A stretch of DNA of 64,000 nt from Hyphochytrium catenoides (GCA_900088475.1 FLMG01000369.1:31020-95019), one strand, 5' to 3'. Counted from the stretch's first letter, positions 1 to 64,000 are shown. Numbers and translations are program-made. The notes: a model not told the origin generated them from the letters alone.

Positions 1-254
1 AGGTCTGTCCGCTGCAAGGGCATGCGCAGGAGAGCATCACTGAAGGTAGAAAGGATGAAAAAGAGAGAAAGATAGAAGAAGAATTCTTTGCTCTCAGACG
101 CTCTGCGTCAATCTCTTCTTCTTTCTCCCGCTCAATGTTTTTCCCTCCTTTTCTCCGTCACCTCTGGATTCTTTGCTCTTCTCCTCAGATTGAGGAAGTA
201 AATGCAAGTTAGCAGCTTGCTCTTCTCTCTCCCTGTCCCCGCGAAGAGATTACT

Positions 255-493
255 CTGTCTCTCTCTCTCTCTCTTTCTCTCTCTCTTGTCTCTCCTCTCT
301 CTCTCTCTGTGCCTTCCTCTCTCGTGGGGGTGCCTCTCTTCTCCCCAGTATTATCTTCATTATTATTATTGGCCCTCATTTATCTGTCATCGCCTACCTG
401 GCTTGAGTCTCTCTCTCCCTGATCTTTCCTTTCGCTTGTAGTTCTATTTGATTGTGTTGCTGCCAGCCTTTCTATTCCTATTTCCCTCTCTCT

Positions 494-539
<46 letters not shown>

Positions 540-583
540 TTTTCTCTTTCTCTCTCTTTCTCTGCCTTTCTGCCTTTCTCTGC

Positions 584-615
<32 letters not shown>

Positions 616-666
616 GCCTTTCTCTGCCTTTCTCTGCTTTTCTCTCTCTCTCTCTCTCTCTGCCTT

Positions 667-701
<35 letters not shown>

Positions 702-925
702 TTGCCCTTCTCTCTGTCTCTCTGTCTCTCCCCTTCTCTCTCTCTCTGCCTCTCCTTGTCTCTGTCTCTCTCTCTCAGTCCCTCCTTTGAGCTCTCTTTC
801 TCCCTCTTTACCTCTCTCTGGCTCTGTGTTGGTGAGTGTCTGTCTGCTTTCTTCTCCTTCTCCCTTCCTCTACCTCACTTTCTGTCTCTAGTCTCTAGTT
901 CGCCCTCTGTCTCTCTCTCTGTCTG
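255..925. repeat. (CT)n / (CTCTG)n pyrimidine microsatellite tracts
   Basis: Long CT and CTCTGCCTTT runs are directly visible; the overlapping L/S-rich ORFs are translations of the repeat. Confidence 0.9.
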
Positions 926-2518
926 GTTCTCTGTCTGCTCGGGCAGGCCAGGTGGTGAAACCGCCAAAAAGCTTTCACCCCTGATGAAAGAATCAAATAA
1001 TTCTTAAGGGTAATAGTTTATCTATAATGAAGGAGGCTTTTTCTTTCAGGGCACAAATAGATCGTTTAGAACGTTTCCTTCAGTTAACCACCAAGTACAA
1101 GTAGTCAGGTACAAGTACTATAATCCAAGGACTTGGAGCTATGCAAGTGAAGCAGAAGAGTAAATGATGATGGTCGGTTACACTACTACCACCGGTGGAA
1201 GAAAAAGCTATTATCATTATAAAACTCTAGTATCCTAAGCTACGAACGCGGATACTCTGGCAGGAGGAAGAAGAAGAGGTAAGGTGGAGAAGGAAAGAAG
1301 ATCTCACGCCACCACCACCAGCAGCAAACCCTTCAAAAAGACATATTCTTCGCTTTCATGCGGTGGTTCTTCTTCGACACCACTGTCGTCGTCCTCTGAT
1401 TGATGGCGGTGGGAAGAGCCACTCGTCGGTGGAGCAGAAGTATTATCTCCTCTTGATTCTCATCTTCTTCCTCTTCCTCCTCCGGGCTGTACCACCAGAA
1501 AAGTGCGTGATGATGTTGTTGGTTCGGGCTACTTCTCGCCTTATCCATGTCAGCAAAGCAGTAGGGATGAAGAATGAGGAGCCCACTAACGAAGGACTCA
1601 CCGCAAAATTTAGTCGAATGATGAGCAGCCGCTCAACGGGTCTAGGGACAACAGGAGGGTCATTTACAAATATGAAGATCAGGATTTTCGAAGCGTGTTG
1701 AGTTGTCGAGCTTCCTTCCGTCTCTTTGAGTTGGTTCACTTGTTGGTGGGAGCGAGGCGCCGTCATCTTGATGATGTGTGTCTCATCAAACCGCTTGTGA
1801 AGAGATAGAGGAAGCATCGCTTCATCTGCCGTAGTAGTGAATATCATATAAGAAGTTATGATATGCTGGAGCCTTGCCTACTATCAGGGCCCTACCCGCC
1901 TTCACACCTGCCTTTCCGGGATCATTCATTTATATATGAGGACACGACCCTTGGGAAGAATCAACCTGATGCGTATAATATCTGCCTCCTCCAGCAGTCA
2001 CGTCAACGGCGTTAGATTTTACTGATTATTGATTGTTCTGTTGCGCCTATCATTAGTAGCCTTCTTCTTCGTCTCCCTCTTATAATCTGATAAGGAGCTA
2101 GCAGCTACTATCCTTTTTTACTTTTTATATAGAGGGAACTGAACCTGTAAGAGCCCTAATACTTCTTGAGCTCTTCCTCTTCACCTCGTCGTTTTCTTCT
2201 CTATCCATTGCTGCTTCATCATTTATTGGTTCCACAGGATAGATGTCAAGACCAGATTGAAGAAATCAAAACCCTGATAATCAGTAGATTGATAACCTTT
2301 AGTTCTCGAAGTTTTGTCACGCTCTAATACGGAATACATAAATAATATGAAACTTTTATAAAACAAATTAGATCTAAGCTGCTGTGTGATGGAAGGCTAG
2401 ATTAATGGTGAACAAAAGGCCCAAAAGCTGAGTAAATAACCATAAAAGAATAAAGTAGTTCTAATAAAACAGTAGAGCAATGAGGAAAGCCAGCGAAAGA
2501 GCGGGAGCAAAGGTAGAC

Positions 2519-2565
<47 letters not shown>

Positions 2566-2595
2566 CGAAAGGGAGAGAGACGAGAGAGAGAGAGC

Positions 2596-2634
<39 letters not shown>

Positions 2635-2640
2635 AGAAAA
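2519..2640. repeat. (GA)n microsatellite
   Basis: Nearly pure GA dinucleotide run. Confidence 0.9.
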
Positions 2641-3229
2641 CTGCAACAAGAAAAGAAGAAGCAAGAAGAGGAGACGCCCAACTGACCACATTCTACCACT
2701 CCGTACCATTATCATTATACTTTACTATAAAACTTAGCTAGGATGATGACGCTGGGTGGGAAAGGAGAAGAAGGAGAAGAGTGGCCAACCGCGGACTAAA
2801 GAGACGGGTGTCTGGGGAAGAGAGACGGAGAAGAGCAGCTCAGAACCAGCAGCAGAGCAGCAGAAGAGGAGATACAGCAGTAACCTTTTCTTGAGAGTGG
2901 AACTCGGTCCAAGTAAAGCAGTCTGCTACCTAGAGACTGAGAACTCTCAGTATCGCTGAGGAGAAGATGAAGAAGGAAGACTGGAGAGCATAGTAGGACG
3001 AATGCTTATATTCAAGGATAGACTGCATCAAGACCAGAGGCAAGAAGCTACCGACCCAGAGACAGTCATGGTAGGTGAAAGGAGAAGAGAAGGAGGTTCT
3101 TGACCAAGTCCCAGAAGTAGAAGACAACGACGATAACAACGGAGAGAAACAAGATCAAAGACAAAGTAGGGATGAAGGGATGAAGGCGATGGGGAGCGAC
3201 AGCAAAGCGCGTGCTATGTTCCAGCCCCA

Positions 3230-3314
3230 TTCCCTTCTCTCTGTGTCGCTCTCTCTCTTTGTCTGTGTGTCTCTCTCTCTCTCTCTGAGCCGCCTTCTTG
3301 GTCGCTCTCTCTCT

Positions 3315-3346
<32 letters not shown>

Positions 3347-3485
3347 CCTCTCTCATAATATGAGGTTGCTCTTTCTCTCTTATCCTCCGTCATCACTCTG
3401 CTGGCTTGCTCTCTGAACGCCTGCCATCGGTGCGNNNNNNNNNNNNNNNNNNNNNNNNTCTCTCTCTCTCTCTCTCTCTCTCTCC
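3230..3485. repeat. (CT)n microsatellite with an assembly gap, upstream of the 3715 gene
   Basis: CT runs flank the N-gap at 3435-3458. Confidence 0.85.
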
Positions 3486-3714
3486 CCGTAGTTTTACTTC
3501 TTACACTTGCCTCTTTCTTTCTGACTTTGTCCCGCTAGCCTGCTCTCTGGACCAACAAGGATTTGAAGTTAACAACGATCTGAAGCTTGCCAACTTCCTG
3601 TCCCTTCCCTTCAAGCTTCTGTAGAACTCTTGCTGCCTCTCTTGAGTTCTTCCTGTCCTTTCTTTTCTCTCTCCCTCTCCTTGTGCGGGTATTCTCCTAA
3701 TAGCAAGATCGGTC

Positions 3715-4686
3715 ATGAAGGGCGAGACAATGAAGAAAACAAGCACCAGAAAGCGAAGAATGGCCACTAGATGCTGGAAACCTCGCTCTTCCTTCTTGCT
3801 TTTGCTCTTTTTCGCTCTCTCTCTATCCTCTCGTCATCTTCTTAGAAGTGCACAAGCTGCCTTGCGAGCCTCTCCTCCCAACGCCCGACGAGCTCCACTG
3901 AACGCTCTTACTACTGAGCCGAAGCAATTTGTAAAAACGAAGCCTGAGGCTGCTTCACTCCTGAGGAGAGTTCCGGAGGACCGCTCCGCCGGACAGGAGC
4001 AGAGTTCTCATCAGCTCTTGGAAGAGGCGAGCAATAGAGTTGTCTTGACAGCAAAAAACGCTGTTGAGGCGTTAAAAGTGTTGGCAGACATGAAGAAACA
4101 GTTCCGAGAGTCGAAGGGTGTCAAGAATCTAATCGCATGGAAGCGGGCGGTTGACAACGTAGCGGAAGTACGTCGTGAGTACGAAGCCGACGTGGCCAAA
4201 TGGAAACGTGTTAGGGATCGGCTACCCTCGGAGCAGAGGAAACAAGTTACGGAGGAGCTGGCTGGCAGAATGACAGGAATTCTTTCACGCCTGAGAACTA
4301 CGATAGACATCGAGTCTGGGGAAATTTCAAGTCACAGTGCAAACCTCCTCCGCGTTGCTTGGCATGGCGTTGTCACGAGAAGAACGGCTCTTATTAGCGC
4401 CTCAACACGCTCCACACAGAAGAAGAGGCAGCACCAAACGTCGAAGCGTCAGGAAGATAAAATTGCATGGGAACGGGCAGCCGAAGAAAAAGCTGAGGCC
4501 TTGAAGGAATACAATGCCGCTATGAAGCGCTGGAAAATTCTTAATGACCGGCTATTCTCGCAGAGGAAGGTGGAGAATAACAACAGAAGGCTTAACGGCA
4601 TCAGTGAGACTAACAGAATTATGAAAGCATTGATAAACTTGGACTACAGTCGAATAGGAGAAGATTGGAGCACTTTAACGCCATAG
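3715..4686 (+). CDS. Secreted helical-repeat orphan protein A (323 aa, 2 repeats)
   Basis: Intronless ORF. Basic leader (KKTSTRKRR), hydrophobic core (FLLLLFFALSLS), LRSAQA cleavage-like site. Two repeats 110 aa apart: AWKRAVDNVAEVRREY..RLPS and AWERAAEEKAEALKEY..RLFS. Clear paralogue of 7381-8655. Confidence 0.8.
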   Translation: MKGETMKKTSTRKRRMATRCWKPRSSFLLLLFFALSLSSRHLLRSAQAALRASPPNARRAPLNALTTEPKQFVKTKPEAASLLRRVPEDRSAGQEQSSHQLLEEASNRVVLTAKNAVEALKVLADMKKQFRESKGVKNLIAWKRAVDNVAEVRREYEADVAKWKRVRDRLPSEQRKQVTEELAGRMTGILSRLRTTIDIESGEISSHSANLLRVAWHGVVTRRTALISASTRSTQKKRQHQTSKRQEDKIAWERAAEEKAEALKEYNAAMKRWKILNDRLFSQRKVENNNRRLNGISETNRIMKALINLDYSRIGEDWSTLTP

Positions 4687-7380
4687 AAGCATGCTACTAT
4701 GTCGCTTGGCTGAGTGCGGAAGAGGAGAATGCGAAGGTGAGGCACTTTGTACAAGCGCGGCCAAAGTGACCGAAAGGAAGCGCACTCTGGGACATAATGC
4801 AGCCTCTCCGAAGCATCAAAGTGCTGTCAATGGTCAGCCACTACCAGGGACAGAAGACCCAAGACGAGCCCTAATAGCTGTAGACCTCTTATAGAATGGA
4901 GAAGTCAGATAGCAGCAGCAGCACTTTCAGCTGAGCTATCCAACCGCCTCGGCGATCGTTGAGGACAGCTACTAACCTGCTTGCAGCCATGCTCCAATGC
5001 CAAAGAGAAGGTTCTGTTGACGGTGATCCCAGTCATCAGACACTGTTTCTTCCTTGTCGAGTTCATGTTTCTTCTGTCTCTTCTCTCTGTGCTTCTACTT
5101 CTTATATATAGCAGAATATCATAACTGCTTTCTAGGTGAACGTTTGCGCCGCCTGACATTTCTACTTAATCGAAAGACTTTATCAACAGTTTCCAGGAGC
5201 ACTTCTTGGATCAGTGCTTTAGCTCTAACATAGAGAGTGCTTTTCTAGCTCTATGACAAAGAGAGAGAGCCTCAAACCTACTATGGACGCACGTTGGAGC
5301 GAAGCAAGAAGGTCAAAGCTATCGTGCACCTGCAAAAGTTGCTATAATCCAATAAGAAGGAAGAAGACAGTGTAGCTGGACGTAGTTTTAAAGGCCTCCA
5401 CGGAGTAGTAGGTGCAGCATATTATGGCCCAACATCTCTCCTAGGAACACTGATGGCTTGTGGCTCACAAGCTACAGGGCAACATCGAAGCACGCTGTCG
5501 TGATTCTATCTAATCACTGGTCCATTGGAGCTATGTAAATATCCCATGCCATTATCGTGTTCAGCAAGGACATCGTAACTCCTCCACTACCTCATCATTA
5601 GTCATCTGAAGCTGGACTAGAGCGAGCAGACAGCCGAAGGGTAGAGCATATCAAGAGGGTAGAGCATATCAGTAACAACGTCGGAGGACAAGGAACTTGA
5701 AGGACTCATAGTCTGCCCTCGTGAGGGTGGTGCTAACCAAGGTCAGAAATGCGTTCAGGACGTTCTCCTTCACATGCTTTCGAGGACTCTGGTTTGAAGT
5801 TTTTCGTGGGAGCTTCGGCGGGCCCAACCAGAAGCCTGGAGATTAACCGGTACGTGGTGATTGCTTCAAGTGCTGTTCAGGACACGGCTCTTGATGAATG
5901 TGTCCCATGGCGAACTCGCTGCCATCCAGACCCCTTCCTTATACAGCAGTACATGTCGCGCAACAGGGTCGATAGTCTTGGAGCAGCGAGCAATATGAAG
6001 AAGTATGAGGCTGCAGGGCTGCAGTTTGTCCAGATAATTTTTGAGTGTTTAGAGGTAGTTTGCCTTCTATCCTTGATTGCGTGCAGCGCTTCCTAAGAAG
6101 CTTCACGAAGATCACTCTGTATTCACTTGATGCTTTCCGGCATCGTGGTCGTCATGGTCTCGCTCTTATGATGGCTTGAATCGTTCACCCTATTAGAGAC
6201 TCCTTAGCCATCCATGGGAAACGATGCTCTTGAGATCCTAAAGTTATTCTTCTTTCGCCAGAGTTAGACCCTCCTTCTTCGCTGACTTGCCTGCTCGAGT
6301 GCGATGACATGATCATGCTCTTCATGCCTCTTTCCCGCCTCTTTCCCGTCCCTTTCTCCTATTTGTTACTGCCGAGGACATCAACTACTAGGAGGTTTCC
6401 TTTTCTTCAGTTGTTCTAATAATAATGTTGATCATAGACAGGGGTGGAAGGCGTTGATGAAGGGGACCAAGACTTCGTAACTCTTGCTGCTTCTTCTTCT
6501 CCTTCTCTTTTCTCTTTTAATCGAGTAGTAGTAGTAATGCATCATCGTGATATAATAAGTAAAAAACAAGCAACAGAACGTGAATAAACCTGGAAATAAG
6601 GGCCCTTTATTATTTTTATAAAGGGTTTTATAGAAATTAATTCTGAGTAGGCGATGGAAGTTTATAAGCAAGTTTGGTATACACCTTATTTTTAGGGTTA
6701 GGGTCATTAGCCTTTTAGACTACTGCTACTCGTACTGCTATGCTAGAATAGTGCTGTGTGTTTTGGTAGTGAGGGCATCTCTGCGGGCAGTCAGTAGTCA
6801 GTTCACTACTACCGTTGAAAGCCTTACTACTCGCTTTGGTTGAGGATCTTTCTTTCTCTCTTGCGGCTGCTGGCCGCTCCATTCAGCTTTTATGATTTCC
6901 TACCGTCGTCTTTATATAATCCGTATAGATCTAATGAGTCCAGCTAACATAATGGTTGGCGGGGTATCCTGCTCTTTCTCGCGCCTACGAAGGGCCAATG
7001 ACAGATCTTTGAAGCGGCGGAGACACTCCGACTCTACTACTAAGTATCTCTGTCTAGATAAGAGAGAGTTCGTGGCACTTCTCTCTTTCTCTGTGACTCC
7101 GTCTCTCTCTGTCTCTTCTCTAGCTCCATCTCTTTCTCGGTGCCTTTTCCTTCCATGCCTCGGAGGCCAAACGTATGGCTTCTGGCTTCATCACCGCAGG
7201 GAAGCCCCTGTTCCCATTGAGCAGACTCCTGTAGAGGCATACAGCTACGGCCCGCGGCTCTCCCGTCCCTCGGATTTCTTTGCATAGCACTGTCTTCTCC
7301 CCTGCTCTGTCAATTTGGAGGATAGTTCTATTATTAGCTTCATTCTTCAGAACTGACAGTGCCAAGAAGCGTCTACGATA

Positions 7381-8655
7381 ATGGCGTATCATAACGGAGA
7401 AGACGATAGAAGAATCAGAAAGGGAAGAGTTACGTTTAATTGGCGAAAACCTTGCCCTTCCCTTTTGCTTTTGCTCTTTCTTGCTCTCTCTCTCTCCCTT
7501 TTCGTCTCCCGGAATGCAGAAGCTACTCGTTCCTCTCGACTCCCAACAGGAGGTATTCACAGCAGCCCCAAAGTCCCGAAGGAGCCTGCAGCCGGTAAAC
7601 GTTGGAGCACTCAAGGAATAGACTCTGTAGGAAAGAAGCTGTCACAGGCCCCAAAGGCATTTCTGGCATTTCTGCGCACTCTTAAATCCAACAGAGAGCG
7701 CTCTCGGGCCATCAAAAGTGCCTGGGATGACCTTAACGAGAAAGGGTGGTCATCTCTAAGGACTTTAGAACTATTAGAAGAGAAGAAGGGACAGTTTTCA
7801 CAGTCCAAAGGTAAATATGAGCTAAGAGAATGGAAAGAGGCAGCCAGGAGAGCAGAAACAGCAGTTCAAGAATATGAGAATGCCGCGAACACCTTTAGAA
7901 GCCTTACTGAGCCGCTACCATCGAAGAAGAGAGAGGCTGTTGCTGACATGGCTGGTATTCTCAACAATATTGGGGAATGGAGAGCTAGGATTGAGAAACA
8001 CAATAGTGAGATCTTAAAAAGCTCCGAGGAGGAGGTTGCCCGGAACTGGAATGACCTTAGCGAGAAAGAGCACGCTGCCACCGTTGCCTTGAGGAATGCG
8101 GAAGAGAAATATGTGCGTCAAGATGCAGAGCAGATGAGTCTGGAGGAGCTAGAAGTATGGAAGAGGGCACTAGACGGAGTAAGAAAGGCACTCAAGGACT
8201 ATGAGGAAGCCGCGAATGCCTTGAAAGGCCTCGGTGATCTGCTGCCCTCGCAGAAGAAGGCCGTCGTCGAAGACAATGCCTTCATGGCTATCGAGAATAT
8301 TAAAATATGGAGGGCAAAGATAGAAGCAGATCATTGGCAAGCCTCAAGGTTCATCGCTGTCCTCAGATGGAAGCCCTATACTGAGGCTCGGACAGCGGTT
8401 GACGACGCAGTGAATTTTGCGGTTGAGAAGGCGGAACAGGCGTTAACAACAACAAAAAGTCCAGAGAAGCTCACAGAGTGGAGTGAGGCATACAAGAAAG
8501 CCATGGATGCACTAAAGGCCTATGAAAGAGCCGGACAAAAGCTCAACGACGAGCTTGCTCCTGAAATGGCTCCACCGTCGATGGCCGAAGTAAAGTCCAA
8601 CGTCGAGGTTGCCTTCGGAAGACTCAACGGGTTGCAACTTCAGATAGAGCTATGA
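7381..8655 (+). CDS. Secreted helical-repeat orphan protein B (424 aa, 3 repeats)
   Basis: Signal peptide (SLLLLLFLALSLSLFVSRNAEA) is homologous at DNA level to that of protein A. Three W-x13-Y repeats with Trp codons at 7831, 8158 and 8479 (109 and 107 aa apart). Confidence 0.85.
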   Translation: MAYHNGEDDRRIRKGRVTFNWRKPCPSLLLLLFLALSLSLFVSRNAEATRSSRLPTGGIHSSPKVPKEPAAGKRWSTQGIDSVGKKLSQAPKAFLAFLRTLKSNRERSRAIKSAWDDLNEKGWSSLRTLELLEEKKGQFSQSKGKYELREWKEAARRAETAVQEYENAANTFRSLTEPLPSKKREAVADMAGILNNIGEWRARIEKHNSEILKSSEEEVARNWNDLSEKEHAATVALRNAEEKYVRQDAEQMSLEELEVWKRALDGVRKALKDYEEAANALKGLGDLLPSQKKAVVEDNAFMAIENIKIWRAKIEADHWQASRFIAVLRWKPYTEARTAVDDAVNFAVEKAEQALTTTKSPEKLTEWSEAYKKAMDALKAYERAGQKLNDELAPEMAPPSMAEVKSNVEVAFGRLNGLQLQIEL

Positions 8656-11230
8656 CCTAAACCAGGGCGCTTCCAGTGTGATGGTTGTTGTTCGAACGCC
8701 TGGCAGACCTTTCATGGCAAAAGATCCGCGCGCTAGAAAGCAAGGTGAAGAGCATGACGAAGGTACGGAGAGAGTAATAGGCAAAGCGCTGAGACGATGC
8801 GGTCATCCTTTCGCGCTCATGGCCTGAAGATTGGCCCCTGGCTGTGGCATGTCATCACCTGCCTCAATATCCTGATGTCGTGCAATAATGACAGCCTCCT
8901 TCCACGCCTTTGTCCTCTTTCTGACCTCCAAAAGTGTTGAAGAGATTATTACATGTGGGCTTCACTCATCACGCGGTATATCTTCTGGGTTGCGTAGAGA
9001 GAGAGAGAGAGAGAAAGACAGAGGGATAGAGAGACCATAATGGAAACTGTTATTAGGAAAGGACAAGCAAGACCTTCAAATGGCGCGAGAGACAAGGAGT
9101 TAGTTGGACCGCAATGCCAGGACGCTTTATGAGATGAATAGATGGGTAGATAGAAAGAGCGGGGAGGACCAGACCAGAAAGCGCTATCGATCGAGCAGAC
9201 TAGGAGACAGAAAACTCTTGAACATCTACTGGGTCTATGGCAGTTGTAGCTGTAAGAAGAGCAGCATGGGCGTTTCCGGTAGGCGCACATTCTATTAGAT
9301 CTGTACGGTGAGGACGAGGACGTGCGTGACTAAGACCGTCAACAACCGCGCTCTGGCGTTGATGATGAGCACCGTGCTTCTTCCTCTTACGCCTGAGGTA
9401 CTACTGTCTCTACTGTTTACGTACTTCTAATCTCGACGGTTTGGATGATGCTTAGTGTCTCTGTGTCTAGCGTGTAAGTGCCCATTAGTATTCTATGACA
9501 TCTTTATTATGATGACCACGGACTGCGCAACAAGCTTGAGCATCCATCGCTTATTCTGGCTATCTAGGGCTGGTGGGAGTCAATGAGTCTTCTCTCCTGT
9601 TCTCTCCGCTTCGTTTCACTATATCTGGCGGATGGATCCGGTTCCTATCAGCCCTCCTCTGCTTGTCACTTTTTCTTTACGCTTCTATTCCTAGGCAGAC
9701 TCCTTCTTACTCATCTTCTAATCTCCATCAGTAGTGAGCAAGAGCCCTGATCAGTCGTCTTTTAATTGCATCATAATCCCGTGATAGACTTCAAAAATAA
9801 ACATCAGTGTCACGGCCGTCCTTGGCAAGAACCGCAGGCACCAAACGGGGCCAGCAGCAGCGTCTAGTTCTAAACGCGACAAATACGTGGTACACTCTAC
9901 TACTGATAACACATCCCAAGTAAACTCATACTCTTCCTCCACACAGAGTATCTGCCGCGCGTCTAAGATCCATCCTTGTCCGGGATACGGAACAGAGGCT
10001 AGGAATCTACGGAGAGTTGACCATCGTCATCAAACCGCCATTTACCGCTAAACACAGAGGACACGAGTAATAGGTTACTGGCTGGTACTGAATGGGATAA
10101 GGACACTGATACCACGGAGCAGGGAACAGAAGTTTATAATAATACTAGGAAACAGTGCGATGGAAACAGACAGGCAGTGCTGGTCACCGCTGCAGAGTCG
10201 TTGCTAGAACCAGCTAACCCCTGGTTCCTTTTTTTCGATAAAGTCCGTCTTCCAAGCCCAGACAGTAGCGTCCTCCTACTACTCAGTCTCCTACGACTGA
10301 ACTGCGTCATCGTTATTCTTAGTTTCTTATTGAGCAGGCTCCTTCTTGTCCAGAACGCGCCAGAATTTTTTTGCTCTATAAATCAAAGCGATAGCCTTCT
10401 AGCTTTCCCCTGCTGTTCCCATCTTTAGGGCTACTTTTTCCTCTCTTTTTTTTGTCCTATCTTCCTGCTTCTTTCCTCTGAAGACCTGGTGTCTTCCTCT
10501 GTTCACTGAGGTAGAACTACCTCCTGAGGTGTGCGCTGGTCCCGTTCCTTCTCATTCAGCCCTCGACCACGTCAAAAGACGAAGAAGACAGACCTAAAGT
10601 AACTGGCTTTCGGTCCCTTTCTAGCTCTGTTATCTTTGAGGATAGTTCTAGAAAAAAGGAGTTGAGTCTTTTTGTATCTCTCTCTGTCTCTCTCTCTCTG
10701 TCTCTCGCTGTCGCTCTCCTCCTCTCTCTGTCTCTCTGTCTCTCTCCACCTTGCTCGCTCAAGTAGCCCTCTTTCCCTCATTCTTTCGCTAAACTACTCC
10801 GAAGGAGGAGAGAAGAAGAACACGAGCAAGAGGTACTTGTAAGCCCTACAACGTCCTGGTCTACGCACTCGTTATCGGAAAGAGAGAAACCACTTTCTTC
10901 TTTTCTCTCTTCTCTCTCTTCTTTATCACTCGAGATGATCAAAGAAGGGACAAAGAGGAAGAGTCAAGAGACGGGAGAGAACATAGACAAAGCGTCCATT
11001 GTTCCACTGGTTCTTCTTATAGGCTTTCCCTTAGCAAATGCGCTCTGGTCTATCCGTAGAGGGCAGCGGCAGGTAGACATGTCTTTGACTTGGGCCAGCC
11101 TTGCTACATTCCATTCCACAATCTCCACTGATGCATTGAGGAGGCACAGGTGGGGAAGCGCCATCCACGACGAAGGTTTTGAGCAGAACTGCGACCGTCA
11201 TTGTGGCAGGGACACCTTGCTGTTAGTACT

Positions 11231-11899
11231 ATGACTCTGAGCTCAGCGCCGATGACCTCCAGAGGACCACGGAAGCAGAGTGTTCAAAGGGCTGGGCAGC
11301 TCTTCTTACGGCGGCGCTGCTTTTCCTATTCCTTCCTCCATCTTCTCTTTGTCGTCTCTCTTTTCTCTCTTCTAGGGCTGGAAAGTAGCGAAGCTTTGGG
11401 ATTTCCGCGAGTTTCGAAGGTGAAGGCCACCTTGACAAAGAGCTTGAGTTCACTGAAGCACAACGGCGAAGCGTGGCTCTATCGGAAGGGAATTAAGAAG
11501 CCAAAGATACCGGCCGGGACACAACTCTACGATAACGTGCTATCCGATGGGCTGTGGAAAAAGGCTAAGGACGGCCTTGAGGAGGCGGATTCTTTGATGA
11601 CTACCTCAGAACAGGCTGCGAAAGAGACACTCAGAAACGTGAGGTCTAAACTGCGAGCCACGAAGACCGATCTGAACAAAGCATTCGAGGAAGCGATAGC
11701 AGGCATAAAAGCGACGTCCCGTGAAGACAGACAGCTGCAGATTGCCCAGATCAATCACAGATACGATATCCTCAATAAGAAGCATAAGGATCTACAGAGT
11801 AGGTTGATATTCTACCAGCGCCTTGAACTTGGGAGGAAATTCGGACTAGTTCCCGGGTCGGATGGCGCAAACTTAAGAGGCGCGAACATGCGTGAATAA
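11231..11899 (+). CDS. Secreted helical orphan protein D (~222 aa)
   Basis: ATG at 11231 (alternative 11252). Basic leader RRRCF, hydrophobic core FLHLLFVVSLFSLLGL, ESSEA cleavage-like site, Lys/Ala/Glu-rich helical body. Paralogue at 14100-14694. Confidence 0.8.
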   Translation: MTLSSAPMTSRGPRKQSVQRAGQLFLRRRCFSYSFLHLLFVVSLFSLLGLESSEALGFPRVSKVKATLTKSLSSLKHNGEAWLYRKGIKKPKIPAGTQLYDNVLSDGLWKKAKDGLEEADSLMTTSEQAAKETLRNVRSKLRATKTDLNKAFEEAIAGIKATSREDRQLQIAQINHRYDILNKKHKDLQSRLIFYQRLELGRKFGLVPGSDGANLRGANMRE

Positions 11900-12136
11900 A
11901 TGACGGTGGTCGACGATTTCAGCGCAATGTTTTGAGCTCCGCACAAAGTTCACACTGCTGACCTCACTCCCGAGGATGTGCATGACATAAGACCGTCGTC
12001 ATCCTCCGCTCTCAGGCGGTGATGATGAGCATTGTGCCTTTCTTTGCCTGATATACCTGAGCTGCTACCGTCTTCTCTGCAGTTTCCCTACTACTAATCT
12101 CACAGTTTGGATGATGCTTGGTGCGTCTCTGTCTAT

Positions 12137-12542
12137 CATGTAGAAACCCATTAATAATCTATGATATCTCTATGATGACCACGCGGACGTTGCAAATCTA
12201 GGGCTGGTGGAAGTTGGATGGACCGCCTTATGGGGCTCGGAACGGTGGAATATCCAGGGAGGGATATTAGGTTTTCCTGGCGCGGTTGTAGGATGGGGCT
12301 GACCTCCTCCGTCACTTCCAGATTTCCTCGGTCAGCCTCAGCCTCCGCCGCCGGCTCAAAATCTAGACACAGCGGCAACGGATAGAAGAAGCACAGCTGA
12401 CTAGACCTATGCGCTGCCGCAGAACAGTCAAGTAGCATGTAAGAACCCATTAATAATCCATGATATCTCTATGATGACCACGCGGACGTTGCAAATCTAG
12501 GGCTGGTGGAAGTTGGATGGACCGCCTTATGATCCTCGGAAC
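12137..12542 (+). repeat. ~105-bp near-identical direct repeat pair (12137-12243 and 12436-12542), period 299 bp
   Basis: ATGATATCTCTATGATGACCACGCGGACGTTGCAAATCTAGGGCTGGTGGAAGTTGGATGGACCGCCTTATG occurs twice. Confidence 0.9.
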
Positions 12543-13769
12543 CCCTGCTATGGCGAGGGAATTGGTAGCCTTCTTCCCGTGTTCCTTCATCATGATAAGC
12601 CAATGAGCCTTGCCTTCTGTGCTCTTCAGATTCTTCTTTCCACTATGTCTGGCGGATGGATCCGGTTCCTGTCAGCCCTCCTCTGCTTGTCAGTTTGCTT
12701 TTTTTATGCTTCTATTCCTAGATCTCTTCTTACTCATCTTCTAATATCCATCAGTAGACCATGGGCCCTGAGCAGCTCGTCTTCCGTTGGCATCATAATC
12801 TCGTGACAGAGCTACAAAAAGATGTCACTGTCTTGGCAAGGACCGCCGGCACCTAGCGGAGCCAGCAGCAGCGTCTAAACGCGACAAGTATGCTCTCAGT
12901 GCCTGAGATATGCAGAGCTCACACTCGTCTTTCTTACTGCTTGCGACCGCGGTCTTCTGCTCAAGCCTACTGCTAATGATCTTGACCTTTCTAGTAGGAA
13001 CATGGTACCCCTACTGCTAACACTAGCCAAGAGAAAGCTCTCCCTACAGAGTAGGAGAAGCATCTAGCTACTGCTCGTCCAAGATCCATTATTGTCCGCG
13101 ATTCAAAACAGCGGAGGAACCTAGAGAACCGAGAGTTGCCCATCATCAAAATAACAGCGTTATTGCCGCTAAAAGACGGACCAGGAACATGAAAGAAGAC
13201 TAGTTGAACCTAGGAGACTGTGTGTCATAGAAACAGCTATAGAACCAGACAGGCAGTACCTTCTCACCGCTGCAGAGTCGTTGCTAGATCAGGGAAACCG
13301 TGGTTCCTCTTCTAAAGGTCCGTCTTCCAAGCCCAGATCCTACCCTCGCTGCTCGTCAGCGCGAAGGGCTGTAGAGTTTTTAGTCATAGTGTCATAGTAG
13401 AGCGGTAGAGCCAGTAGAAGTACTGATATGACACGCGGGGTTGGGCACGACCGTCAGGGTGGACGGCGTTATCGTCATACATTTTTTTAGCCAGGTCCGT
13501 CTTGTCTGGAGCGAGCGAGAACTACCGTTATTGTTCTATCTTTCCCCTACTTTCTTAGCCCTCGAAAGACCTACTGCCTGCCTCGGTCTCGTAGTTCTAC
13601 AGCTGTAGGAACAGAACGACTGAGTGACGGTTCTTGGTTCTTGGTCGTCCTCCTCTCCCTTCGCTTTCATCCCCAATAAACGGCAGAAAACAGACCTTTT
13701 CTTTTATAAAATGGCTGACATTTATTCCCATCTCTGGCTTTGGCTTTGTGAATAATATGATTCGTTTTC

Positions 13770-13825
<56 letters not shown>

Positions 13826-14099
13826 CCCTTCTCTCATTCTCTTCTATCTCTTGTTCGCCTCGCCTACTCGCCCGCTCGTCCTCCATTTTGCCCCTGTTCC
13901 CCTTGTTTCACGCTTTATAACAGGATTGGCGGCAAAAGCGGTAGACTGTCCATGACCTGATTGACCTAGCTCCACATTCTCCATTGAGACACAGAAGGGT
14001 CAGCGCGAGTCACAAAAGCTTTTGGAGTCCGCGACGGTCAGCGTAAAACGGGAACTCTGCTTGCTAGTCCTGATCCTGACGGCCCTTGGCACAGCTGAA

Positions 14100-14694
14100 A
14101 TGGCGCCGATAGGGGAGCGCCGCTTTTCCTCTTTACGTCTCCGCTTTCTCTTCTCGGTCTCTCTTCTATCTCTTCTGTGGCTAGGAAGCAGCGAAGCATG
14201 GAAAGTGCCGAGAGTATCGTTGAAGAAGTTGAAACCCAGTTTGTCAAAAGAGTTGGGAGTCGGTGAAGCACAAGAGCGAAACTTGGCTCTATCGGAAGGA
14301 AATTTGGAAGGCAAAAACAAAGGCCACGAGGCCGGAGACGGGCAAGTTGCCATCAGATGGAGTGTGGGAAGAGGCCTCCAAGGGCCTTAATGTTGCGGAA
14401 ATATCGTTGAAACAGGCGTACGACGGATATGAAGCCGCGATCAAGAGTGGCGGCGCCAAAGAGCTAGAAGGGATCAGAAGCTGGACTAACAAGCTCCAGG
14501 ACGCGAAATCTCAACTGGACGCCACGAAGAAAGCTTTGGAGGGGACATTCGAGACAAAGATGAGAGATATACCCGCGACGACGTTACCTGAAGATAGACA
14601 GCAGGCGATTGCCGAGCTCAAGCGCGGATACAATGTTCAGAATGCAAGGCATAAGAAGCTAGTTAGGACTGTCTGGAAGCATACTGGGCGCTAA
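14100..14694 (+). pseudogene. Frameshifted paralogue (E) of secreted protein D
   Basis: ATG 14100 gives MAPIGERRFSSLRLRFLFSVSLLSLLWLGSSEAWKVPRVS, aligning with the D N-terminus. Homology continues in another frame (KHKSETWLYRK..SDGVWEEA vs KHNGEAWLYRK..SDGLWKKA). Removing one base near the A run at 14246-14249 restores one ORF. Confidence 0.75.
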
Positions 14695-15459
14695 ACATCT
14701 ATGGACTTATGAGGCACGCCATGTTCAAGTAGATGAAGCGTTCAACAAACGACCACTATCCTTCCTGAGCTCATTCGTCGTCGGAGGCCAAAGCTGCCAC
14801 TAAAGAATCACAGATAACACCTTCCCCCCAAACACAAAGGCTTCGCAGCTCTCCTCTCTTCTTCTTCTTCTTCTACTTCTCTTTGCTGGTTCTGGTTAGG
14901 AGACCTCGTACTGGATGGTCTTCCTCTCACTCTTCTTATCAATGACTCTCTACTTATCATCCAATCGATGCCGGGTTACCAGGTCGTCTGTCTGGGAATA
15001 GCAGATGAAGAAGTATGAACGTTCGGTGTAAGGCTGCAGGTTGTCTCCGCTTGTTGGGAGCTTTTTATCAGCAGGGAGGAGCTATGATGATGCCTCAAGG
15101 GTTCGATTGTGTGCGGCGGCTCTTGAGGCCTCAATGTGATCGCTCTAAACTTGTTGCCGCCCGGCATCATGGCCCAAGGGGTCTGGCCTCTGTATAGTTC
15201 TTCTACGCCTTCACTCCAGAGTCTATTGCTGCCATTTATGAATAACATGTGCTGTAGACGCTCAAGCATAGTCTCTTCTATTGCTTGCCTTCTCGAACGT
15301 GATGATGGTCTCGGCTCTTCTCCTTCTTCTCCGACTTTTCCTCTTCTTAGTGCTGAGATATCCAATAAAGATTCTTCCTTTTTATAGAAGAAAGACGATG
15401 ACTGAGAGAAGGGTTAGTGGTGATGGAGAGATCAAGACTTCTGTTGCGCTTGTTGTCTC

Positions 15460-15680
15460 TTCTTCTCCGCCTTCTTCTTCTTCTTCTCTTTCTTTTATCT
15501 CTTTCTTCTTCTCCCACTTCCTTCTTCTCTGTCTCCTGTCTTCCTTCTTCTTCTCTCCTTCTTCCTCTTCTCCTTCTTCTCTTTTCTTCTTCTCTTTCTT
15601 CTTCTCCTTCTTCTTCTCCTTCTTCCGCTCTTTCTTCTTCTCTTTCTTCTGCTCTTTCTTCTTCTCTTTCTTCTTCTCTT
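15460..15680. repeat. (TTC)n / (TTCTTCTTCTCT)n low-complexity repeat
   Basis: Directly visible 3- and 12-bp periodic pyrimidine tract. Confidence 0.85.
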
Positions 15681-16712
15681 TGAGTAGTAGTAGAAAGACC
15701 AGTAAATCTGCTAAATTAATACAATCGAAAAGAAGCCTGCCAACAACAAAACTAACAGACTCAAGGCTCTCCCGTTGGGAAGAAGGCCTCAAACGGCTTC
15801 GCTGGACTTGTTTGTTTTGGTTAGTCCTTCATTGTCGTTGATGTTATCTTCTTATGTTACTTCCTGAGCAAACAGTAGTGATGTAGCAGTAGTAGTAGTG
15901 TAGATCATGGTCATGGTTCTGGTTAGTCTAGTGCATGGTTCAACACTGCTTCTAAGTAGAAAGCATGTTTATTATTGTCATTCATGGACCCTGAAGAACC
16001 TTCCGAATGGCGAGAGGATTCTTCTGCTTCGCTTCCATGGACCGCCCGTGTGAATAGAACTACTCGGGTTCTGGGACGTGGTCAACAGCGTGGTCTACAG
16101 AGACTCCGAGCCAGGGAGAGTCCGTGCAGCTCTTTCCTAAGAATAGAACAAAAGGGAAAGGGGCTACCTGGGGCCTTGTTTGCCTCGTTCTCTGATATCC
16201 TGGTCTAACCTGGATACTAAACTTGATAAGTAGTTTGCGGTGAGAGAGGAGAGGAAACTGAGAGCCAGCGACCTAGCTGAGGAGGAATGCAACTGCACAC
16301 GGATGGCTGGACACCGGGAACACTACTGCTAGATAGCGCGATGCGATGGACAGCGGAGACTCGACGAAGAAAGAGATGGAGAAAGAGAGAGAGACCGATA
16401 GCTGCTAGAATCCTCATCTGGTACAGAAGAGAGGGAGTAGAAAGTGAGAGGAGACAGAACAGTGGGACGGAGACTCATAGAAAGAGAGACATTTGGGGCC
16501 ACAAAGAGCAAAATGAAAGAGACCTGCTGTCCAACCTGAACGAACGCGGCGTATATTCTCTACGACGCATTGTCGATTAGGAGCCGGCTCCTAGCCAGTG
16601 AAGGAGGACGGAGCCAAGCGGCCACTACTCCATCAGAAACGCCCCTTCTGAGACTTCAGAAGTGAAGGACACGACAATAGGGGATTCTCTCCTACTCATT
16701 TCGTCCTAGACT

Positions 16713-18113
16713 ATGGAGTGGCAAGGTCCAAAAAGGATGTCGACGAGGAAGAGACGTGGACGAAGTGTCGCACGACATGGACAGAGGAGATGTTGCTCTC
16801 CTACCCTTCCTCCTCTTCTCTCCTCTCTTCTCATTTTCCTCTGCCTCTTCGCTCTTCTCCTGCTTAGAAGCACGGAAGTATATGGCATGCGGAAATCTCT
16901 TTCTCCGACCCGAGAAGGAGGCGCCAGAGCAGAGCCAGGTACCACCACAACCGCGACAATAACTAGAGCTGGCTCATTAGCAAGGGCGAAGAGTCCGAGA
17001 AGAAAGGCTGTCGGACCAGAAACTGTTCCCCTAAGAGTTGAACCGACGGTTGACGAGACAATAGCTCTCCTGGAAACGAAGGGAAACGAGGCTCAACGCT
17101 CACCAAACCCAGAGACGTTCAGGGACTGGGGTGAGGCGATTGGGAACGCTGCACAACGGCTTAGTAGTACGGAGAGCAGGCTTCCAGAGACAACGATTGA
17201 CGAACTTAGGGCCAAGATTGAAGCGCAGGCAGAGGGATTTTTATCCATGTCAACTGCGAGGATAGAGCTCGCCAAGATAACCGATGGACAGATCCTGGCA
17301 TGGCTAAGAGCCGTCCCAGATTCATGGCCCGATATAGCTTGGAACGACCTTTTAGCCTGGGAGAAGTCTCTTCAGAGTGCGTACATGGAGCTAGCGGACG
17401 CTAAGACAGCGTTGAATGAGCTCGCAGCGACGGTACGGATCTTCCTACGAGAGGATGTGAAGGGTAGTCGGGGACTATCCTCGAGGATCACATCAGCCAC
17501 GAACAGAGTGACCCAGGTTCAGACTGGGTTAAGAAGGACCGCCATTGGGATCTTAGGACTATCAATGATGGCACTCTTCCGAATAGAGCAGGGGGCCAAG
17601 CAGTCGATGACTCGTCTGCAAGCGCAGATGGCACTGGTGCGGAACTCTGCTAGCGCTTCGGAGGCGACGATGAGGGACCTGGAGACCGCCTTCGAAGCGG
17701 CGTACGCAGAGCTGATCAGGGCCAAGACGAGCTTAGCTACCTTTACCGAGATGACAGGCACAACGCCGTGGAAGGAGCTCTACCACCAGCACCATCAAAC
17801 CTGGAGGATAGGAGTAGTCAGGAACAACATTGGCCATATGGAAAAGGAAATACGAGCGACAGCACTTGGAATCCTAAGGATTGCACGGGAGTTCGCTGAG
17901 GTGAACGAAGGAGCAGTGCTGGAAGCTATGACCCTGGGAGAACAGAATAGGGCACAGCCTGCACAGATGCTGAGAGCGGACACGCATGATGAACCGAAGG
18001 CAAAGGATCTGGCAATGTCAAGCCTCCAGATGGTCACAACTATCTTGCAAAGGATGACAGAGCGCATAAGAGAGAGATTTTTGCCGGCAACCAGCGTGAT
18101 CAGTTCAAGGTAG
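16713..18113 (+). CDS. Secreted helical-repeat orphan protein C (466 aa)
   Basis: Basic leader STRKRRGR..RRCC, hydrophobic core LLSSLLIFLCLFALLLL, RSTEVYG. Internal repeat with 107-aa period (AYMELADAKTAL..RRTAIGIL vs AYAELIRAKTSL..RATALGIL). SPNPETFRDWGEA and LRAKIEA resemble protein B (SPEKLTEWSEA, WRAKIEA). Confidence 0.8.
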   Translation: MEWQGPKRMSTRKRRGRSVARHGQRRCCSPTLPPLLSSLLIFLCLFALLLLRSTEVYGMRKSLSPTREGGARAEPGTTTTATITRAGSLARAKSPRRKAVGPETVPLRVEPTVDETIALLETKGNEAQRSPNPETFRDWGEAIGNAAQRLSSTESRLPETTIDELRAKIEAQAEGFLSMSTARIELAKITDGQILAWLRAVPDSWPDIAWNDLLAWEKSLQSAYMELADAKTALNELAATVRIFLREDVKGSRGLSSRITSATNRVTQVQTGLRRTAIGILGLSMMALFRIEQGAKQSMTRLQAQMALVRNSASASEATMRDLETAFEAAYAELIRAKTSLATFTEMTGTTPWKELYHQHHQTWRIGVVRNNIGHMEKEIRATALGILRIAREFAEVNEGAVLEAMTLGEQNRAQPAQMLRADTHDEPKAKDLAMSSLQMVTTILQRMTERIRERFLPATSVISSR

Positions 18114-18291
18114 GGAACAATGTGCCTATGTTAGGTCAGGTGTTACTATCTTACAAAGCTGCCATCAAAGATCAGCAGCCAATAGAGAGACCAGGAAGGA
18201 AGAAAGATCAATAATATACAAAGCTGCACTCTCTTCCGGTTTTCTCTTTCTCTCTCCCTTCCTCCCTCTTAAGAATGTCTCTTGCTGCGTC

Positions 18292-20604
18292 CTAGTGGAT
18301 CAGATAGGCTAGGCCGATACGCTGTCCTCCTCTCTCGTCTCCACCTCGTCGATGCGCGGAAGAGGAGATAGGAGGCACCTCAGAACGTGGAGCAGGAAGA
18401 GGGTGAGTGTATGAAGAGCGAGAAAGAGAAGCCACAGAGAGAGGCGCAAGGATAAGCCAGCCCATGAAGATGGCCAAGGAGCAGATGTATGGGATAGGAA
18501 TCCCTAGCGCCAAACGGAGCAAGAGGAGAGAGAGAACGATAAGCGGAGGAAGCAGGGCACAAGCGAGAGCTAGCACGTGCTTTCCTCTCTTCTTCAATAA
18601 AACCAACGGGTCTCTTTCTCTCGCTTCCGCCGGCCTGCTCTCTCTGCTGCGGCCTTCTCTACGACTGAGAAAGGCTCCGATTCTGTCGTTGCCTAGCTCT
18701 CTCCTCTCTCCTTCAAACACCGCTGAGAGCATATGCCGAAAGGCCCGTGCGACTTTTGAAAGGTAGAGAAGAAGAACAGAGGAGAGAGGAGAGAAGACGA
18801 CCCACCAAGGCAGAGAGTGATCCTCCATGTCCATCTTATAGACCAACAGAGCAGAGGATAGAAGGACAGACAGAGCAGGTGCAACCACCTTCATTTGCTG
18901 TTGCAATGAGACAAAAGAGAGATGAGAGAAAAGATGCATGGCCAAGCCCATGTATGTCCAGAGAGGGATGCAGGTGACACAGAGAGAAGAGAGAAGCCCG
19001 TCCAGATACATCGACAGAAGAAGAGGAAAGATGTCTACCAGTCCGCAGACCACCGCCATGAACACGATTTCTATAGGAAACTCTCTGTTCCAAAAGAAGA
19101 TACGAAAGAGCTGTGACGAAGAAAAGAATCTCTCTCTTCTTCCGTTCCTCTCTCTCTCTCTGTCGCTGGTTGACAGGCCACCAGCAGAGGAAGGCCGAGC
19201 GAAGAGAAGGAGGTAGATTGCCACTGCTCCTTTGACGGCAGCAAAAGCCAGGGGCATGAGAAGGACCGAATGAAAGGGAGAGAAAACCATGAACCAAGAG
19301 AGAGAGACATCTCCGTCCAGTTTGAGGCAGAGAAGAACTGGGAAGAGTATGACCATTGCAGAGAGGGAGAGACACGCAGAGAAGCCCACAAAAGCATCCA
19401 ATGTCCTCTTGTTCCAACAGCGAAGTACTCTTCCTTTCTTTGCTCTTTCAAGTCTCTCGTCTCTCTCTCTCCTCTCAGCCTCCAGACTCAAGAGCTCCTC
19501 TCTGCATCTTCTGTCTGCTTCTTTCGCTGCGATGTAGAAACGAAGACCATCTGATAGAGAGAGAGAAGGATTGAGGCGGCGCAGATGGTGCTGGTGCAGG
19601 AGCGAGAGAGAAGAAAACTCCGTTATGTTGAGAAAGTTCCATAGTGAGTCCATTTTGGAGAGACTTCTTAGGCGCCTGGGCAAGGAGAAGAGAAAGAGGA
19701 GTGTTATTCAGAGGATCAGAGACAAGAGGGGAGAGAGAGAGTAAAGTAGAGAGAGAGCCGGACAGAGAGAGAGAGAAAGAGAGAGAGAGAGATTGAAAGA
19801 AGAAGAGATGAATTGAGAGAGATTGTGACGAAGGAGGACTGGGGACAGAGAGCTGGAGAGGCCAAAAGAAAGAGGGAGAGCAATAAGAAAGAGGAGAGAG
19901 GTTGAGAGGGTGATGACGAGAGAGCAGAAAAGCGGGGGGAGAGAGAGAGCGCTTGGGTGCAACAAGGGAGAAAAGAAAGAGGCCTGCGCGTTATCATCCA
20001 GACCCGACGGCGTTCCTTTGACTCACCTGGACACAGCACCGGTTCTAGCGACAGTAGGACCATCCAAGCTCCTCAGGATTTCCAGCAGAAGATCTTCGGA
20101 GAGAGAGGTGAGCCTGTCAGGTTTGGAGAGAGAGGCTTCCTCTTTCTTGCTGTGCATCTCTCTTCCTTTCTTCTTCTCCTCCAAAAGAAAGTCTTTGGAT
20201 GGAGAGGTGAGCCTGTCACCTATGGAGAGAGAGGTTTCCTCTATCCTATTACTCTCTTTCTCTCTTCCTTTCTTATCTTGGACCCAGATTGTCTCTTCAG
20301 CGGCAGCGCAACTTGAAAGGAGAACTTCTCGTGTCATCTCCCGTCTCACAATGCGCTCTTTCTCTCTCTTTCCTTCTTCTGTTGACGAGATGGTGGAGGC
20401 AGCCTCTTCTTCCATTGTTGGCTCCTCGCTTTGGAAGCGCTGGACGAACGTAGATATCTCTTTCTTTTTGTCTTCCTCCGTGGTTTCTGGGGCCTGTTCT
20501 AGATGTCTTCCTTCTACCTTCTCAGTACGATGATGCGGGCAAACAGAGTGTTCTGGTTCTCTTTCTCTCTCTTCTCCTTCTCTCTTCCTTCTTTGGTCTC
20601 TCAT
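18292..20604 (-). CDS. F-box + TMEM185/FAM11 (transmembrane Fragile-X-F)-like multipass membrane protein, 2 exons; start codon uncertain
   Basis: Intron 20026-19676 (AG|GTGAGT ... CCCAG|G) joins LTSLSEDLLLEILRSLDGPTVARTGAVSR to RLRSLSKMDSLW in frame, a typical F-box. The C-terminal part has repeated LLCLKLDG..SWFMVFSPF / LLVYKMD..PWWVVFSPL TM units typical of TMEM185. Confidence 0.8.
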
Positions 20605-21044
20605 CAGCTTATACTGCTCTCTCTTTCCTCTCTCTCTCTCATCTCTCCTTCCTCCCCGTCTTTCCAGTACGGTTCCCGTCCTCTTTTCACCTTCTCGAAG
20701 CGAAGAATGCTCTCCTGCACCTTTTAACGGACAGAAGCGAGAGAAGGGAGGCGGCAGGAGGGAAAACCGTAGAGAAGAGAGAGAGAGAGAAGCGAGAGAA
20801 GAGACCCGCAGCGATCGTCTCTCGGGCCTGCAGGAAAGCTTATTGGAGGTTGCGTTTCTCTCTCCCACTCTTAGTGTTTCTCCTCTCTCTCTCTCTCTCT
20901 CTCGTCCCATTCTCTATCTCTTAGAGTTTCTGTCTCCCTCCTCTCTCCCTGACTTCCTCTCTCTTCTCTCTCACTCTCTCTCTCTCCTCATAAGAACCCC
21001 ATGAGCACACGAAGTCTCATGACACTTTCTTTTACCTGAGAAGG

Positions 21045-21050
21045 GGAGAC

Positions 21051-21147
<97 letters not shown>

Positions 21148-21165
21148 GGAGAGAGAGAGAAGCGA
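21045..21165. repeat. (GA)n microsatellite (CT on the F-box gene sense strand)
   Basis: Directly visible. Confidence 0.9.
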
Positions 21166-22874
21166 GGGAACACGGACAGAGAAAATGTGTAACTTATTGA
21201 GGATTGAGTAACAGAGCTTGAAGACAAAGCAAAGGAGAGATCTAACAAAGTGAGAGAAAGATGGGGTTAGGGGAAGAGACAGAGGGCGAAGAGATATGAG
21301 AAGAGGAAGATCTGGCTCTGTACATGTCGTTTCCTGTACAGACTAAAGGATACAGAAAGGGCCGTTTCAACCGCCCACCCAGAGCTCCCCGCGGAGTCAC
21401 CTCCATCTGGTGAGTAGCCCGGTCATTCCCTGGTGCCGAGGATACTCACCACGTGATCCAGTTCAGAACCTAGTACAAACGGAAGAGGGGATGAACTTGA
21501 CGGCTGGCTTAACGGCGATTGTTCCCTCAGGTGGTGATGAGTGTTTGTTGATGGATTCGAAGCGCTGCAGCCGCTTGGGCTTCTGCGCTTGGCTGACTTT
21601 TGGCGGCACTTCTCCCGCCAGCTAGCTCTAGCACTACCGCGCGGCACTACTACTACCTTGAGAGTTGAAGCTCACCATTCGTTGGCCGCAGGCGTCGCTG
21701 TTCTTAGCTTCTTGGGGCGTTGTACGGAGCTGGAGCTCGTGCTGGACCCGATCGCCAGGTCTAAAGTACAGGAGTAGTTTAGGGGCAGTCCAGCGTCTAA
21801 GGAAGATAGAAATTGCGTCCAGCGAGTTATGCTCTTTCTAACGGCGATTGGTGCCTGTGCGTAGCGGTTTGACTGCCCAGAGAAGGTGCCTTGTCGCTGT
21901 TTGTGCGCCTTAAGGAGCACGTCGTAGCTCTTTTTCGCTTCATTCTTCCTGTCGTTTTCTCTCAGTAAAAGACCGTAGTAGACTGCGTATCAGCCGTTTC
22001 CCCGTCAGCCTTTGACATCTTGAGCTGCGCGTCGAAGCTCTTTGGGTCGACTTACTCTATTAGCGAATCACTAGCGCTATCTGCCTCTTTACCTCTGAGT
22101 TCCGCTTACCCGAGGAGGACCTTTCGTCACTTTCCGTCGAGATAAACAAGAGAACCATCCTCGATTTGTAAAGACCGCCCTCGGTTAAATGAGTTCCTCT
22201 TCGTCGTGAGCGAGAAGCGTGTAGCACTCCGAAGAAGAGGAGTCGGGGAGAAAGGAACAGGAGGACCTTTTGAGGTCGCAACCAGGATCTTAGCACAGGA
22301 GGCGATAGGAGAAAGAGAACAGAAAGTCATTCAGGCAGCGGGGGGCGTTGCGGAAAGCAAAAGGAAATGCAAGCTCCTCCCTCTTTGCGATGCAAACTAA
22401 CTCACACAAATACTATTGAAGAAACTCAAAGCTGGCTCTCTCGCTTGGCTGCCTGGCGCGGTAGGGATCTCTTAACAAGCTCCGTAGTTCTCTCTGTCCT
22501 CCTACTATGTGATAGTAGTGCCGGTCACCTGGTCTCTATGTTATGCAAAAGGCATCGCACGGTCGGCGCAAGGGTATGTCACCGAGAGCGCTACGGAAGA
22601 CCCACTTTGCCATGAAAATAATAAGCAGACTGGCTACACGGAAAGGAGGAGACCCGATGGGGACGTACTAGAAGATAAACGTCGCTCTGGCTTTGTTCCG
22701 TACCCTTCTGTCTTACGTGGACCTTCGAGAAGAGCTTAGATGTGCGCTTCCAGTGACATACGCTGTGCTATGCATGACTGACTGCATAATGAAGAAAGAA
22801 ATGCAACTACGGAAAACATACAGATTTATAGATAATTGTTGAGACACAGGAGAAAGCAAGCCTAACTAGAACGA

Positions 22875-24689
22875 CTATTCTTCTCCACTCTCCTGCTTGC
22901 GTAGCAGTCTTCTCGTCGTCGTTCCCCCTGCAGGACTTATGATATCTGGATTTTGCTTGATAAACTCTGAGATGTCGATGGCGCCAAGGTCGGCTCCTGC
23001 ATCATCCACTCCGCTGCTATCGCCAGCTAGAGGATCACCACCGAAGTTCAAGCCGACCACAGACAAAGCGACAACTGTGAGTCCCGCTAGCAGCAACCCC
23101 GTAACTCCTGCGCCAATCAAGCCCGCCCGTAATGGCGTCAGCCACAGTCTCTTCAGCCTGTTTGCCTGTTTTTCCAGCAGACTGAGCACTGCTAGATTGC
23201 CTCGAGCATAGGTGATGGCATCAGTGGCGTCTTGAAATCCTTGGTAAGTCTTTTGTAAATTCTCTAGAGCGGGGTTATCCGTAATCTTTCCGTCCAGTTG
23301 CTGTTTCTCCTGGTTGAGCTTAGACTCATAGTCGACCTTCAGCCTTTGCTGTATGGCTTCCTCAGTCTTGGCAGATAAGGCCTTTTTAATCATGCGTTTG
23401 AGTGTAATGTCCACGCCACGTGCGGATGATAGTCGCTTCTGCGCCTTACGCATCTCCTTGCGTACATTTGCTGTCCACTCTTTTGGATTGACATCTCCCT
23501 CTGCACCGCGGCTGGTCATCGCCGTCAAGTCTTTCACAGCCTGCCTGTAACCCTCCAGTGCAGAATAGTCCCTCCCCACGCGATCATCTTTGTTAGCTTG
23601 TTCCTTGGTTAGTCCATTTAAGAAGTCCTTAAAGCTGTTCACGTTGTGTTGGTCCGCCTGAGGAAGATGATTTAACGTACTGGGATCCTTGGCTTTGCTG
23701 CGTTCCACATGCCCCACGAGTGCAGCCACCATCGGATCATCTAGTTCCCACTGAGCTTGTTTCAGACGGGCATCCACAGAACTCAGCTTTCTGTCGTAAC
23801 CTCTGATCGTGGTAAGAAGCTTCATGAATTGGTCGTAGACATCCTTGCCAATCTCTTTGCGCAACTTTTGCACCTCTGAAAGAAACCGCACTTGTTCTTT
23901 ACGGGCAATCGTAATAACGTCCTCATCTGCCTTCTTCGCTCCCTTAAGGGCTTTCTCGGCTCTGGTCTTTGCATTCGCCTCTTTCCCTGGAATGGCTGCC
24001 CCAGCAGCTAACTCTTCCTTCAAGCTTACAGAGAGTCCGTCTGTGAGCGGATGGCTGTTCGCACTTTGCAGTGGTACATCGTTCGGAACATCGGCTGCTG
24101 AAATCTCCCCGCCCTCATCGGATCGAGCTAGAGAAGAAGAGATGGTAGCTTCCTCAGCTACTTGTGGAGCCACAGGAGAAGCGGAAGTTTCACCAGAGGA
24201 TGGTGGGGACTCTTTGGTTTGAGTTGTTGACTTCTTCTTGAGAAATGTTCCGAAGCTGTGAAGCACCTGAGACAACCTGAGGCTGCCAGCGTCCATAACT
24301 CGGGACACCAAAGAACCCTTTGACCTTGCAGTTCTCCATTGTTCCTCAAGGTATGCGTTATGAGCTAATTTTGCCCTAGTCATCTCGTCTTTGGCCAGCT
24401 GTACTGCGTCGGCTAAGCTGTGAGGTTTATCATGCGCCTTGTGCCAGAATTTTAGCTTCGGGGTCCACTTCCGTAGCCCCAACCATTTCCTTCCACCCGC
24501 CTCAGCTTGATGGTTTCGACCCAGGTGGCTGTTGGCTGGATCAGCTGCCGATTTACCTCCTTTTTTACTAAAAAATCCTGCCCTTGCCCCTGGAAGAAGA
24601 GGGATAGTACATAGAAGGAACAAGAGACAACAGGCTAAAACCGGAAGAGAGAGCCAGGGATGACGCTTCCTGAAGACAGGAAGAGCCAT
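22875..24689 (-). CDS. Orphan signal peptide + coiled coil + C-terminal TM protein F (604 aa)
   Basis: Signal peptide ending PGARA. Long K/E/A/Q helical region. Gly-rich TM GLIGAGVTGLLLAGLTVVALSVVGL. Tail DISEFIKQNPDII..RRLLR. Confidence 0.85.
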   Translation of the reverse strand: MALPVFRKRHPWLSLPVLACCLLFLLCTIPLLPGARAGFFSKKGGKSAADPANSHLGRNHQAEAGGRKWLGLRKWTPKLKFWHKAHDKPHSLADAVQLAKDEMTRAKLAHNAYLEEQWRTARSKGSLVSRVMDAGSLRLSQVLHSFGTFLKKKSTTQTKESPPSSGETSASPVAPQVAEEATISSSLARSDEGGEISAADVPNDVPLQSANSHPLTDGLSVSLKEELAAGAAIPGKEANAKTRAEKALKGAKKADEDVITIARKEQVRFLSEVQKLRKEIGKDVYDQFMKLLTTIRGYDRKLSSVDARLKQAQWELDDPMVAALVGHVERSKAKDPSTLNHLPQADQHNVNSFKDFLNGLTKEQANKDDRVGRDYSALEGYRQAVKDLTAMTSRGAEGDVNPKEWTANVRKEMRKAQKRLSSARGVDITLKRMIKKALSAKTEEAIQQRLKVDYESKLNQEKQQLDGKITDNPALENLQKTYQGFQDATDAITYARGNLAVLSLLEKQANRLKRLWLTPLRAGLIGAGVTGLLLAGLTVVALSVVGLNFGGDPLAGDSSGVDDAGADLGAIDISEFIKQNPDIISPAGGTTTRRLLRKQESGEE

Positions 24690-27581
24690 CCTCGTTCCCA
24701 GGTAAGGAAATAAGCGCGACGAATGGAGGCAAAGATCAAAGAGCGTTAGGTCTGGTCCTCTGCGAGAGCTCGCCGGGGATTCGAAGGCCTTTAGGTCCTG
24801 TGAGAGTTATGATGCAATGGGTAAAATGAGATCTCTTGAACGCCTACACTTTCCCTTTGCTTCGAGGAGGAGAACTGTCGGCGTTTCCGTCTGAGGAAGG
24901 GATGCAATGGGTTCATTCGCCACTTGGCTCTTATTGCTTGCTCGCTGTTTGTCTTCCATCTTTCTTATTCTCTATCTCTAGTTGAGAATATCGGCGACAT
25001 GCAGAGGTATCCTGGAGCACAGACCACGATAGGAGAAAGAAGATGGCGTAGACAGAGATAAGGGAAAGAGTATACGAAGCAGAGTCCTGCGGCATTCAAC
25101 ACTCCTGTCCGCATCCAAAAATGTATGACTTCCTTCCTTAGAACTCTTCCCTTGTCTCTACCCGCTTTTGTTCTGTCCTTATATCCTGCGATCTATGCAC
25201 CGAACCTATTCTCTCTCTGTCGAACCCGCCTGCTACTGCAGGATCAGACAACACTAGGATCAAGAAGCAGGTTGTCCGGGAAAGACTGCCGAAACGATAG
25301 GGGTAGACAGGAACTAAAGGATACAGAGCTAGAACATTCAATGAGAGTAAGAGCACGGTCAAAGAACCTTCCTCGTGTCCGCCCCGGCCGACGGCAGAGG
25401 CAGACCCAGACATCACACGTGACGCATCTCTAATAATAATTAACAGTGACTTATCATCACCTTGGGATTGTTACTGATGACCAAGCAGTTAGGTGCCCTT
25501 GATATACGGGTCCGGAGGGCTCCTACTCCCAGTACTCCCACTCTTGTTTGTACTCTTGATCCTTCTAATTCTCCATAGTCCAGGCAAGCTCACGTAACAC
25601 ACTCTCGGCTGCCTACTTCTTCTTTCCTACCCTACTGCCGAAGATAGGAGGTCGGACAACTCCATCGCTTTCTTGTTATTTTTCTTTACGCGCTGTCTCC
25701 TGAGCTCCTCCTGCTTTCTATTCGGTGCATAGCTCTTCACTCTATCACTGAACAAGTCTTCTCGTATGAAATATGCTTGGTATAACCTTTGAGCAGTAAT
25801 GGGAAGCTCCATGTTCTTATCTCAGCGTTTCTAATCGATAGATCCCTTTTCTACATTCCGGCTCTTGTCTCTGTCTCCTTGGTCTGGAGAAATATATGTT
25901 CTACGTAAACCCTCATTACTTTTTTTCATTATTGAACATTAGCTCCTTGGTTTCTACTACCGTTTCATCATCTACTGGCAGTCTTTATAGCTCATAATAA
26001 GAGGGTAGTTCCTCGGCATCCGTCGGCATTGACCAGCTAACTGAGAAGAACGGAAGAAGGGAAAAGAAAATAAGCATTCATTTATTATCTGATAGGAAGG
26101 AAGACAAACAGGTGAGCATGGCTTCTTATGCCGTAGAACAACAGCTTAGAACTTCTATTTGAGTACGTAGAAGAGCGAACAATACACCGTCATCACCCAC
26201 TCCTATCGATAAATAGGCGGAAGGAAAGAAAGAAGGCCAACAAAATACTCAGATGCCACCCGAAGTCCAGTTAAATTGAAAAGAGAAGAACCGGCTGCAT
26301 TCAGAAGCAGTGGTTCCTCCTACCTATGGTCACGCCAGCGCCAGCGGCTGAGACTAGTCTTCCGTATCTCTGGTCTTTCTTCTTTCCGTATTATAATAAA
26401 GGCATAACCTTCCTCGTCTTCATCTTCGTACTCTTTGTCAGGCTGTCTATAAAACTCCTAACAAACATGCAAGGAAGTGTAATATTCTTCTAAGGCTCAA
26501 ACTCAAAGGAAATCACACTGATAACGCAAGCCGCAGATCAATAAGCCGAATTAGCAGCTACGAGCTGCTCTTCCGCACTTCTGATATGATACCAGCCGCG
26601 GCAGCACCGCTCGATTGGAAGCAGTCAAAGGACGCCTACCCGCCGCCCTTGAACTAACAGCAACAGACAAGCCACCACGAGGCGCGATGGAATGCGTCGT
26701 TATACTGTCGTTATCACCCGCGCGAACCAAACCCGTTTAATGGGAACCGAAGTCAGGAACCGGGATTGACCAGCGAGGTGAGAGGTCATGGACTTCTTTT
26801 TGCCTAAAGGAAAGAGACTCAAAGAGGTAGAGAAATATCACGAGTGCATTAGAGATGGATAAGACAAAGAGATAAAGCTGCTATAGAAAGACAGAGAGAG
26901 CGATTGAGAAGAGACAGAGAGGCAGGCGAGAAAAAGAAGGAAAGGGACAGGCAAGGAGAAGCGACACCGACGAAAATTAGAGCGAACGGCAGCTTGAGCA
27001 GTAGAACAAAGGTTAGTTACGAAGTGACTGCATCTTCTAATGTACGACGAGAGCAACGACGAGGCACTCTGGATAGCATCTTGCCTACAGACGTAGGCAT
27101 AGAAGCCATAGAGGCGATAGGCAGTAGATAGGCTCAGTAGATGAACATCCCCATAATAAAGCTGATCCGTCCGGAGCATCAGTTCTTGTCTACCAGCTGC
27201 CTCAACATGTGGAGTTTACCGCTGTAATTTGCTGGCTGAGACGCTCTTCGAGCACGACTGAATGAACAGCTTCAACGAAGCTCAGGCAGGAAGGGCTAGG
27301 GAACATATCTTTCATTATTATTTCTCTACGTGACGAGCGAGGCAACAGCTATTTTCTTAAATATCACCTTAGCATCTCATCTGCACTCTGCTGCTAAACT
27401 TCTAGATCTGCTTGATACGTGTTGACTCCCGTGTCAATTGATGCTTGCTGACTAGTAAACACGATCCACCTGCCTTCCATTCGTCCGTCGGCCAAAGGTC
27501 ATCCGCTGCCGATTAGCGTGTGTCACTGGGAAGGAGTCCTTGTCGTGAGGCAGAAGAAGAAAATACACCGCCGCTTCAGAC

Positions 27582-28769
27582 TTATCGGAGTCGTCTTCTA
27601 CTTTTCAAACCTCCGCTGGTAGGGGCCGTTAATAAGTCTGGGTTCGCCCGGAGTAACTCGGTAATGTCAATGACGCCTCCTTTATTCCCATCGGCACCCT
27701 CTTGCTGCTCACCCGTGGCATCAGGGGAGGGAAGCGTTGCACCGCTATAATTGGGTCCAAGCACCATGCCCACGGACATGATGGCAAGCAAAGTTCCAAT
27801 GGTCAGGCCTCCAACCAAGGTATACTTTAGTTTTGGCCACCACGGTCTTGTCAAACTGACCATCCGCTTCACTTCTAACTTGGCATTTGCCACTGCATCT
27901 GACGCTTTCTTGATACGCTCCCTAGCGGCAGCCACCTCGTTCATTAGTTCGCGCATGTCTTTATATTGTTCACCGTNNNNNNNNNNNNNNNNNNNNNNNN
28001 NNNNNNNNNNNNNNNNNNNNNNNNNNNNNNCTCGTTGCTTAAGAAGGTCTCGGTACCCCTTCGACAGGGCCGGGTCAATCTTCTTGAACTTCTTGTTGAC
28101 GCTTTCGACTAAGTCTTGGGCAATTTTAAACTGATGGTTTGCTGCTTGGAGCAGAGTCCTCGTGAGACGCCTCGCCTCGCTTCCCTGAGCCCGAACGCTC
28201 TTTTGCGCTTTCTCAATCTTTATGGCTTCAGTCTCCAACTGCTCTGGCATCAATTGTTCTTCCGGCAACCGCGACACTTCAGATGCTGCGTCTGGAGCGG
28301 GACTTCGCTTGTTCTCCCCTTCTAGCCATCGAAGGTATGCGGCGTATATCTTTTTCAACAGCGGTGTCTCCTTGTTTCGTCTCCAAAAGTCTGCAATCTC
28401 CTGGTTCTTGGCTTCCTCAGCGCTTCTGAACTTACTCGCTGCGGTTATTGAGGAACCGAATAATTCTTGCGTCTTTTGTTCCGCTTCGTCGAGGGACTTC
28501 ACAATGTCAACGTCTGAATCCTCAGAGCGACGTTGCTTAATGTTCAACCGGTGGGACACTCGACTGAAAGCTTTCCGAGGGCCATTGACAAAAGTGTCAG
28601 TCAAGAGTTTCTTGGCGCTAAACTTAGGCTTGACAGAGGCGGCCTTGACAGGGGCTGCTGTTGCTTGCGACAGCAACGTGATCCCAATCAAGAAAAGAGC
28701 AAGAACAAGGAGAAAATGCCATCGCCTTCTCGGGCTGGCGTATAGTCTGTCTGCCGCCTTTCGAGCCAT
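27582..28769 (-). CDS. Orphan signal peptide + coiled coil + C-terminal TM protein G; paralogue of F, spans an N-gap
   Basis: Signal peptide ending SQATA. Helical body. TM LVGGLTIGTLLAIMSVGMVLG. Tail DITELLRANPDLL..RRRLR matches F. True length is uncertain because of the gap at 27977-28030. Confidence 0.8.
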   Translation of the reverse strand: MARKAADRLYASPRRRWHFLLVLALFLIGITLLSQATAAPVKAASVKPKFSAKKLLTDTFVNGPRKAFSRVSHRLNIKQRRSEDSDVDIVKSLDEAEQKTQELFGSSITAASKFRSAEEAKNQEIADFWRRNKETPLLKKIYAAYLRWLEGENKRSPAPDAASEVSRLPEEQLMPEQLETEAIKIEKAQKSVRAQGSEARRLTRTLLQAANHQFKIAQDLVESVNKKFKKIDPALSKGYRDLLKQRXXXXXXXXXXXXXXXXXXXGEQYKDMRELMNEVAAARERIKKASDAVANAKLEVKRMVSLTRPWWPKLKYTLVGGLTIGTLLAIMSVGMVLGPNYSGATLPSPDATGEQQEGADGNKGGVIDITELLRANPDLLTAPTSGGLKSRRRLR

Positions 28770-31700
28770 TGCTGTTGGGCGCTCCTGTACTTGGAGTTGG
28801 GAAAGTGAAAGCTCTTCAAGGATGACTGTCGGACCGTGAAGCAGGCAAATGTTGTCCTATCGTCCTCAGCGCTATATTGGGAATGCAAAGGGAAGGAGGT
28901 GATGACTCTGCCGCTCTCTCCGTTTTTCCTTTTTCGCTGCAATCCTCGGTCTTCGAATCCGCTCTGCGCTACCTCTCCCCATTCTCTCGTTCTCGTCCAT
29001 CCCTCGTCGGGCTCTCCCTAACTCTTTCTTCACCCTCTCCCCGTTTTCGTCCTTACATTCACAGCCCTTTCTCCCACTATGTTCCTCCTCTCACTGCCTG
29101 CCTTCTTTCTCTTTCCGAAGAAGGTCTGCTGCGCGTTTACCGGTCCCTACCGCGCTAGTGCTAGAGGAGCTGCTAGGGTGCTGCTACTCTTCCCCACGTG
29201 ATGATAAGGCTTGGAAAGAGAACAGCATCATTTTGTTGGTACACATACTTCTTTATTTCACTCATCATCCTCTAAGCTTGCTCAGCGCTGGCTGGGATAG
29301 AGGAAGCTTGTTCCAACCCCTACATTGGAGGGCGCTGACATTGGTCCCACCTTCTCCAGCAGCATTTATTTTATCCAAGCCTGTTCTTCGCTGTTTCTTC
29401 TCAAGGAGCTCTGCCCACGCCTGTGCGAGGAGAAGGCGAAAAGAGAAAGGAAGGAGAGGAGGGTTCTGGTGAAGATTGAGGTTCTGAAAGTGAACGAAAT
29501 ATCTTGGAACCTTCGGCCGTACCGAATACATAGCTCAGATGAGAGTCCGAGTGTCGTCCCCACAGGTTGAGCGACAAACTCGGAGACAGAACAGGAGTCG
29601 ACCAACAATGTCACCAGACGACTGTCAAGGTTCAAGATTCATACCGCACTATTACCTTTGATACACCATTGCCTATTGATGCACGAGGGAAGAACATAGT
29701 TCTATGTTACACCGTGCTTACTACCTACCGTACTACCTCTGATCTTAGGTTGACCTTTCTAAGAAGCAAGGAGCAATGCACATAACGCCTGTCTTGGAAG
29801 AATTGCTCTTCTCCGAGAGGCGAGCACACATCTGGGCATTATTGCTAGCTGCTAATATTAACTTTGAGGTTATGAGATCTTTGAACTCATTACTGCCTAA
29901 GGAGAGCTGATGAGGGAATAAGAAGTAGGTCTAGGAGATGTTAACTTTCCCTTCCCTCCGCGTTTGTTCTTATCAATCTTCCCTTATCTTTGCCCCTATT
30001 TGATACATCCTTGATCCTTCATGCGTCTTCTTTCTAGAATCTGATGGTAGACTACTCATTTGTTTCGAGAAGAGGATAAAAAAGAATGAGAAAGAAGAAG
30101 AAGAAGAACTGAAGAAAGAAGGAAAGAGGGGATAGAAGCGGAGAAGAAAGAGAAGAAGTGAAGAGGCGAGAGCCACGCTCGAAGGAACCTATAGGTACCG
30201 CGACCTACCACAGACCTCTCTTCGTCGATGTTCTTCTTGCTCCTGGCCTCGGAGTCAACTGTGTCTTTGCCAGTGATGCTTCTCTCATGGACATTAGCAT
30301 CTCGTAGACTCGGGACGCAACCAGCTGGGTACTTATAATCATGATAACGACCCCTTCTACATTAGCAGAATCACACGTTTATTTATAGAGTGACTCGATT
30401 TTGTCCATTGCCCACTTCCAGAACCTCCTCCATGAACAAGAGCGAGGAAATTGTGAGCGCAGCGAGGCTATCGAGAGAGAAAAAGGAAAAACACTTTTTG
30501 ACCATTGCTCGCTAATGGCGCTCAGTCCTTGGCAGTGCCATGAACTTCTGTTGTGGCGTCCGCTGACGAAGCATTGTCCTAGTCGAAGGCAATGACCCGC
30601 ACCCGAAGAGCGCTTCAGTTGTCACGTTGAGTTTGTAAGCTCTCCGACAGACAGGAGTATAGGCCGTGTTCTATAAAAGTTGCCTGCCAGAGTTCAAAGG
30701 TTCAATGGAAAGTAGAGTTAAGTTAAGGTTCGATGAATGAACAAATCTCCGTGGAACACGACCTTCGTGGAGTAGAGTCTTAGAGTGTGATGAGACTTCA
30801 AGAAAGGAACAACGCCTTGGAGCGCAAGTAAGGAGTAAAGACGAAGCATGTAATGTGAGAGTGGACAGACTGTTATCGGAGGATGCAATGATGCGGGTCG
30901 ACATGGAAGTCACTAGGCTGTGGGTGGATATAGAGATCATAGCAAGCGCGAATCCGCATGCAGCACTGGTAGCGAGGAAGCACCGGCTGTGATTATATAT
31001 CAGATGACCTTTTACGCTATACTCGCCCTGCTGAACCACCATCCAGAACTTTCAGATGTCAACGCGGTGGTAGCGTTGATCCCCGACGGCGGCCGCTTTT
31101 CTTGGTCCATCCACTTAGCAGCTAGAATAGATGGTATACTGCAGCTCCTATTGGCCTCGTAAAAGATTTGAAGACATCGCGCAAAGGGACTACCCGTGTC
31201 AGTGGGCTGGGCAAATAGTACATTGACATCAAGATCTTCTGGGAGAAGTTGATGAAATAAACATTACGTAGGCGGACAGAAGCTGCCAAGCGACAGCTTT
31301 GGGTTGACTCCTTGAGTCCCTTCCAGGTTTAGTTAGAGGTGTGGCTTTTGGCTCTCGAGAGGAGTGTCTTAGTGGTGTGATCGCATCATCAGTTATTCTT
31401 GAGTCGTCCTTGTCGTTGACGATCTGAACGCAGCGCGATGAGTGGCAGATGCCCCCATAAAGAAGAACAGTCTCTGAGATCTTCCAAGGAGGTCACCATC
31501 ATAAGTAGTGGGCCCTTCGCTCAGAGCTGTAACAGGAGATCCTTTCAGCGGCAATAATGAGCACAGGTCTGTGCATCTGAATGCAAAAGCCGAGACGACA
31601 TGACACCATCTGCAGCTACTGATAAAGCTAGTGGAAGGACCCACGTCATCACGTCATACAGCTCCAATGAAGCGAATAGAATAGACATATGTATAGGACA

Positions 31701-33826
31701 CGTCTTCTACATCTCCCCCCAATCCCAACGACCTCAAAAGATTAGCACAACTTGTGCTTCCCCCTTATTTTCCCTCAGCCCTCAGTTTGCTTCGGCAAGC
31801 GCCTGCACGCACGCGACAACGACCATCAACGTAGCCTCTCAGCCATCTTGGAGTTCACAAGAAGTACCGTACCCCGGGGACGAACCCTGTGAGAGTTACC
31901 GTTAAAAAATGGTGAACTTTCCGGTGGTGGGAGCCTCTGAATCAACTCTTCTTGTCTCTTCAGTTTTTGGTTCTTATCCTTCGCCTTTTCCTCATCTCTT
32001 CTTCGTTTATTACATCTTCTTTCTCTTTCCATAATCTTATATTAGTAGTCAAGCGCAGAAAGAAGGATGCCAACAGTCTGTCATCTCTGTCTTCAAGGAC
32101 AGGAGAGCCAGGTCTCTCGTCTCTCACCATCAGCAGTAGACGGTACATTCAGAGGAGACGAATCTTAGTATTGAGCAAGACTGATTAAACCATAGATAAA
32201 GTACTAGACAGCCTTGTCGCGCTGTAAACAAAGGGCCTTCCGATACCGTTTTACCATAGAAATATTAGAACTACTTAGTTCTAGACAGAGGTTTCTGTCT
32301 GGTCAGACAAGAATGGTGAATCCTCCTAGGAGAGGGAAAGGGATGAGAAAGGCCACTGAGAGTCCGAGCCCAAACCTTATTGGCCTCTTCTTCTTACCGA
32401 ATCTTGACGGACTTCTCCTCCTCTTCTCCTCTCGTCGGTCTTAGTTCTATATGGTGAGCTGGTGGTCACACGTCAGAGAAGAAGTACACGGTAGCCAACT
32501 CCGAACCCGTTCTCTTCTTAGGCCCTTGAGGTTCTACAGGTCCGTACCTTCCAAGGAGCCAAGTAGATGAAGATGACCAGCCTTTCAATCGCTTCCTTGG
32601 ATTGGGGCATTTGGCCAAGCAGCGATAAAGGATTTTGGATTAAGACAACGTAGTTCTACCACGAAAGAAAGACACCTGGCCGTGTTTCACTAGAAGGACG
32701 GAGGGATGATTCGAGCGGCTTGTCGAAGGTCGTCTAAGATGCAGTCCAGCTCTCTCTTCCTCCATTTCCACGTTGGCTCTTTTCTTCTCTTTCGTTTGCT
32801 TTCTTTCGTCTTATGTTCCCCATCGTCGCTGCTGCTGCCTCTACCTTCTCTTATCATGATGGAAAAACCGTGCTATGAAGTGACATACCTCGTTCTGCTG
32901 CGCTCTTTTCTGTGAAAGAGCCAAGGCACAGGGCATCAACATCTGTCCTACCCCAGCTTCGGAGTTTGACTGCAGCTTTGAGGTAAGGCAAGGCTTTATC
33001 ATTTCTTGTTTGGCATGGACTTGTGGATAATAATCGAGAGAGAGTGTGAGGAGAGGTTAGAAGGTTTGTTCAGATAGAGACAGAGAGCGAAGACAGCTAG
33101 GGCCGAGGCACTAGGTTGCAGCGGCCACACTTATTTCTGATCACATTGATAAAGAACCCTTCTTCTTTTCACCCTTTCTTTTGCCCCCTGTTGGTCAACG
33201 TCTACGGGCTAAGAGCTTACAATTTCTAGCTTCTAGAGTCGCGCTGTGGAACAGCTTCCAGCGCATCCTCCTGCTACAGCAGCTCGCGACTCATTATTCT
33301 GCTGCAGTTCTTATCGCCTCTGTTAATCTTCTCTTTTCCTCATCCCACATTCAATCAACCCTTAGAACTCTCTCGTCTTTGTTGCTTCGCATATATACCG
33401 ATGAGGGCGGCCAATCTCTAGGTACGAGTACGTCTATCCTCCAAGCGACTCGTTAGGCTCTACATAGTAAAGACTTCGAGCTGCGATTTCTCATAAGCGA
33501 AGTGCAAGTGGAGAAGAGCTTTGTCGCGCTCGCCAATGCAGTCCTCAGTTCAGCTTCTTACTGCTTCTCTTTGTCAACGCTAGTTGGCACTCTAGTGTTG
33601 CTCACGTTGTACTCTGTGATCTGCTGGCTAAAGGACCACTGCCCGACTTGCTGTCGAGCATGTCGGATACCTAATGCGGACCTGTGCGTCGAAGTAATCT
33701 CATTTCCCCTCTATCCTTAACGCCTCTTGAGCCGGACGTCGCCTGCAAGAGTAGCACATCAGCAGAAGCCTGTCAGAGAGCACCAGAGGCTGGGACAGCA
33801 TTTGTTCGCGACCACTCGAGCAAACA

Positions 33827-35266
33827 ATGGAGGATACAAAGGGGATGACGAACTCTCCACACGCTCTTTTTCAAAAGGCAGTTAGGTCCCCAAAACAGAG
33901 ACTCAAGGAACTTCTCTTTGTTCTTGTCTTTCATCTTCTCTTCGGCGTTCCAACGCTTGCTGCCTCACACTTTCGAGGTGGAGAAGTCACCTCACATGCA
34001 GGTGCAGGACGTCATGTCCCTCAGCCAATGTACAAACAAGCCTTAGAAGAGTCCTTGTTCCGGGAAAACGAAGGACAAAGAAGGCTGGCAGGCACTCCAG
34101 AGGCCTCTCCTCTTCCTTCCTCAAATGGAACAGTGCCCTCTAATCCTTCCCCGGCGCCCGCACCACTTCCTAAGCCCACTACGCACAACTCGCCAAGCAT
34201 GGTTACACAGCCTCCTCCTCCATCATCTCCAGCTCCAGCCTCACCTACTCCTGCTCCATCCCCAGCACCTGCCCCCACAACGCTCCCACCTCCAAAGACC
34301 CCTGCACCGACTCCTTCTGAGCACGAAAGCGGCACTCCTCCTCCTTCTCCCACTCCACAGCCGACACCACCAAGCCAGCCAACTCCAGCACCAACACCTC
34401 CTCACGATAGTCCGCAGGATGGAACGGAACAAGAAGAAGAAGAAGGGGAACCTCCTATTGATGGCGGAAACAGCACGGAACCCGTGGAAGATGGAGAAGA
34501 CAATCATCTGCCTTTCAACTATACCATGATGGCACAAGTCGCGGTACAAGTTCCAGAAGAAGCAATAGTGGAAGGACAAGAAGCAGCATCAGCTCCATCT
34601 ATGACAGCTCCTCAAACGCTTCTAGGAGCTCCTGATGTCGCAGTGCCCATCCTACAGAGCGCAATTGCTGCTCTAACCGCAGGAGGAGGAGGCCAAGGTG
34701 CAGTACTGGAGGGGACTACCGGCGGAGCAGAGAGACAAACAAGTATGAGCAGTGGCTCGGGAGAAAGATCAGACGCGAGGCCCGCGGCTGGAAGACAGAA
34801 AGGCGGGGGACCTGGAGAGAGAGTGGAAGAAGGTGCTACGATTGACGCGTCTACCTCGACAAGTCTGAACAATATCTCAGAAGAGTTAAGGTCTAACCCG
34901 GCGACCATTGCACCTGAGGACCAGACGCCGTCAGGAGAGAAGAAGATCCTAAATGTCACTGTGGTCCTTGGAGCCATCGCTGGCTTTACTGTCGTCATTG
35001 CCGCGGCGATGTTAACAGTGTACTTTAGGCACTCTGCCTCGCAGAAAGGACAAGCGGGCGACATTGCGGCTTCTCCTGACGAGAGAGGTTCCAGTGACAT
35101 CCTGACGTCTCTAGCACCGCGGTATTCTAACTATGAAGACTTCTCAGATGCGGTGTTAGAAGAGGAAGACTACGATGAAGATGAGGACGAGGAGATGGCA
35201 AAAGAGCCTCATCATCTCGTTATCAGTCAGTCCCACCAGTCCACAAGGGAAAGCCTAGAAGTCTAG
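33827..35266 (+). CDS. Type I membrane protein with Pro/Thr/Ser-rich (mucin/extensin-like) ectodomain, 479 aa
   Basis: N-terminal hydrophobic segment (LLFVLVFHLLFGVPTLAA), RRLA site, PT/PS/PA repeats, several N-x-S/T sequons, TM VTVVLGAIAGFTVVIAAAMLTVYF, acidic cytosolic tail. Confidence 0.85.
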   Translation: MEDTKGMTNSPHALFQKAVRSPKQRLKELLFVLVFHLLFGVPTLAASHFRGGEVTSHAGAGRHVPQPMYKQALEESLFRENEGQRRLAGTPEASPLPSSNGTVPSNPSPAPAPLPKPTTHNSPSMVTQPPPPSSPAPASPTPAPSPAPAPTTLPPPKTPAPTPSEHESGTPPPSPTPQPTPPSQPTPAPTPPHDSPQDGTEQEEEEGEPPIDGGNSTEPVEDGEDNHLPFNYTMMAQVAVQVPEEAIVEGQEAASAPSMTAPQTLLGAPDVAVPILQSAIAALTAGGGGQGAVLEGTTGGAERQTSMSSGSGERSDARPAAGRQKGGGPGERVEEGATIDASTSTSLNNISEELRSNPATIAPEDQTPSGEKKILNVTVVLGAIAGFTVVIAAAMLTVYFRHSASQKGQAGDIAASPDERGSSDILTSLAPRYSNYEDFSDAVLEEEDYDEDEDEEMAKEPHHLVISQSHQSTRESLEV

Positions 35267-35744
35267 CAGCCGCTTCCTTAGCACTCCATTGGCGCTCTAC
35301 GTCTACTGTCCTTACTTCCCTTTCCTCCTGTCATGTCGGGCCTCTTCTCTCCTTCGTCTCCTCCCCTGGCCGTCACCTTATGCGGGCGGCCTCAGGGTTT
35401 GAGTCTCATTCTTTCAGTGTCTCCTTGGCCTTCTCTGCTTTGTTGTCGTCGTCTTCCTTAGCTGTGCCCGTGGTATGCCTCAGTCTTCCAGAAAAGAAAG
35501 AGGAAGCCATCCATAATGTACATCATCCCACACTTGCTTCTTCCCTGTTCTCAGTGTATCAGCGCCGCTCCATCGTGCCTTCTGACCGTCGGATCCTTCT
35601 CTCCCCGTCTGTTTCTGTCTGCCTGTCTTCCCTCGGTTTTCTTCTCTCCTCTCGTCTCTCTTTCACTCTCAGCTTGCTCTCCCTATTATTCTCCTTGCTC
35701 CATTTCTCCCATTGCTCCTCTCTGTCCCTCTTGTCATGGTGCTC

Positions 35745-35902
35745 TCTTTCTTTGCTCTCTCTCTCTTCTCTCTCTCTCTTTCTCTCTCTCTCCCTCCCTC
35801 TCTCTCTTCTCTCTCTCTTCTCTTTCTCTCTCTATCTCTCTTTCTCTCTCTCTCCCTCCCCCCCTCTCTCTCTCTCTCTCCCNNNNNNNNNNNNNNNNCC
35901 CC

Positions 35903-35945
<43 letters not shown>

Positions 35946-35946
35946 C
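35745..35946. repeat. (CT)n microsatellite with an assembly gap
   Basis: Directly visible; N-gap at 35883-35898. Confidence 0.9.
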
Positions 35947-36245
35947 TGCTCACTTAGGAGCCGTTAGCAACTCTCTTTGAGAAACTTCAACTGTTCTTTT
36001 GTCGTCTGACCTCCTCGCTCACCTGACAACTGAAGCCAAAGATCACGCTCATGAGCGTCCTTTGGCAGTCTCCGCGCTCCTCTGCCGCCCGCCTTCCCGC
36101 GGCCCTGGAACCTCTGCACTCTATCCAGACTGCAGGTCGTTGAGGTTCCTTTCCTCCCTGCCTCCCTTGCTCACCGCTCAGTGAAAGAATTCTTCGCATA
36201 GCCGCCAACAAGTGGCCAGCCCTCTCCAACTCGGTACGGCGCTGC

Positions 36246-38300
36246 ATGCCTATCGCCAGTACAAGGATGAGTCGAGGAGGAGCTACGAGCAGATACTTTG
36301 CCAATCCATTCAAGGGCGGAGGAGCACCGCTTCCTAACCTGAAAGAGGACCAACGGCTAAGAGATGAGCTCAAGCACTACGTATGGCATCGCACAGACAC
36401 GGTCCTAAGTTCCCTGTACGGCTCGGACCCACAGAAGACAGGAAAGGAGAAAAGGCGTAAAACTGCCGCGGGAGAAATATTCTCTCGACCGTCTTCATCC
36501 TCTCCCTTTGCAGAGGAAAAGCTTCAGCACCACGGGCTTAACGACTCGGCAGATCTATCCCTCTACACTGGCGTTGGCGGAGTTGTCATAACCTTCGTCA
36601 AGCTAGCCCTAAGCCCCACGATGGACATCCTTCGCGAGCCCACAGCACAATCTCGTGCTATTGTCAACCTCTTACGTGGCTACATCGCGAAGACGGTGCT
36701 CCATTCGAAAGCAGACCAGCGAGATACCCATCCAGAGAATTCGGAGCAGAGTTGGGAGATAAGCCGTCTACTCAGGAAAGGACTCAAGCAGCGTCACGCA
36801 GCTTCCTTTCTCTGTGGAGCCACTGGAGTCGCGGCTGTTGCGACAATCAGCGCCTACCTGATCCGCCCATCAGAGGTCCATCTTCTCCAGACACTGATGA
36901 GCGGCATTCTGGCAGGGGCAGAGCGGGCCTGTGATTCAGCGATGACTCCAGCGGACGAGGTCATTTATGGCCGAGCAGGAGTGTTGCTGGGGTAAGTGAA
37001 GAGACAGAGACGAAAGAGTGAAGGGTAACTTTACCGCTAAAAGTGATGAATAAGGGGAGATAAGTCGGACAGGGAAAGCGCCAGAAAGAAATAGGACGAG
37101 TTAGGAAAGAGAGAGAGACTGTATAAGAGACAAAGAAAGAGAGACAGAGAAAGACAAAGAGAGAGAGAGAGAGAGAGAGAGCAGCTCCGAGTGGCAACCT
37201 AGACGAGAAAGAACCGTCTGCTTGTTCAGTTAGCCAACCGAGAGTGTCAAGCATGAGAGAGAGCGTGTCATCGTGAGAAAAGGAGAGGCACGGGTGACGC
37301 AGACTTTGTATGGGAAAGAATGTGAATCTCCTGACCAAACTTCTGCCCCAACAGGTTAATGTGGTTAGAGCACTGCCTCGAGGACATTCAGGACTTCCAT
37401 TTGGCTCCCAATGCTCCTCGATGGTTCAGAGACGACCCCAGCTCTTCTTCGTCCTCAGGATTAACTCCTGTAGACCTTCTCACTGACCGTCTGAGGGCTG
37501 TAAGGAGGTCGCTGGTGGCAGCCATTATAGCTTCAGGCAGACATGGGGCACAGCTGAGACAGCTTGCTGGAAGCGGTCTGCGGTATGAATGGCACGAGAA
37601 AGAATATTTGGGTGCTGCTCATGGCTATGCGGGCATTCTGTATGCGCTTCTTGCGCATTGGCAAATGCTCTCCGGCGACAAAGAAGCTCAGACGGATGTG
37701 CTGTCCACAGTGGAGTGGCTCATGCAGTACAAATTGAGCAATGGGAACTTTGCTTCTTCTCTGCCTCTAGCCTCGGACAATGAGGAAAGACTGGGCAGGC
37801 TTGTGCAGTGGTGCCACGGCGCTCCGGGTTTCACGTACCTACTGACAGAAGCATCCAGACAGCTTCCTAGCGCAGCAGGTCAGGAAAAGACTAAAGAGTA
37901 CGTGGAGCTGGCAGAATGGAGCGGAACACTTGCTATCTGGAAAGGAGGATTGCTGCGGAAGGGTCCAGGAGTGTGCCATGGGACACCAGGGAACGGATAC
38001 TCGTTCTTGAAGCTCCTCAAGATCACAGGAAAGGAGGAGTACTATCGCTATGCCTCAAGCTTTGCTTATTGGCTGCTCTCAGAGGAGGCGAAAGAGCTGG
38101 AAACGTATCCTGACGAGCCATTCTCTCTCTTTGAAGGCATGTGCGGGGCAATGGCCTATGTTTCGGATGTTCTCGATTGCTTGCCTGCTCTACCTTCTGA
38201 GAAAGTGCTGCACTTTGAAGAAGACACGGGCAAGAACAGAGGTGGAGCACAAATAGAGCTTCCGAGGAGGACGATGGGCTTTCCGCTATTCGAGGTGTAA
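36246..38300 (+). CDS. LANCL: LanC-like protein (LANCL/GCR2 family), 2 exons (36246-36991, 37355-38300)
   Basis: Motifs EVIYGRAG, YLGAAHGYAGILY, LVQWCHGAPG, GVCHGTPGNGYSFL and PFSLFEG. Intron 36992-37354 (GTAAGT...CTGAC...CAG) joins the exons in frame. Confidence 0.92.
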
Positions 38301-38904
38301 GTATCTACTGTCCGTTAGGGTTCTTTTCGTCGTCCACCTGATACGAGACGCTCTCAGCCACCACGTACACCGGATAGAGTCGATAGCTGATGTGGCCTTC
38401 AGTCGTTGAGCGCGTAGTCCGTCCGAGTGAGCGATGGGTAGCGGGGCCATGCTTTGCTTCATCATGGGCGATCCCTTCTGCTATCATAGTGGCAGTCTTC
38501 CTTGAGACGAGACGGCTATTCTTCTGCGTATCGTCCTCTTCCTCTATTTTGATAATAGCTCTTTGCCCGCACCTCCCTTCTTCCGCTCTCACTGTACGGT
38601 TCAGGCTACCTTCCTCTTTTGGTGTTGCCATCATTCATACGCATGTCCAACGCTACGAGAGCAATAAATCAATGTTTTATTAGTCCTCATCAAAGGGGTC
38701 CTAAGGGCCTGTATCCTACTTGTCTGTACCCGCACAGAAAACAGCGCTAAGCGCCTCTCCTTTCTCGTCACCTACAGAGCACTTCTGAGGAGTGATGAGG
38801 AAGGACCGTATGGGCAGGGGCAGAAAATGTCAGACACCAGACTAAAGGGCAAAATAGAAAAAAAGATTGTCACGAACGCGGCCAACCGCCTGAGTACTAG
38901 CCAT

Positions 38905-41900
38905 CTAGACCGTCAGTCCTTTTCTTTGAGTTGACGAGTTAGAGAGCCAGAGCCCAGTTTTTGCCGCCAGAATGTCAATATTGACGGGCTTCGAAATGTA
39001 GTCGTTCATTCCTGCAGCCAGACAGCCCTCTCTGCTCCCTAGCACGGCTTCTGCTGTCATCGCAATGACTGGAACCATTCTCAACCAATCTCTAGATAGC
39101 TTATCACAGTCAGGAAGATTGCCAGTCCCTCTTATAAGTCGAGTGACTGTGTAGCCATCCATGTAGGGCATGTGGCAATCCATGAGAACTAGATCAAACT
39201 CCAGGCTGCGCTTGCAGAGGATCTCTAGCGCTTCCTTCCCGTTATTTGCCAAGGTGACCAAACAGCCAAGCTTCTTGAGCATAAACATCGCCACTTTTTG
39301 ATTTACGGGGTTATCTTCTGCCAACAGCAGCCGTGGATGGTGGTCGAACGACGAGATAAGAGATCTGCTTGCGGCTGTCCTGTGCTGGACTGCGGGCTTG
39401 TCGAGGACGGCAGTAAACCAGAATTTTGAGCCGCTTCCTTCCTTGCTCGTGGCGCCAATAGAGCCGTCCATCATCTCTACAAGGCGCTTACAAATAGACA
39501 GCCCCAGTCCACTGCCCCCAAACTGCCTAGTCGTAGATTTGTCTGCTTGCATAAAGGGCTGGAAGAGGTTGGACATGGCTTGTGCAGCGATGCCAATCCC
39601 CGTATCTTGCACCTCAAAGCGCAGCCTGGCCTTGGATTCACAGCGAAGCCCTGATGGCGTATTAACAGGGTGCTTTTCTACCTTGATAGTCACACTGCCC
39701 CACGGGGTAAACTTCACAGCGTTGCTCACTAGATTATTTAGCACTTGACGTAGCCTCACAGGGTCACCTCGAAGTATCTCTGGTACGTCTGGAGCGAGTT
39801 CAATGGACAGAGTCAGTCCTTTCTGCCGCGCAGCCACGTAGAAGGTTTTCCGTACGGACTCGACCAGTTTTCGCACATCCAGATCAACAAGCTCAAAGTC
39901 TAACTTGTTTGCTTCAATCTTAGAGAAGTCCAATATGTCATTGATAAGGACCAGCATGGTCTGGGCAGAAGACTGGATGATCTCGACATATTCTCTCTGG
40001 GGCGGTGACAACTCCGTGTCTAGCAGGATAGACAGGATGCCTATGATGCCATTGAGCGGAGTCCGAATATCATGACTCATATTCGCTAGAAAGCTAGACT
40101 TGAGCCGTGAAGCTTCCAAAGCAATCTCCGCGCTCTTCACTGCCTCTCTGCGCATCCTGGAGAGGTTGAGGTGAATCCTAATCCTTGCAATGAGTTCTTT
40201 CGAGTAGAAAGGCTTGACTAAATAATCATCCGCGCCACACGAGAGACCTTCTACTCTTGCTTCTTGCCCAGCTTGTGCCGACATAAGAATCACTGGAATA
40301 TCCTTCGTGTCGGCCTGCCCTCTCAGGCGCTCCATCAGCTGGAAGCCGTCCATCTTGGGCATCATGATGTCTGAGAGGATGAGATCTGGTCTGCGGTGCT
40401 TCAAAGTGTCTAAGGCCTCCAGCCCATCACAAGCAACATCTGCTTCCCAGAAGGATCGGACAAGGCGAGCGATGTAGGTTCTCATATCCTTATTATCGTC
40501 AACGATAAGAATCAAGGGCTTCTTGGGCTTCAGTGGTCTGCATTAGAAGGCAACAAATAGAGGGGAGGCAACGAAGCGAGAGAACATGCCGAAGGTCAGT
40601 GTCTTTTAGGAGAAAGAGACGCAGAGACAAGGAAGAGACATCGAGACAACAAGGAAGAGAGAAAGACTCAGAAATAAAGATACACTCTATGGTCCTATCG
40701 CCTCTATTATTCCCAGATGTCTATCTTCTTTCTTCCTAGTCGCCTTTTTTCTTCAATGTGAGACTTACCCCTTTGTTGCTCTGTTGCCAGTCGCCGTGAT
40801 AGAAGGGACTGTCTTGCTATCGCCTGGTGGCGAGCTCTCTTCTTCATCCCCTTCTTCTTCCTCCTCCTGCCATTTGGATGCCTCATATAGATAAGCCCGG
40901 ACATCAGCTGATTGCCCTGGATAAGAGTTCGCATCTCCATTACAAGCCACAGAAAGAGAGGGAATAGAAGACGGAAAGGGAGGTGATGGCAGCGACACAA
41001 AGGAACCATGAGAAGCTAAAGATGTGAAGGTAGTAGACGAGTCTGAAGCGACAGATGAGTTATTAGAGATGTGAGAGCTGCTCCCGTTCTCCGCTGCCGA
41101 GGTAGCAGAAGGTGATGGGTCTTCTTCTGTTCTTTTCTTTTGGGACCCCAATTGTCCTTCCCCGCTGCTTGTGCTGCCTGGAGCTCTCCGAGGAATGCTA
41201 ACAGTGAAAGTTGAGCCCACGCCTTCCATGCTCTCAACAGAAATTGTTCCTCCGTGCAGCTTGACGAGCTCCTTGGTAAGAGAGAGCCCTATACCAGAGC
41301 CTTCATGGCTTCTTCCTCCACTTTCTCTTCCTCTTCTCACGCGATGAAATCTCTCAAAAAGGTTCGGAAGTTCTTCTGCGGGGATGCCAATGCCGCTATC
41401 CTGTACGGAAAGCTGGACCATGTCCCCGGCCATGTCCAGGGTAAGAGAGACAAAGCCGGAGAGAGTGAACTTCAGCGCGTTTGAGAGCAAATTCATGACA
41501 ATCTTCTCCCACATCCCAGCGTCGACCTCGGCCACACAGCGCTCTTGACACGCCACGCGAAGCTCCAACTTGGCAGTATGAACAGCGGAGGAGAAAGCTG
41601 CTGCGAGGTTTGTCGTGAGATCCGACAGGTCGATCTCCATATAATGAACCTTCATCTTCCCCGCCTCCAGCTTCGAGAAGTCGAGAAGAGCGTTGACCAG
41701 TTTCAGCAAACGTAAAGAGTTTCCATACGCAGTCTTGATCACCTCCCTTGCACCTTCGTCAAGGCCACCCTCTCTTCCCAGCAGCTCTTCTAGAGGACCC
41801 AGCATGAGAGTAAGGGGCGTGCGGAACTCATGACTGACGTTAGAAAAGAACTCGCTTTTGAGACTATCAATCTCTTGCTGTCTTTGGTTGATGTCTCTCA

Positions 41901-42510
41901 GCTGCTGCTCTCGGAGAAGCAACTCCTCATTCTGCCTTTGCAGTTCACTATTGGTCTCCATCGCTTCTCTGGCCTTCCGCATGTACAACCCTACGGCGCT
42001 GCGTTCAGCTTCATTCCCAACCTTTTGCAGGCGCACCAGCTCTGTCACGTCTTCAACTCTATGGATAATGTATCGCAGCTGGCCGGTCTGTTTATCAAAC
42101 ACAGGCGAGTTGACAGGGCTCCAGAAGGTCTCTTCATAGGTCTGCCCTGTCCCTCCATCTGCCGGACGAGGAAGAAAGTAGCTCTGGATCTCCATAGGAT
42201 CAGAGAACCTTGATTGCTCCACTCGCTTAAGAGACGCCCGAAGATTCGCGTGTAAGCGACCCACAGCGTCATCCTCTTCCGATAGAAGCGTTGGAGACGC
42301 CCCACCTAGGTTGCCATCAAATGCTTCGTAGACGCTTCTCCCTATCAGGTCTTCTCTCTTGGCTCCCGTGGCTGCAAGATACCCATCTGTCACGGCTAAG
42401 ACCGTCCTTTCTTCACTGGGGGAGAGAACGAGAAAGAGGCCTGGAGACGCCTCAAAGATAGACTGGAAATCCACAGACTCTTCTCTTCTAAACCTTCGGA
42501 TTGAGCCCAT
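38905..42510 (-). CDS. Dual hybrid sensor histidine kinase, PAS-HisKA-HATPase-REC-HisKA-HATPase-REC (~1120 aa), 2 exons
   Basis: H-boxes SHEFRTPL and SHDIRTPL; two sets of N/G1/F/G2 boxes; two receivers ([15 protein letters not shown]; [16 protein letters not shown]). Intron 40768-40538 (GTAAGT...CTAATGCAG) is in frame. Confidence 0.93.
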
Positions 42511-45500
42511 AGATCCCGCCCGAACTCAATGTGTGGGACGTTGCTTAGAATGGGAGAAAGAGAGAGAGTCACCAGCGAAGTTGTCGAAAACTGGGATGGA
42601 AAAGACCGAACAGAGCGACTCTTTCCAAGAATTAAGATCGCTCCCGGTCGAAGAGGAGGACAGAAAGGAAGAAGAGAAGACGCTAAGACGCTTCTTCATC
42701 CATTATCCCTCTTCTGTCCCTGCTGCTACTAGATGATGATAACAAGTGCAGTTAGTCTTCAGCAGGTGACGCAAAGAGAAGAGTAGAAAGGCTTCTAAGA
42801 GCAGGGATTGGGCTTGATCAGTCCTTCCAGAAATGTAGAGATACTAAAGAGACTTCTTAGCTGTGCACTTTGACGCCCGACACCGATAGTAAACCTCTTG
42901 CAGATATACAGCGTCTGCAATGCTGAGAAAGGCAAGAGGGACAGACAGGCCAGATGCCGATAAATGATAGATGGCAGCGACGGAGAAAAAAGTGGTCCGT
43001 GGGTGCCGCAAAGTGTCGAAGATGAGTCTGTGGCCGCGCGCCCAAAGAGGTCGATCGTCAGCAGGAAAGTGCGGCGCTCTCTCCTACTCGCAGCTTCGCT
43101 CTGTCTCTTTCCCTATTCCTGTCGGCCTGCCCTCCGTTCCTTGCTCCTTCTCTCTTTCTCTTACTTAGGTATGTCACTGTGTCTCTCGACCTCTTGATTT
43201 ATCCAGTGCAAAGAAAACCGTCGTGCCGCGTTTCCCGGCTGACTGTGATCTCTCTCCAGAAGGACTCACAGCCAGAAGGAGAAGAAAGCGAAGATTGAGA
43301 GCACTTGCCGCTGTGCATGGCAGTCCACAGCCCCCAGTATTTGGCCATTAACTATGTGCCAAGGTTCTCTTTCTCTCCCTCAAGACCTTCGCCCTTCCAT
43401 TGTTGTTTCTGGCTAGGGGGTGTCTATCTCTCGTCCTCTCTGGCTTGTCCCCCAGCCTGGGGAAAAACGGGACAGAGCTGTATCTCACTTCCCTTCTGTC
43501 ATGACCTAGTGCCCATGAAGGGGATTTGCCAGTGTCCCACCCTTCATCTCTCTTCCTGATTCACTCTCTCACTATGCGCTTTTTTTCTTGGTTTCCACCT
43601 ACTTACTGCCTTGAGAAGAGAGGGTTAGAGGCAATTGTCCTTTGATCCTAGGGAGAGCCATCTCCCACGTCCAGAGGGCTGACCATTTGAGGGGACTTGT
43701 GCTCGTCACCCTTCATCCTCTTCACATCCACATCCTCTTCTCTTCCTTCTTTCTAATGAGCCCCTTGACTCCTGAATAGTTCTCCTTCAAACAGAGGCAA
43801 AAGAATGGCAGCAGAGAGACGAAGACGATGGGAAGGGAACAAGGGTGCAGCATCCAGATCCATGCCTGAACCAGTCCTTGGTCAAGGAAACGGAGGAAGA
43901 AAAAATTCCTGTCAACGTGGTGCAAGGTGAGCAAGCTCGCCTCAGACTTTGTACGGCCTTCTACCGTTATCCAATGGCGCCTGCTCTGGACCTTCGACCA
44001 ACCTCTTTCTCTCTCCTGCTAAATAACCTCAGGCACTACCTTCCTTCTACCTTCTTGGCCCTTCACTCTTTATTAGATCCTTGCTGTTGTTCTCCAAAGA
44101 GCTCATAACTACTTCCACTGTTCTTGGGGTTGTCCAAGTCTCTGTCACTGTCTCTTTCTCGCTGGCCTCTTTCTACCGCAAATAACGTTAGCCTTCTCTC
44201 CATTCAATTGTCTGTCTCGTGGCTCTGTCTCTTCTTGCTAACTGCTGCGTGCGGAGCCGGATGATGGACGCTATGTCCGCCCAGTCCACCACCTTTGCAT
44301 GGGCGACTATCCTAAGACAGCTTCCAATAAGGATGAGCCATCACATATTATAGAAAACCTAGCGATAGCAAAGGTCAGGCCTAGATTGAATTATTAGGGA
44401 AATTACATAGTGAGCTTGGGTAGGAAACTGTAATTGCGGCAATATAAGGATAATACTGTGTCACAAAGGCCTTTCGAGGGGAGGAAAGGACTGCTGCGCG
44501 TTGTACTGGAAGAGGTGGCCCCTGTCCTCCCTGTGCCTTTCTTTGGACAGTGCAAAAGCGCGTTATTAGGCGCCGGTCGGACCCAACCTGCTGACAGTCT
44601 CCACTTGTCTCTCACCATGTCCTTCTCTCTCACACCTAAGTCTTTGGTTATCCTCCAGCTTTTAATATAGTAGCGTTCTCGCTCTGTCTGTCTCAATGGC
44701 CGTATGGGGTTATCAGAAACTGGCCCTCGGCCTCTTGAAGAAGGCAAGCCACAAGCCATGACAGAGCTGGAGATAGACAGAGATAGAGCTTCTCTACAGC
44801 TGTACCTGTACCAGTTCTATGGGAAAAGACATCAGGCTGGGTTTGACAAGCCACCAAGAAGTTTGGAAGAAGATATTGTGCAGTGAGCGAGAGAACTGGC
44901 ACGTGTTGGAAGAAAGAACACAAGTGTCGTCGTTCAGGAGAGAGAGAGGCAGAAACACTTCTGGACTCAAAGACGCCTTGAATCCAGCATAAAGATCTCA
45001 AGAAAGTCTATCCAGCGAGGTCAGAGGCGCGGAATGATGGATGACAGACAAACGGAGATGACCAAGTTGCGGGCGTCGGTCTCCTCTCTCCTTCTACTCC
45101 TTCGCTTTTATAATGGGATAAGGGCTGCGGAGGAGGGCTAGTACTCACTTCTCAGGAAGAGGACGTGAGAGATGACGGTCGCAAGGTGGCCGACATACCG
45201 ACTGACAAAGCAATTTCTGTCTCTTACTTGAAGTTAAGTCCTTTTCCTTTCTCTTCTTCTTCTTACCCCTTCCATCATCCTGCCCTTCGGCTTTGGCTTG
45301 CTGTCGCCACCATGCTCTCAGCGTAAAGCATTCTACTACTACTGCCTGCTGACGGCACCAATCCTACGCTGCTGGCCCTGCTCTTCTGGAAGCCAGCAGT
45401 TTACTACGATAAGAGCCATCATCGTCAGCTTTCTTCTGCACCATCATCCGTCTTCTTCTCTCTTACGGCTAGCTCCTCCCCTTATCGCGATATCTTGGCT

Positions 45501-47834
45501 TTCTCTTTGACCCTATGCTTTCTCTTCGATATCATCACTGCGGGTACCACCGTGCGTAGCTCTTTATAATCTTGGATAGAAGTATTACTTGGGCCTCAAG
45601 ATTGTCTTCTGCCCTTGATTGGGTCTGTCCCTGTTTCTAACGGACAAGGAGACAAGACGGTTCGCCTCTTTTGACAGTGAGGAGCATCGTTTGCCTAGTG
45701 TGTTAGTTAGCATGTTTCAGCATGACTGCAGCGACGATTTTAGAGGGAGGAGTGGTTGCAATTTCTGCCCTCCTGTTCCGTCTCCTCCGCCGTTCTGCCG
45801 CCCAAGGAGGGGCAGCTGATAATGAGCGTCCAGAGTATAACAGGGATACAAGTTGGCCGCCAAGAACAGATAGTGCGAAGGCTCTGGTCTCGAAACACCT
45901 CTATATACCATCATCCCGATGGTAGAACTATTATTTATGCCCGACTTGATCGTCCTCGTCTTGTTGGGCACTCCCGTTACGAGATGGCCGCTATTTGCTA
46001 AAGCTCTTTCGAGACTATGTTTCCCCATCAAGTGGGAGAGCATCAGGAACTTAATATTGACTTTGGGCATGTGGACGAGTGCCTAAGTGGACTAAGGGCA
46101 GCAGCCTCTTTGGTTCCATCTTTCTATGGCTTGCTTTGTCTGATTGAGAAACCAGTGACAATAGACTAGGCACATGCCGTATTTCTTCTAATGAGGCGAT
46201 CGATCGTCAACACTAGAATTATCTAATTATGATCCTCTACTTCCTCCTGTCCCTGGGTGGACAAGGAAGCTTTCCCTTCTCCTCCCACACTCATCTCTGA
46301 GAAACCTTGCAATTCTCTTCCTTCCTCGTCTGCGATCGCCGTCATACGTTGGTGAAGCGACGTACATACAGTTCCCTCTGGGCTCCTTTCCACTTACTAG
46401 TTATTGTGCCGGCTCTGTTAGCGAAAGGGAGGGCTATGGAAACACCCTCCAACTCTTCTGGTCCTATTATGCATCCAGCTATAGATACAGAGAGCTGGAA
46501 AAGAGTATGTAAAGGAGAAAATTGGTAGTAATGGAATCCCCTCTTGTCTTTCAAGCAGCAGCAGAAAACCAGAGATAATGTAGAAGTGTCTGTAACATCA
46601 ATGGGAAGGCCAGCATGATAGAACGCCTGTGTGGCTTAATAGTGGACTAGAAGATAAAGGTACAAGAGAACTAAGCTGTAGTAGGTACCATAGGCTTTGC
46701 AATAGTGCATGCGTCTTTCCCGCCCTTCGGTTATCTGACAGCAGCAGCCATCTGGAAAGCGAACGCCATTGAACACCAGCAATATGGAATCGGAAAGAGG
46801 GCAGAAGACAAGCATTGAAGCTCTGGAGGACGACGACGTGGTGCCGCTCGTGGTCCAAGGAAAGACGTATCGCGATCATCACTAAGGGCAGCTCCGGATG
46901 ATGGGAAGCTTGAAGAAGGCGAAGACGGCTAGAAGAAGACGAAGAGGGCTAGAAGAAAAGCGCGATTGCTGAACCAATAAGCGACGAGGGACTATGCCGC
47001 TGGGGGCGGTTAGCAGGTGGAATGATGGGGTTGACGGCATTGTCCATCATTCAAACTATGATGCAGCCGCCGTATACACCTTTTTGCTGGTTAATAAAGC
47101 AATGCTGGTAGGTGGTGGTGCTGCAACCCTTGCAATTTTATGAACAGGGAAGGTTTAGCAGCGGACGATCATTGGCCCAAGTATGGTAACTTATTATTGA
47201 GATGAATGATTCGGTTGCGGCAGAATCGAAGGCCTAGGTAGCAGCACGGCACGACGGCCGGTACTAGCGCGGTAGGAAGAACCTTCGCACCGGAGCCCTG
47301 GTGACCTATCATGATGAAAGATGGGGTTGTCGTTCGGTTTACTATACAGCAGACAGCAGCACCAGCAGCAGCACCAGGACTGACGGTGTAGCAGCACCAG
47401 CGGCAGTAAGTCTTATTAGCAGTAGTGCGTGGTGTAGTAGTACTACGAAGCAGGTTTTTTTAGCAGCAGCGGAGGACAGCGGCCCCACTATGGTGACTCA
47501 TCATGATGAGTGATGCGGTTGCTGCCCAGTCTTTAAAGAAGCAGCAGGTATTGGAGCAGCAGCAGCGCAAGCAGGGGTGCTGGCGGTGTAGGGACAGACA
47601 GCGGCGATGTGGTGGGAAGAGGAGGACGGCGGCGGAGGTGGTGCACCAAGCAGCTCAACTAAGCAGCGAAGACGAACAGGCACAGACCTAAGTCCAAGTG
47701 TTATTCGTCATATGAGTATCAGATGCTTCATTATAGTAAATAAAGGACGCCGTTATCGTGAATCCCTGCCGTGTTGACGTTGGTGTGATGACTTCAACTT
47801 GTAAGGACAAGCAGCTGGATGTTTCCTTGATCCT

Positions 47835-48025
47835 CTTCTCTCTCTCTCTGTGTGTCTCTTTGTGTCTCTCTCTCTGTCTCTGTCTCTCTCTGTCTTTGTC
47901 TCTGTCTCTCTCTGTCTTTGTCTCTGTCTCTCTTCTCTCTCTGTCTCTCTCGCTCTCTGTCTCTCTCTGTCTCTCTCTCTCTCTCTCCATCCTCTCTCTT
48001 CTCTTCTCTTCCTCCCTTCCTCTCT
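47835..48025. repeat. (CT)n / (CTCTGT)n microsatellite
   Basis: Directly visible. Confidence 0.9.
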
Positions 48026-48679
48026 TTGATACTTCTCGTCTGCGTCGCGGGTGTCTCCCTTTGTCTCTCTCGTTTCTCCTTACTCACACATTCGTTTATT
48101 GGTTCCACACACACATCATCAGCTCTCTCTGTCTCTGTACACCTCTCTCTCGCTGTGCTTAATACCTCTCCCTGTCATCTCCATCAACCAACCACCTTCA
48201 CCCAGCATCATCTTTCCCTCTCTTGATCTCTTCTCATCGCTCCCTGTTCGGTTCTCCCTTCTATACAGCCCACAGCCGTCAATCACGAGGGAAAAAACAC
48301 GGGCCGCCCGCCCAACCGTGCGCACTTCTCTTCTAGTCGATTCACCTCCTCCATTGCCCTTTCCCTCCCTTCCCAAACTTGGCGACAAGTTGTCCAGCTC
48401 AACCAAATCATCGGGTGGAAAAGATAGGCAGCACCCGTTCCTCAATCTCTCTTCTCGGTCCTCTCATGATATCCATCCTGTCAAGAGTCAGTTAGGAACT
48501 CCTCTTCTTCCTTTAGTCCTCACTGGCACTCCTTGGTTTCGATCTGAGTCTCACCAGTCCGCATATTCCTCGCTGTCGCCGATCGCCAAGCAACCAGACC
48601 TCCAGCATAAAGCAAAGATAGAGACGAAGACAGTCCATCCTGAACTGGGTGAAGAAGGAGCAGAAAGGAAGACGCAAGC

Positions 48680-49729
48680 ATGGCTTCTTCTACGTCGTCG
48701 TCGTCTGGCAACAAGAAGACTGCCAGTTCAGGAATGAACTCAGAGGAAAATGAGTCGCCCACCTACCATCAGCTCGACCTGCAGAAGTCCTGGAAGCAAG
48801 GCTTTGCAGCTTTTCTAGCTCGACAGATGGACGCGACATGGCCTCTCGAGTCAGGGATCCTTTCTCGATATGAAAAGCTCCGTGAGCTGGACGCTCTAGA
48901 GATTGTGGACGTTGGATGCGGGTGCGGAATCTTTGTCTTTCGCTTGGCAGACCTTTTCCCAAATGCCTCTATTGTGGGCTGCGATCTCGATGAGTCCAGC
49001 ATTGAAGAGGCAAATCGTCTTCTTCAGGAGCATCCAGATCGAGAGGCGCTAAGCAGGCGGGTGAAGTTCATCACCGCGGACGTGTATGCCCTTGAGAACA
49101 CCTTTGAACCAGGGTCTAAGCACCTGGTGACGTGCAGGTCGATGCTTTATACCACTCAGAAGCCTGAGCGAGCCATTCAGCAGTTGCTGAGCATCACCAA
49201 CAAGCGAGTGGGGTACCTGCACTTCTTGGAAGAAGATCACGGGTACACTGTCTCGTGGCCTACGCAGCACCCTTCAGGGGACAGCACAGCTTGGTTGAGG
49301 GAGTCCTGGGTTGAGGCTTGCAAGCGTACAGGTGCTGATGCAATGATGGCTCGGACTCTATACACACGCCTCCACCGTGCTCTTGAGCAGCAAGGAGGAC
49401 AAGGGCATGTAGAGCGCATTCCCAAGCGCGTGGGAGAAATCTTGAGAAACACCAGCCAAGGCTATGATTCTGTCGTGAGAGAATTTCCCATGTCTGTCAA
49501 CACTGCGAATACACCGCGCAAACACTTGGCCGCGATCTTAGAGGCATGGGAGAGCTACTACTCGGAATACATTGCCAAGCACTCAGATAAAACCAAGGAA
49601 GAAGTATCTGAAGGTTTCTTAGATATGGCGAGAGCAGCGAGAGGCGAGGAGGCCTTCTATCGGGACGGTTATTTTGCATGGACGTGCTACATCTACGTCG
49701 TCATGTTTTCCAGCCTATCTGACCCTTGA
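48680..49729 (+). CDS. Class I SAM-dependent methyltransferase (349 aa, intronless)
   Basis: Motif I IVDVGCGCG, post-I IVGCDLD, then ITADVY, HLVTCR and GYLHFLEED. Confidence 0.88.
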   Translation: MASSTSSSSGNKKTASSGMNSEENESPTYHQLDLQKSWKQGFAAFLARQMDATWPLESGILSRYEKLRELDALEIVDVGCGCGIFVFRLADLFPNASIVGCDLDESSIEEANRLLQEHPDREALSRRVKFITADVYALENTFEPGSKHLVTCRSMLYTTQKPERAIQQLLSITNKRVGYLHFLEEDHGYTVSWPTQHPSGDSTAWLRESWVEACKRTGADAMMARTLYTRLHRALEQQGGQGHVERIPKRVGEILRNTSQGYDSVVREFPMSVNTANTPRKHLAAILEAWESYYSEYIAKHSDKTKEEVSEGFLDMARAARGEEAFYRDGYFAWTCYIYVVMFSSLSDP

Positions 49730-50480
49730 AGCAACAATGCCTTGACGGCCCCAGAGGAGCACGCTGTCCTCCACTATCTACTAGTACGAGTAGTGACCAA
49801 CTACTACTAATACCAAGAAATGTTACGATATAGTTGACTTCACTTCGGAACGTCTTGTCGATATTCCCTTTTTTTCCTTCTCCTCTGGCTTCCCCGTGAC
49901 CTCATCCACTCAGTTCTGTGGGAACTGAGTCATCAGGCGGTCGGTGGTTCCTGCCACAAGCCGTGACACACTTGTAGACCTCCCTCCTCGAACAAGAACT
50001 GTTTATGATGATACTACTCTATCTTAGCTTCCCGGTCCGGTTTTACTACGTCGTGGTGCATATTCTGAGGACCACTTCCGCCGCTCCCGGCCGCCGCACA
50101 GCAACAAAAGTTATTCGTTCTCTTCATTCACTACAAAGATCACCGTGCCAGCGAGTGAGAAGTCGTGAGCTAGACGGGCAATAATGTTTATTATTAAATT
50201 AGGTGATTAGGGGATCACGAGAAGAAGACGACCGGCAAGTGATGCGGGGGGAGGAGCTCAAGTGAGAAGGTGATTTGTGCACGCAGTAGTTAATAAATAT
50301 TAATAGTCATCGATACATGTTCTGCTCTGCATGCTGCTCCTGCCCGCCGCAAGGGGACTAACAATGATGCTAAACAAGACGTAGTACTAAGGTTAGGATG
50401 TGTTGTTCTTTCTTTCATCTTGTTGAAAAAAGGGGAATTGTTGACTACGAAGAGCGGCGCGCGGCGTGAGAAGCCCGCCG

Positions 50481-50563
50481 CTGCTGGCGCTGCTGCAAAG
50501 CAAACACGAGGAGGTAAGATCTGCTGGCGCTGCTGCAAAGCAAACACGAGGAGGTAAGATCTG
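50481..50563. repeat. Perfect 40-bp tandem duplication
   Basis: CTGCTGGCGCTGCTGCAAAGCAAACACGAGGAGGTAAGAT twice, followed by CTG. Confidence 0.95.
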
Positions 50564-51801
50564 AAGAAGATGGTGGTGTCCTGACTGCAGGGGAAGGAAC
50601 TAAGCTCCTTCCGGTCTTGCAAGCAGCAAGAAGCAGCAACCCAGCAAGCAAGCAGCAGCAGGAGCGAGCAGCAGCGACATTGTTGATGATGATGATCCTT
50701 GATTCCTCGTTGAAGACAAAGGCTTCGTGCGCATTGGGACTTCAATAGAGGGAAGATATTCAGTAACACACCCTTACAAATCCGGTGCGCACCCGGGGCA
50801 CGAACATCAGAAGCTATTTTGTTCGCTCTAAGAGCACCGAAAGAAATATTATCACTCTCCAAATGGTACTTCGATGAGCGCACCCGGATATCTTCTGTGT
50901 GGTTTTGATGCCTGGGGAGATCCTCTCAACGAACTCATACAAATAGACAATTTGGCCATTTAAGGGGAAAACAGAAGTGGCCTCCAAGCGCTCCTTTTCC
51001 GCACCCTAGGAGCCGCAAATGCTATGAGCCAAGTATCCAGAAGATCCTTTGTACGAGGCCACACAGGCTTCTTAGTAGCCCTTCAGAAAACGTTCCTCCT
51101 CCTTGAAGCCTCGGCAACAACAGCGGCAGCAGCATCTCTCTTCTTCATCAGCTGTGTGTGTGGTGTCGACCTAGGAAGAGCGACAGAGGAGAGAAGTGGG
51201 AGGAGCGACGAGTAGGTAGAGGAGGAGGAAACAGTGGCGACAACAAAGGACCAAAACATGCTGCTGCTTCATCATCAGCCATGCTACTGCTGCCTTCATC
51301 GTCAGGGAGACAGAAGAACGAGGTGAGAGAGGAGGCAGCCATCAAGGGCCATGATAGAAGAGCTATCGTAGCCGGGAAGAGGGGCCCCTCCCTGATCGAA
51401 AGGAGCAACAACAGAAGAGAGAGAGCAACAGAAGGAAGAGAGAAGTAGGGTGATGCAGTTCTGATTTAAGAAAGATCCACTGAGAGTACGACTCACGACG
51501 AGCAGAGCATATATCTAGTTGAAGAAGAGAGTTAGCTGGGAGGCAGTGTAAACGCTTTAGATTCTTGTTCCTGCGTGCAATAACAGACGTACTACAAATC
51601 TTGCTGATCGGAAGAAGAGAAAGCTAGCTTTTGGCATTGCTTCTTCGGTTGCAAGGGTGTGCTCAGTCTCAGATCAGCGTCGGTGTGAACGATCCCTTCT
51701 TTCCTTGTGTCGACGCCTCTGCAGTTGGTAGCCCCTACTTCTTGGAAGCTGCTGCTGTGCGACGCAAGACAGAAAGATTCGACCTGTAGAGTGGAGGAGT
51801 C

Positions 51802-54800
51802 ATGGGCGGCAGTGATGATGGAGCAACAGATGGAGAGGAGGTCCGCCGCCAGACTACCAAGGATAAAAGAGGGATAAATAACCCCTCCGAAGGACAGCAG
51901 CGTGATCTAGAACCAGGAAGTGCTGCCTTGTCTACCACTGACCGGAAAGATCTGTCGAGCGAACAGAAAGATACCGTCAATGACCGTCGTCACCAGAACG
52001 AGGAGGAAGCACAAGGAAATAAGGGGAACGTGGTCTCCTCAGCACCTGCTAAGAAGGAAGGACGGGTGAGAACAGAAGAGACGCGTGCCATTCCAGGCCC
52101 TGATGAATGGATTACCAGAGATGAGCGACTCATTCGCCTGACCGGGCGCCATCCTTTCAATGCTGAGCCGCCCAGTGACCTTGTGATTGACTCCAACGAG
52201 CGGCTTCTAACCCCTGAAGCACTGCATTACGTTCGCAACCATGGAAGTGTTCCTCGATTGGAGGACGAAAGCCACCGACTTGAGATATCCGGCATTATGC
52301 CGCAGCCAAAGAGCTTCACTGTCAATGAATTAAGGAAGAAGTTTCCGGCACAGAGAATCCTCGTCACCTTTGCCTGTGACGGCAACAGGAGAAAGGAGCT
52401 GAATCAAGGGGAGAGAACGCGTGGGTTCAACTTTTCAGCCTGCGCCGTGTCCACCGCGTACTGGACGGGAGCCCTATTGAGAGATGTGCTCGAGCACTGC
52501 GGAGTCAAGGATGTTACTATGGGGCAACAGAGGCGGAGAGAAGAAGGCAACACGGGTAAAAATGAAGAGGCGCAAGACCAGAACAGCCTAGTGCCATCCT
52601 ACGTCGAGTTCGAAGGTGCAGACACTCTGCCTCACGGCAAGTATGGCACGAGTATCCCGCTGTCTTACGCCTTGGATCCGTACAATGACGTCTTACTGGC
52701 GTATGAGATGAATGACAGACCCCTGCCTGCCGATCACGGCGGCCCCCTGAGGCTCATCTTACCTGGCTGCGTAGGCGGGAGGATGGTGAAATGGCTCTCT
52801 CGAGTCACTCTCTCCGCTACTCCGTCAAAGAACTGGTATCATTTGAATGACAACCGTGTTTACCCTCCTTCCGTGAAAGGAGAAGCGGATCTTCGAGCGC
52901 TAGCAACGCCTAAGATGGGCAACTTGGACGAAGACGGACATGCAGCCAGCAGAGCAGAAGATGGAGGAGAGGTTCGTTCTCCTCCAGAAAATAGTCCTGG
53001 AACTGGGGAGACGAACAACGATGAAAGTGGAGAACAAATAGACTGGCGATGCTCGAGCAAGGAAAGACCAGGCTCTGAGAGTTCTTCTACAAAGGCCCAG
53101 CAGGGAGACAACGGCAAAGGAGAAAACGATACTATCAACAGCTCTGATGGGAACAAGGCCTCTTCTCGCTCTGTCCCGGATGTCGGTAGAACTCGAGGAG
53201 AGGTTCATGACGGCGCTAGCCGGGGGTCTGATGAGGGAACCAACAACGGGGAAGACTTCGTCCTTTATCAGCTCAACGTTAACTCCGCTGTCCTTTCTCC
53301 GCCCCACGGGAGCATATTTGCCGTAGCGCTAGGATCGAAGCACAAGCAGGGTCCCTCGGAAAGTGTCCCACCACCAGCACGGATGAGTAGCGACGGAGGA
53401 GAAAACAACGATATCGGGAGCCAGATGGTCTCTCTCGACGGCTCAGTTAAGTTTACGGGCTTCGCATACAGCGGTGGAGGGCGCAAGGTCGTCAGAGTTG
53501 AAATGACATTGGACGATGGGAAGAGCTGGATTCAGTGTCGGAGAAGGTTTCCTGAGGATGCAGTGAGGCATCACCACAAGTGGTGGGCGTGGTGCATCTG
53601 GGACTGCTCTCTCCCTGTCTGGCGGTTGCTCCGTGCCCAAGAGGTAATAGTGCGCGCTTGGGATGCGGCTTACAATACGCAGCCCTCTAGGCTCACTTGG
53701 AACCTCCTGGGAATGATGAATAATGTTGAGTATAGGGTGAAAATGGAGGTCATCGACGGTGGCGGAGGCGGCAATCATTGTGTCTCTCCTCCTACGTCTT
53801 TATCTCTGAAATTCCTTCATCCCGTCTCTCAAGGTCCAAAAGGGGAAGACGGTTGGATGGCTGGCGTTGAAAAGCGGACTTCTGTTTCATCAGCGGCTGG
53901 CGGTGGCACTGGAACAAAAGGACACGCAAAGGGCCCAGAGCAAGAAAAAAATCTGCGTCCAGTAGCAAGAGATGAGCTTCAGGAGCATGCTACGGCCAAC
54001 GACTGCTGGATATTGATTGATGGCTACGTATACGACGTAACATCGTTCCTGAGCTCACATCCTGGTGGAGCAGACGCGATCCTAGCTCTCGCGGGCCAGG
54101 ACGCCAGTGAGGAGTTCAATGCAATCCATTCAGACGAAGCGCGGCAAATGAAGGAACGCTATGTTATTGGTCCGCTTGCTGAGGGTAAAGGGGCGACAGC
54201 AGCGCGGGCTGAGAAAGGCGGCCAAGAGGCTGGTGCTGCTGCCAGCGGAGTGAAGTCTGCCCCACGAAAGCCTCACGTCTCTCAGAGGTCCAAATACCCC
54301 ATTATGACACCTTTTGGAAAAGAAGTAGCCATACATTCCAGACGAGACTGGACCAAGGTGAAGCTGATCGAAAAGGAAGCTATCTCTCACGATACACGAC
54401 GCTTTACCTTTGCCCTACCTTCCTCTAACCATTGCCTCTGCATACCTGTCGGCCGCCATATAACGCTAGGTGTGCATCCGTTCGCTGATGCTCCAGAGAA
54501 GATGGTGGTGAGGCCCTACACTCCTACACGCCCAGTCCTAAACGAGGAAGAGGACGGGACTTTCGACCTAGTGGTCAAGATTTACTTTCCAGACTCTGAG
54601 GGACGTCATGGTGGACAAATGTCCATGTTCTTAGAGAATATGGAGCTAGGGACCGAGCTTGAAGTGAAAGGTCCTGAGGGGCATATCACGTATGAAGGGA
54701 ACGGGCTGCTGGATATTGACGGACACTTCCAGTTCGCGTCCAAGATCAACCTTATAGGGGGAGGAACGGGTATCACACCGCTCTTTCAACTGCTCAAGTA

Positions 54801-55137
54801 CATTGCCAGACGGAGAGAGACAGATAAGACCGAAGTAGCCCTGCTTCTCTCTAACAATCGGGAGGAGGACATTCTCCTGAGAGAAGAAATAGAGAGGATG
54901 GCAAACGGGACGCAAGGCATCAAGTTCTGGTATACACTCACTCGCGTGGATGATGTCCCTGAGGGCTGGCAATACAGTCAGGGCTATATCTCCAGGGAAA
55001 TGTGCGATGAACACTTATTCCCTGCTGCGGGAGATAGTCTGACTTTAGCCTGTGGGCCTCCAGGACTTATTCAGAAGGCTGCCATTCCCATTCTTTCAGA
55101 CATGGGCTTCGATGACGATCACCTTTTTATCTTCTGA
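51802..55137 (+). CDS. Eukaryotic nitrate reductase-family protein (Moco + dimerisation + cytochrome b5 + FAD/NAD(P)H domains), 1111 aa, intronless
   Basis: RLTGRHPFNAEPP, HYVRNHG, CDGNRRKE (Moco Cys), DHGGPLRL..GGRMVKWL, YSGGGRKV, WNLLGMMNN, b5 HPGG and AIHS, RPYTP, GGTGITP, CGPP. Confidence 0.92.
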   Translation: MGGSDDGATDGEEVRRQTTKDKRGINNPSEGQQRDLEPGSAALSTTDRKDLSSEQKDTVNDRRHQNEEEAQGNKGNVVSSAPAKKEGRVRTEETRAIPGPDEWITRDERLIRLTGRHPFNAEPPSDLVIDSNERLLTPEALHYVRNHGSVPRLEDESHRLEISGIMPQPKSFTVNELRKKFPAQRILVTFACDGNRRKELNQGERTRGFNFSACAVSTAYWTGALLRDVLEHCGVKDVTMGQQRRREEGNTGKNEEAQDQNSLVPSYVEFEGADTLPHGKYGTSIPLSYALDPYNDVLLAYEMNDRPLPADHGGPLRLILPGCVGGRMVKWLSRVTLSATPSKNWYHLNDNRVYPPSVKGEADLRALATPKMGNLDEDGHAASRAEDGGEVRSPPENSPGTGETNNDESGEQIDWRCSSKERPGSESSSTKAQQGDNGKGENDTINSSDGNKASSRSVPDVGRTRGEVHDGASRGSDEGTNNGEDFVLYQLNVNSAVLSPPHGSIFAVALGSKHKQGPSESVPPPARMSSDGGENNDIGSQMVSLDGSVKFTGFAYSGGGRKVVRVEMTLDDGKSWIQCRRRFPEDAVRHHHKWWAWCIWDCSLPVWRLLRAQEVIVRAWDAAYNTQPSRLTWNLLGMMNNVEYRVKMEVIDGGGGGNHCVSPPTSLSLKFLHPVSQGPKGEDGWMAGVEKRTSVSSAAGGGTGTKGHAKGPEQEKNLRPVARDELQEHATANDCWILIDGYVYDVTSFLSSHPGGADAILALAGQDASEEFNAIHSDEARQMKERYVIGPLAEGKGATAARAEKGGQEAGAAASGVKSAPRKPHVSQRSKYPIMTPFGKEVAIHSRRDWTKVKLIEKEAISHDTRRFTFALPSSNHCLCIPVGRHITLGVHPFADAPEKMVVRPYTPTRPVLNEEEDGTFDLVVKIYFPDSEGRHGGQMSMFLENMELGTELEVKGPEGHITYEGNGLLDIDGHFQFASKINLIGGGTGITPLFQLLKYIARRRETDKTEVALLLSNNREEDILLREEIERMANGTQGIKFWYTLTRVDDVPEGWQYSQGYISREMCDEHLFPAAGDSLTLACGPPGLIQKAAIPILSDMGFDDDHLFIF

Positions 55138-55386
55138 GGGAATTCCTAGGTAGTGAGGGATCTTCCAACAAGTTGGTCTTTTACTCCTTCCATAACGAGA
55201 GTTACTTGCGCTGCAGGCGAGGGTTGTCTCGCCCGACGTCTGTTTATCTCCTACACTTAGTGAAGATAGAAGAGCTAGCTTTAAGTGCTCTGGTGTCAGT
55301 TTATTTGGGAAAGACTCAATACAGCTCTTAAAAACTATTCAGCCTTTGCCTATGCTTTTATTGACTTCTTTCCTCCTTTTCGATGG

Positions 55387-58085
55387 TCAACCAGCAAGTG
55401 CAGTCCCCTCAACGGGGAGTTTTCTAGCTTCCCTTTGGCTGGCGGTAGGCTTCAGAAAGACGGCAATGAGTACCAATATTACGCAGAAGTAGATGGCAAG
55501 AACAGTGACCGCCCAAGGAAAGCCCGAAGCGCATGCTTCATAATACGAGAAGGTCGAGTCCTCCTCCTCGCCCTTCCAATGGCAATTTGCCGTGGTCTGC
55601 GGTAGTGCTGACACGAGGACTCCGCTTACTATAGGAGCGAAGCTTGAGACCAAACCTAATAAGGAGACCAAGAACCTCGGTTATGCGGGAGATAAAAAGA
55701 GCGATTCAGAGAGAGAGAGGCTCTGCACGACGACATATAGCTAATTTTAGGCACCACCAGACGAAATGGCAGGTCGCAGAATGTGCCACTGAAAAAGAAA
55801 GAGCGGGAAAGTCTACCGGTCTTCATATAATGATAGAATTTCAGCCATTAGCTCAGGGCCGCCACAAGAGAGAGTACTACTAGATGGTTTGATGATACTG
55901 AGGAGGACAATAATTAAGGGCTTGCATGGTCTTATCTCGTAGGTGCTTGGTTACCTTCTATTCCAGTGAGAATGGAGCTACAAACCTCAGGGTGTCCCTG
56001 CTTTCGAGGCACCGATAACTCCAGCAACACATAGCCAGCGGTGATACTGAAGCCTCCACCTCCACCTGTAAGAGCTACTCCTACTACCTGGAAGAGCCAC
56101 AGGAGTCCCCGCGGCTTCACCTCAAGACCAGCCACAGGTCCCATGAGAGCAAATGATATGATCCCAGTCAGCAGCCCTGCCAAGAGCAAGCTTTTTGGCT
56201 CTTTCGACCTAGCGAGTCGGCCGGCAAGAACGGCACCCCCTGCATAACCCAGGGCTCCAACTGCAAAAAGGAGGCCGACAGTCCCTACGGAGGCTCCAAG
56301 CACCACTTCAAAGTGCTCTTGAAGCAGTGGATTGGTGTAAGCAAAACCCGTGTAGGACAGGGAGATACCCGCTGCACTAGGTAAAGATCAATTGAAAAAG
56401 TGATTAGCATATCATCCGCATTTGACGACTAGAAGGGGCCATAGGTAGTGAACAATGGGAGCAAACCTGCGGATAGTAACGTCGATACCGAGACCACATC
56501 TCGGAAGGCTAGTCTAGTTTGCGTAACAGGAGCTCTGGGCGGCCCGTCTTCTTCAATTTCTTCTATAACTGAATTGTGGACACTTGTTTTTTGCACAGGT
56601 GAAGCGAGACCTGGTCCTTGCTCCACTTCTCTATCGGCCACAGTTGCCTCGCTTAATCCCTTCAGATATATATTAGACCGAATAGCCCAGGCAAAAGGAC
56701 CACTAAGGCAGAGAGTTAGCAGGCCGAAAGCTAGAAATGGTGCCTTGAACCCGCCTGCCTCGTAGAGCAGTCCACCCACAGTCGGTCCCAAGACGAAGGC
56801 AGTCCCTGTATACAACGCACTCAGTAGATTATTATCCAAAGCATGACACAGGTTAAACTCTTGTGCTTCAAGCGGCCACTCATCACTTCACACACCTGAG
56901 AATATCTCACGAGTTCCCATGGCCTCTCCGACACATGCCCTAAACTCATGCGTGATTATTGAAGTTGCTCCTACAACTATTACGAAGAAGAGAAGAAAGG
57001 CTTGATGTTACAGATACCGGTCGATCATAAACATACGCAAACGTTTAGAGATGTCTTAGAGATACACGAGGGATCGCTGTGCTAGACGCTACACTTATAC
57101 CTGCGAATGCGCCACCCATGCCTTGTCCGACCCTCATGCAGTAGAGTAACGGCAAGCTATCTTCGGCAAGCCCAAAGCCTACCATCGCCGCACCCATGAC
57201 TACAAGACCTAGCAGCAAGGTCATTATCCGGCCTATTCTGAGTAGAGAATTAAGACGTCAGAGGCAACGATCAGGAACATCGTTGACTAGTAAAAGACTT
57301 AGCTAGATAGACGTGAGGCACAGACAGGAAAGCAGGACCAGTGGATGCGCACAGTGGCAGTTAGGAAAAGGATGGCAGGACGTGGACTAACTTCAGACAA
57401 AATAAGCTAGCCGGCGGGACAAAGAGACTCGAGCTCAACGGAAAGATGCCAAATATGACTCCGGTCTGAACGCCGCTGGCCCCTAAATTATCCATTGTTC
57501 CTATGAGCGGGATTCATGTGGTTAGACACCAAGAGGCTTTTACGAACAGACGAACGGCTTTACCTTGGAGAAAGGGCAGCGGAATCGAGACTCCGAGATA
57601 CATGAGAAAGACAGCGAACGAGGAACAAAAGAGAATAATGCAGTTTGTCTTAGTGTAGCGCAACCTGGGCGCTACATTTGAGGCCGATCCTGGGAGAGAC
57701 GGTTCTGGGCCAAATGTCTCGCCTTCTAAGGTTTAGAAAGGCAATGTTAGGGCATAATATAGCCACCAGGAGCGCAAGATACCGACGAAGTAATAGCGGT
57801 GGCAGAGATGAGAAGTAGGAACGCATTAGGGTGTAACCACCATCAGCTAAGAAGATCGTTTTGCCTACCTCTAGTCAACTTGTTGTCCACCTGCTGCGGC
57901 TTGGTATCACAAAGAGGCCGCTCTCCATCCACTGAAAGGTCGTCAGGTTGCCTGCTGGTTCCTACAATAATGGAGGATGATGCAGAGGAAGAAAGTATCG
58001 GGGAGAGCCACCGCGGACATGATTCTTCCAGTTGCTGATAAGAAGCTCTCTCTTCCGGGTTGAGATCGGTGTCCTGGGGCCACAT
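55387..58085 (-). CDS. MFS transporter, SLC18B1/VMAT-like, 8 exons (approx. 58085-57869, 57726-57564, 57500-57392, 57237-57101, 56970-56896, 56805-56467, 56371-55955, 55655-55387)
   Basis: GT-AG introns with consistent phases give ..RVGQGMGGAF..GEAMGTREIFSGTAFVLGPTVGGLLYEAGGFKAPF.. and further TM helices typical of MFS/SLC18. Confidence 0.82.
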
Positions 58086-58389
58086 ATGTAAAAGAATTAA
58101 CCCTTCTCAGTGATCGTGAACAGTGTTGCCTGTAGGACGCCAACAAGGACGTCTGATTAGCAGATAGCTTTGAAAGGGTCTCTACTAGTCCTGGAGGACG
58201 CTGCTACCGTCGCTTAGTCCTGAACCGATTGCAGCAGGTGCCACACTTCGTTGTCTGATTCCTCTCTGCTTCTCATTGGTCACCAAGCTCATGCGTCCGT
58301 CGTGTAGGACACTAGCTGGTATGGTGGCGGCTGCGTCTTCTTGCTGCTGGATGTCTGTCCGGTTATAACTCGAATAGGCAACATTGGAT

Positions 58390-61300
58390 TAGCGGAAAGA
58401 CCAGCAGAAGGAGAGGGAGAGGAGGACATATAGATGTGCACAGATCCCTATGAACTTGGCTTCACCCCATATCTCGACGGGGAAAGGTGCTGGGGCCTTC
58501 TTGTCGTCTTCCCCTTGTCGTCTATTATCCTTTCTCCTCATCCTAGGCGGAGGGAGTCCAGTGAGGGCCGGCAGCAGCAGAGCGGCACTGCTCTTCGTAG
58601 AAGACAGGTGGTGCAAAAGCTATCATCATCCGAGGAGGCGGTAACGTTAGAAACGGTTTTCCTGCGTGTGAAGGTTGTTTCTTGACCCAGAAGTTCCAAA
58701 GTAGGGGGGAGAAGCTGGGGGGAGGGGCACGGTATGACGATGTCCGTCCTTCTTATTCTGTCCTTCTTCCTACTACGAGCCGCGGCTTGCCCCCACTGTT
58801 ACAACTCACAGCGTTTGCACAGGAAACGAAAATTGGCATTGAACGTCTTTCTCCCATCTGAAATCGACATAATCCACCAGGAGTGTACACTGCAAACGTC
58901 CTGCTCATAGTAGTAGAGGCCACCATAGCGCCCCTTCCCATCGTGGACACACAAGCACTCCGGAGCTCTTCTGTTGCTCGATACGCCGTAGTATTGTCCA
59001 GGAATGAGGGGAAACGGGGGAGCCCACCAGCGTTCTGTGCTCTTCGACCAAAATTGGACTAGTGCGCCTCTCCCCTTTGCCCCTTCCGCGCTGTGCCACC
59101 AGAAGTGTGTGATTTTCTGTGCGTTCCGTTTCTCTGCAAAACAATCATCGTTGCTATCCCGAACCTTCTTCGCACTCGCTCGTGCCCTTGCAAAGTTACC
59201 TGCCATTGGTGCCGTGCGTCCCACCGCGAGAAGAGGTAATCTGCTATTTCGTTGGTCGTCCCGGGCAGGTGCTCTATCTCCTGTGGCCCTGTCAGCCCTC
59301 TCTTTTTGCATAGCCCGAGCATGAAGTACAGCTCCCGCTGCATCTTCCTTGTTGAAGCACTCGCTCGCTTCTTGAAGGCCCATATCGTCGAGCTCGAATC
59401 GGTCTGGAACTTCCGCGCTTCCCCTGTTAAGAGGTCCCCTGCTGCCCGTCCTGCCCTTCTCACTGCTGCTCTCGTCTCCAGGACCGCTATAGGTAGACCC
59501 AGCTCCTGCTTGCTCCACTCTCCTCGAATCGCTCTCAATATTTTTTCTCTGTTCCTTCTCGCCTTGTTAGGACTGCTCCCCAGCCGCCCTCTTCTTCCTT
59601 TGATGCGTCGGTTGTCAGCACGTGCCGCACCTCTCTCGGCCACAATTCTGTATCGGGCAGCTCCTTTAGTTTGATGACCATCGTGCGAACCATCTTTTCC
59701 AACCTGCCGCTGAGCCGTACGCTGCCTTCCCAATCCATTCTTTGACCTCTAAGGCGTTGTAGAATGGGCGTAGTAAGGTGGCGCTTGATAGCTTTGCCTG
59801 TCGTAGGCTGCAGATCACTCCGATCACGACCCTGGATTGCGCTTCTTTACCCATCGCCGTGTTTTCTCGTCTTAAATCTTTCCTCATTCTCTCTAGCTTT
59901 TCCCACGTCTTTTCCTGTACCTCCACTCTTCCTTCCTTCAAGTCTATTGTGAACCTCAGGAGATGTAGGCGATGGCTTGGCTCCCACTGCCCCTTGTCTG
60001 GATGACGCCCCAGCCCCAGCCTGTGCATAAGTCTGTCCACATACGCCCGGCCCCTTAGTATCCTTGTCTCATCTGCTACCAGTGGCCAATCGTCCACGTA
60101 GTTGAAGACGTGATGGCCCTTTCGTCGCACGTGCCTCGACACTACTTTCATGCACTTGCAGAACATCTTCTCCGGGGGGCTCCGATGCCAACCGAAAGGT
60201 AGGACTTGATACTGGTAGAGTTGCCCCATCACCCTTATCTGGAACTACTTTTGGTCGTCCGGATGAGTCGCTAGCATATGGTAACCGTCTCGCAAGTCCC
60301 ATGTCACTCCGACCATCCCCTTGTCGCGCCATAACCCCCAAGTCTCGAATTCTCTCGTACCGCACACTCTTCGACTGCACGTGTTTGTTCAACGGTTGTA
60401 GGTTGGCTATCAACCGAACTTCCCCCGGTTTGTTCTTGTGAATGAAGAAACACGGGCTCACAAATCCCTCGCTCTCGTCTATTCTCCTCCGCACTCCCAT
60501 TGCCACTTCTTTCTCCAACTCGCTCCGACACTGCTCCTTGGTTATCCCGTTGGCGCGAAGCCAGTAACCATAATCGAACCTTTCCGGCGCCCCAGCCGCC
60601 CATGGGTTTCTTACTCCCTTCCTTATCCAACTTACCACTAGCCCGCTCCTATATCTCGCCACTTTGCCCTTACTCTCTGATATAGTGGCGTACACTGGGA
60701 AGACTTGCTATTTATTGACGCTTGTTCTGTCCCAGTGCCCATCAGAGAGGTCGTCTCACGAAACAACTTTCGGTCCGCGCCAGGGCCCGAGGACTTGTTG
60801 CTGCCTCGGCCTCCAGCGCTTTCTGTCTGTCGTTGCTCACCGACTCGTCCGCGTCCGCCGCGTCCGTACTAAAGAAAGTAAATTTAGCTGAGCGCTAGGA
60901 AGAGGAGTCTCTGACAAAATTTATAAGCTGTAATTGATGGAGCTGGTTGTTGGTGCTTTTGCTTTGTTTGGTAAGTTGAGAAGTGATATGCATTATTGAA
61001 GTGCTTCTTGAGCTCATGGTGCTAATTTGAAGCTTTTAATATGAAGAACTATGAGTTATCGCTAAAGTCTCCTACGGATGCTGTGTTGTTAGAGTTAAGA
61101 AGTCACCTTTCTAATGCTATGTGGCGAGCTGCAAGATGCAACCTCAATCTTGCCTTTGATGGCTGCGCTTTTGGCGCTTAACCGGTAGGAGTTAAGAAAT
61201 AAAGTCATAGAGTTTGGACTAAGTGCGGATGGGCAAAGGAAGTAGTAAGCTAAAAATGGAGAGAGGATAAATTTAGCAGAGATGAAGTAGGGCTGAGATA

Positions 61301-62200
61301 GAGCCTCAAAAGATCCTGAGATTGTGATGTAGAAGTTGAAGAAGAAGGAAAGATTTGTGTGTCCGTTGGAAACCTAGCTGTTTGCCGCTCGCGTTGTAAC
61401 GGATGAAGCCAATGTTCAGCACAGTTGAAATCTCACTTTTCCTGTGCTGATGTCGTCGTCATGGATAAAGTTCTAAGGCAGAGTCTGGTGAGAAAGCCAG
61501 AAATAGATTCAGACAAGAGCCAAGAAGGGTCAGCAGCGTGGACTGCACGAGCCAACTTTCAACTCGTACCTACCTCCTCTCCACAAATATCGACCTCCAC
61601 CTCGGCCACCATACCGTTGCCATTCACACTCCTCCAACTCTGTGTTCTTACGGTGGGCGTTGATCTCTGCCGCTCGCACACAGAGTCGCGCTCATCTAAG
61701 CGAGCTCGCGCCACCTCAGAGACTGCCAAGCTGGCGGTTCGCATCCCGTGCTCTGCCTTTAGACATTGAAAGCGCCAACCACCGGTCCATCACTAAACCC
61801 ATGATCTGCGACCCTGCAGCCTTCAGATGGGCCCTGCCATCAAAGTCCGGATCGTCTGCTTATTTGCACGCTGATGTGCACAGCGTTGACCCAGCCGTGT
61901 AGTAGGTGTGTAAGAGAATACACTCCTCACGCACAGGTGTTGTCACAGCTTCCATCCAGCTTAGATGGCCTTGCTCCCTTAGCTTCATAGCTCTGTTTAT
62001 GGCTAGTTCTGAAAGTGCTGTATCGAACTCCCTCAAACTTTGTTGACCATTGACAAAACTGCATTAGTGACATAGGAGTTACATCCATTGGTGGTTCCCA
62101 CAAGTAGCTGGCCAGTTCGTCCCTTCCTCCCTGGGTAGGGAGGTTATGCACCCGCCTATCTCATCTTCGTCGCCTGCATGCGTCCAGATATTTTGCCTGC
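58390..62200 (-). mobile_element. Degenerate DIRS-type (tyrosine-recombinase) retrotransposon: gag-like, RT, RNase H, adenine-methyltransferase-like domain, YR remnant; boundaries approximate
   Basis: RT: FVSPCFFIHK..RLIANLQPLNKHV, YQYQVLPFGW, YVDDW. RNase H: LTTDASK..GWGA, HLPGTTNEIADYLFSR. MT: DCFAEKRNAQ..PPFPLI..VCPRWEGALWWPLL. Possible YR: KKAPAPFP..LLSLSFCWSFR. Many frameshifts. Confidence 0.85.
60870..61564 (-). mobile_element. ~0.7-kb insertion nested in the DIRS gag region, probably a Penelope-like retroelement fragment
   Basis: Flanked by CGTAC duplicates (60865-60869 and 61565-61569); more AT-rich than the flanks. The - strand encodes (with a 1-nt indel) LINLSETPLPSAQLNLLSL, like the Penelope N-terminal NLS..L...E..LLS.GL motif. 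Confidence 0.6.
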
Positions 62201-64000
62201 TTCTTCCAGACTAGAGCCTCCAGCTCTTCTTCCTTTTGTTCTTGTTGCATCTTTCGTTCTCCTTGTTCACTCTGTGTCGACCCGCGACTCTGTCGTTGCT
62301 GGCACCTGCCAACTCCTTTCGGATCTCAACCAATCGCGCTACGCCATAAGGTTGGAGCTTTACACCTTTCTCTCGCTGCGAAGTAGTCTGCGCGAGAGAG
62401 GGAAAAAAGAGCGGAAGAGGGAGTGAAGACGAGCTTCCCTCTCTCTCGCCAGTGACCGCGCTCCCGGTTGCTTCTGCTTTATTTGGCCTCTTCCCTCGAT
62501 CAGTCTCACTCCCTATCTTTTCTACTACTCTCTCTCGCGATACTCCGGGCTGCTCATCTTCTCACGTCTGCGTTTTCCACCTCCCCCTTTCTATCTTCCA
62601 AGTCCTCCCTCATTATCTCTCTGCCTTTTCTTCTCCTTGTTAATTTTCTCNNNNNNNNNNNNNNNNNNNNNNNNNNNNNNNNNNNNNNNNNNNNNNNNNN
62701 NNNNNNNNNNNNNNNNNNNNNNNNAAGTGTATGGCTAACCGATTTCTAAGGAGCAGCTTTCCTTCCCCTTTTGGCCCGAGCGTCAACTTTTAACTAATTC
62801 CAGCGCTTCTCTATCACCTCATTGCTTCTCTTTGTTCTATAGGCTTTCTCTTCCATAGAACTCTTTTCTCTCTCATGTCTCGTGTATACGTTTCTATAAC
62901 TAATAGATATTCTTCAGTCCCTGTTATTGCTAAATGTTCTTGTCTCTCTCTTTGTCTCTTCGATCAATCCTCATTGTTGACAGTCATCATGTTCTTCTGA
63001 TCATTAGCGATATTCTGATGATGATTTAGGTGAGGTGCCGGGCAGAATTCTGTACAACGGGGGTTACAGAGAAAAAAAAAGAGACCTAGGAAGGGGTCGA
63101 AAATGCTGCTACTACGTGTAGGAGCACTTCGCAAGCAGAAGAGCAGAGGGGCATGGGAGGACACTTGGAACACAAGGCCACAAGCTTCTTTTGCTAACGC
63201 CTTTGGTAGAAACCCACCTCAAACCTGTTGTCTCCTTCTTCTTCATGCTTGACTTCAATCTCGTCAGAGGGAACAATTAAATAGACGGAACGGAGCTATA
63301 CGGCTTGGCATGAGGATAAGGACAGTACAAGTGAATGGATTAAACTGTAGATGAGGGAGAATCTAGAGACCAACTGGTGCTGCGAAATTTGTACCGGTTA
63401 GCATGCGATGAAGCGCAGTAAGGAGCACAAATATGTGATGTTTAGATCAACGAACAACCAGTATTTTATCCGCCGATAGATCCGAAATAGCTGCTCCTCC
63501 CGTGCCACCAGTTGGCAGCGTGTGTCGAACGCCTTCATGATTCAACTAGACTACTAATCGATCGTATAATAGAAGATGCTCCGTCAATAGCTCCGTGTGT
63601 TTGCGGCAGAGCCATCACATCCTGTGACCGACTTTCTAGCCTCAGAGGCTGCTGAGAAGTTAAGGGAGATTGAAAATAATCAGAGTAGATAGACCTCATT
63701 AGGTAGTAAGGTGAGGGACAGAAGAATTGAGGATCAGAGCCAGTTCTGCCAGAAAAAGGAGCCCCCGAGACTTGCTGTAAGCTGATATGAGGGAGGCGGA
63801 AAGAAACCTGTCCTGTCGATGAAGTTGTCGGGCCAAGGGAGGGCAGATCGAGACCCTAACAAGAGAGAAGTCAGAATCTCTTCCCTTTTAACAAAGACAA
63901 AGTCCAGGGGAGTGTTTTGTTTTCTCCTCAACAAGAGAAGATCTCGTCATCTCCTCTTTCTCGGGAGGATGAGGCACCTCTTGCTCTTCCGACAATCTCA

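What the first reader, a model, noticed from the sequence alone, without database searches (positions are those of the whole stretch)
3715..18113. Tandem array of five secreted proteins built from a ~107-110-aa helical repeat (W-x13-Y..LPS) with variable copy number
Seen in sequence: five co-oriented intronless genes (3715, 7381, 11231, 14100, 16713). A and B contain five units with Trp and Tyr exactly 14 residues apart (WKRAVDNVAEVRREY, WERAAEEKAEALKEY, WKEAARRAETAVQEY, WKRALDGVRKALKDY, WSEAYKKAMDALKAY), three of them followed by LPS and one by LFS. Periods are 110, 109 and 107 aa. C has a 107-aa period and shares SPxPE..W.EA and RAKIEA. E looks like a single unit (W..~39 aa..W..LP). I recognise no known domain. 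Inference: a lineage-specific, rapidly diversifying family of helical-bundle secreted proteins. They could be effectors or toxins (modular logic analogous to, but not shown homologous with, oomycete WY/LWY effectors) or extrusome/matrix structural proteins. This is the best candidate for an undescribed system in the window.
Basis: partly seen in the sequence, partly recalled or inferred. Interest (0 to 1): 0.82.

Follow-up and report, generated by a model that had tools for sequence, protein, structure and literature searches.

The report
Orphan secreted helical-repeat gene array
Two neighbouring genes, and probably a third, in an unidentified eukaryote encode signal-peptide proteins made of two or three ~109-residue three-helix units that resemble spectrin repeats in layout but match no known family; the other two genes of the "array" are a separate, recently duplicated pair.

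Summary
The five co-oriented ORFs and the quoted motifs are real. A (3715-4686) and B (7381-8655) are paralogues with 2 and 3 copies of a 107-110-aa unit. The self-repeat is far above shuffles, and A vs B gives E=4e-12. W-x13-Y is explained: W and Y sit two heptads apart at core positions of one amphipathic helix. AlphaFold models (pLDDT 74 and 86) give three long helices per unit, the third running on into the next unit. That is the spectrin-repeat layout, but Foldseek, Pfam and PDB searches give no significant hit to spectrin, TPR or WY/LWY. The ORF at 16713 has its own 3 x 107-aa repeat, but its link to A/B is not significant (E=0.02-0.07). The ORFs at 11231 and 14100 are a tandem-duplicated pair with no detectable repeat or relation to A/B; the second carries one frameshift. 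A profile search of 1.84 billion proteins found only spurious TPR hits. This absence is weak evidence, because the host lineage is unsampled: its nitrate reductase is at most 39% identical to anything. A relative in a Logan assembly keeps the 16713 ORF intact. Best reading: lineage-restricted secretory rod proteins. Their function is inferred only.

The parts
3715..4686 (+). Gene A: 323 aa. N-terminal basic stretch plus hydrophobic segment (aa 1-48), a linker, then 2 repeat units (4003-4332 and 4333-4683).
   Evidence: ORF. Units, (each unit iE ~1e-43 to the unit HMM, which was built from these same units). Self-offset 110 scores 115 vs shuffle maximum 40. One hydrophobic peak; mature part has no Cys; pI 10.4.
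7381..8655 (+). Gene B: 424 aa. Signal-like segment (aa 1-48), a ~50-aa low-confidence linker, then 3 repeat units (7696-8022, 8023-8343, 8344-8652).
   Evidence: AlphaFold models. A vs B 29% identity, E=4e-12. Signal-coding DNA is 76% identical to A over 88 nt (3741-3828 vs 7410-7497).
16713..18113 (+). Gene E: 466 aa. Signal-like segment (aa 1-58), an S/T/R-rich linker, then 3 units of 107 aa (17031-17351, 17352-17672, 17673-17993). Possible far-diverged relative of A/B.
   Evidence: Offset-107 self-score 64 vs shuffle maximum 44. Unit alignment A4. Weak link to A/B only. A 98% identical intact orthologue, P0129/L001, has no indels.
11231..11899 (+). Gene C: 222 aa. Signal-like segment (aa 1-55) plus a short basic helical region. 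No internal repeat. Paralogue of D, not demonstrably related to A/B.
14100..14694 (+). Gene D: tandem duplicate of C, broken by one frameshift relative to C. It is either a pseudogene or an assembly error. Its two frames were analysed apart and never joined.
9315..11899 (+). Duplicated segment 1: about 2 kb of upstream non-coding DNA plus gene C.
   Evidence: Collinear with 11971-14694. Non-coding blocks are 76-88% identical; the coding part is 59-74%.
11971..14694 (+). Duplicated segment 2: about 2 kb of upstream non-coding DNA plus gene D. It contains a further local 110-nt duplication (12134-12243 and 12433-12542, 94% identical).

Best explanation
A and B are paralogous, lineage-restricted proteins of the secretory pathway. 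After an N-terminal signal (or signal-anchor) segment and a disordered linker, the mature part is predicted to form an elongated rod. The rod consists of 2 (A) or 3 (B) tandem ~109-aa three-helix coiled-coil units. Helix 3 of each unit continues as helix 1 of the next, which is the layout of spectrin-type repeats.

The W-x13-Y signature is two 'a' positions, 14 residues apart, of a four-heptad amphipathic helix. Its 'd' positions are mostly Ala, which suggests tight antiparallel packing. LPS is the turn that ends this helix.

E is a second rod protein with the same period (3 x 107 aa) and is probably a far-diverged member. C and D are a different, recently duplicated pair. The locus grows by tandem gene duplication and by gain or loss of units.

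Shown: the repeats, the paralogy, the heptad pattern, the predicted helices, and the lack of any known relatives.

Inferred: cleavage and secretion, the bundle packing, and the function. I take the function to be a length-variable scaffold or partner-binding rod with fast-changing surfaces, acting in a secretory compartment, on the cell surface or outside the cell.
For: Repeats and paralogy.

Heptad pattern: hydrophobic periodicity is 3.5 in the W/Y helix (0 of 500 shuffles reach it) and 3.6 in helix 1 (1 of 500). Core-type residues fill columns 47, 54, 61, 68, 75 and 50/51, 57/58, 64/65, 71.

AlphaFold: B has pLDDT 73.6, with 80-93 in the repeats. Its helices are 105-142, 145-176, 181-194/197-245, 254-282, 290-356, 361-391 and 401-423. 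The two-unit model has pLDDT 85.9 and pTM 0.72.

Foldseek: spectrin-type repeats recur among the natural repeat-rod hits, with the lowest rmsd values listed: plectin SR5-6 (probability 0.96-0.98), beta2-spectrin R14-16 and nesprin-2. The spectrin repeat is 106 aa, three antiparallel helices joined by a helical linker, with conserved Trp (PMC4305312). A Trp is also kept in helix 1 of 4 of the 5 units.

Secretory entry: every protein has a single N-terminal hydrophobic segment, followed within about 10 residues by small residues at positions -3 and -1. The n-regions are basic and the mature parts contain no Cys.

Real genes: the relative L001 keeps E as 466 codons with no indel. E is 1.07% diverged, against 3.45% plus indels in the upstream DNA. 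All 10 residue changes lie after aa 106.
Against: No structural match reaches E<=0.001, and TM-scores are at most 0.47.

No Spectrin Pfam hit appears even at E<=10 per unit.

No signal-peptide predictor, RNA data or proteomics were available. The h-regions of 16-20 residues and the n-regions of 20-35 residues would also fit uncleaved signal anchors.

E's link to A/B is not significant.

The organism and its lifestyle are unknown, so the function is inference only.
Confidence: 0.45

Rival explanations
1. They are host-delivered effectors of a parasite or pathogen. In this reading they are modular helical repeat proteins whose surfaces diversify under host pressure, working like oomycete (L)WY effectors.
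For: The proteins have signal-like N-termini and Cys-free mature parts, sit in a tandem array and vary in unit number. The paralogues are only 17-34% identical per unit, while the signal-coding DNA is kept at 76%. The C/D coding DNA is less conserved than its upstream non-coding blocks. E between strains shows 10 non-synonymous and 5 synonymous changes, a rough dN/dS of about 0.6. The logic of modular repeat effectors is described in PMC11799481.
Against: No RXLR-, PEXEL- or TEXEL-like motif could be read after the signal segments. There is no Pfam RXLR/WY hit and no WY effector among the Foldseek hits. The unit has three long helices, not a WY or five-helix LWY fold. The window encodes an assimilatory nitrate reductase, which obligate parasites often lack (the last point is my own knowledge). 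The neighbouring non-family ORF shows a similar non-synonymous to synonymous ratio (11:7), so there is no special selection signal.
Confidence: 0.17
2. They are organelle-targeted proteins of an alga with a complex plastid. The signal segment plus the S/T/R/K-rich, acid-poor stretch behind it would form a bipartite presequence. The basic helical repeats would act inside the organelle, for example by binding nucleic acid or membranes.
For: The 40 residues after the signal segment in A, B and E are rich in Ser/Thr and Arg/Lys and hold only 2-3 acidic residues (read). The mature parts have pI 8.7-10.6. The first 106 residues of E are invariant between the two strains while the rest changes. The nitrate reductase is compatible with a phototroph.
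Against: There is no evidence that the organism has a plastid. An aromatic or Leu residue right after the predicted cleavage site occurs only in C and D. The unit is unlike PPR, OPR, HPR or TPR repeats, which are 34-40 aa two-helix motifs; the TPR-protein hits cover only a 25-aa stretch. Whole mature proteins being basic weakens the transit-peptide argument.
Confidence: 0.13
3. The five genes form one family whose members have diverged beyond detection by sequence, so the reader's single-family view is right.
For: All five are co-oriented, evenly spaced and preceded by pyrimidine microsatellites. All have the same N-terminal design, are Cys-free and are basic. E shares the 107-aa period, a W...LP arrangement placed in register by hhalign, and a hexapeptide with B.
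Against: HMM and profile-profile tests fail for C, D and E. C has no internal repeat. The shared hexapeptide is not in the same position within the unit. F, G and H nearby share the same general design but are clearly other families.
Confidence: 0.2
4. The ORFs are chance open frames or dead genes.
For: D carries a frameshift. There is no expression evidence. The codon-usage test discriminates poorly: control ORFs also score positive in frame 0.
Against: The ORFs run 222-466 codons in ~50% GC DNA. Similarity between paralogues and between units is at the protein level. E is intact, indel-free and less diverged than its flanks in a relative.
Confidence: 0.03

Closest known systems
Spectrin-type repeats (spectrin, plectin/plakin, nesprin, dystrophin)
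   Same: The period is 107-110 aa, against 106. Each unit has three long antiparallel helices, and the last helix is predicted to run on into the first helix of the next unit. There is a heptad core pattern and conserved Trp residues (PMC4305312). Spectrin-type repeats recur among the natural repeat-rod hits in Foldseek, with the lowest rmsd values listed.
   Different: There is no sequence-level match (Pfam; PDB sequences). Foldseek E-values are 0.13-0.77 and TM-scores at most 0.47. The invariant Trp lies at the start of helix 2 and is paired with a Tyr two heptads later. These proteins carry secretory signals, whereas spectrin-family proteins are cytoplasmic (my own knowledge).
Oomycete WY / LWY tandem-repeat effectors
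   Same: Signal peptide, tandem helical modules, conserved buried W and Y, low sequence identity between modules, and variable module number (PMC11799481).
   Different: LWY is a five-helix fold with an L motif, and WY is a short bundle (PMC11799481). Here each ~109-aa unit has three 30-38-residue helices. There is no RXLR/EER motif, no Pfam hit and no WY effector among the Foldseek top 50.
TPR repeats
   Same: A local A-x3-Y-x2-A helix motif makes the unit profile hit bacterial TPR proteins many times.
   Different: The hits cover only about 25 of 109 profile positions and add up over many TPR copies. TPR is a 34-aa two-helix motif. No Pfam TPR model is hit.
STAT coiled-coil domain and designed helical bundles
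   Same: These are the best Foldseek E-values (0.019-0.04): long antiparallel helices.
   Different: The hits are not significant, with rmsd 18-35 A and TM-scores at most 0.29. This is generic long-helix similarity.

Membership tests
Spectrin repeat (Pfam PF00435 type) | Sequence match to the family profile | tested here: not met
   No Spectrin hit for whole proteins at E<=1 or for single units at E<=10.
Spectrin repeat (Pfam PF00435 type) | A unit of about 106 aa made of three antiparallel helices, joined to the next unit by a continuous helix | tested here: inconclusive
   The predicted helices and the 107-110-aa period fit. Foldseek to spectrin, plectin and nesprin gives only E=0.13-0.77 and TM<=0.47. 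The coordinates could not be inspected.
Spectrin repeat (Pfam PF00435 type) | Conserved Trp in helix A | tested here: inconclusive
   Trp is present at alignment column 10 (helix 1) in 4 of 5 units. Equivalence to the spectrin position could not be shown without a structural superposition.
Oomycete WY/LWY effectors | WY (short bundle) or LWY (five-helix) fold with W and Y buried | tested here: not met
   Three long helices per unit. No WY/LWY structure in the Foldseek top 50. The fold definition is from PMC11799481.
Oomycete WY/LWY effectors | RXLR(-EER) motif after the signal peptide, or a Pfam RXLR/WY profile match | tested here: not met
   No such motif could be read in A-E. No Pfam hit.
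TPR | Tandem 34-aa helix-turn-helix motifs matching TPR profiles | tested here: not met
   The period is 107-110 aa and the helices are 30-38 residues long. No Pfam TPR hit. The TPR-protein hits cover a 25-aa stretch only.
Cleaved-signal secretory proteins | N-terminal h-region followed by small residues at -3 and -1 | tested here: met
   Read directly in A, B, C, D and E (and in F and G). There is a single N-terminal hydrophobic peak. No dedicated predictor was available, and an uncleaved signal anchor is not excluded.
   E scores E=0.069; C and D get no hit. hhalign gives E=0.021, 0.17 and 0.21.

The most novel reading that the evidence does not exclude
A previously undescribed family of spectrin-like three-helix repeat rods that has moved into the secretory pathway of an unsampled eukaryotic lineage. 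It sits in a 35-kb cluster of at least eight Cys-free, basic, signal-bearing helical proteins (A-E plus F, G and H). Together these could be the cargo or matrix of a lineage-specific secretory organelle, or a set of surface or host-facing proteins.
Probability: 0.25. Interest if true: 0.6.

Novelty: new variant of a known kind. Interest (0 to 1): 0.4.

Why it matters
If the prediction holds, this is a spectrin-like rod module used behind a secretory signal, a place where such repeats are hardly known. It would also be a clean example of a repeat family that diversifies by unit and gene duplication while keeping its targeting region. The practical value is modest: it gives a defined profile (alignments A1 and A4) for annotating an otherwise dark part of the proteome of an unsampled eukaryote. 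It also shows that the 'absence of homologues' here reflects database sampling rather than proven uniqueness.

Tried and rejected
- Pfam on all five proteins and on single units: nothing consistent.
- Word search with B: no hit, not even to itself.
- Exact look-ups of seven window proteins: none on record.
- Profile search of 1.84 billion representatives with A1: 8 hits. The four I inspected with the strongest scores are TPR proteins hit on a 25-aa stretch. One is a eukaryote-like repeat protein (P0006) with a different unit. Three were not inspected. I rejected the hits as relatives.
- Two JGI metagenome scans, with B and with E: nothing.
- PDB sequence searches with A1, E and A2: nothing.
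- hhalign of the C/D alignment against F and G: nothing.
- A search for further exons or family members between the genes found only a non-coding duplicated segment.
- Identifying the organism: no rRNA or tRNA in the window. The nitrate reductase is equidistant (35-39%) from chytrid, plant, fungal and algal enzymes. The run accession SRR28521185 is not in the paper library.
- The codon-usage frame test was uninformative, because control ORFs behave alike.
- dN/dS between paralogues was not attempted: at 29-37% residue identity the synonymous sites are saturated.
The two frames of D and the two ORFs of the LanC-like gene were searched apart, and the joined step was left out.
Full report
OBSERVATION

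The window looks eukaryotic. ORFs are sparse, there are CT/GA microsatellites and four N-gaps, and no tRNA or Rfam hit was found.

Five + strand ORFs start at 3715 (A, 323 aa), 7381 (B, 424 aa), 11231 (C, 222 aa), 14100 (D) and 16713 (E, 466 aa). All five quoted W-x13-Y strings are present at aa 142 and 252 of A and aa 151, 260 and 367 of B. The periods are 110, 109 and 107 aa. Three units are followed by LPS and one by LFS.

The bare motif is not rare: the six-frame translation holds 29 matches, and B has a fourth that is out of register. The units themselves are significantly alike. Ungapped self-offset scores are 115 (A) and 91/62 (B), against shuffle maxima of 40-46. A vs B gives E=4e-12 in two registers. 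Units are 17-34% identical to one another, and there is no clear one-to-one correspondence between the units of A and those of B.

WHICH GENES BELONG

An HMM of the five A/B units, searched against all stop-to-stop frames of the window, finds only A and B. E is the best other frame at E=0.069, and C and D do not appear. Profile-profile tests give E=0.021 (A1 vs E; the Trp and the Leu-Pro are placed in register, but the probability is 2%), 0.17 (A1 vs C/D) and 0.21 (A1 vs the E units).

E does have its own internal repeat at offset 107 (score 64 vs shuffle maximum 44). It therefore has three units (A4) with the same period as A/B, and it shares the hexapeptide RAKIEA with B, though at a different place in the unit.

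C and D are paralogues of each other (37-40% identity) without an internal repeat. D has one frameshift relative to C. Its two frames were analysed apart and were not joined.

HOW THE LOCUS AROSE

C and D lie in two collinear segments of about 2.7 kb, 9315-11899 and 11971-14694. Blocks of the upstream non-coding DNA are 76-88% identical, whereas the coding part is 59-74% identical. This is a tandem duplication in which the coding part has changed at least as fast as its flank.

Between A and B, only the signal-coding stretch keeps DNA similarity (76% over 88 nt). Each gene is preceded by a pyrimidine microsatellite on the coding strand.

ANATOMY OF THE UNIT

In the unit alignment the invariant residues are W, A, Y, L and I. 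Core-type residues fill columns 47, 54, 61, 68, 75 and 50/51, 57/58, 64/65, 71. That is a heptad pattern with W and Y at 'a' positions two heptads apart and mostly Ala at 'd'. The hydrophobic periodicity is 3.5 (0 of 500 shuffles reach it) in this helix and 3.6 (1 of 500) in the preceding helix. This explains W-x13-Y.

AlphaFold2 of B, with A as the only other row, gives pLDDT 73.6 overall and 80-93 in the repeats. The helices are 105-142, 145-176, 181-194/197-245, 254-282, 290-356, 361-391 and 401-423. A two-unit fragment gives pLDDT 85.9 and pTM 0.72. Each period thus holds one helix of about 30 residues (the W/Y helix, ended by the LPS turn) and one long helix of about 65 residues that spans the unit boundary. 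This is the arrangement of spectrin-type repeats, which are 106 aa, have three antiparallel helices joined by a helical linker, and carry conserved Trp (PMC4305312). A second Trp is kept in helix 1 of 4 of the 5 units.

COMPARISON WITH KNOWN FOLDS AND FAMILIES

Foldseek against the PDB gives no match at E<=0.001. The best E-values belong to designed bundles and to the STAT coiled-coil domain. Spectrin-type repeats recur among the natural repeat-rod hits, with the lowest rmsd values listed: plectin SR5-6 (probability 0.96-0.98, TM up to 0.47), beta2-spectrin R14-16 and nesprin-2. No WY/LWY effector appears, and the LWY fold has five helices (PMC11799481).

Pfam gives nothing for whole proteins or for single units. 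PDB sequence searches give nothing.

The exhaustive profile search of 1.84 billion representatives returned 8 hits. The four I inspected with the strongest scores are bacterial TPR proteins matched many times on a 25-residue stretch (the A-x3-Y-x2-A helix motif). One is an unrelated eukaryote-like repeat protein. Three were not inspected. None of those inspected is a relative.

WHAT THE ABSENCE OF RELATIVES MEANS

The window's own proteins are not in the collections. The nitrate reductase in the same window is only 35-39% identical to its best hits, which come from chytrids, plants, fungi and algae alike. The host lineage is therefore unsampled, and 'no homologue' says little.

There is one exception. 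E has a 98% identical counterpart (P0129) on a 3.5-kb Logan contig from run SRR28521185. That contig is 97.9% identical to window 16302-19161. The E ORF is intact over all 466 codons with no indel. It shows 15 substitutions (5 synonymous, 10 non-synonymous) and 1.07% divergence, against 3.45% plus indels upstream. All 10 residue changes fall after residue 106. E is thus a maintained gene with a conserved targeting region and a more freely changing body. The counts are small, and the neighbouring ORF shows a similar ratio, so no claim of positive selection is made.

TARGETING

A-E each have one N-terminal hydrophobic segment of 13-20 residues. So do three further ORFs: F (22875-24689, - strand), G (27582-28769, - strand) and H (33827-35266, + strand). 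The segment follows a long basic stretch and is followed by small residues at positions -3 and -1. The mature parts contain no Cys, and A-G are basic.

This fits cleaved signal peptides, or type II signal anchors. Either way the helical part faces the lumen or the outside. No predictor was available.

The residues after the signal are rich in Ser/Thr and Arg/Lys and poor in acidic residues. This would also fit a bipartite organelle presequence; I keep that as a rival.

VERDICT

There is a real, undescribed helical repeat family (A and B, probably E) with spectrin-like predicted architecture behind secretory signals. Next to it lies an unrelated duplicated pair (C, D).

The most likely working model is a length-variable rod or scaffold with fast-changing surfaces in a secretory compartment or at the cell surface. 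Effector and organelle readings remain open.

It is a new sequence family of a known architectural kind. Interest is moderate, because orphan secreted families are common in unsampled protists and the function is not shown.

PROCEDURAL NOTES

The joined step for D and for the two-ORF LanC-like gene was left out. No step needed referral.

Noticed in passing
window 22875-24689 (-), 27582-28769 (-), 33827-35266 (+): Three further signal-bearing, Cys-free proteins (F, G, H) that also have a C-terminal transmembrane segment. F and G share the membrane segment and a tail motif (I-D-I-S/T-E-x-x-K/R-x-N-P-D...), at 34% identity and E=6e-11. H carries a shorter form of the motif before its membrane segment and has a Pro/Thr-rich mucin-like region. 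With A-E this makes at least eight secretory-type genes in 35 kb. None has a Pfam hit.
   Followed up: partly
window 51802-55137 (+): A single-ORF assimilatory nitrate reductase (Mo-cofactor, cytochrome b5 and FAD/NAD domains) with long low-complexity insertions. It is at most 39% identical to any enzyme in the collection, and its best hits are spread over chytrids, plants, fungi and algae. The host lineage is unsampled.
   Followed up: partly
window 9315-10262 and 11971-13337: About 1 kb of non-coding DNA is shared at 72-88% identity downstream of B and downstream of C. Stops in all frames show it is not coding. It is part of the 2.7-kb tandem duplication that made C and D. The second copy holds a further 110-nt local duplication (12134-12243 and 12433-12542, 94%).
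   Followed up: yes
L001 (Logan SRR28521185 contig, 3530 nt) vs window 15645-19161: A close relative (97.9% identity over 2.86 kb) exists in a public sequencing run. Upstream of about 16300 the similarity drops to 76% with many gaps, so the intergenic DNA turns over quickly. The run could not be linked to an organism.
   Followed up: partly
window 38905-40515 (-) and 40765-42510 (-): Two adjacent ORFs with two-component signalling domains. One has REC-HisKA-HATPase-REC; the other has PAS-HisKA-HATPase with a Ser-rich tail. They may be one large hybrid histidine kinase gene or two genes.
   Followed up: no
window 36246-36995 (+) and 37359-38300 (+): A LanC-like protein is split over two ORFs that match successive parts of the Pfam profile. 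There is probably one intron of about 360 nt, so this genome does have introns. The two ORFs were scanned apart and not joined.
   Followed up: no
window 3236-3484, 10677-10746, 13774-13851, 15458-15681, and others: (CT)n or (TCT)n microsatellites lie on the coding strand a few hundred bases upstream of each gene of the array, and (GA)n tracts lie elsewhere. They may be promoter-associated pyrimidine tracts.
   Followed up: no
window 58799-60695 (-): Overlapping ORFs with a reverse-transcriptase-like look, probably a degraded retroelement. The one ORF tested had no Pfam hit at E<=0.01.
   Followed up: no
window 18292-19683 (-): A multi-pass membrane protein ORF with a weak, sub-threshold match to Tmemb_185A. 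It is conserved in the Logan relative, with 7 synonymous and 11 non-synonymous changes in 290 codons.
   Followed up: partly
window 3435-3458, 27977-28030, 35883-35898, 62651-62724: Runs of N (assembly gaps). One lies inside ORF G and one lies just upstream of gene A.
   Followed up: no
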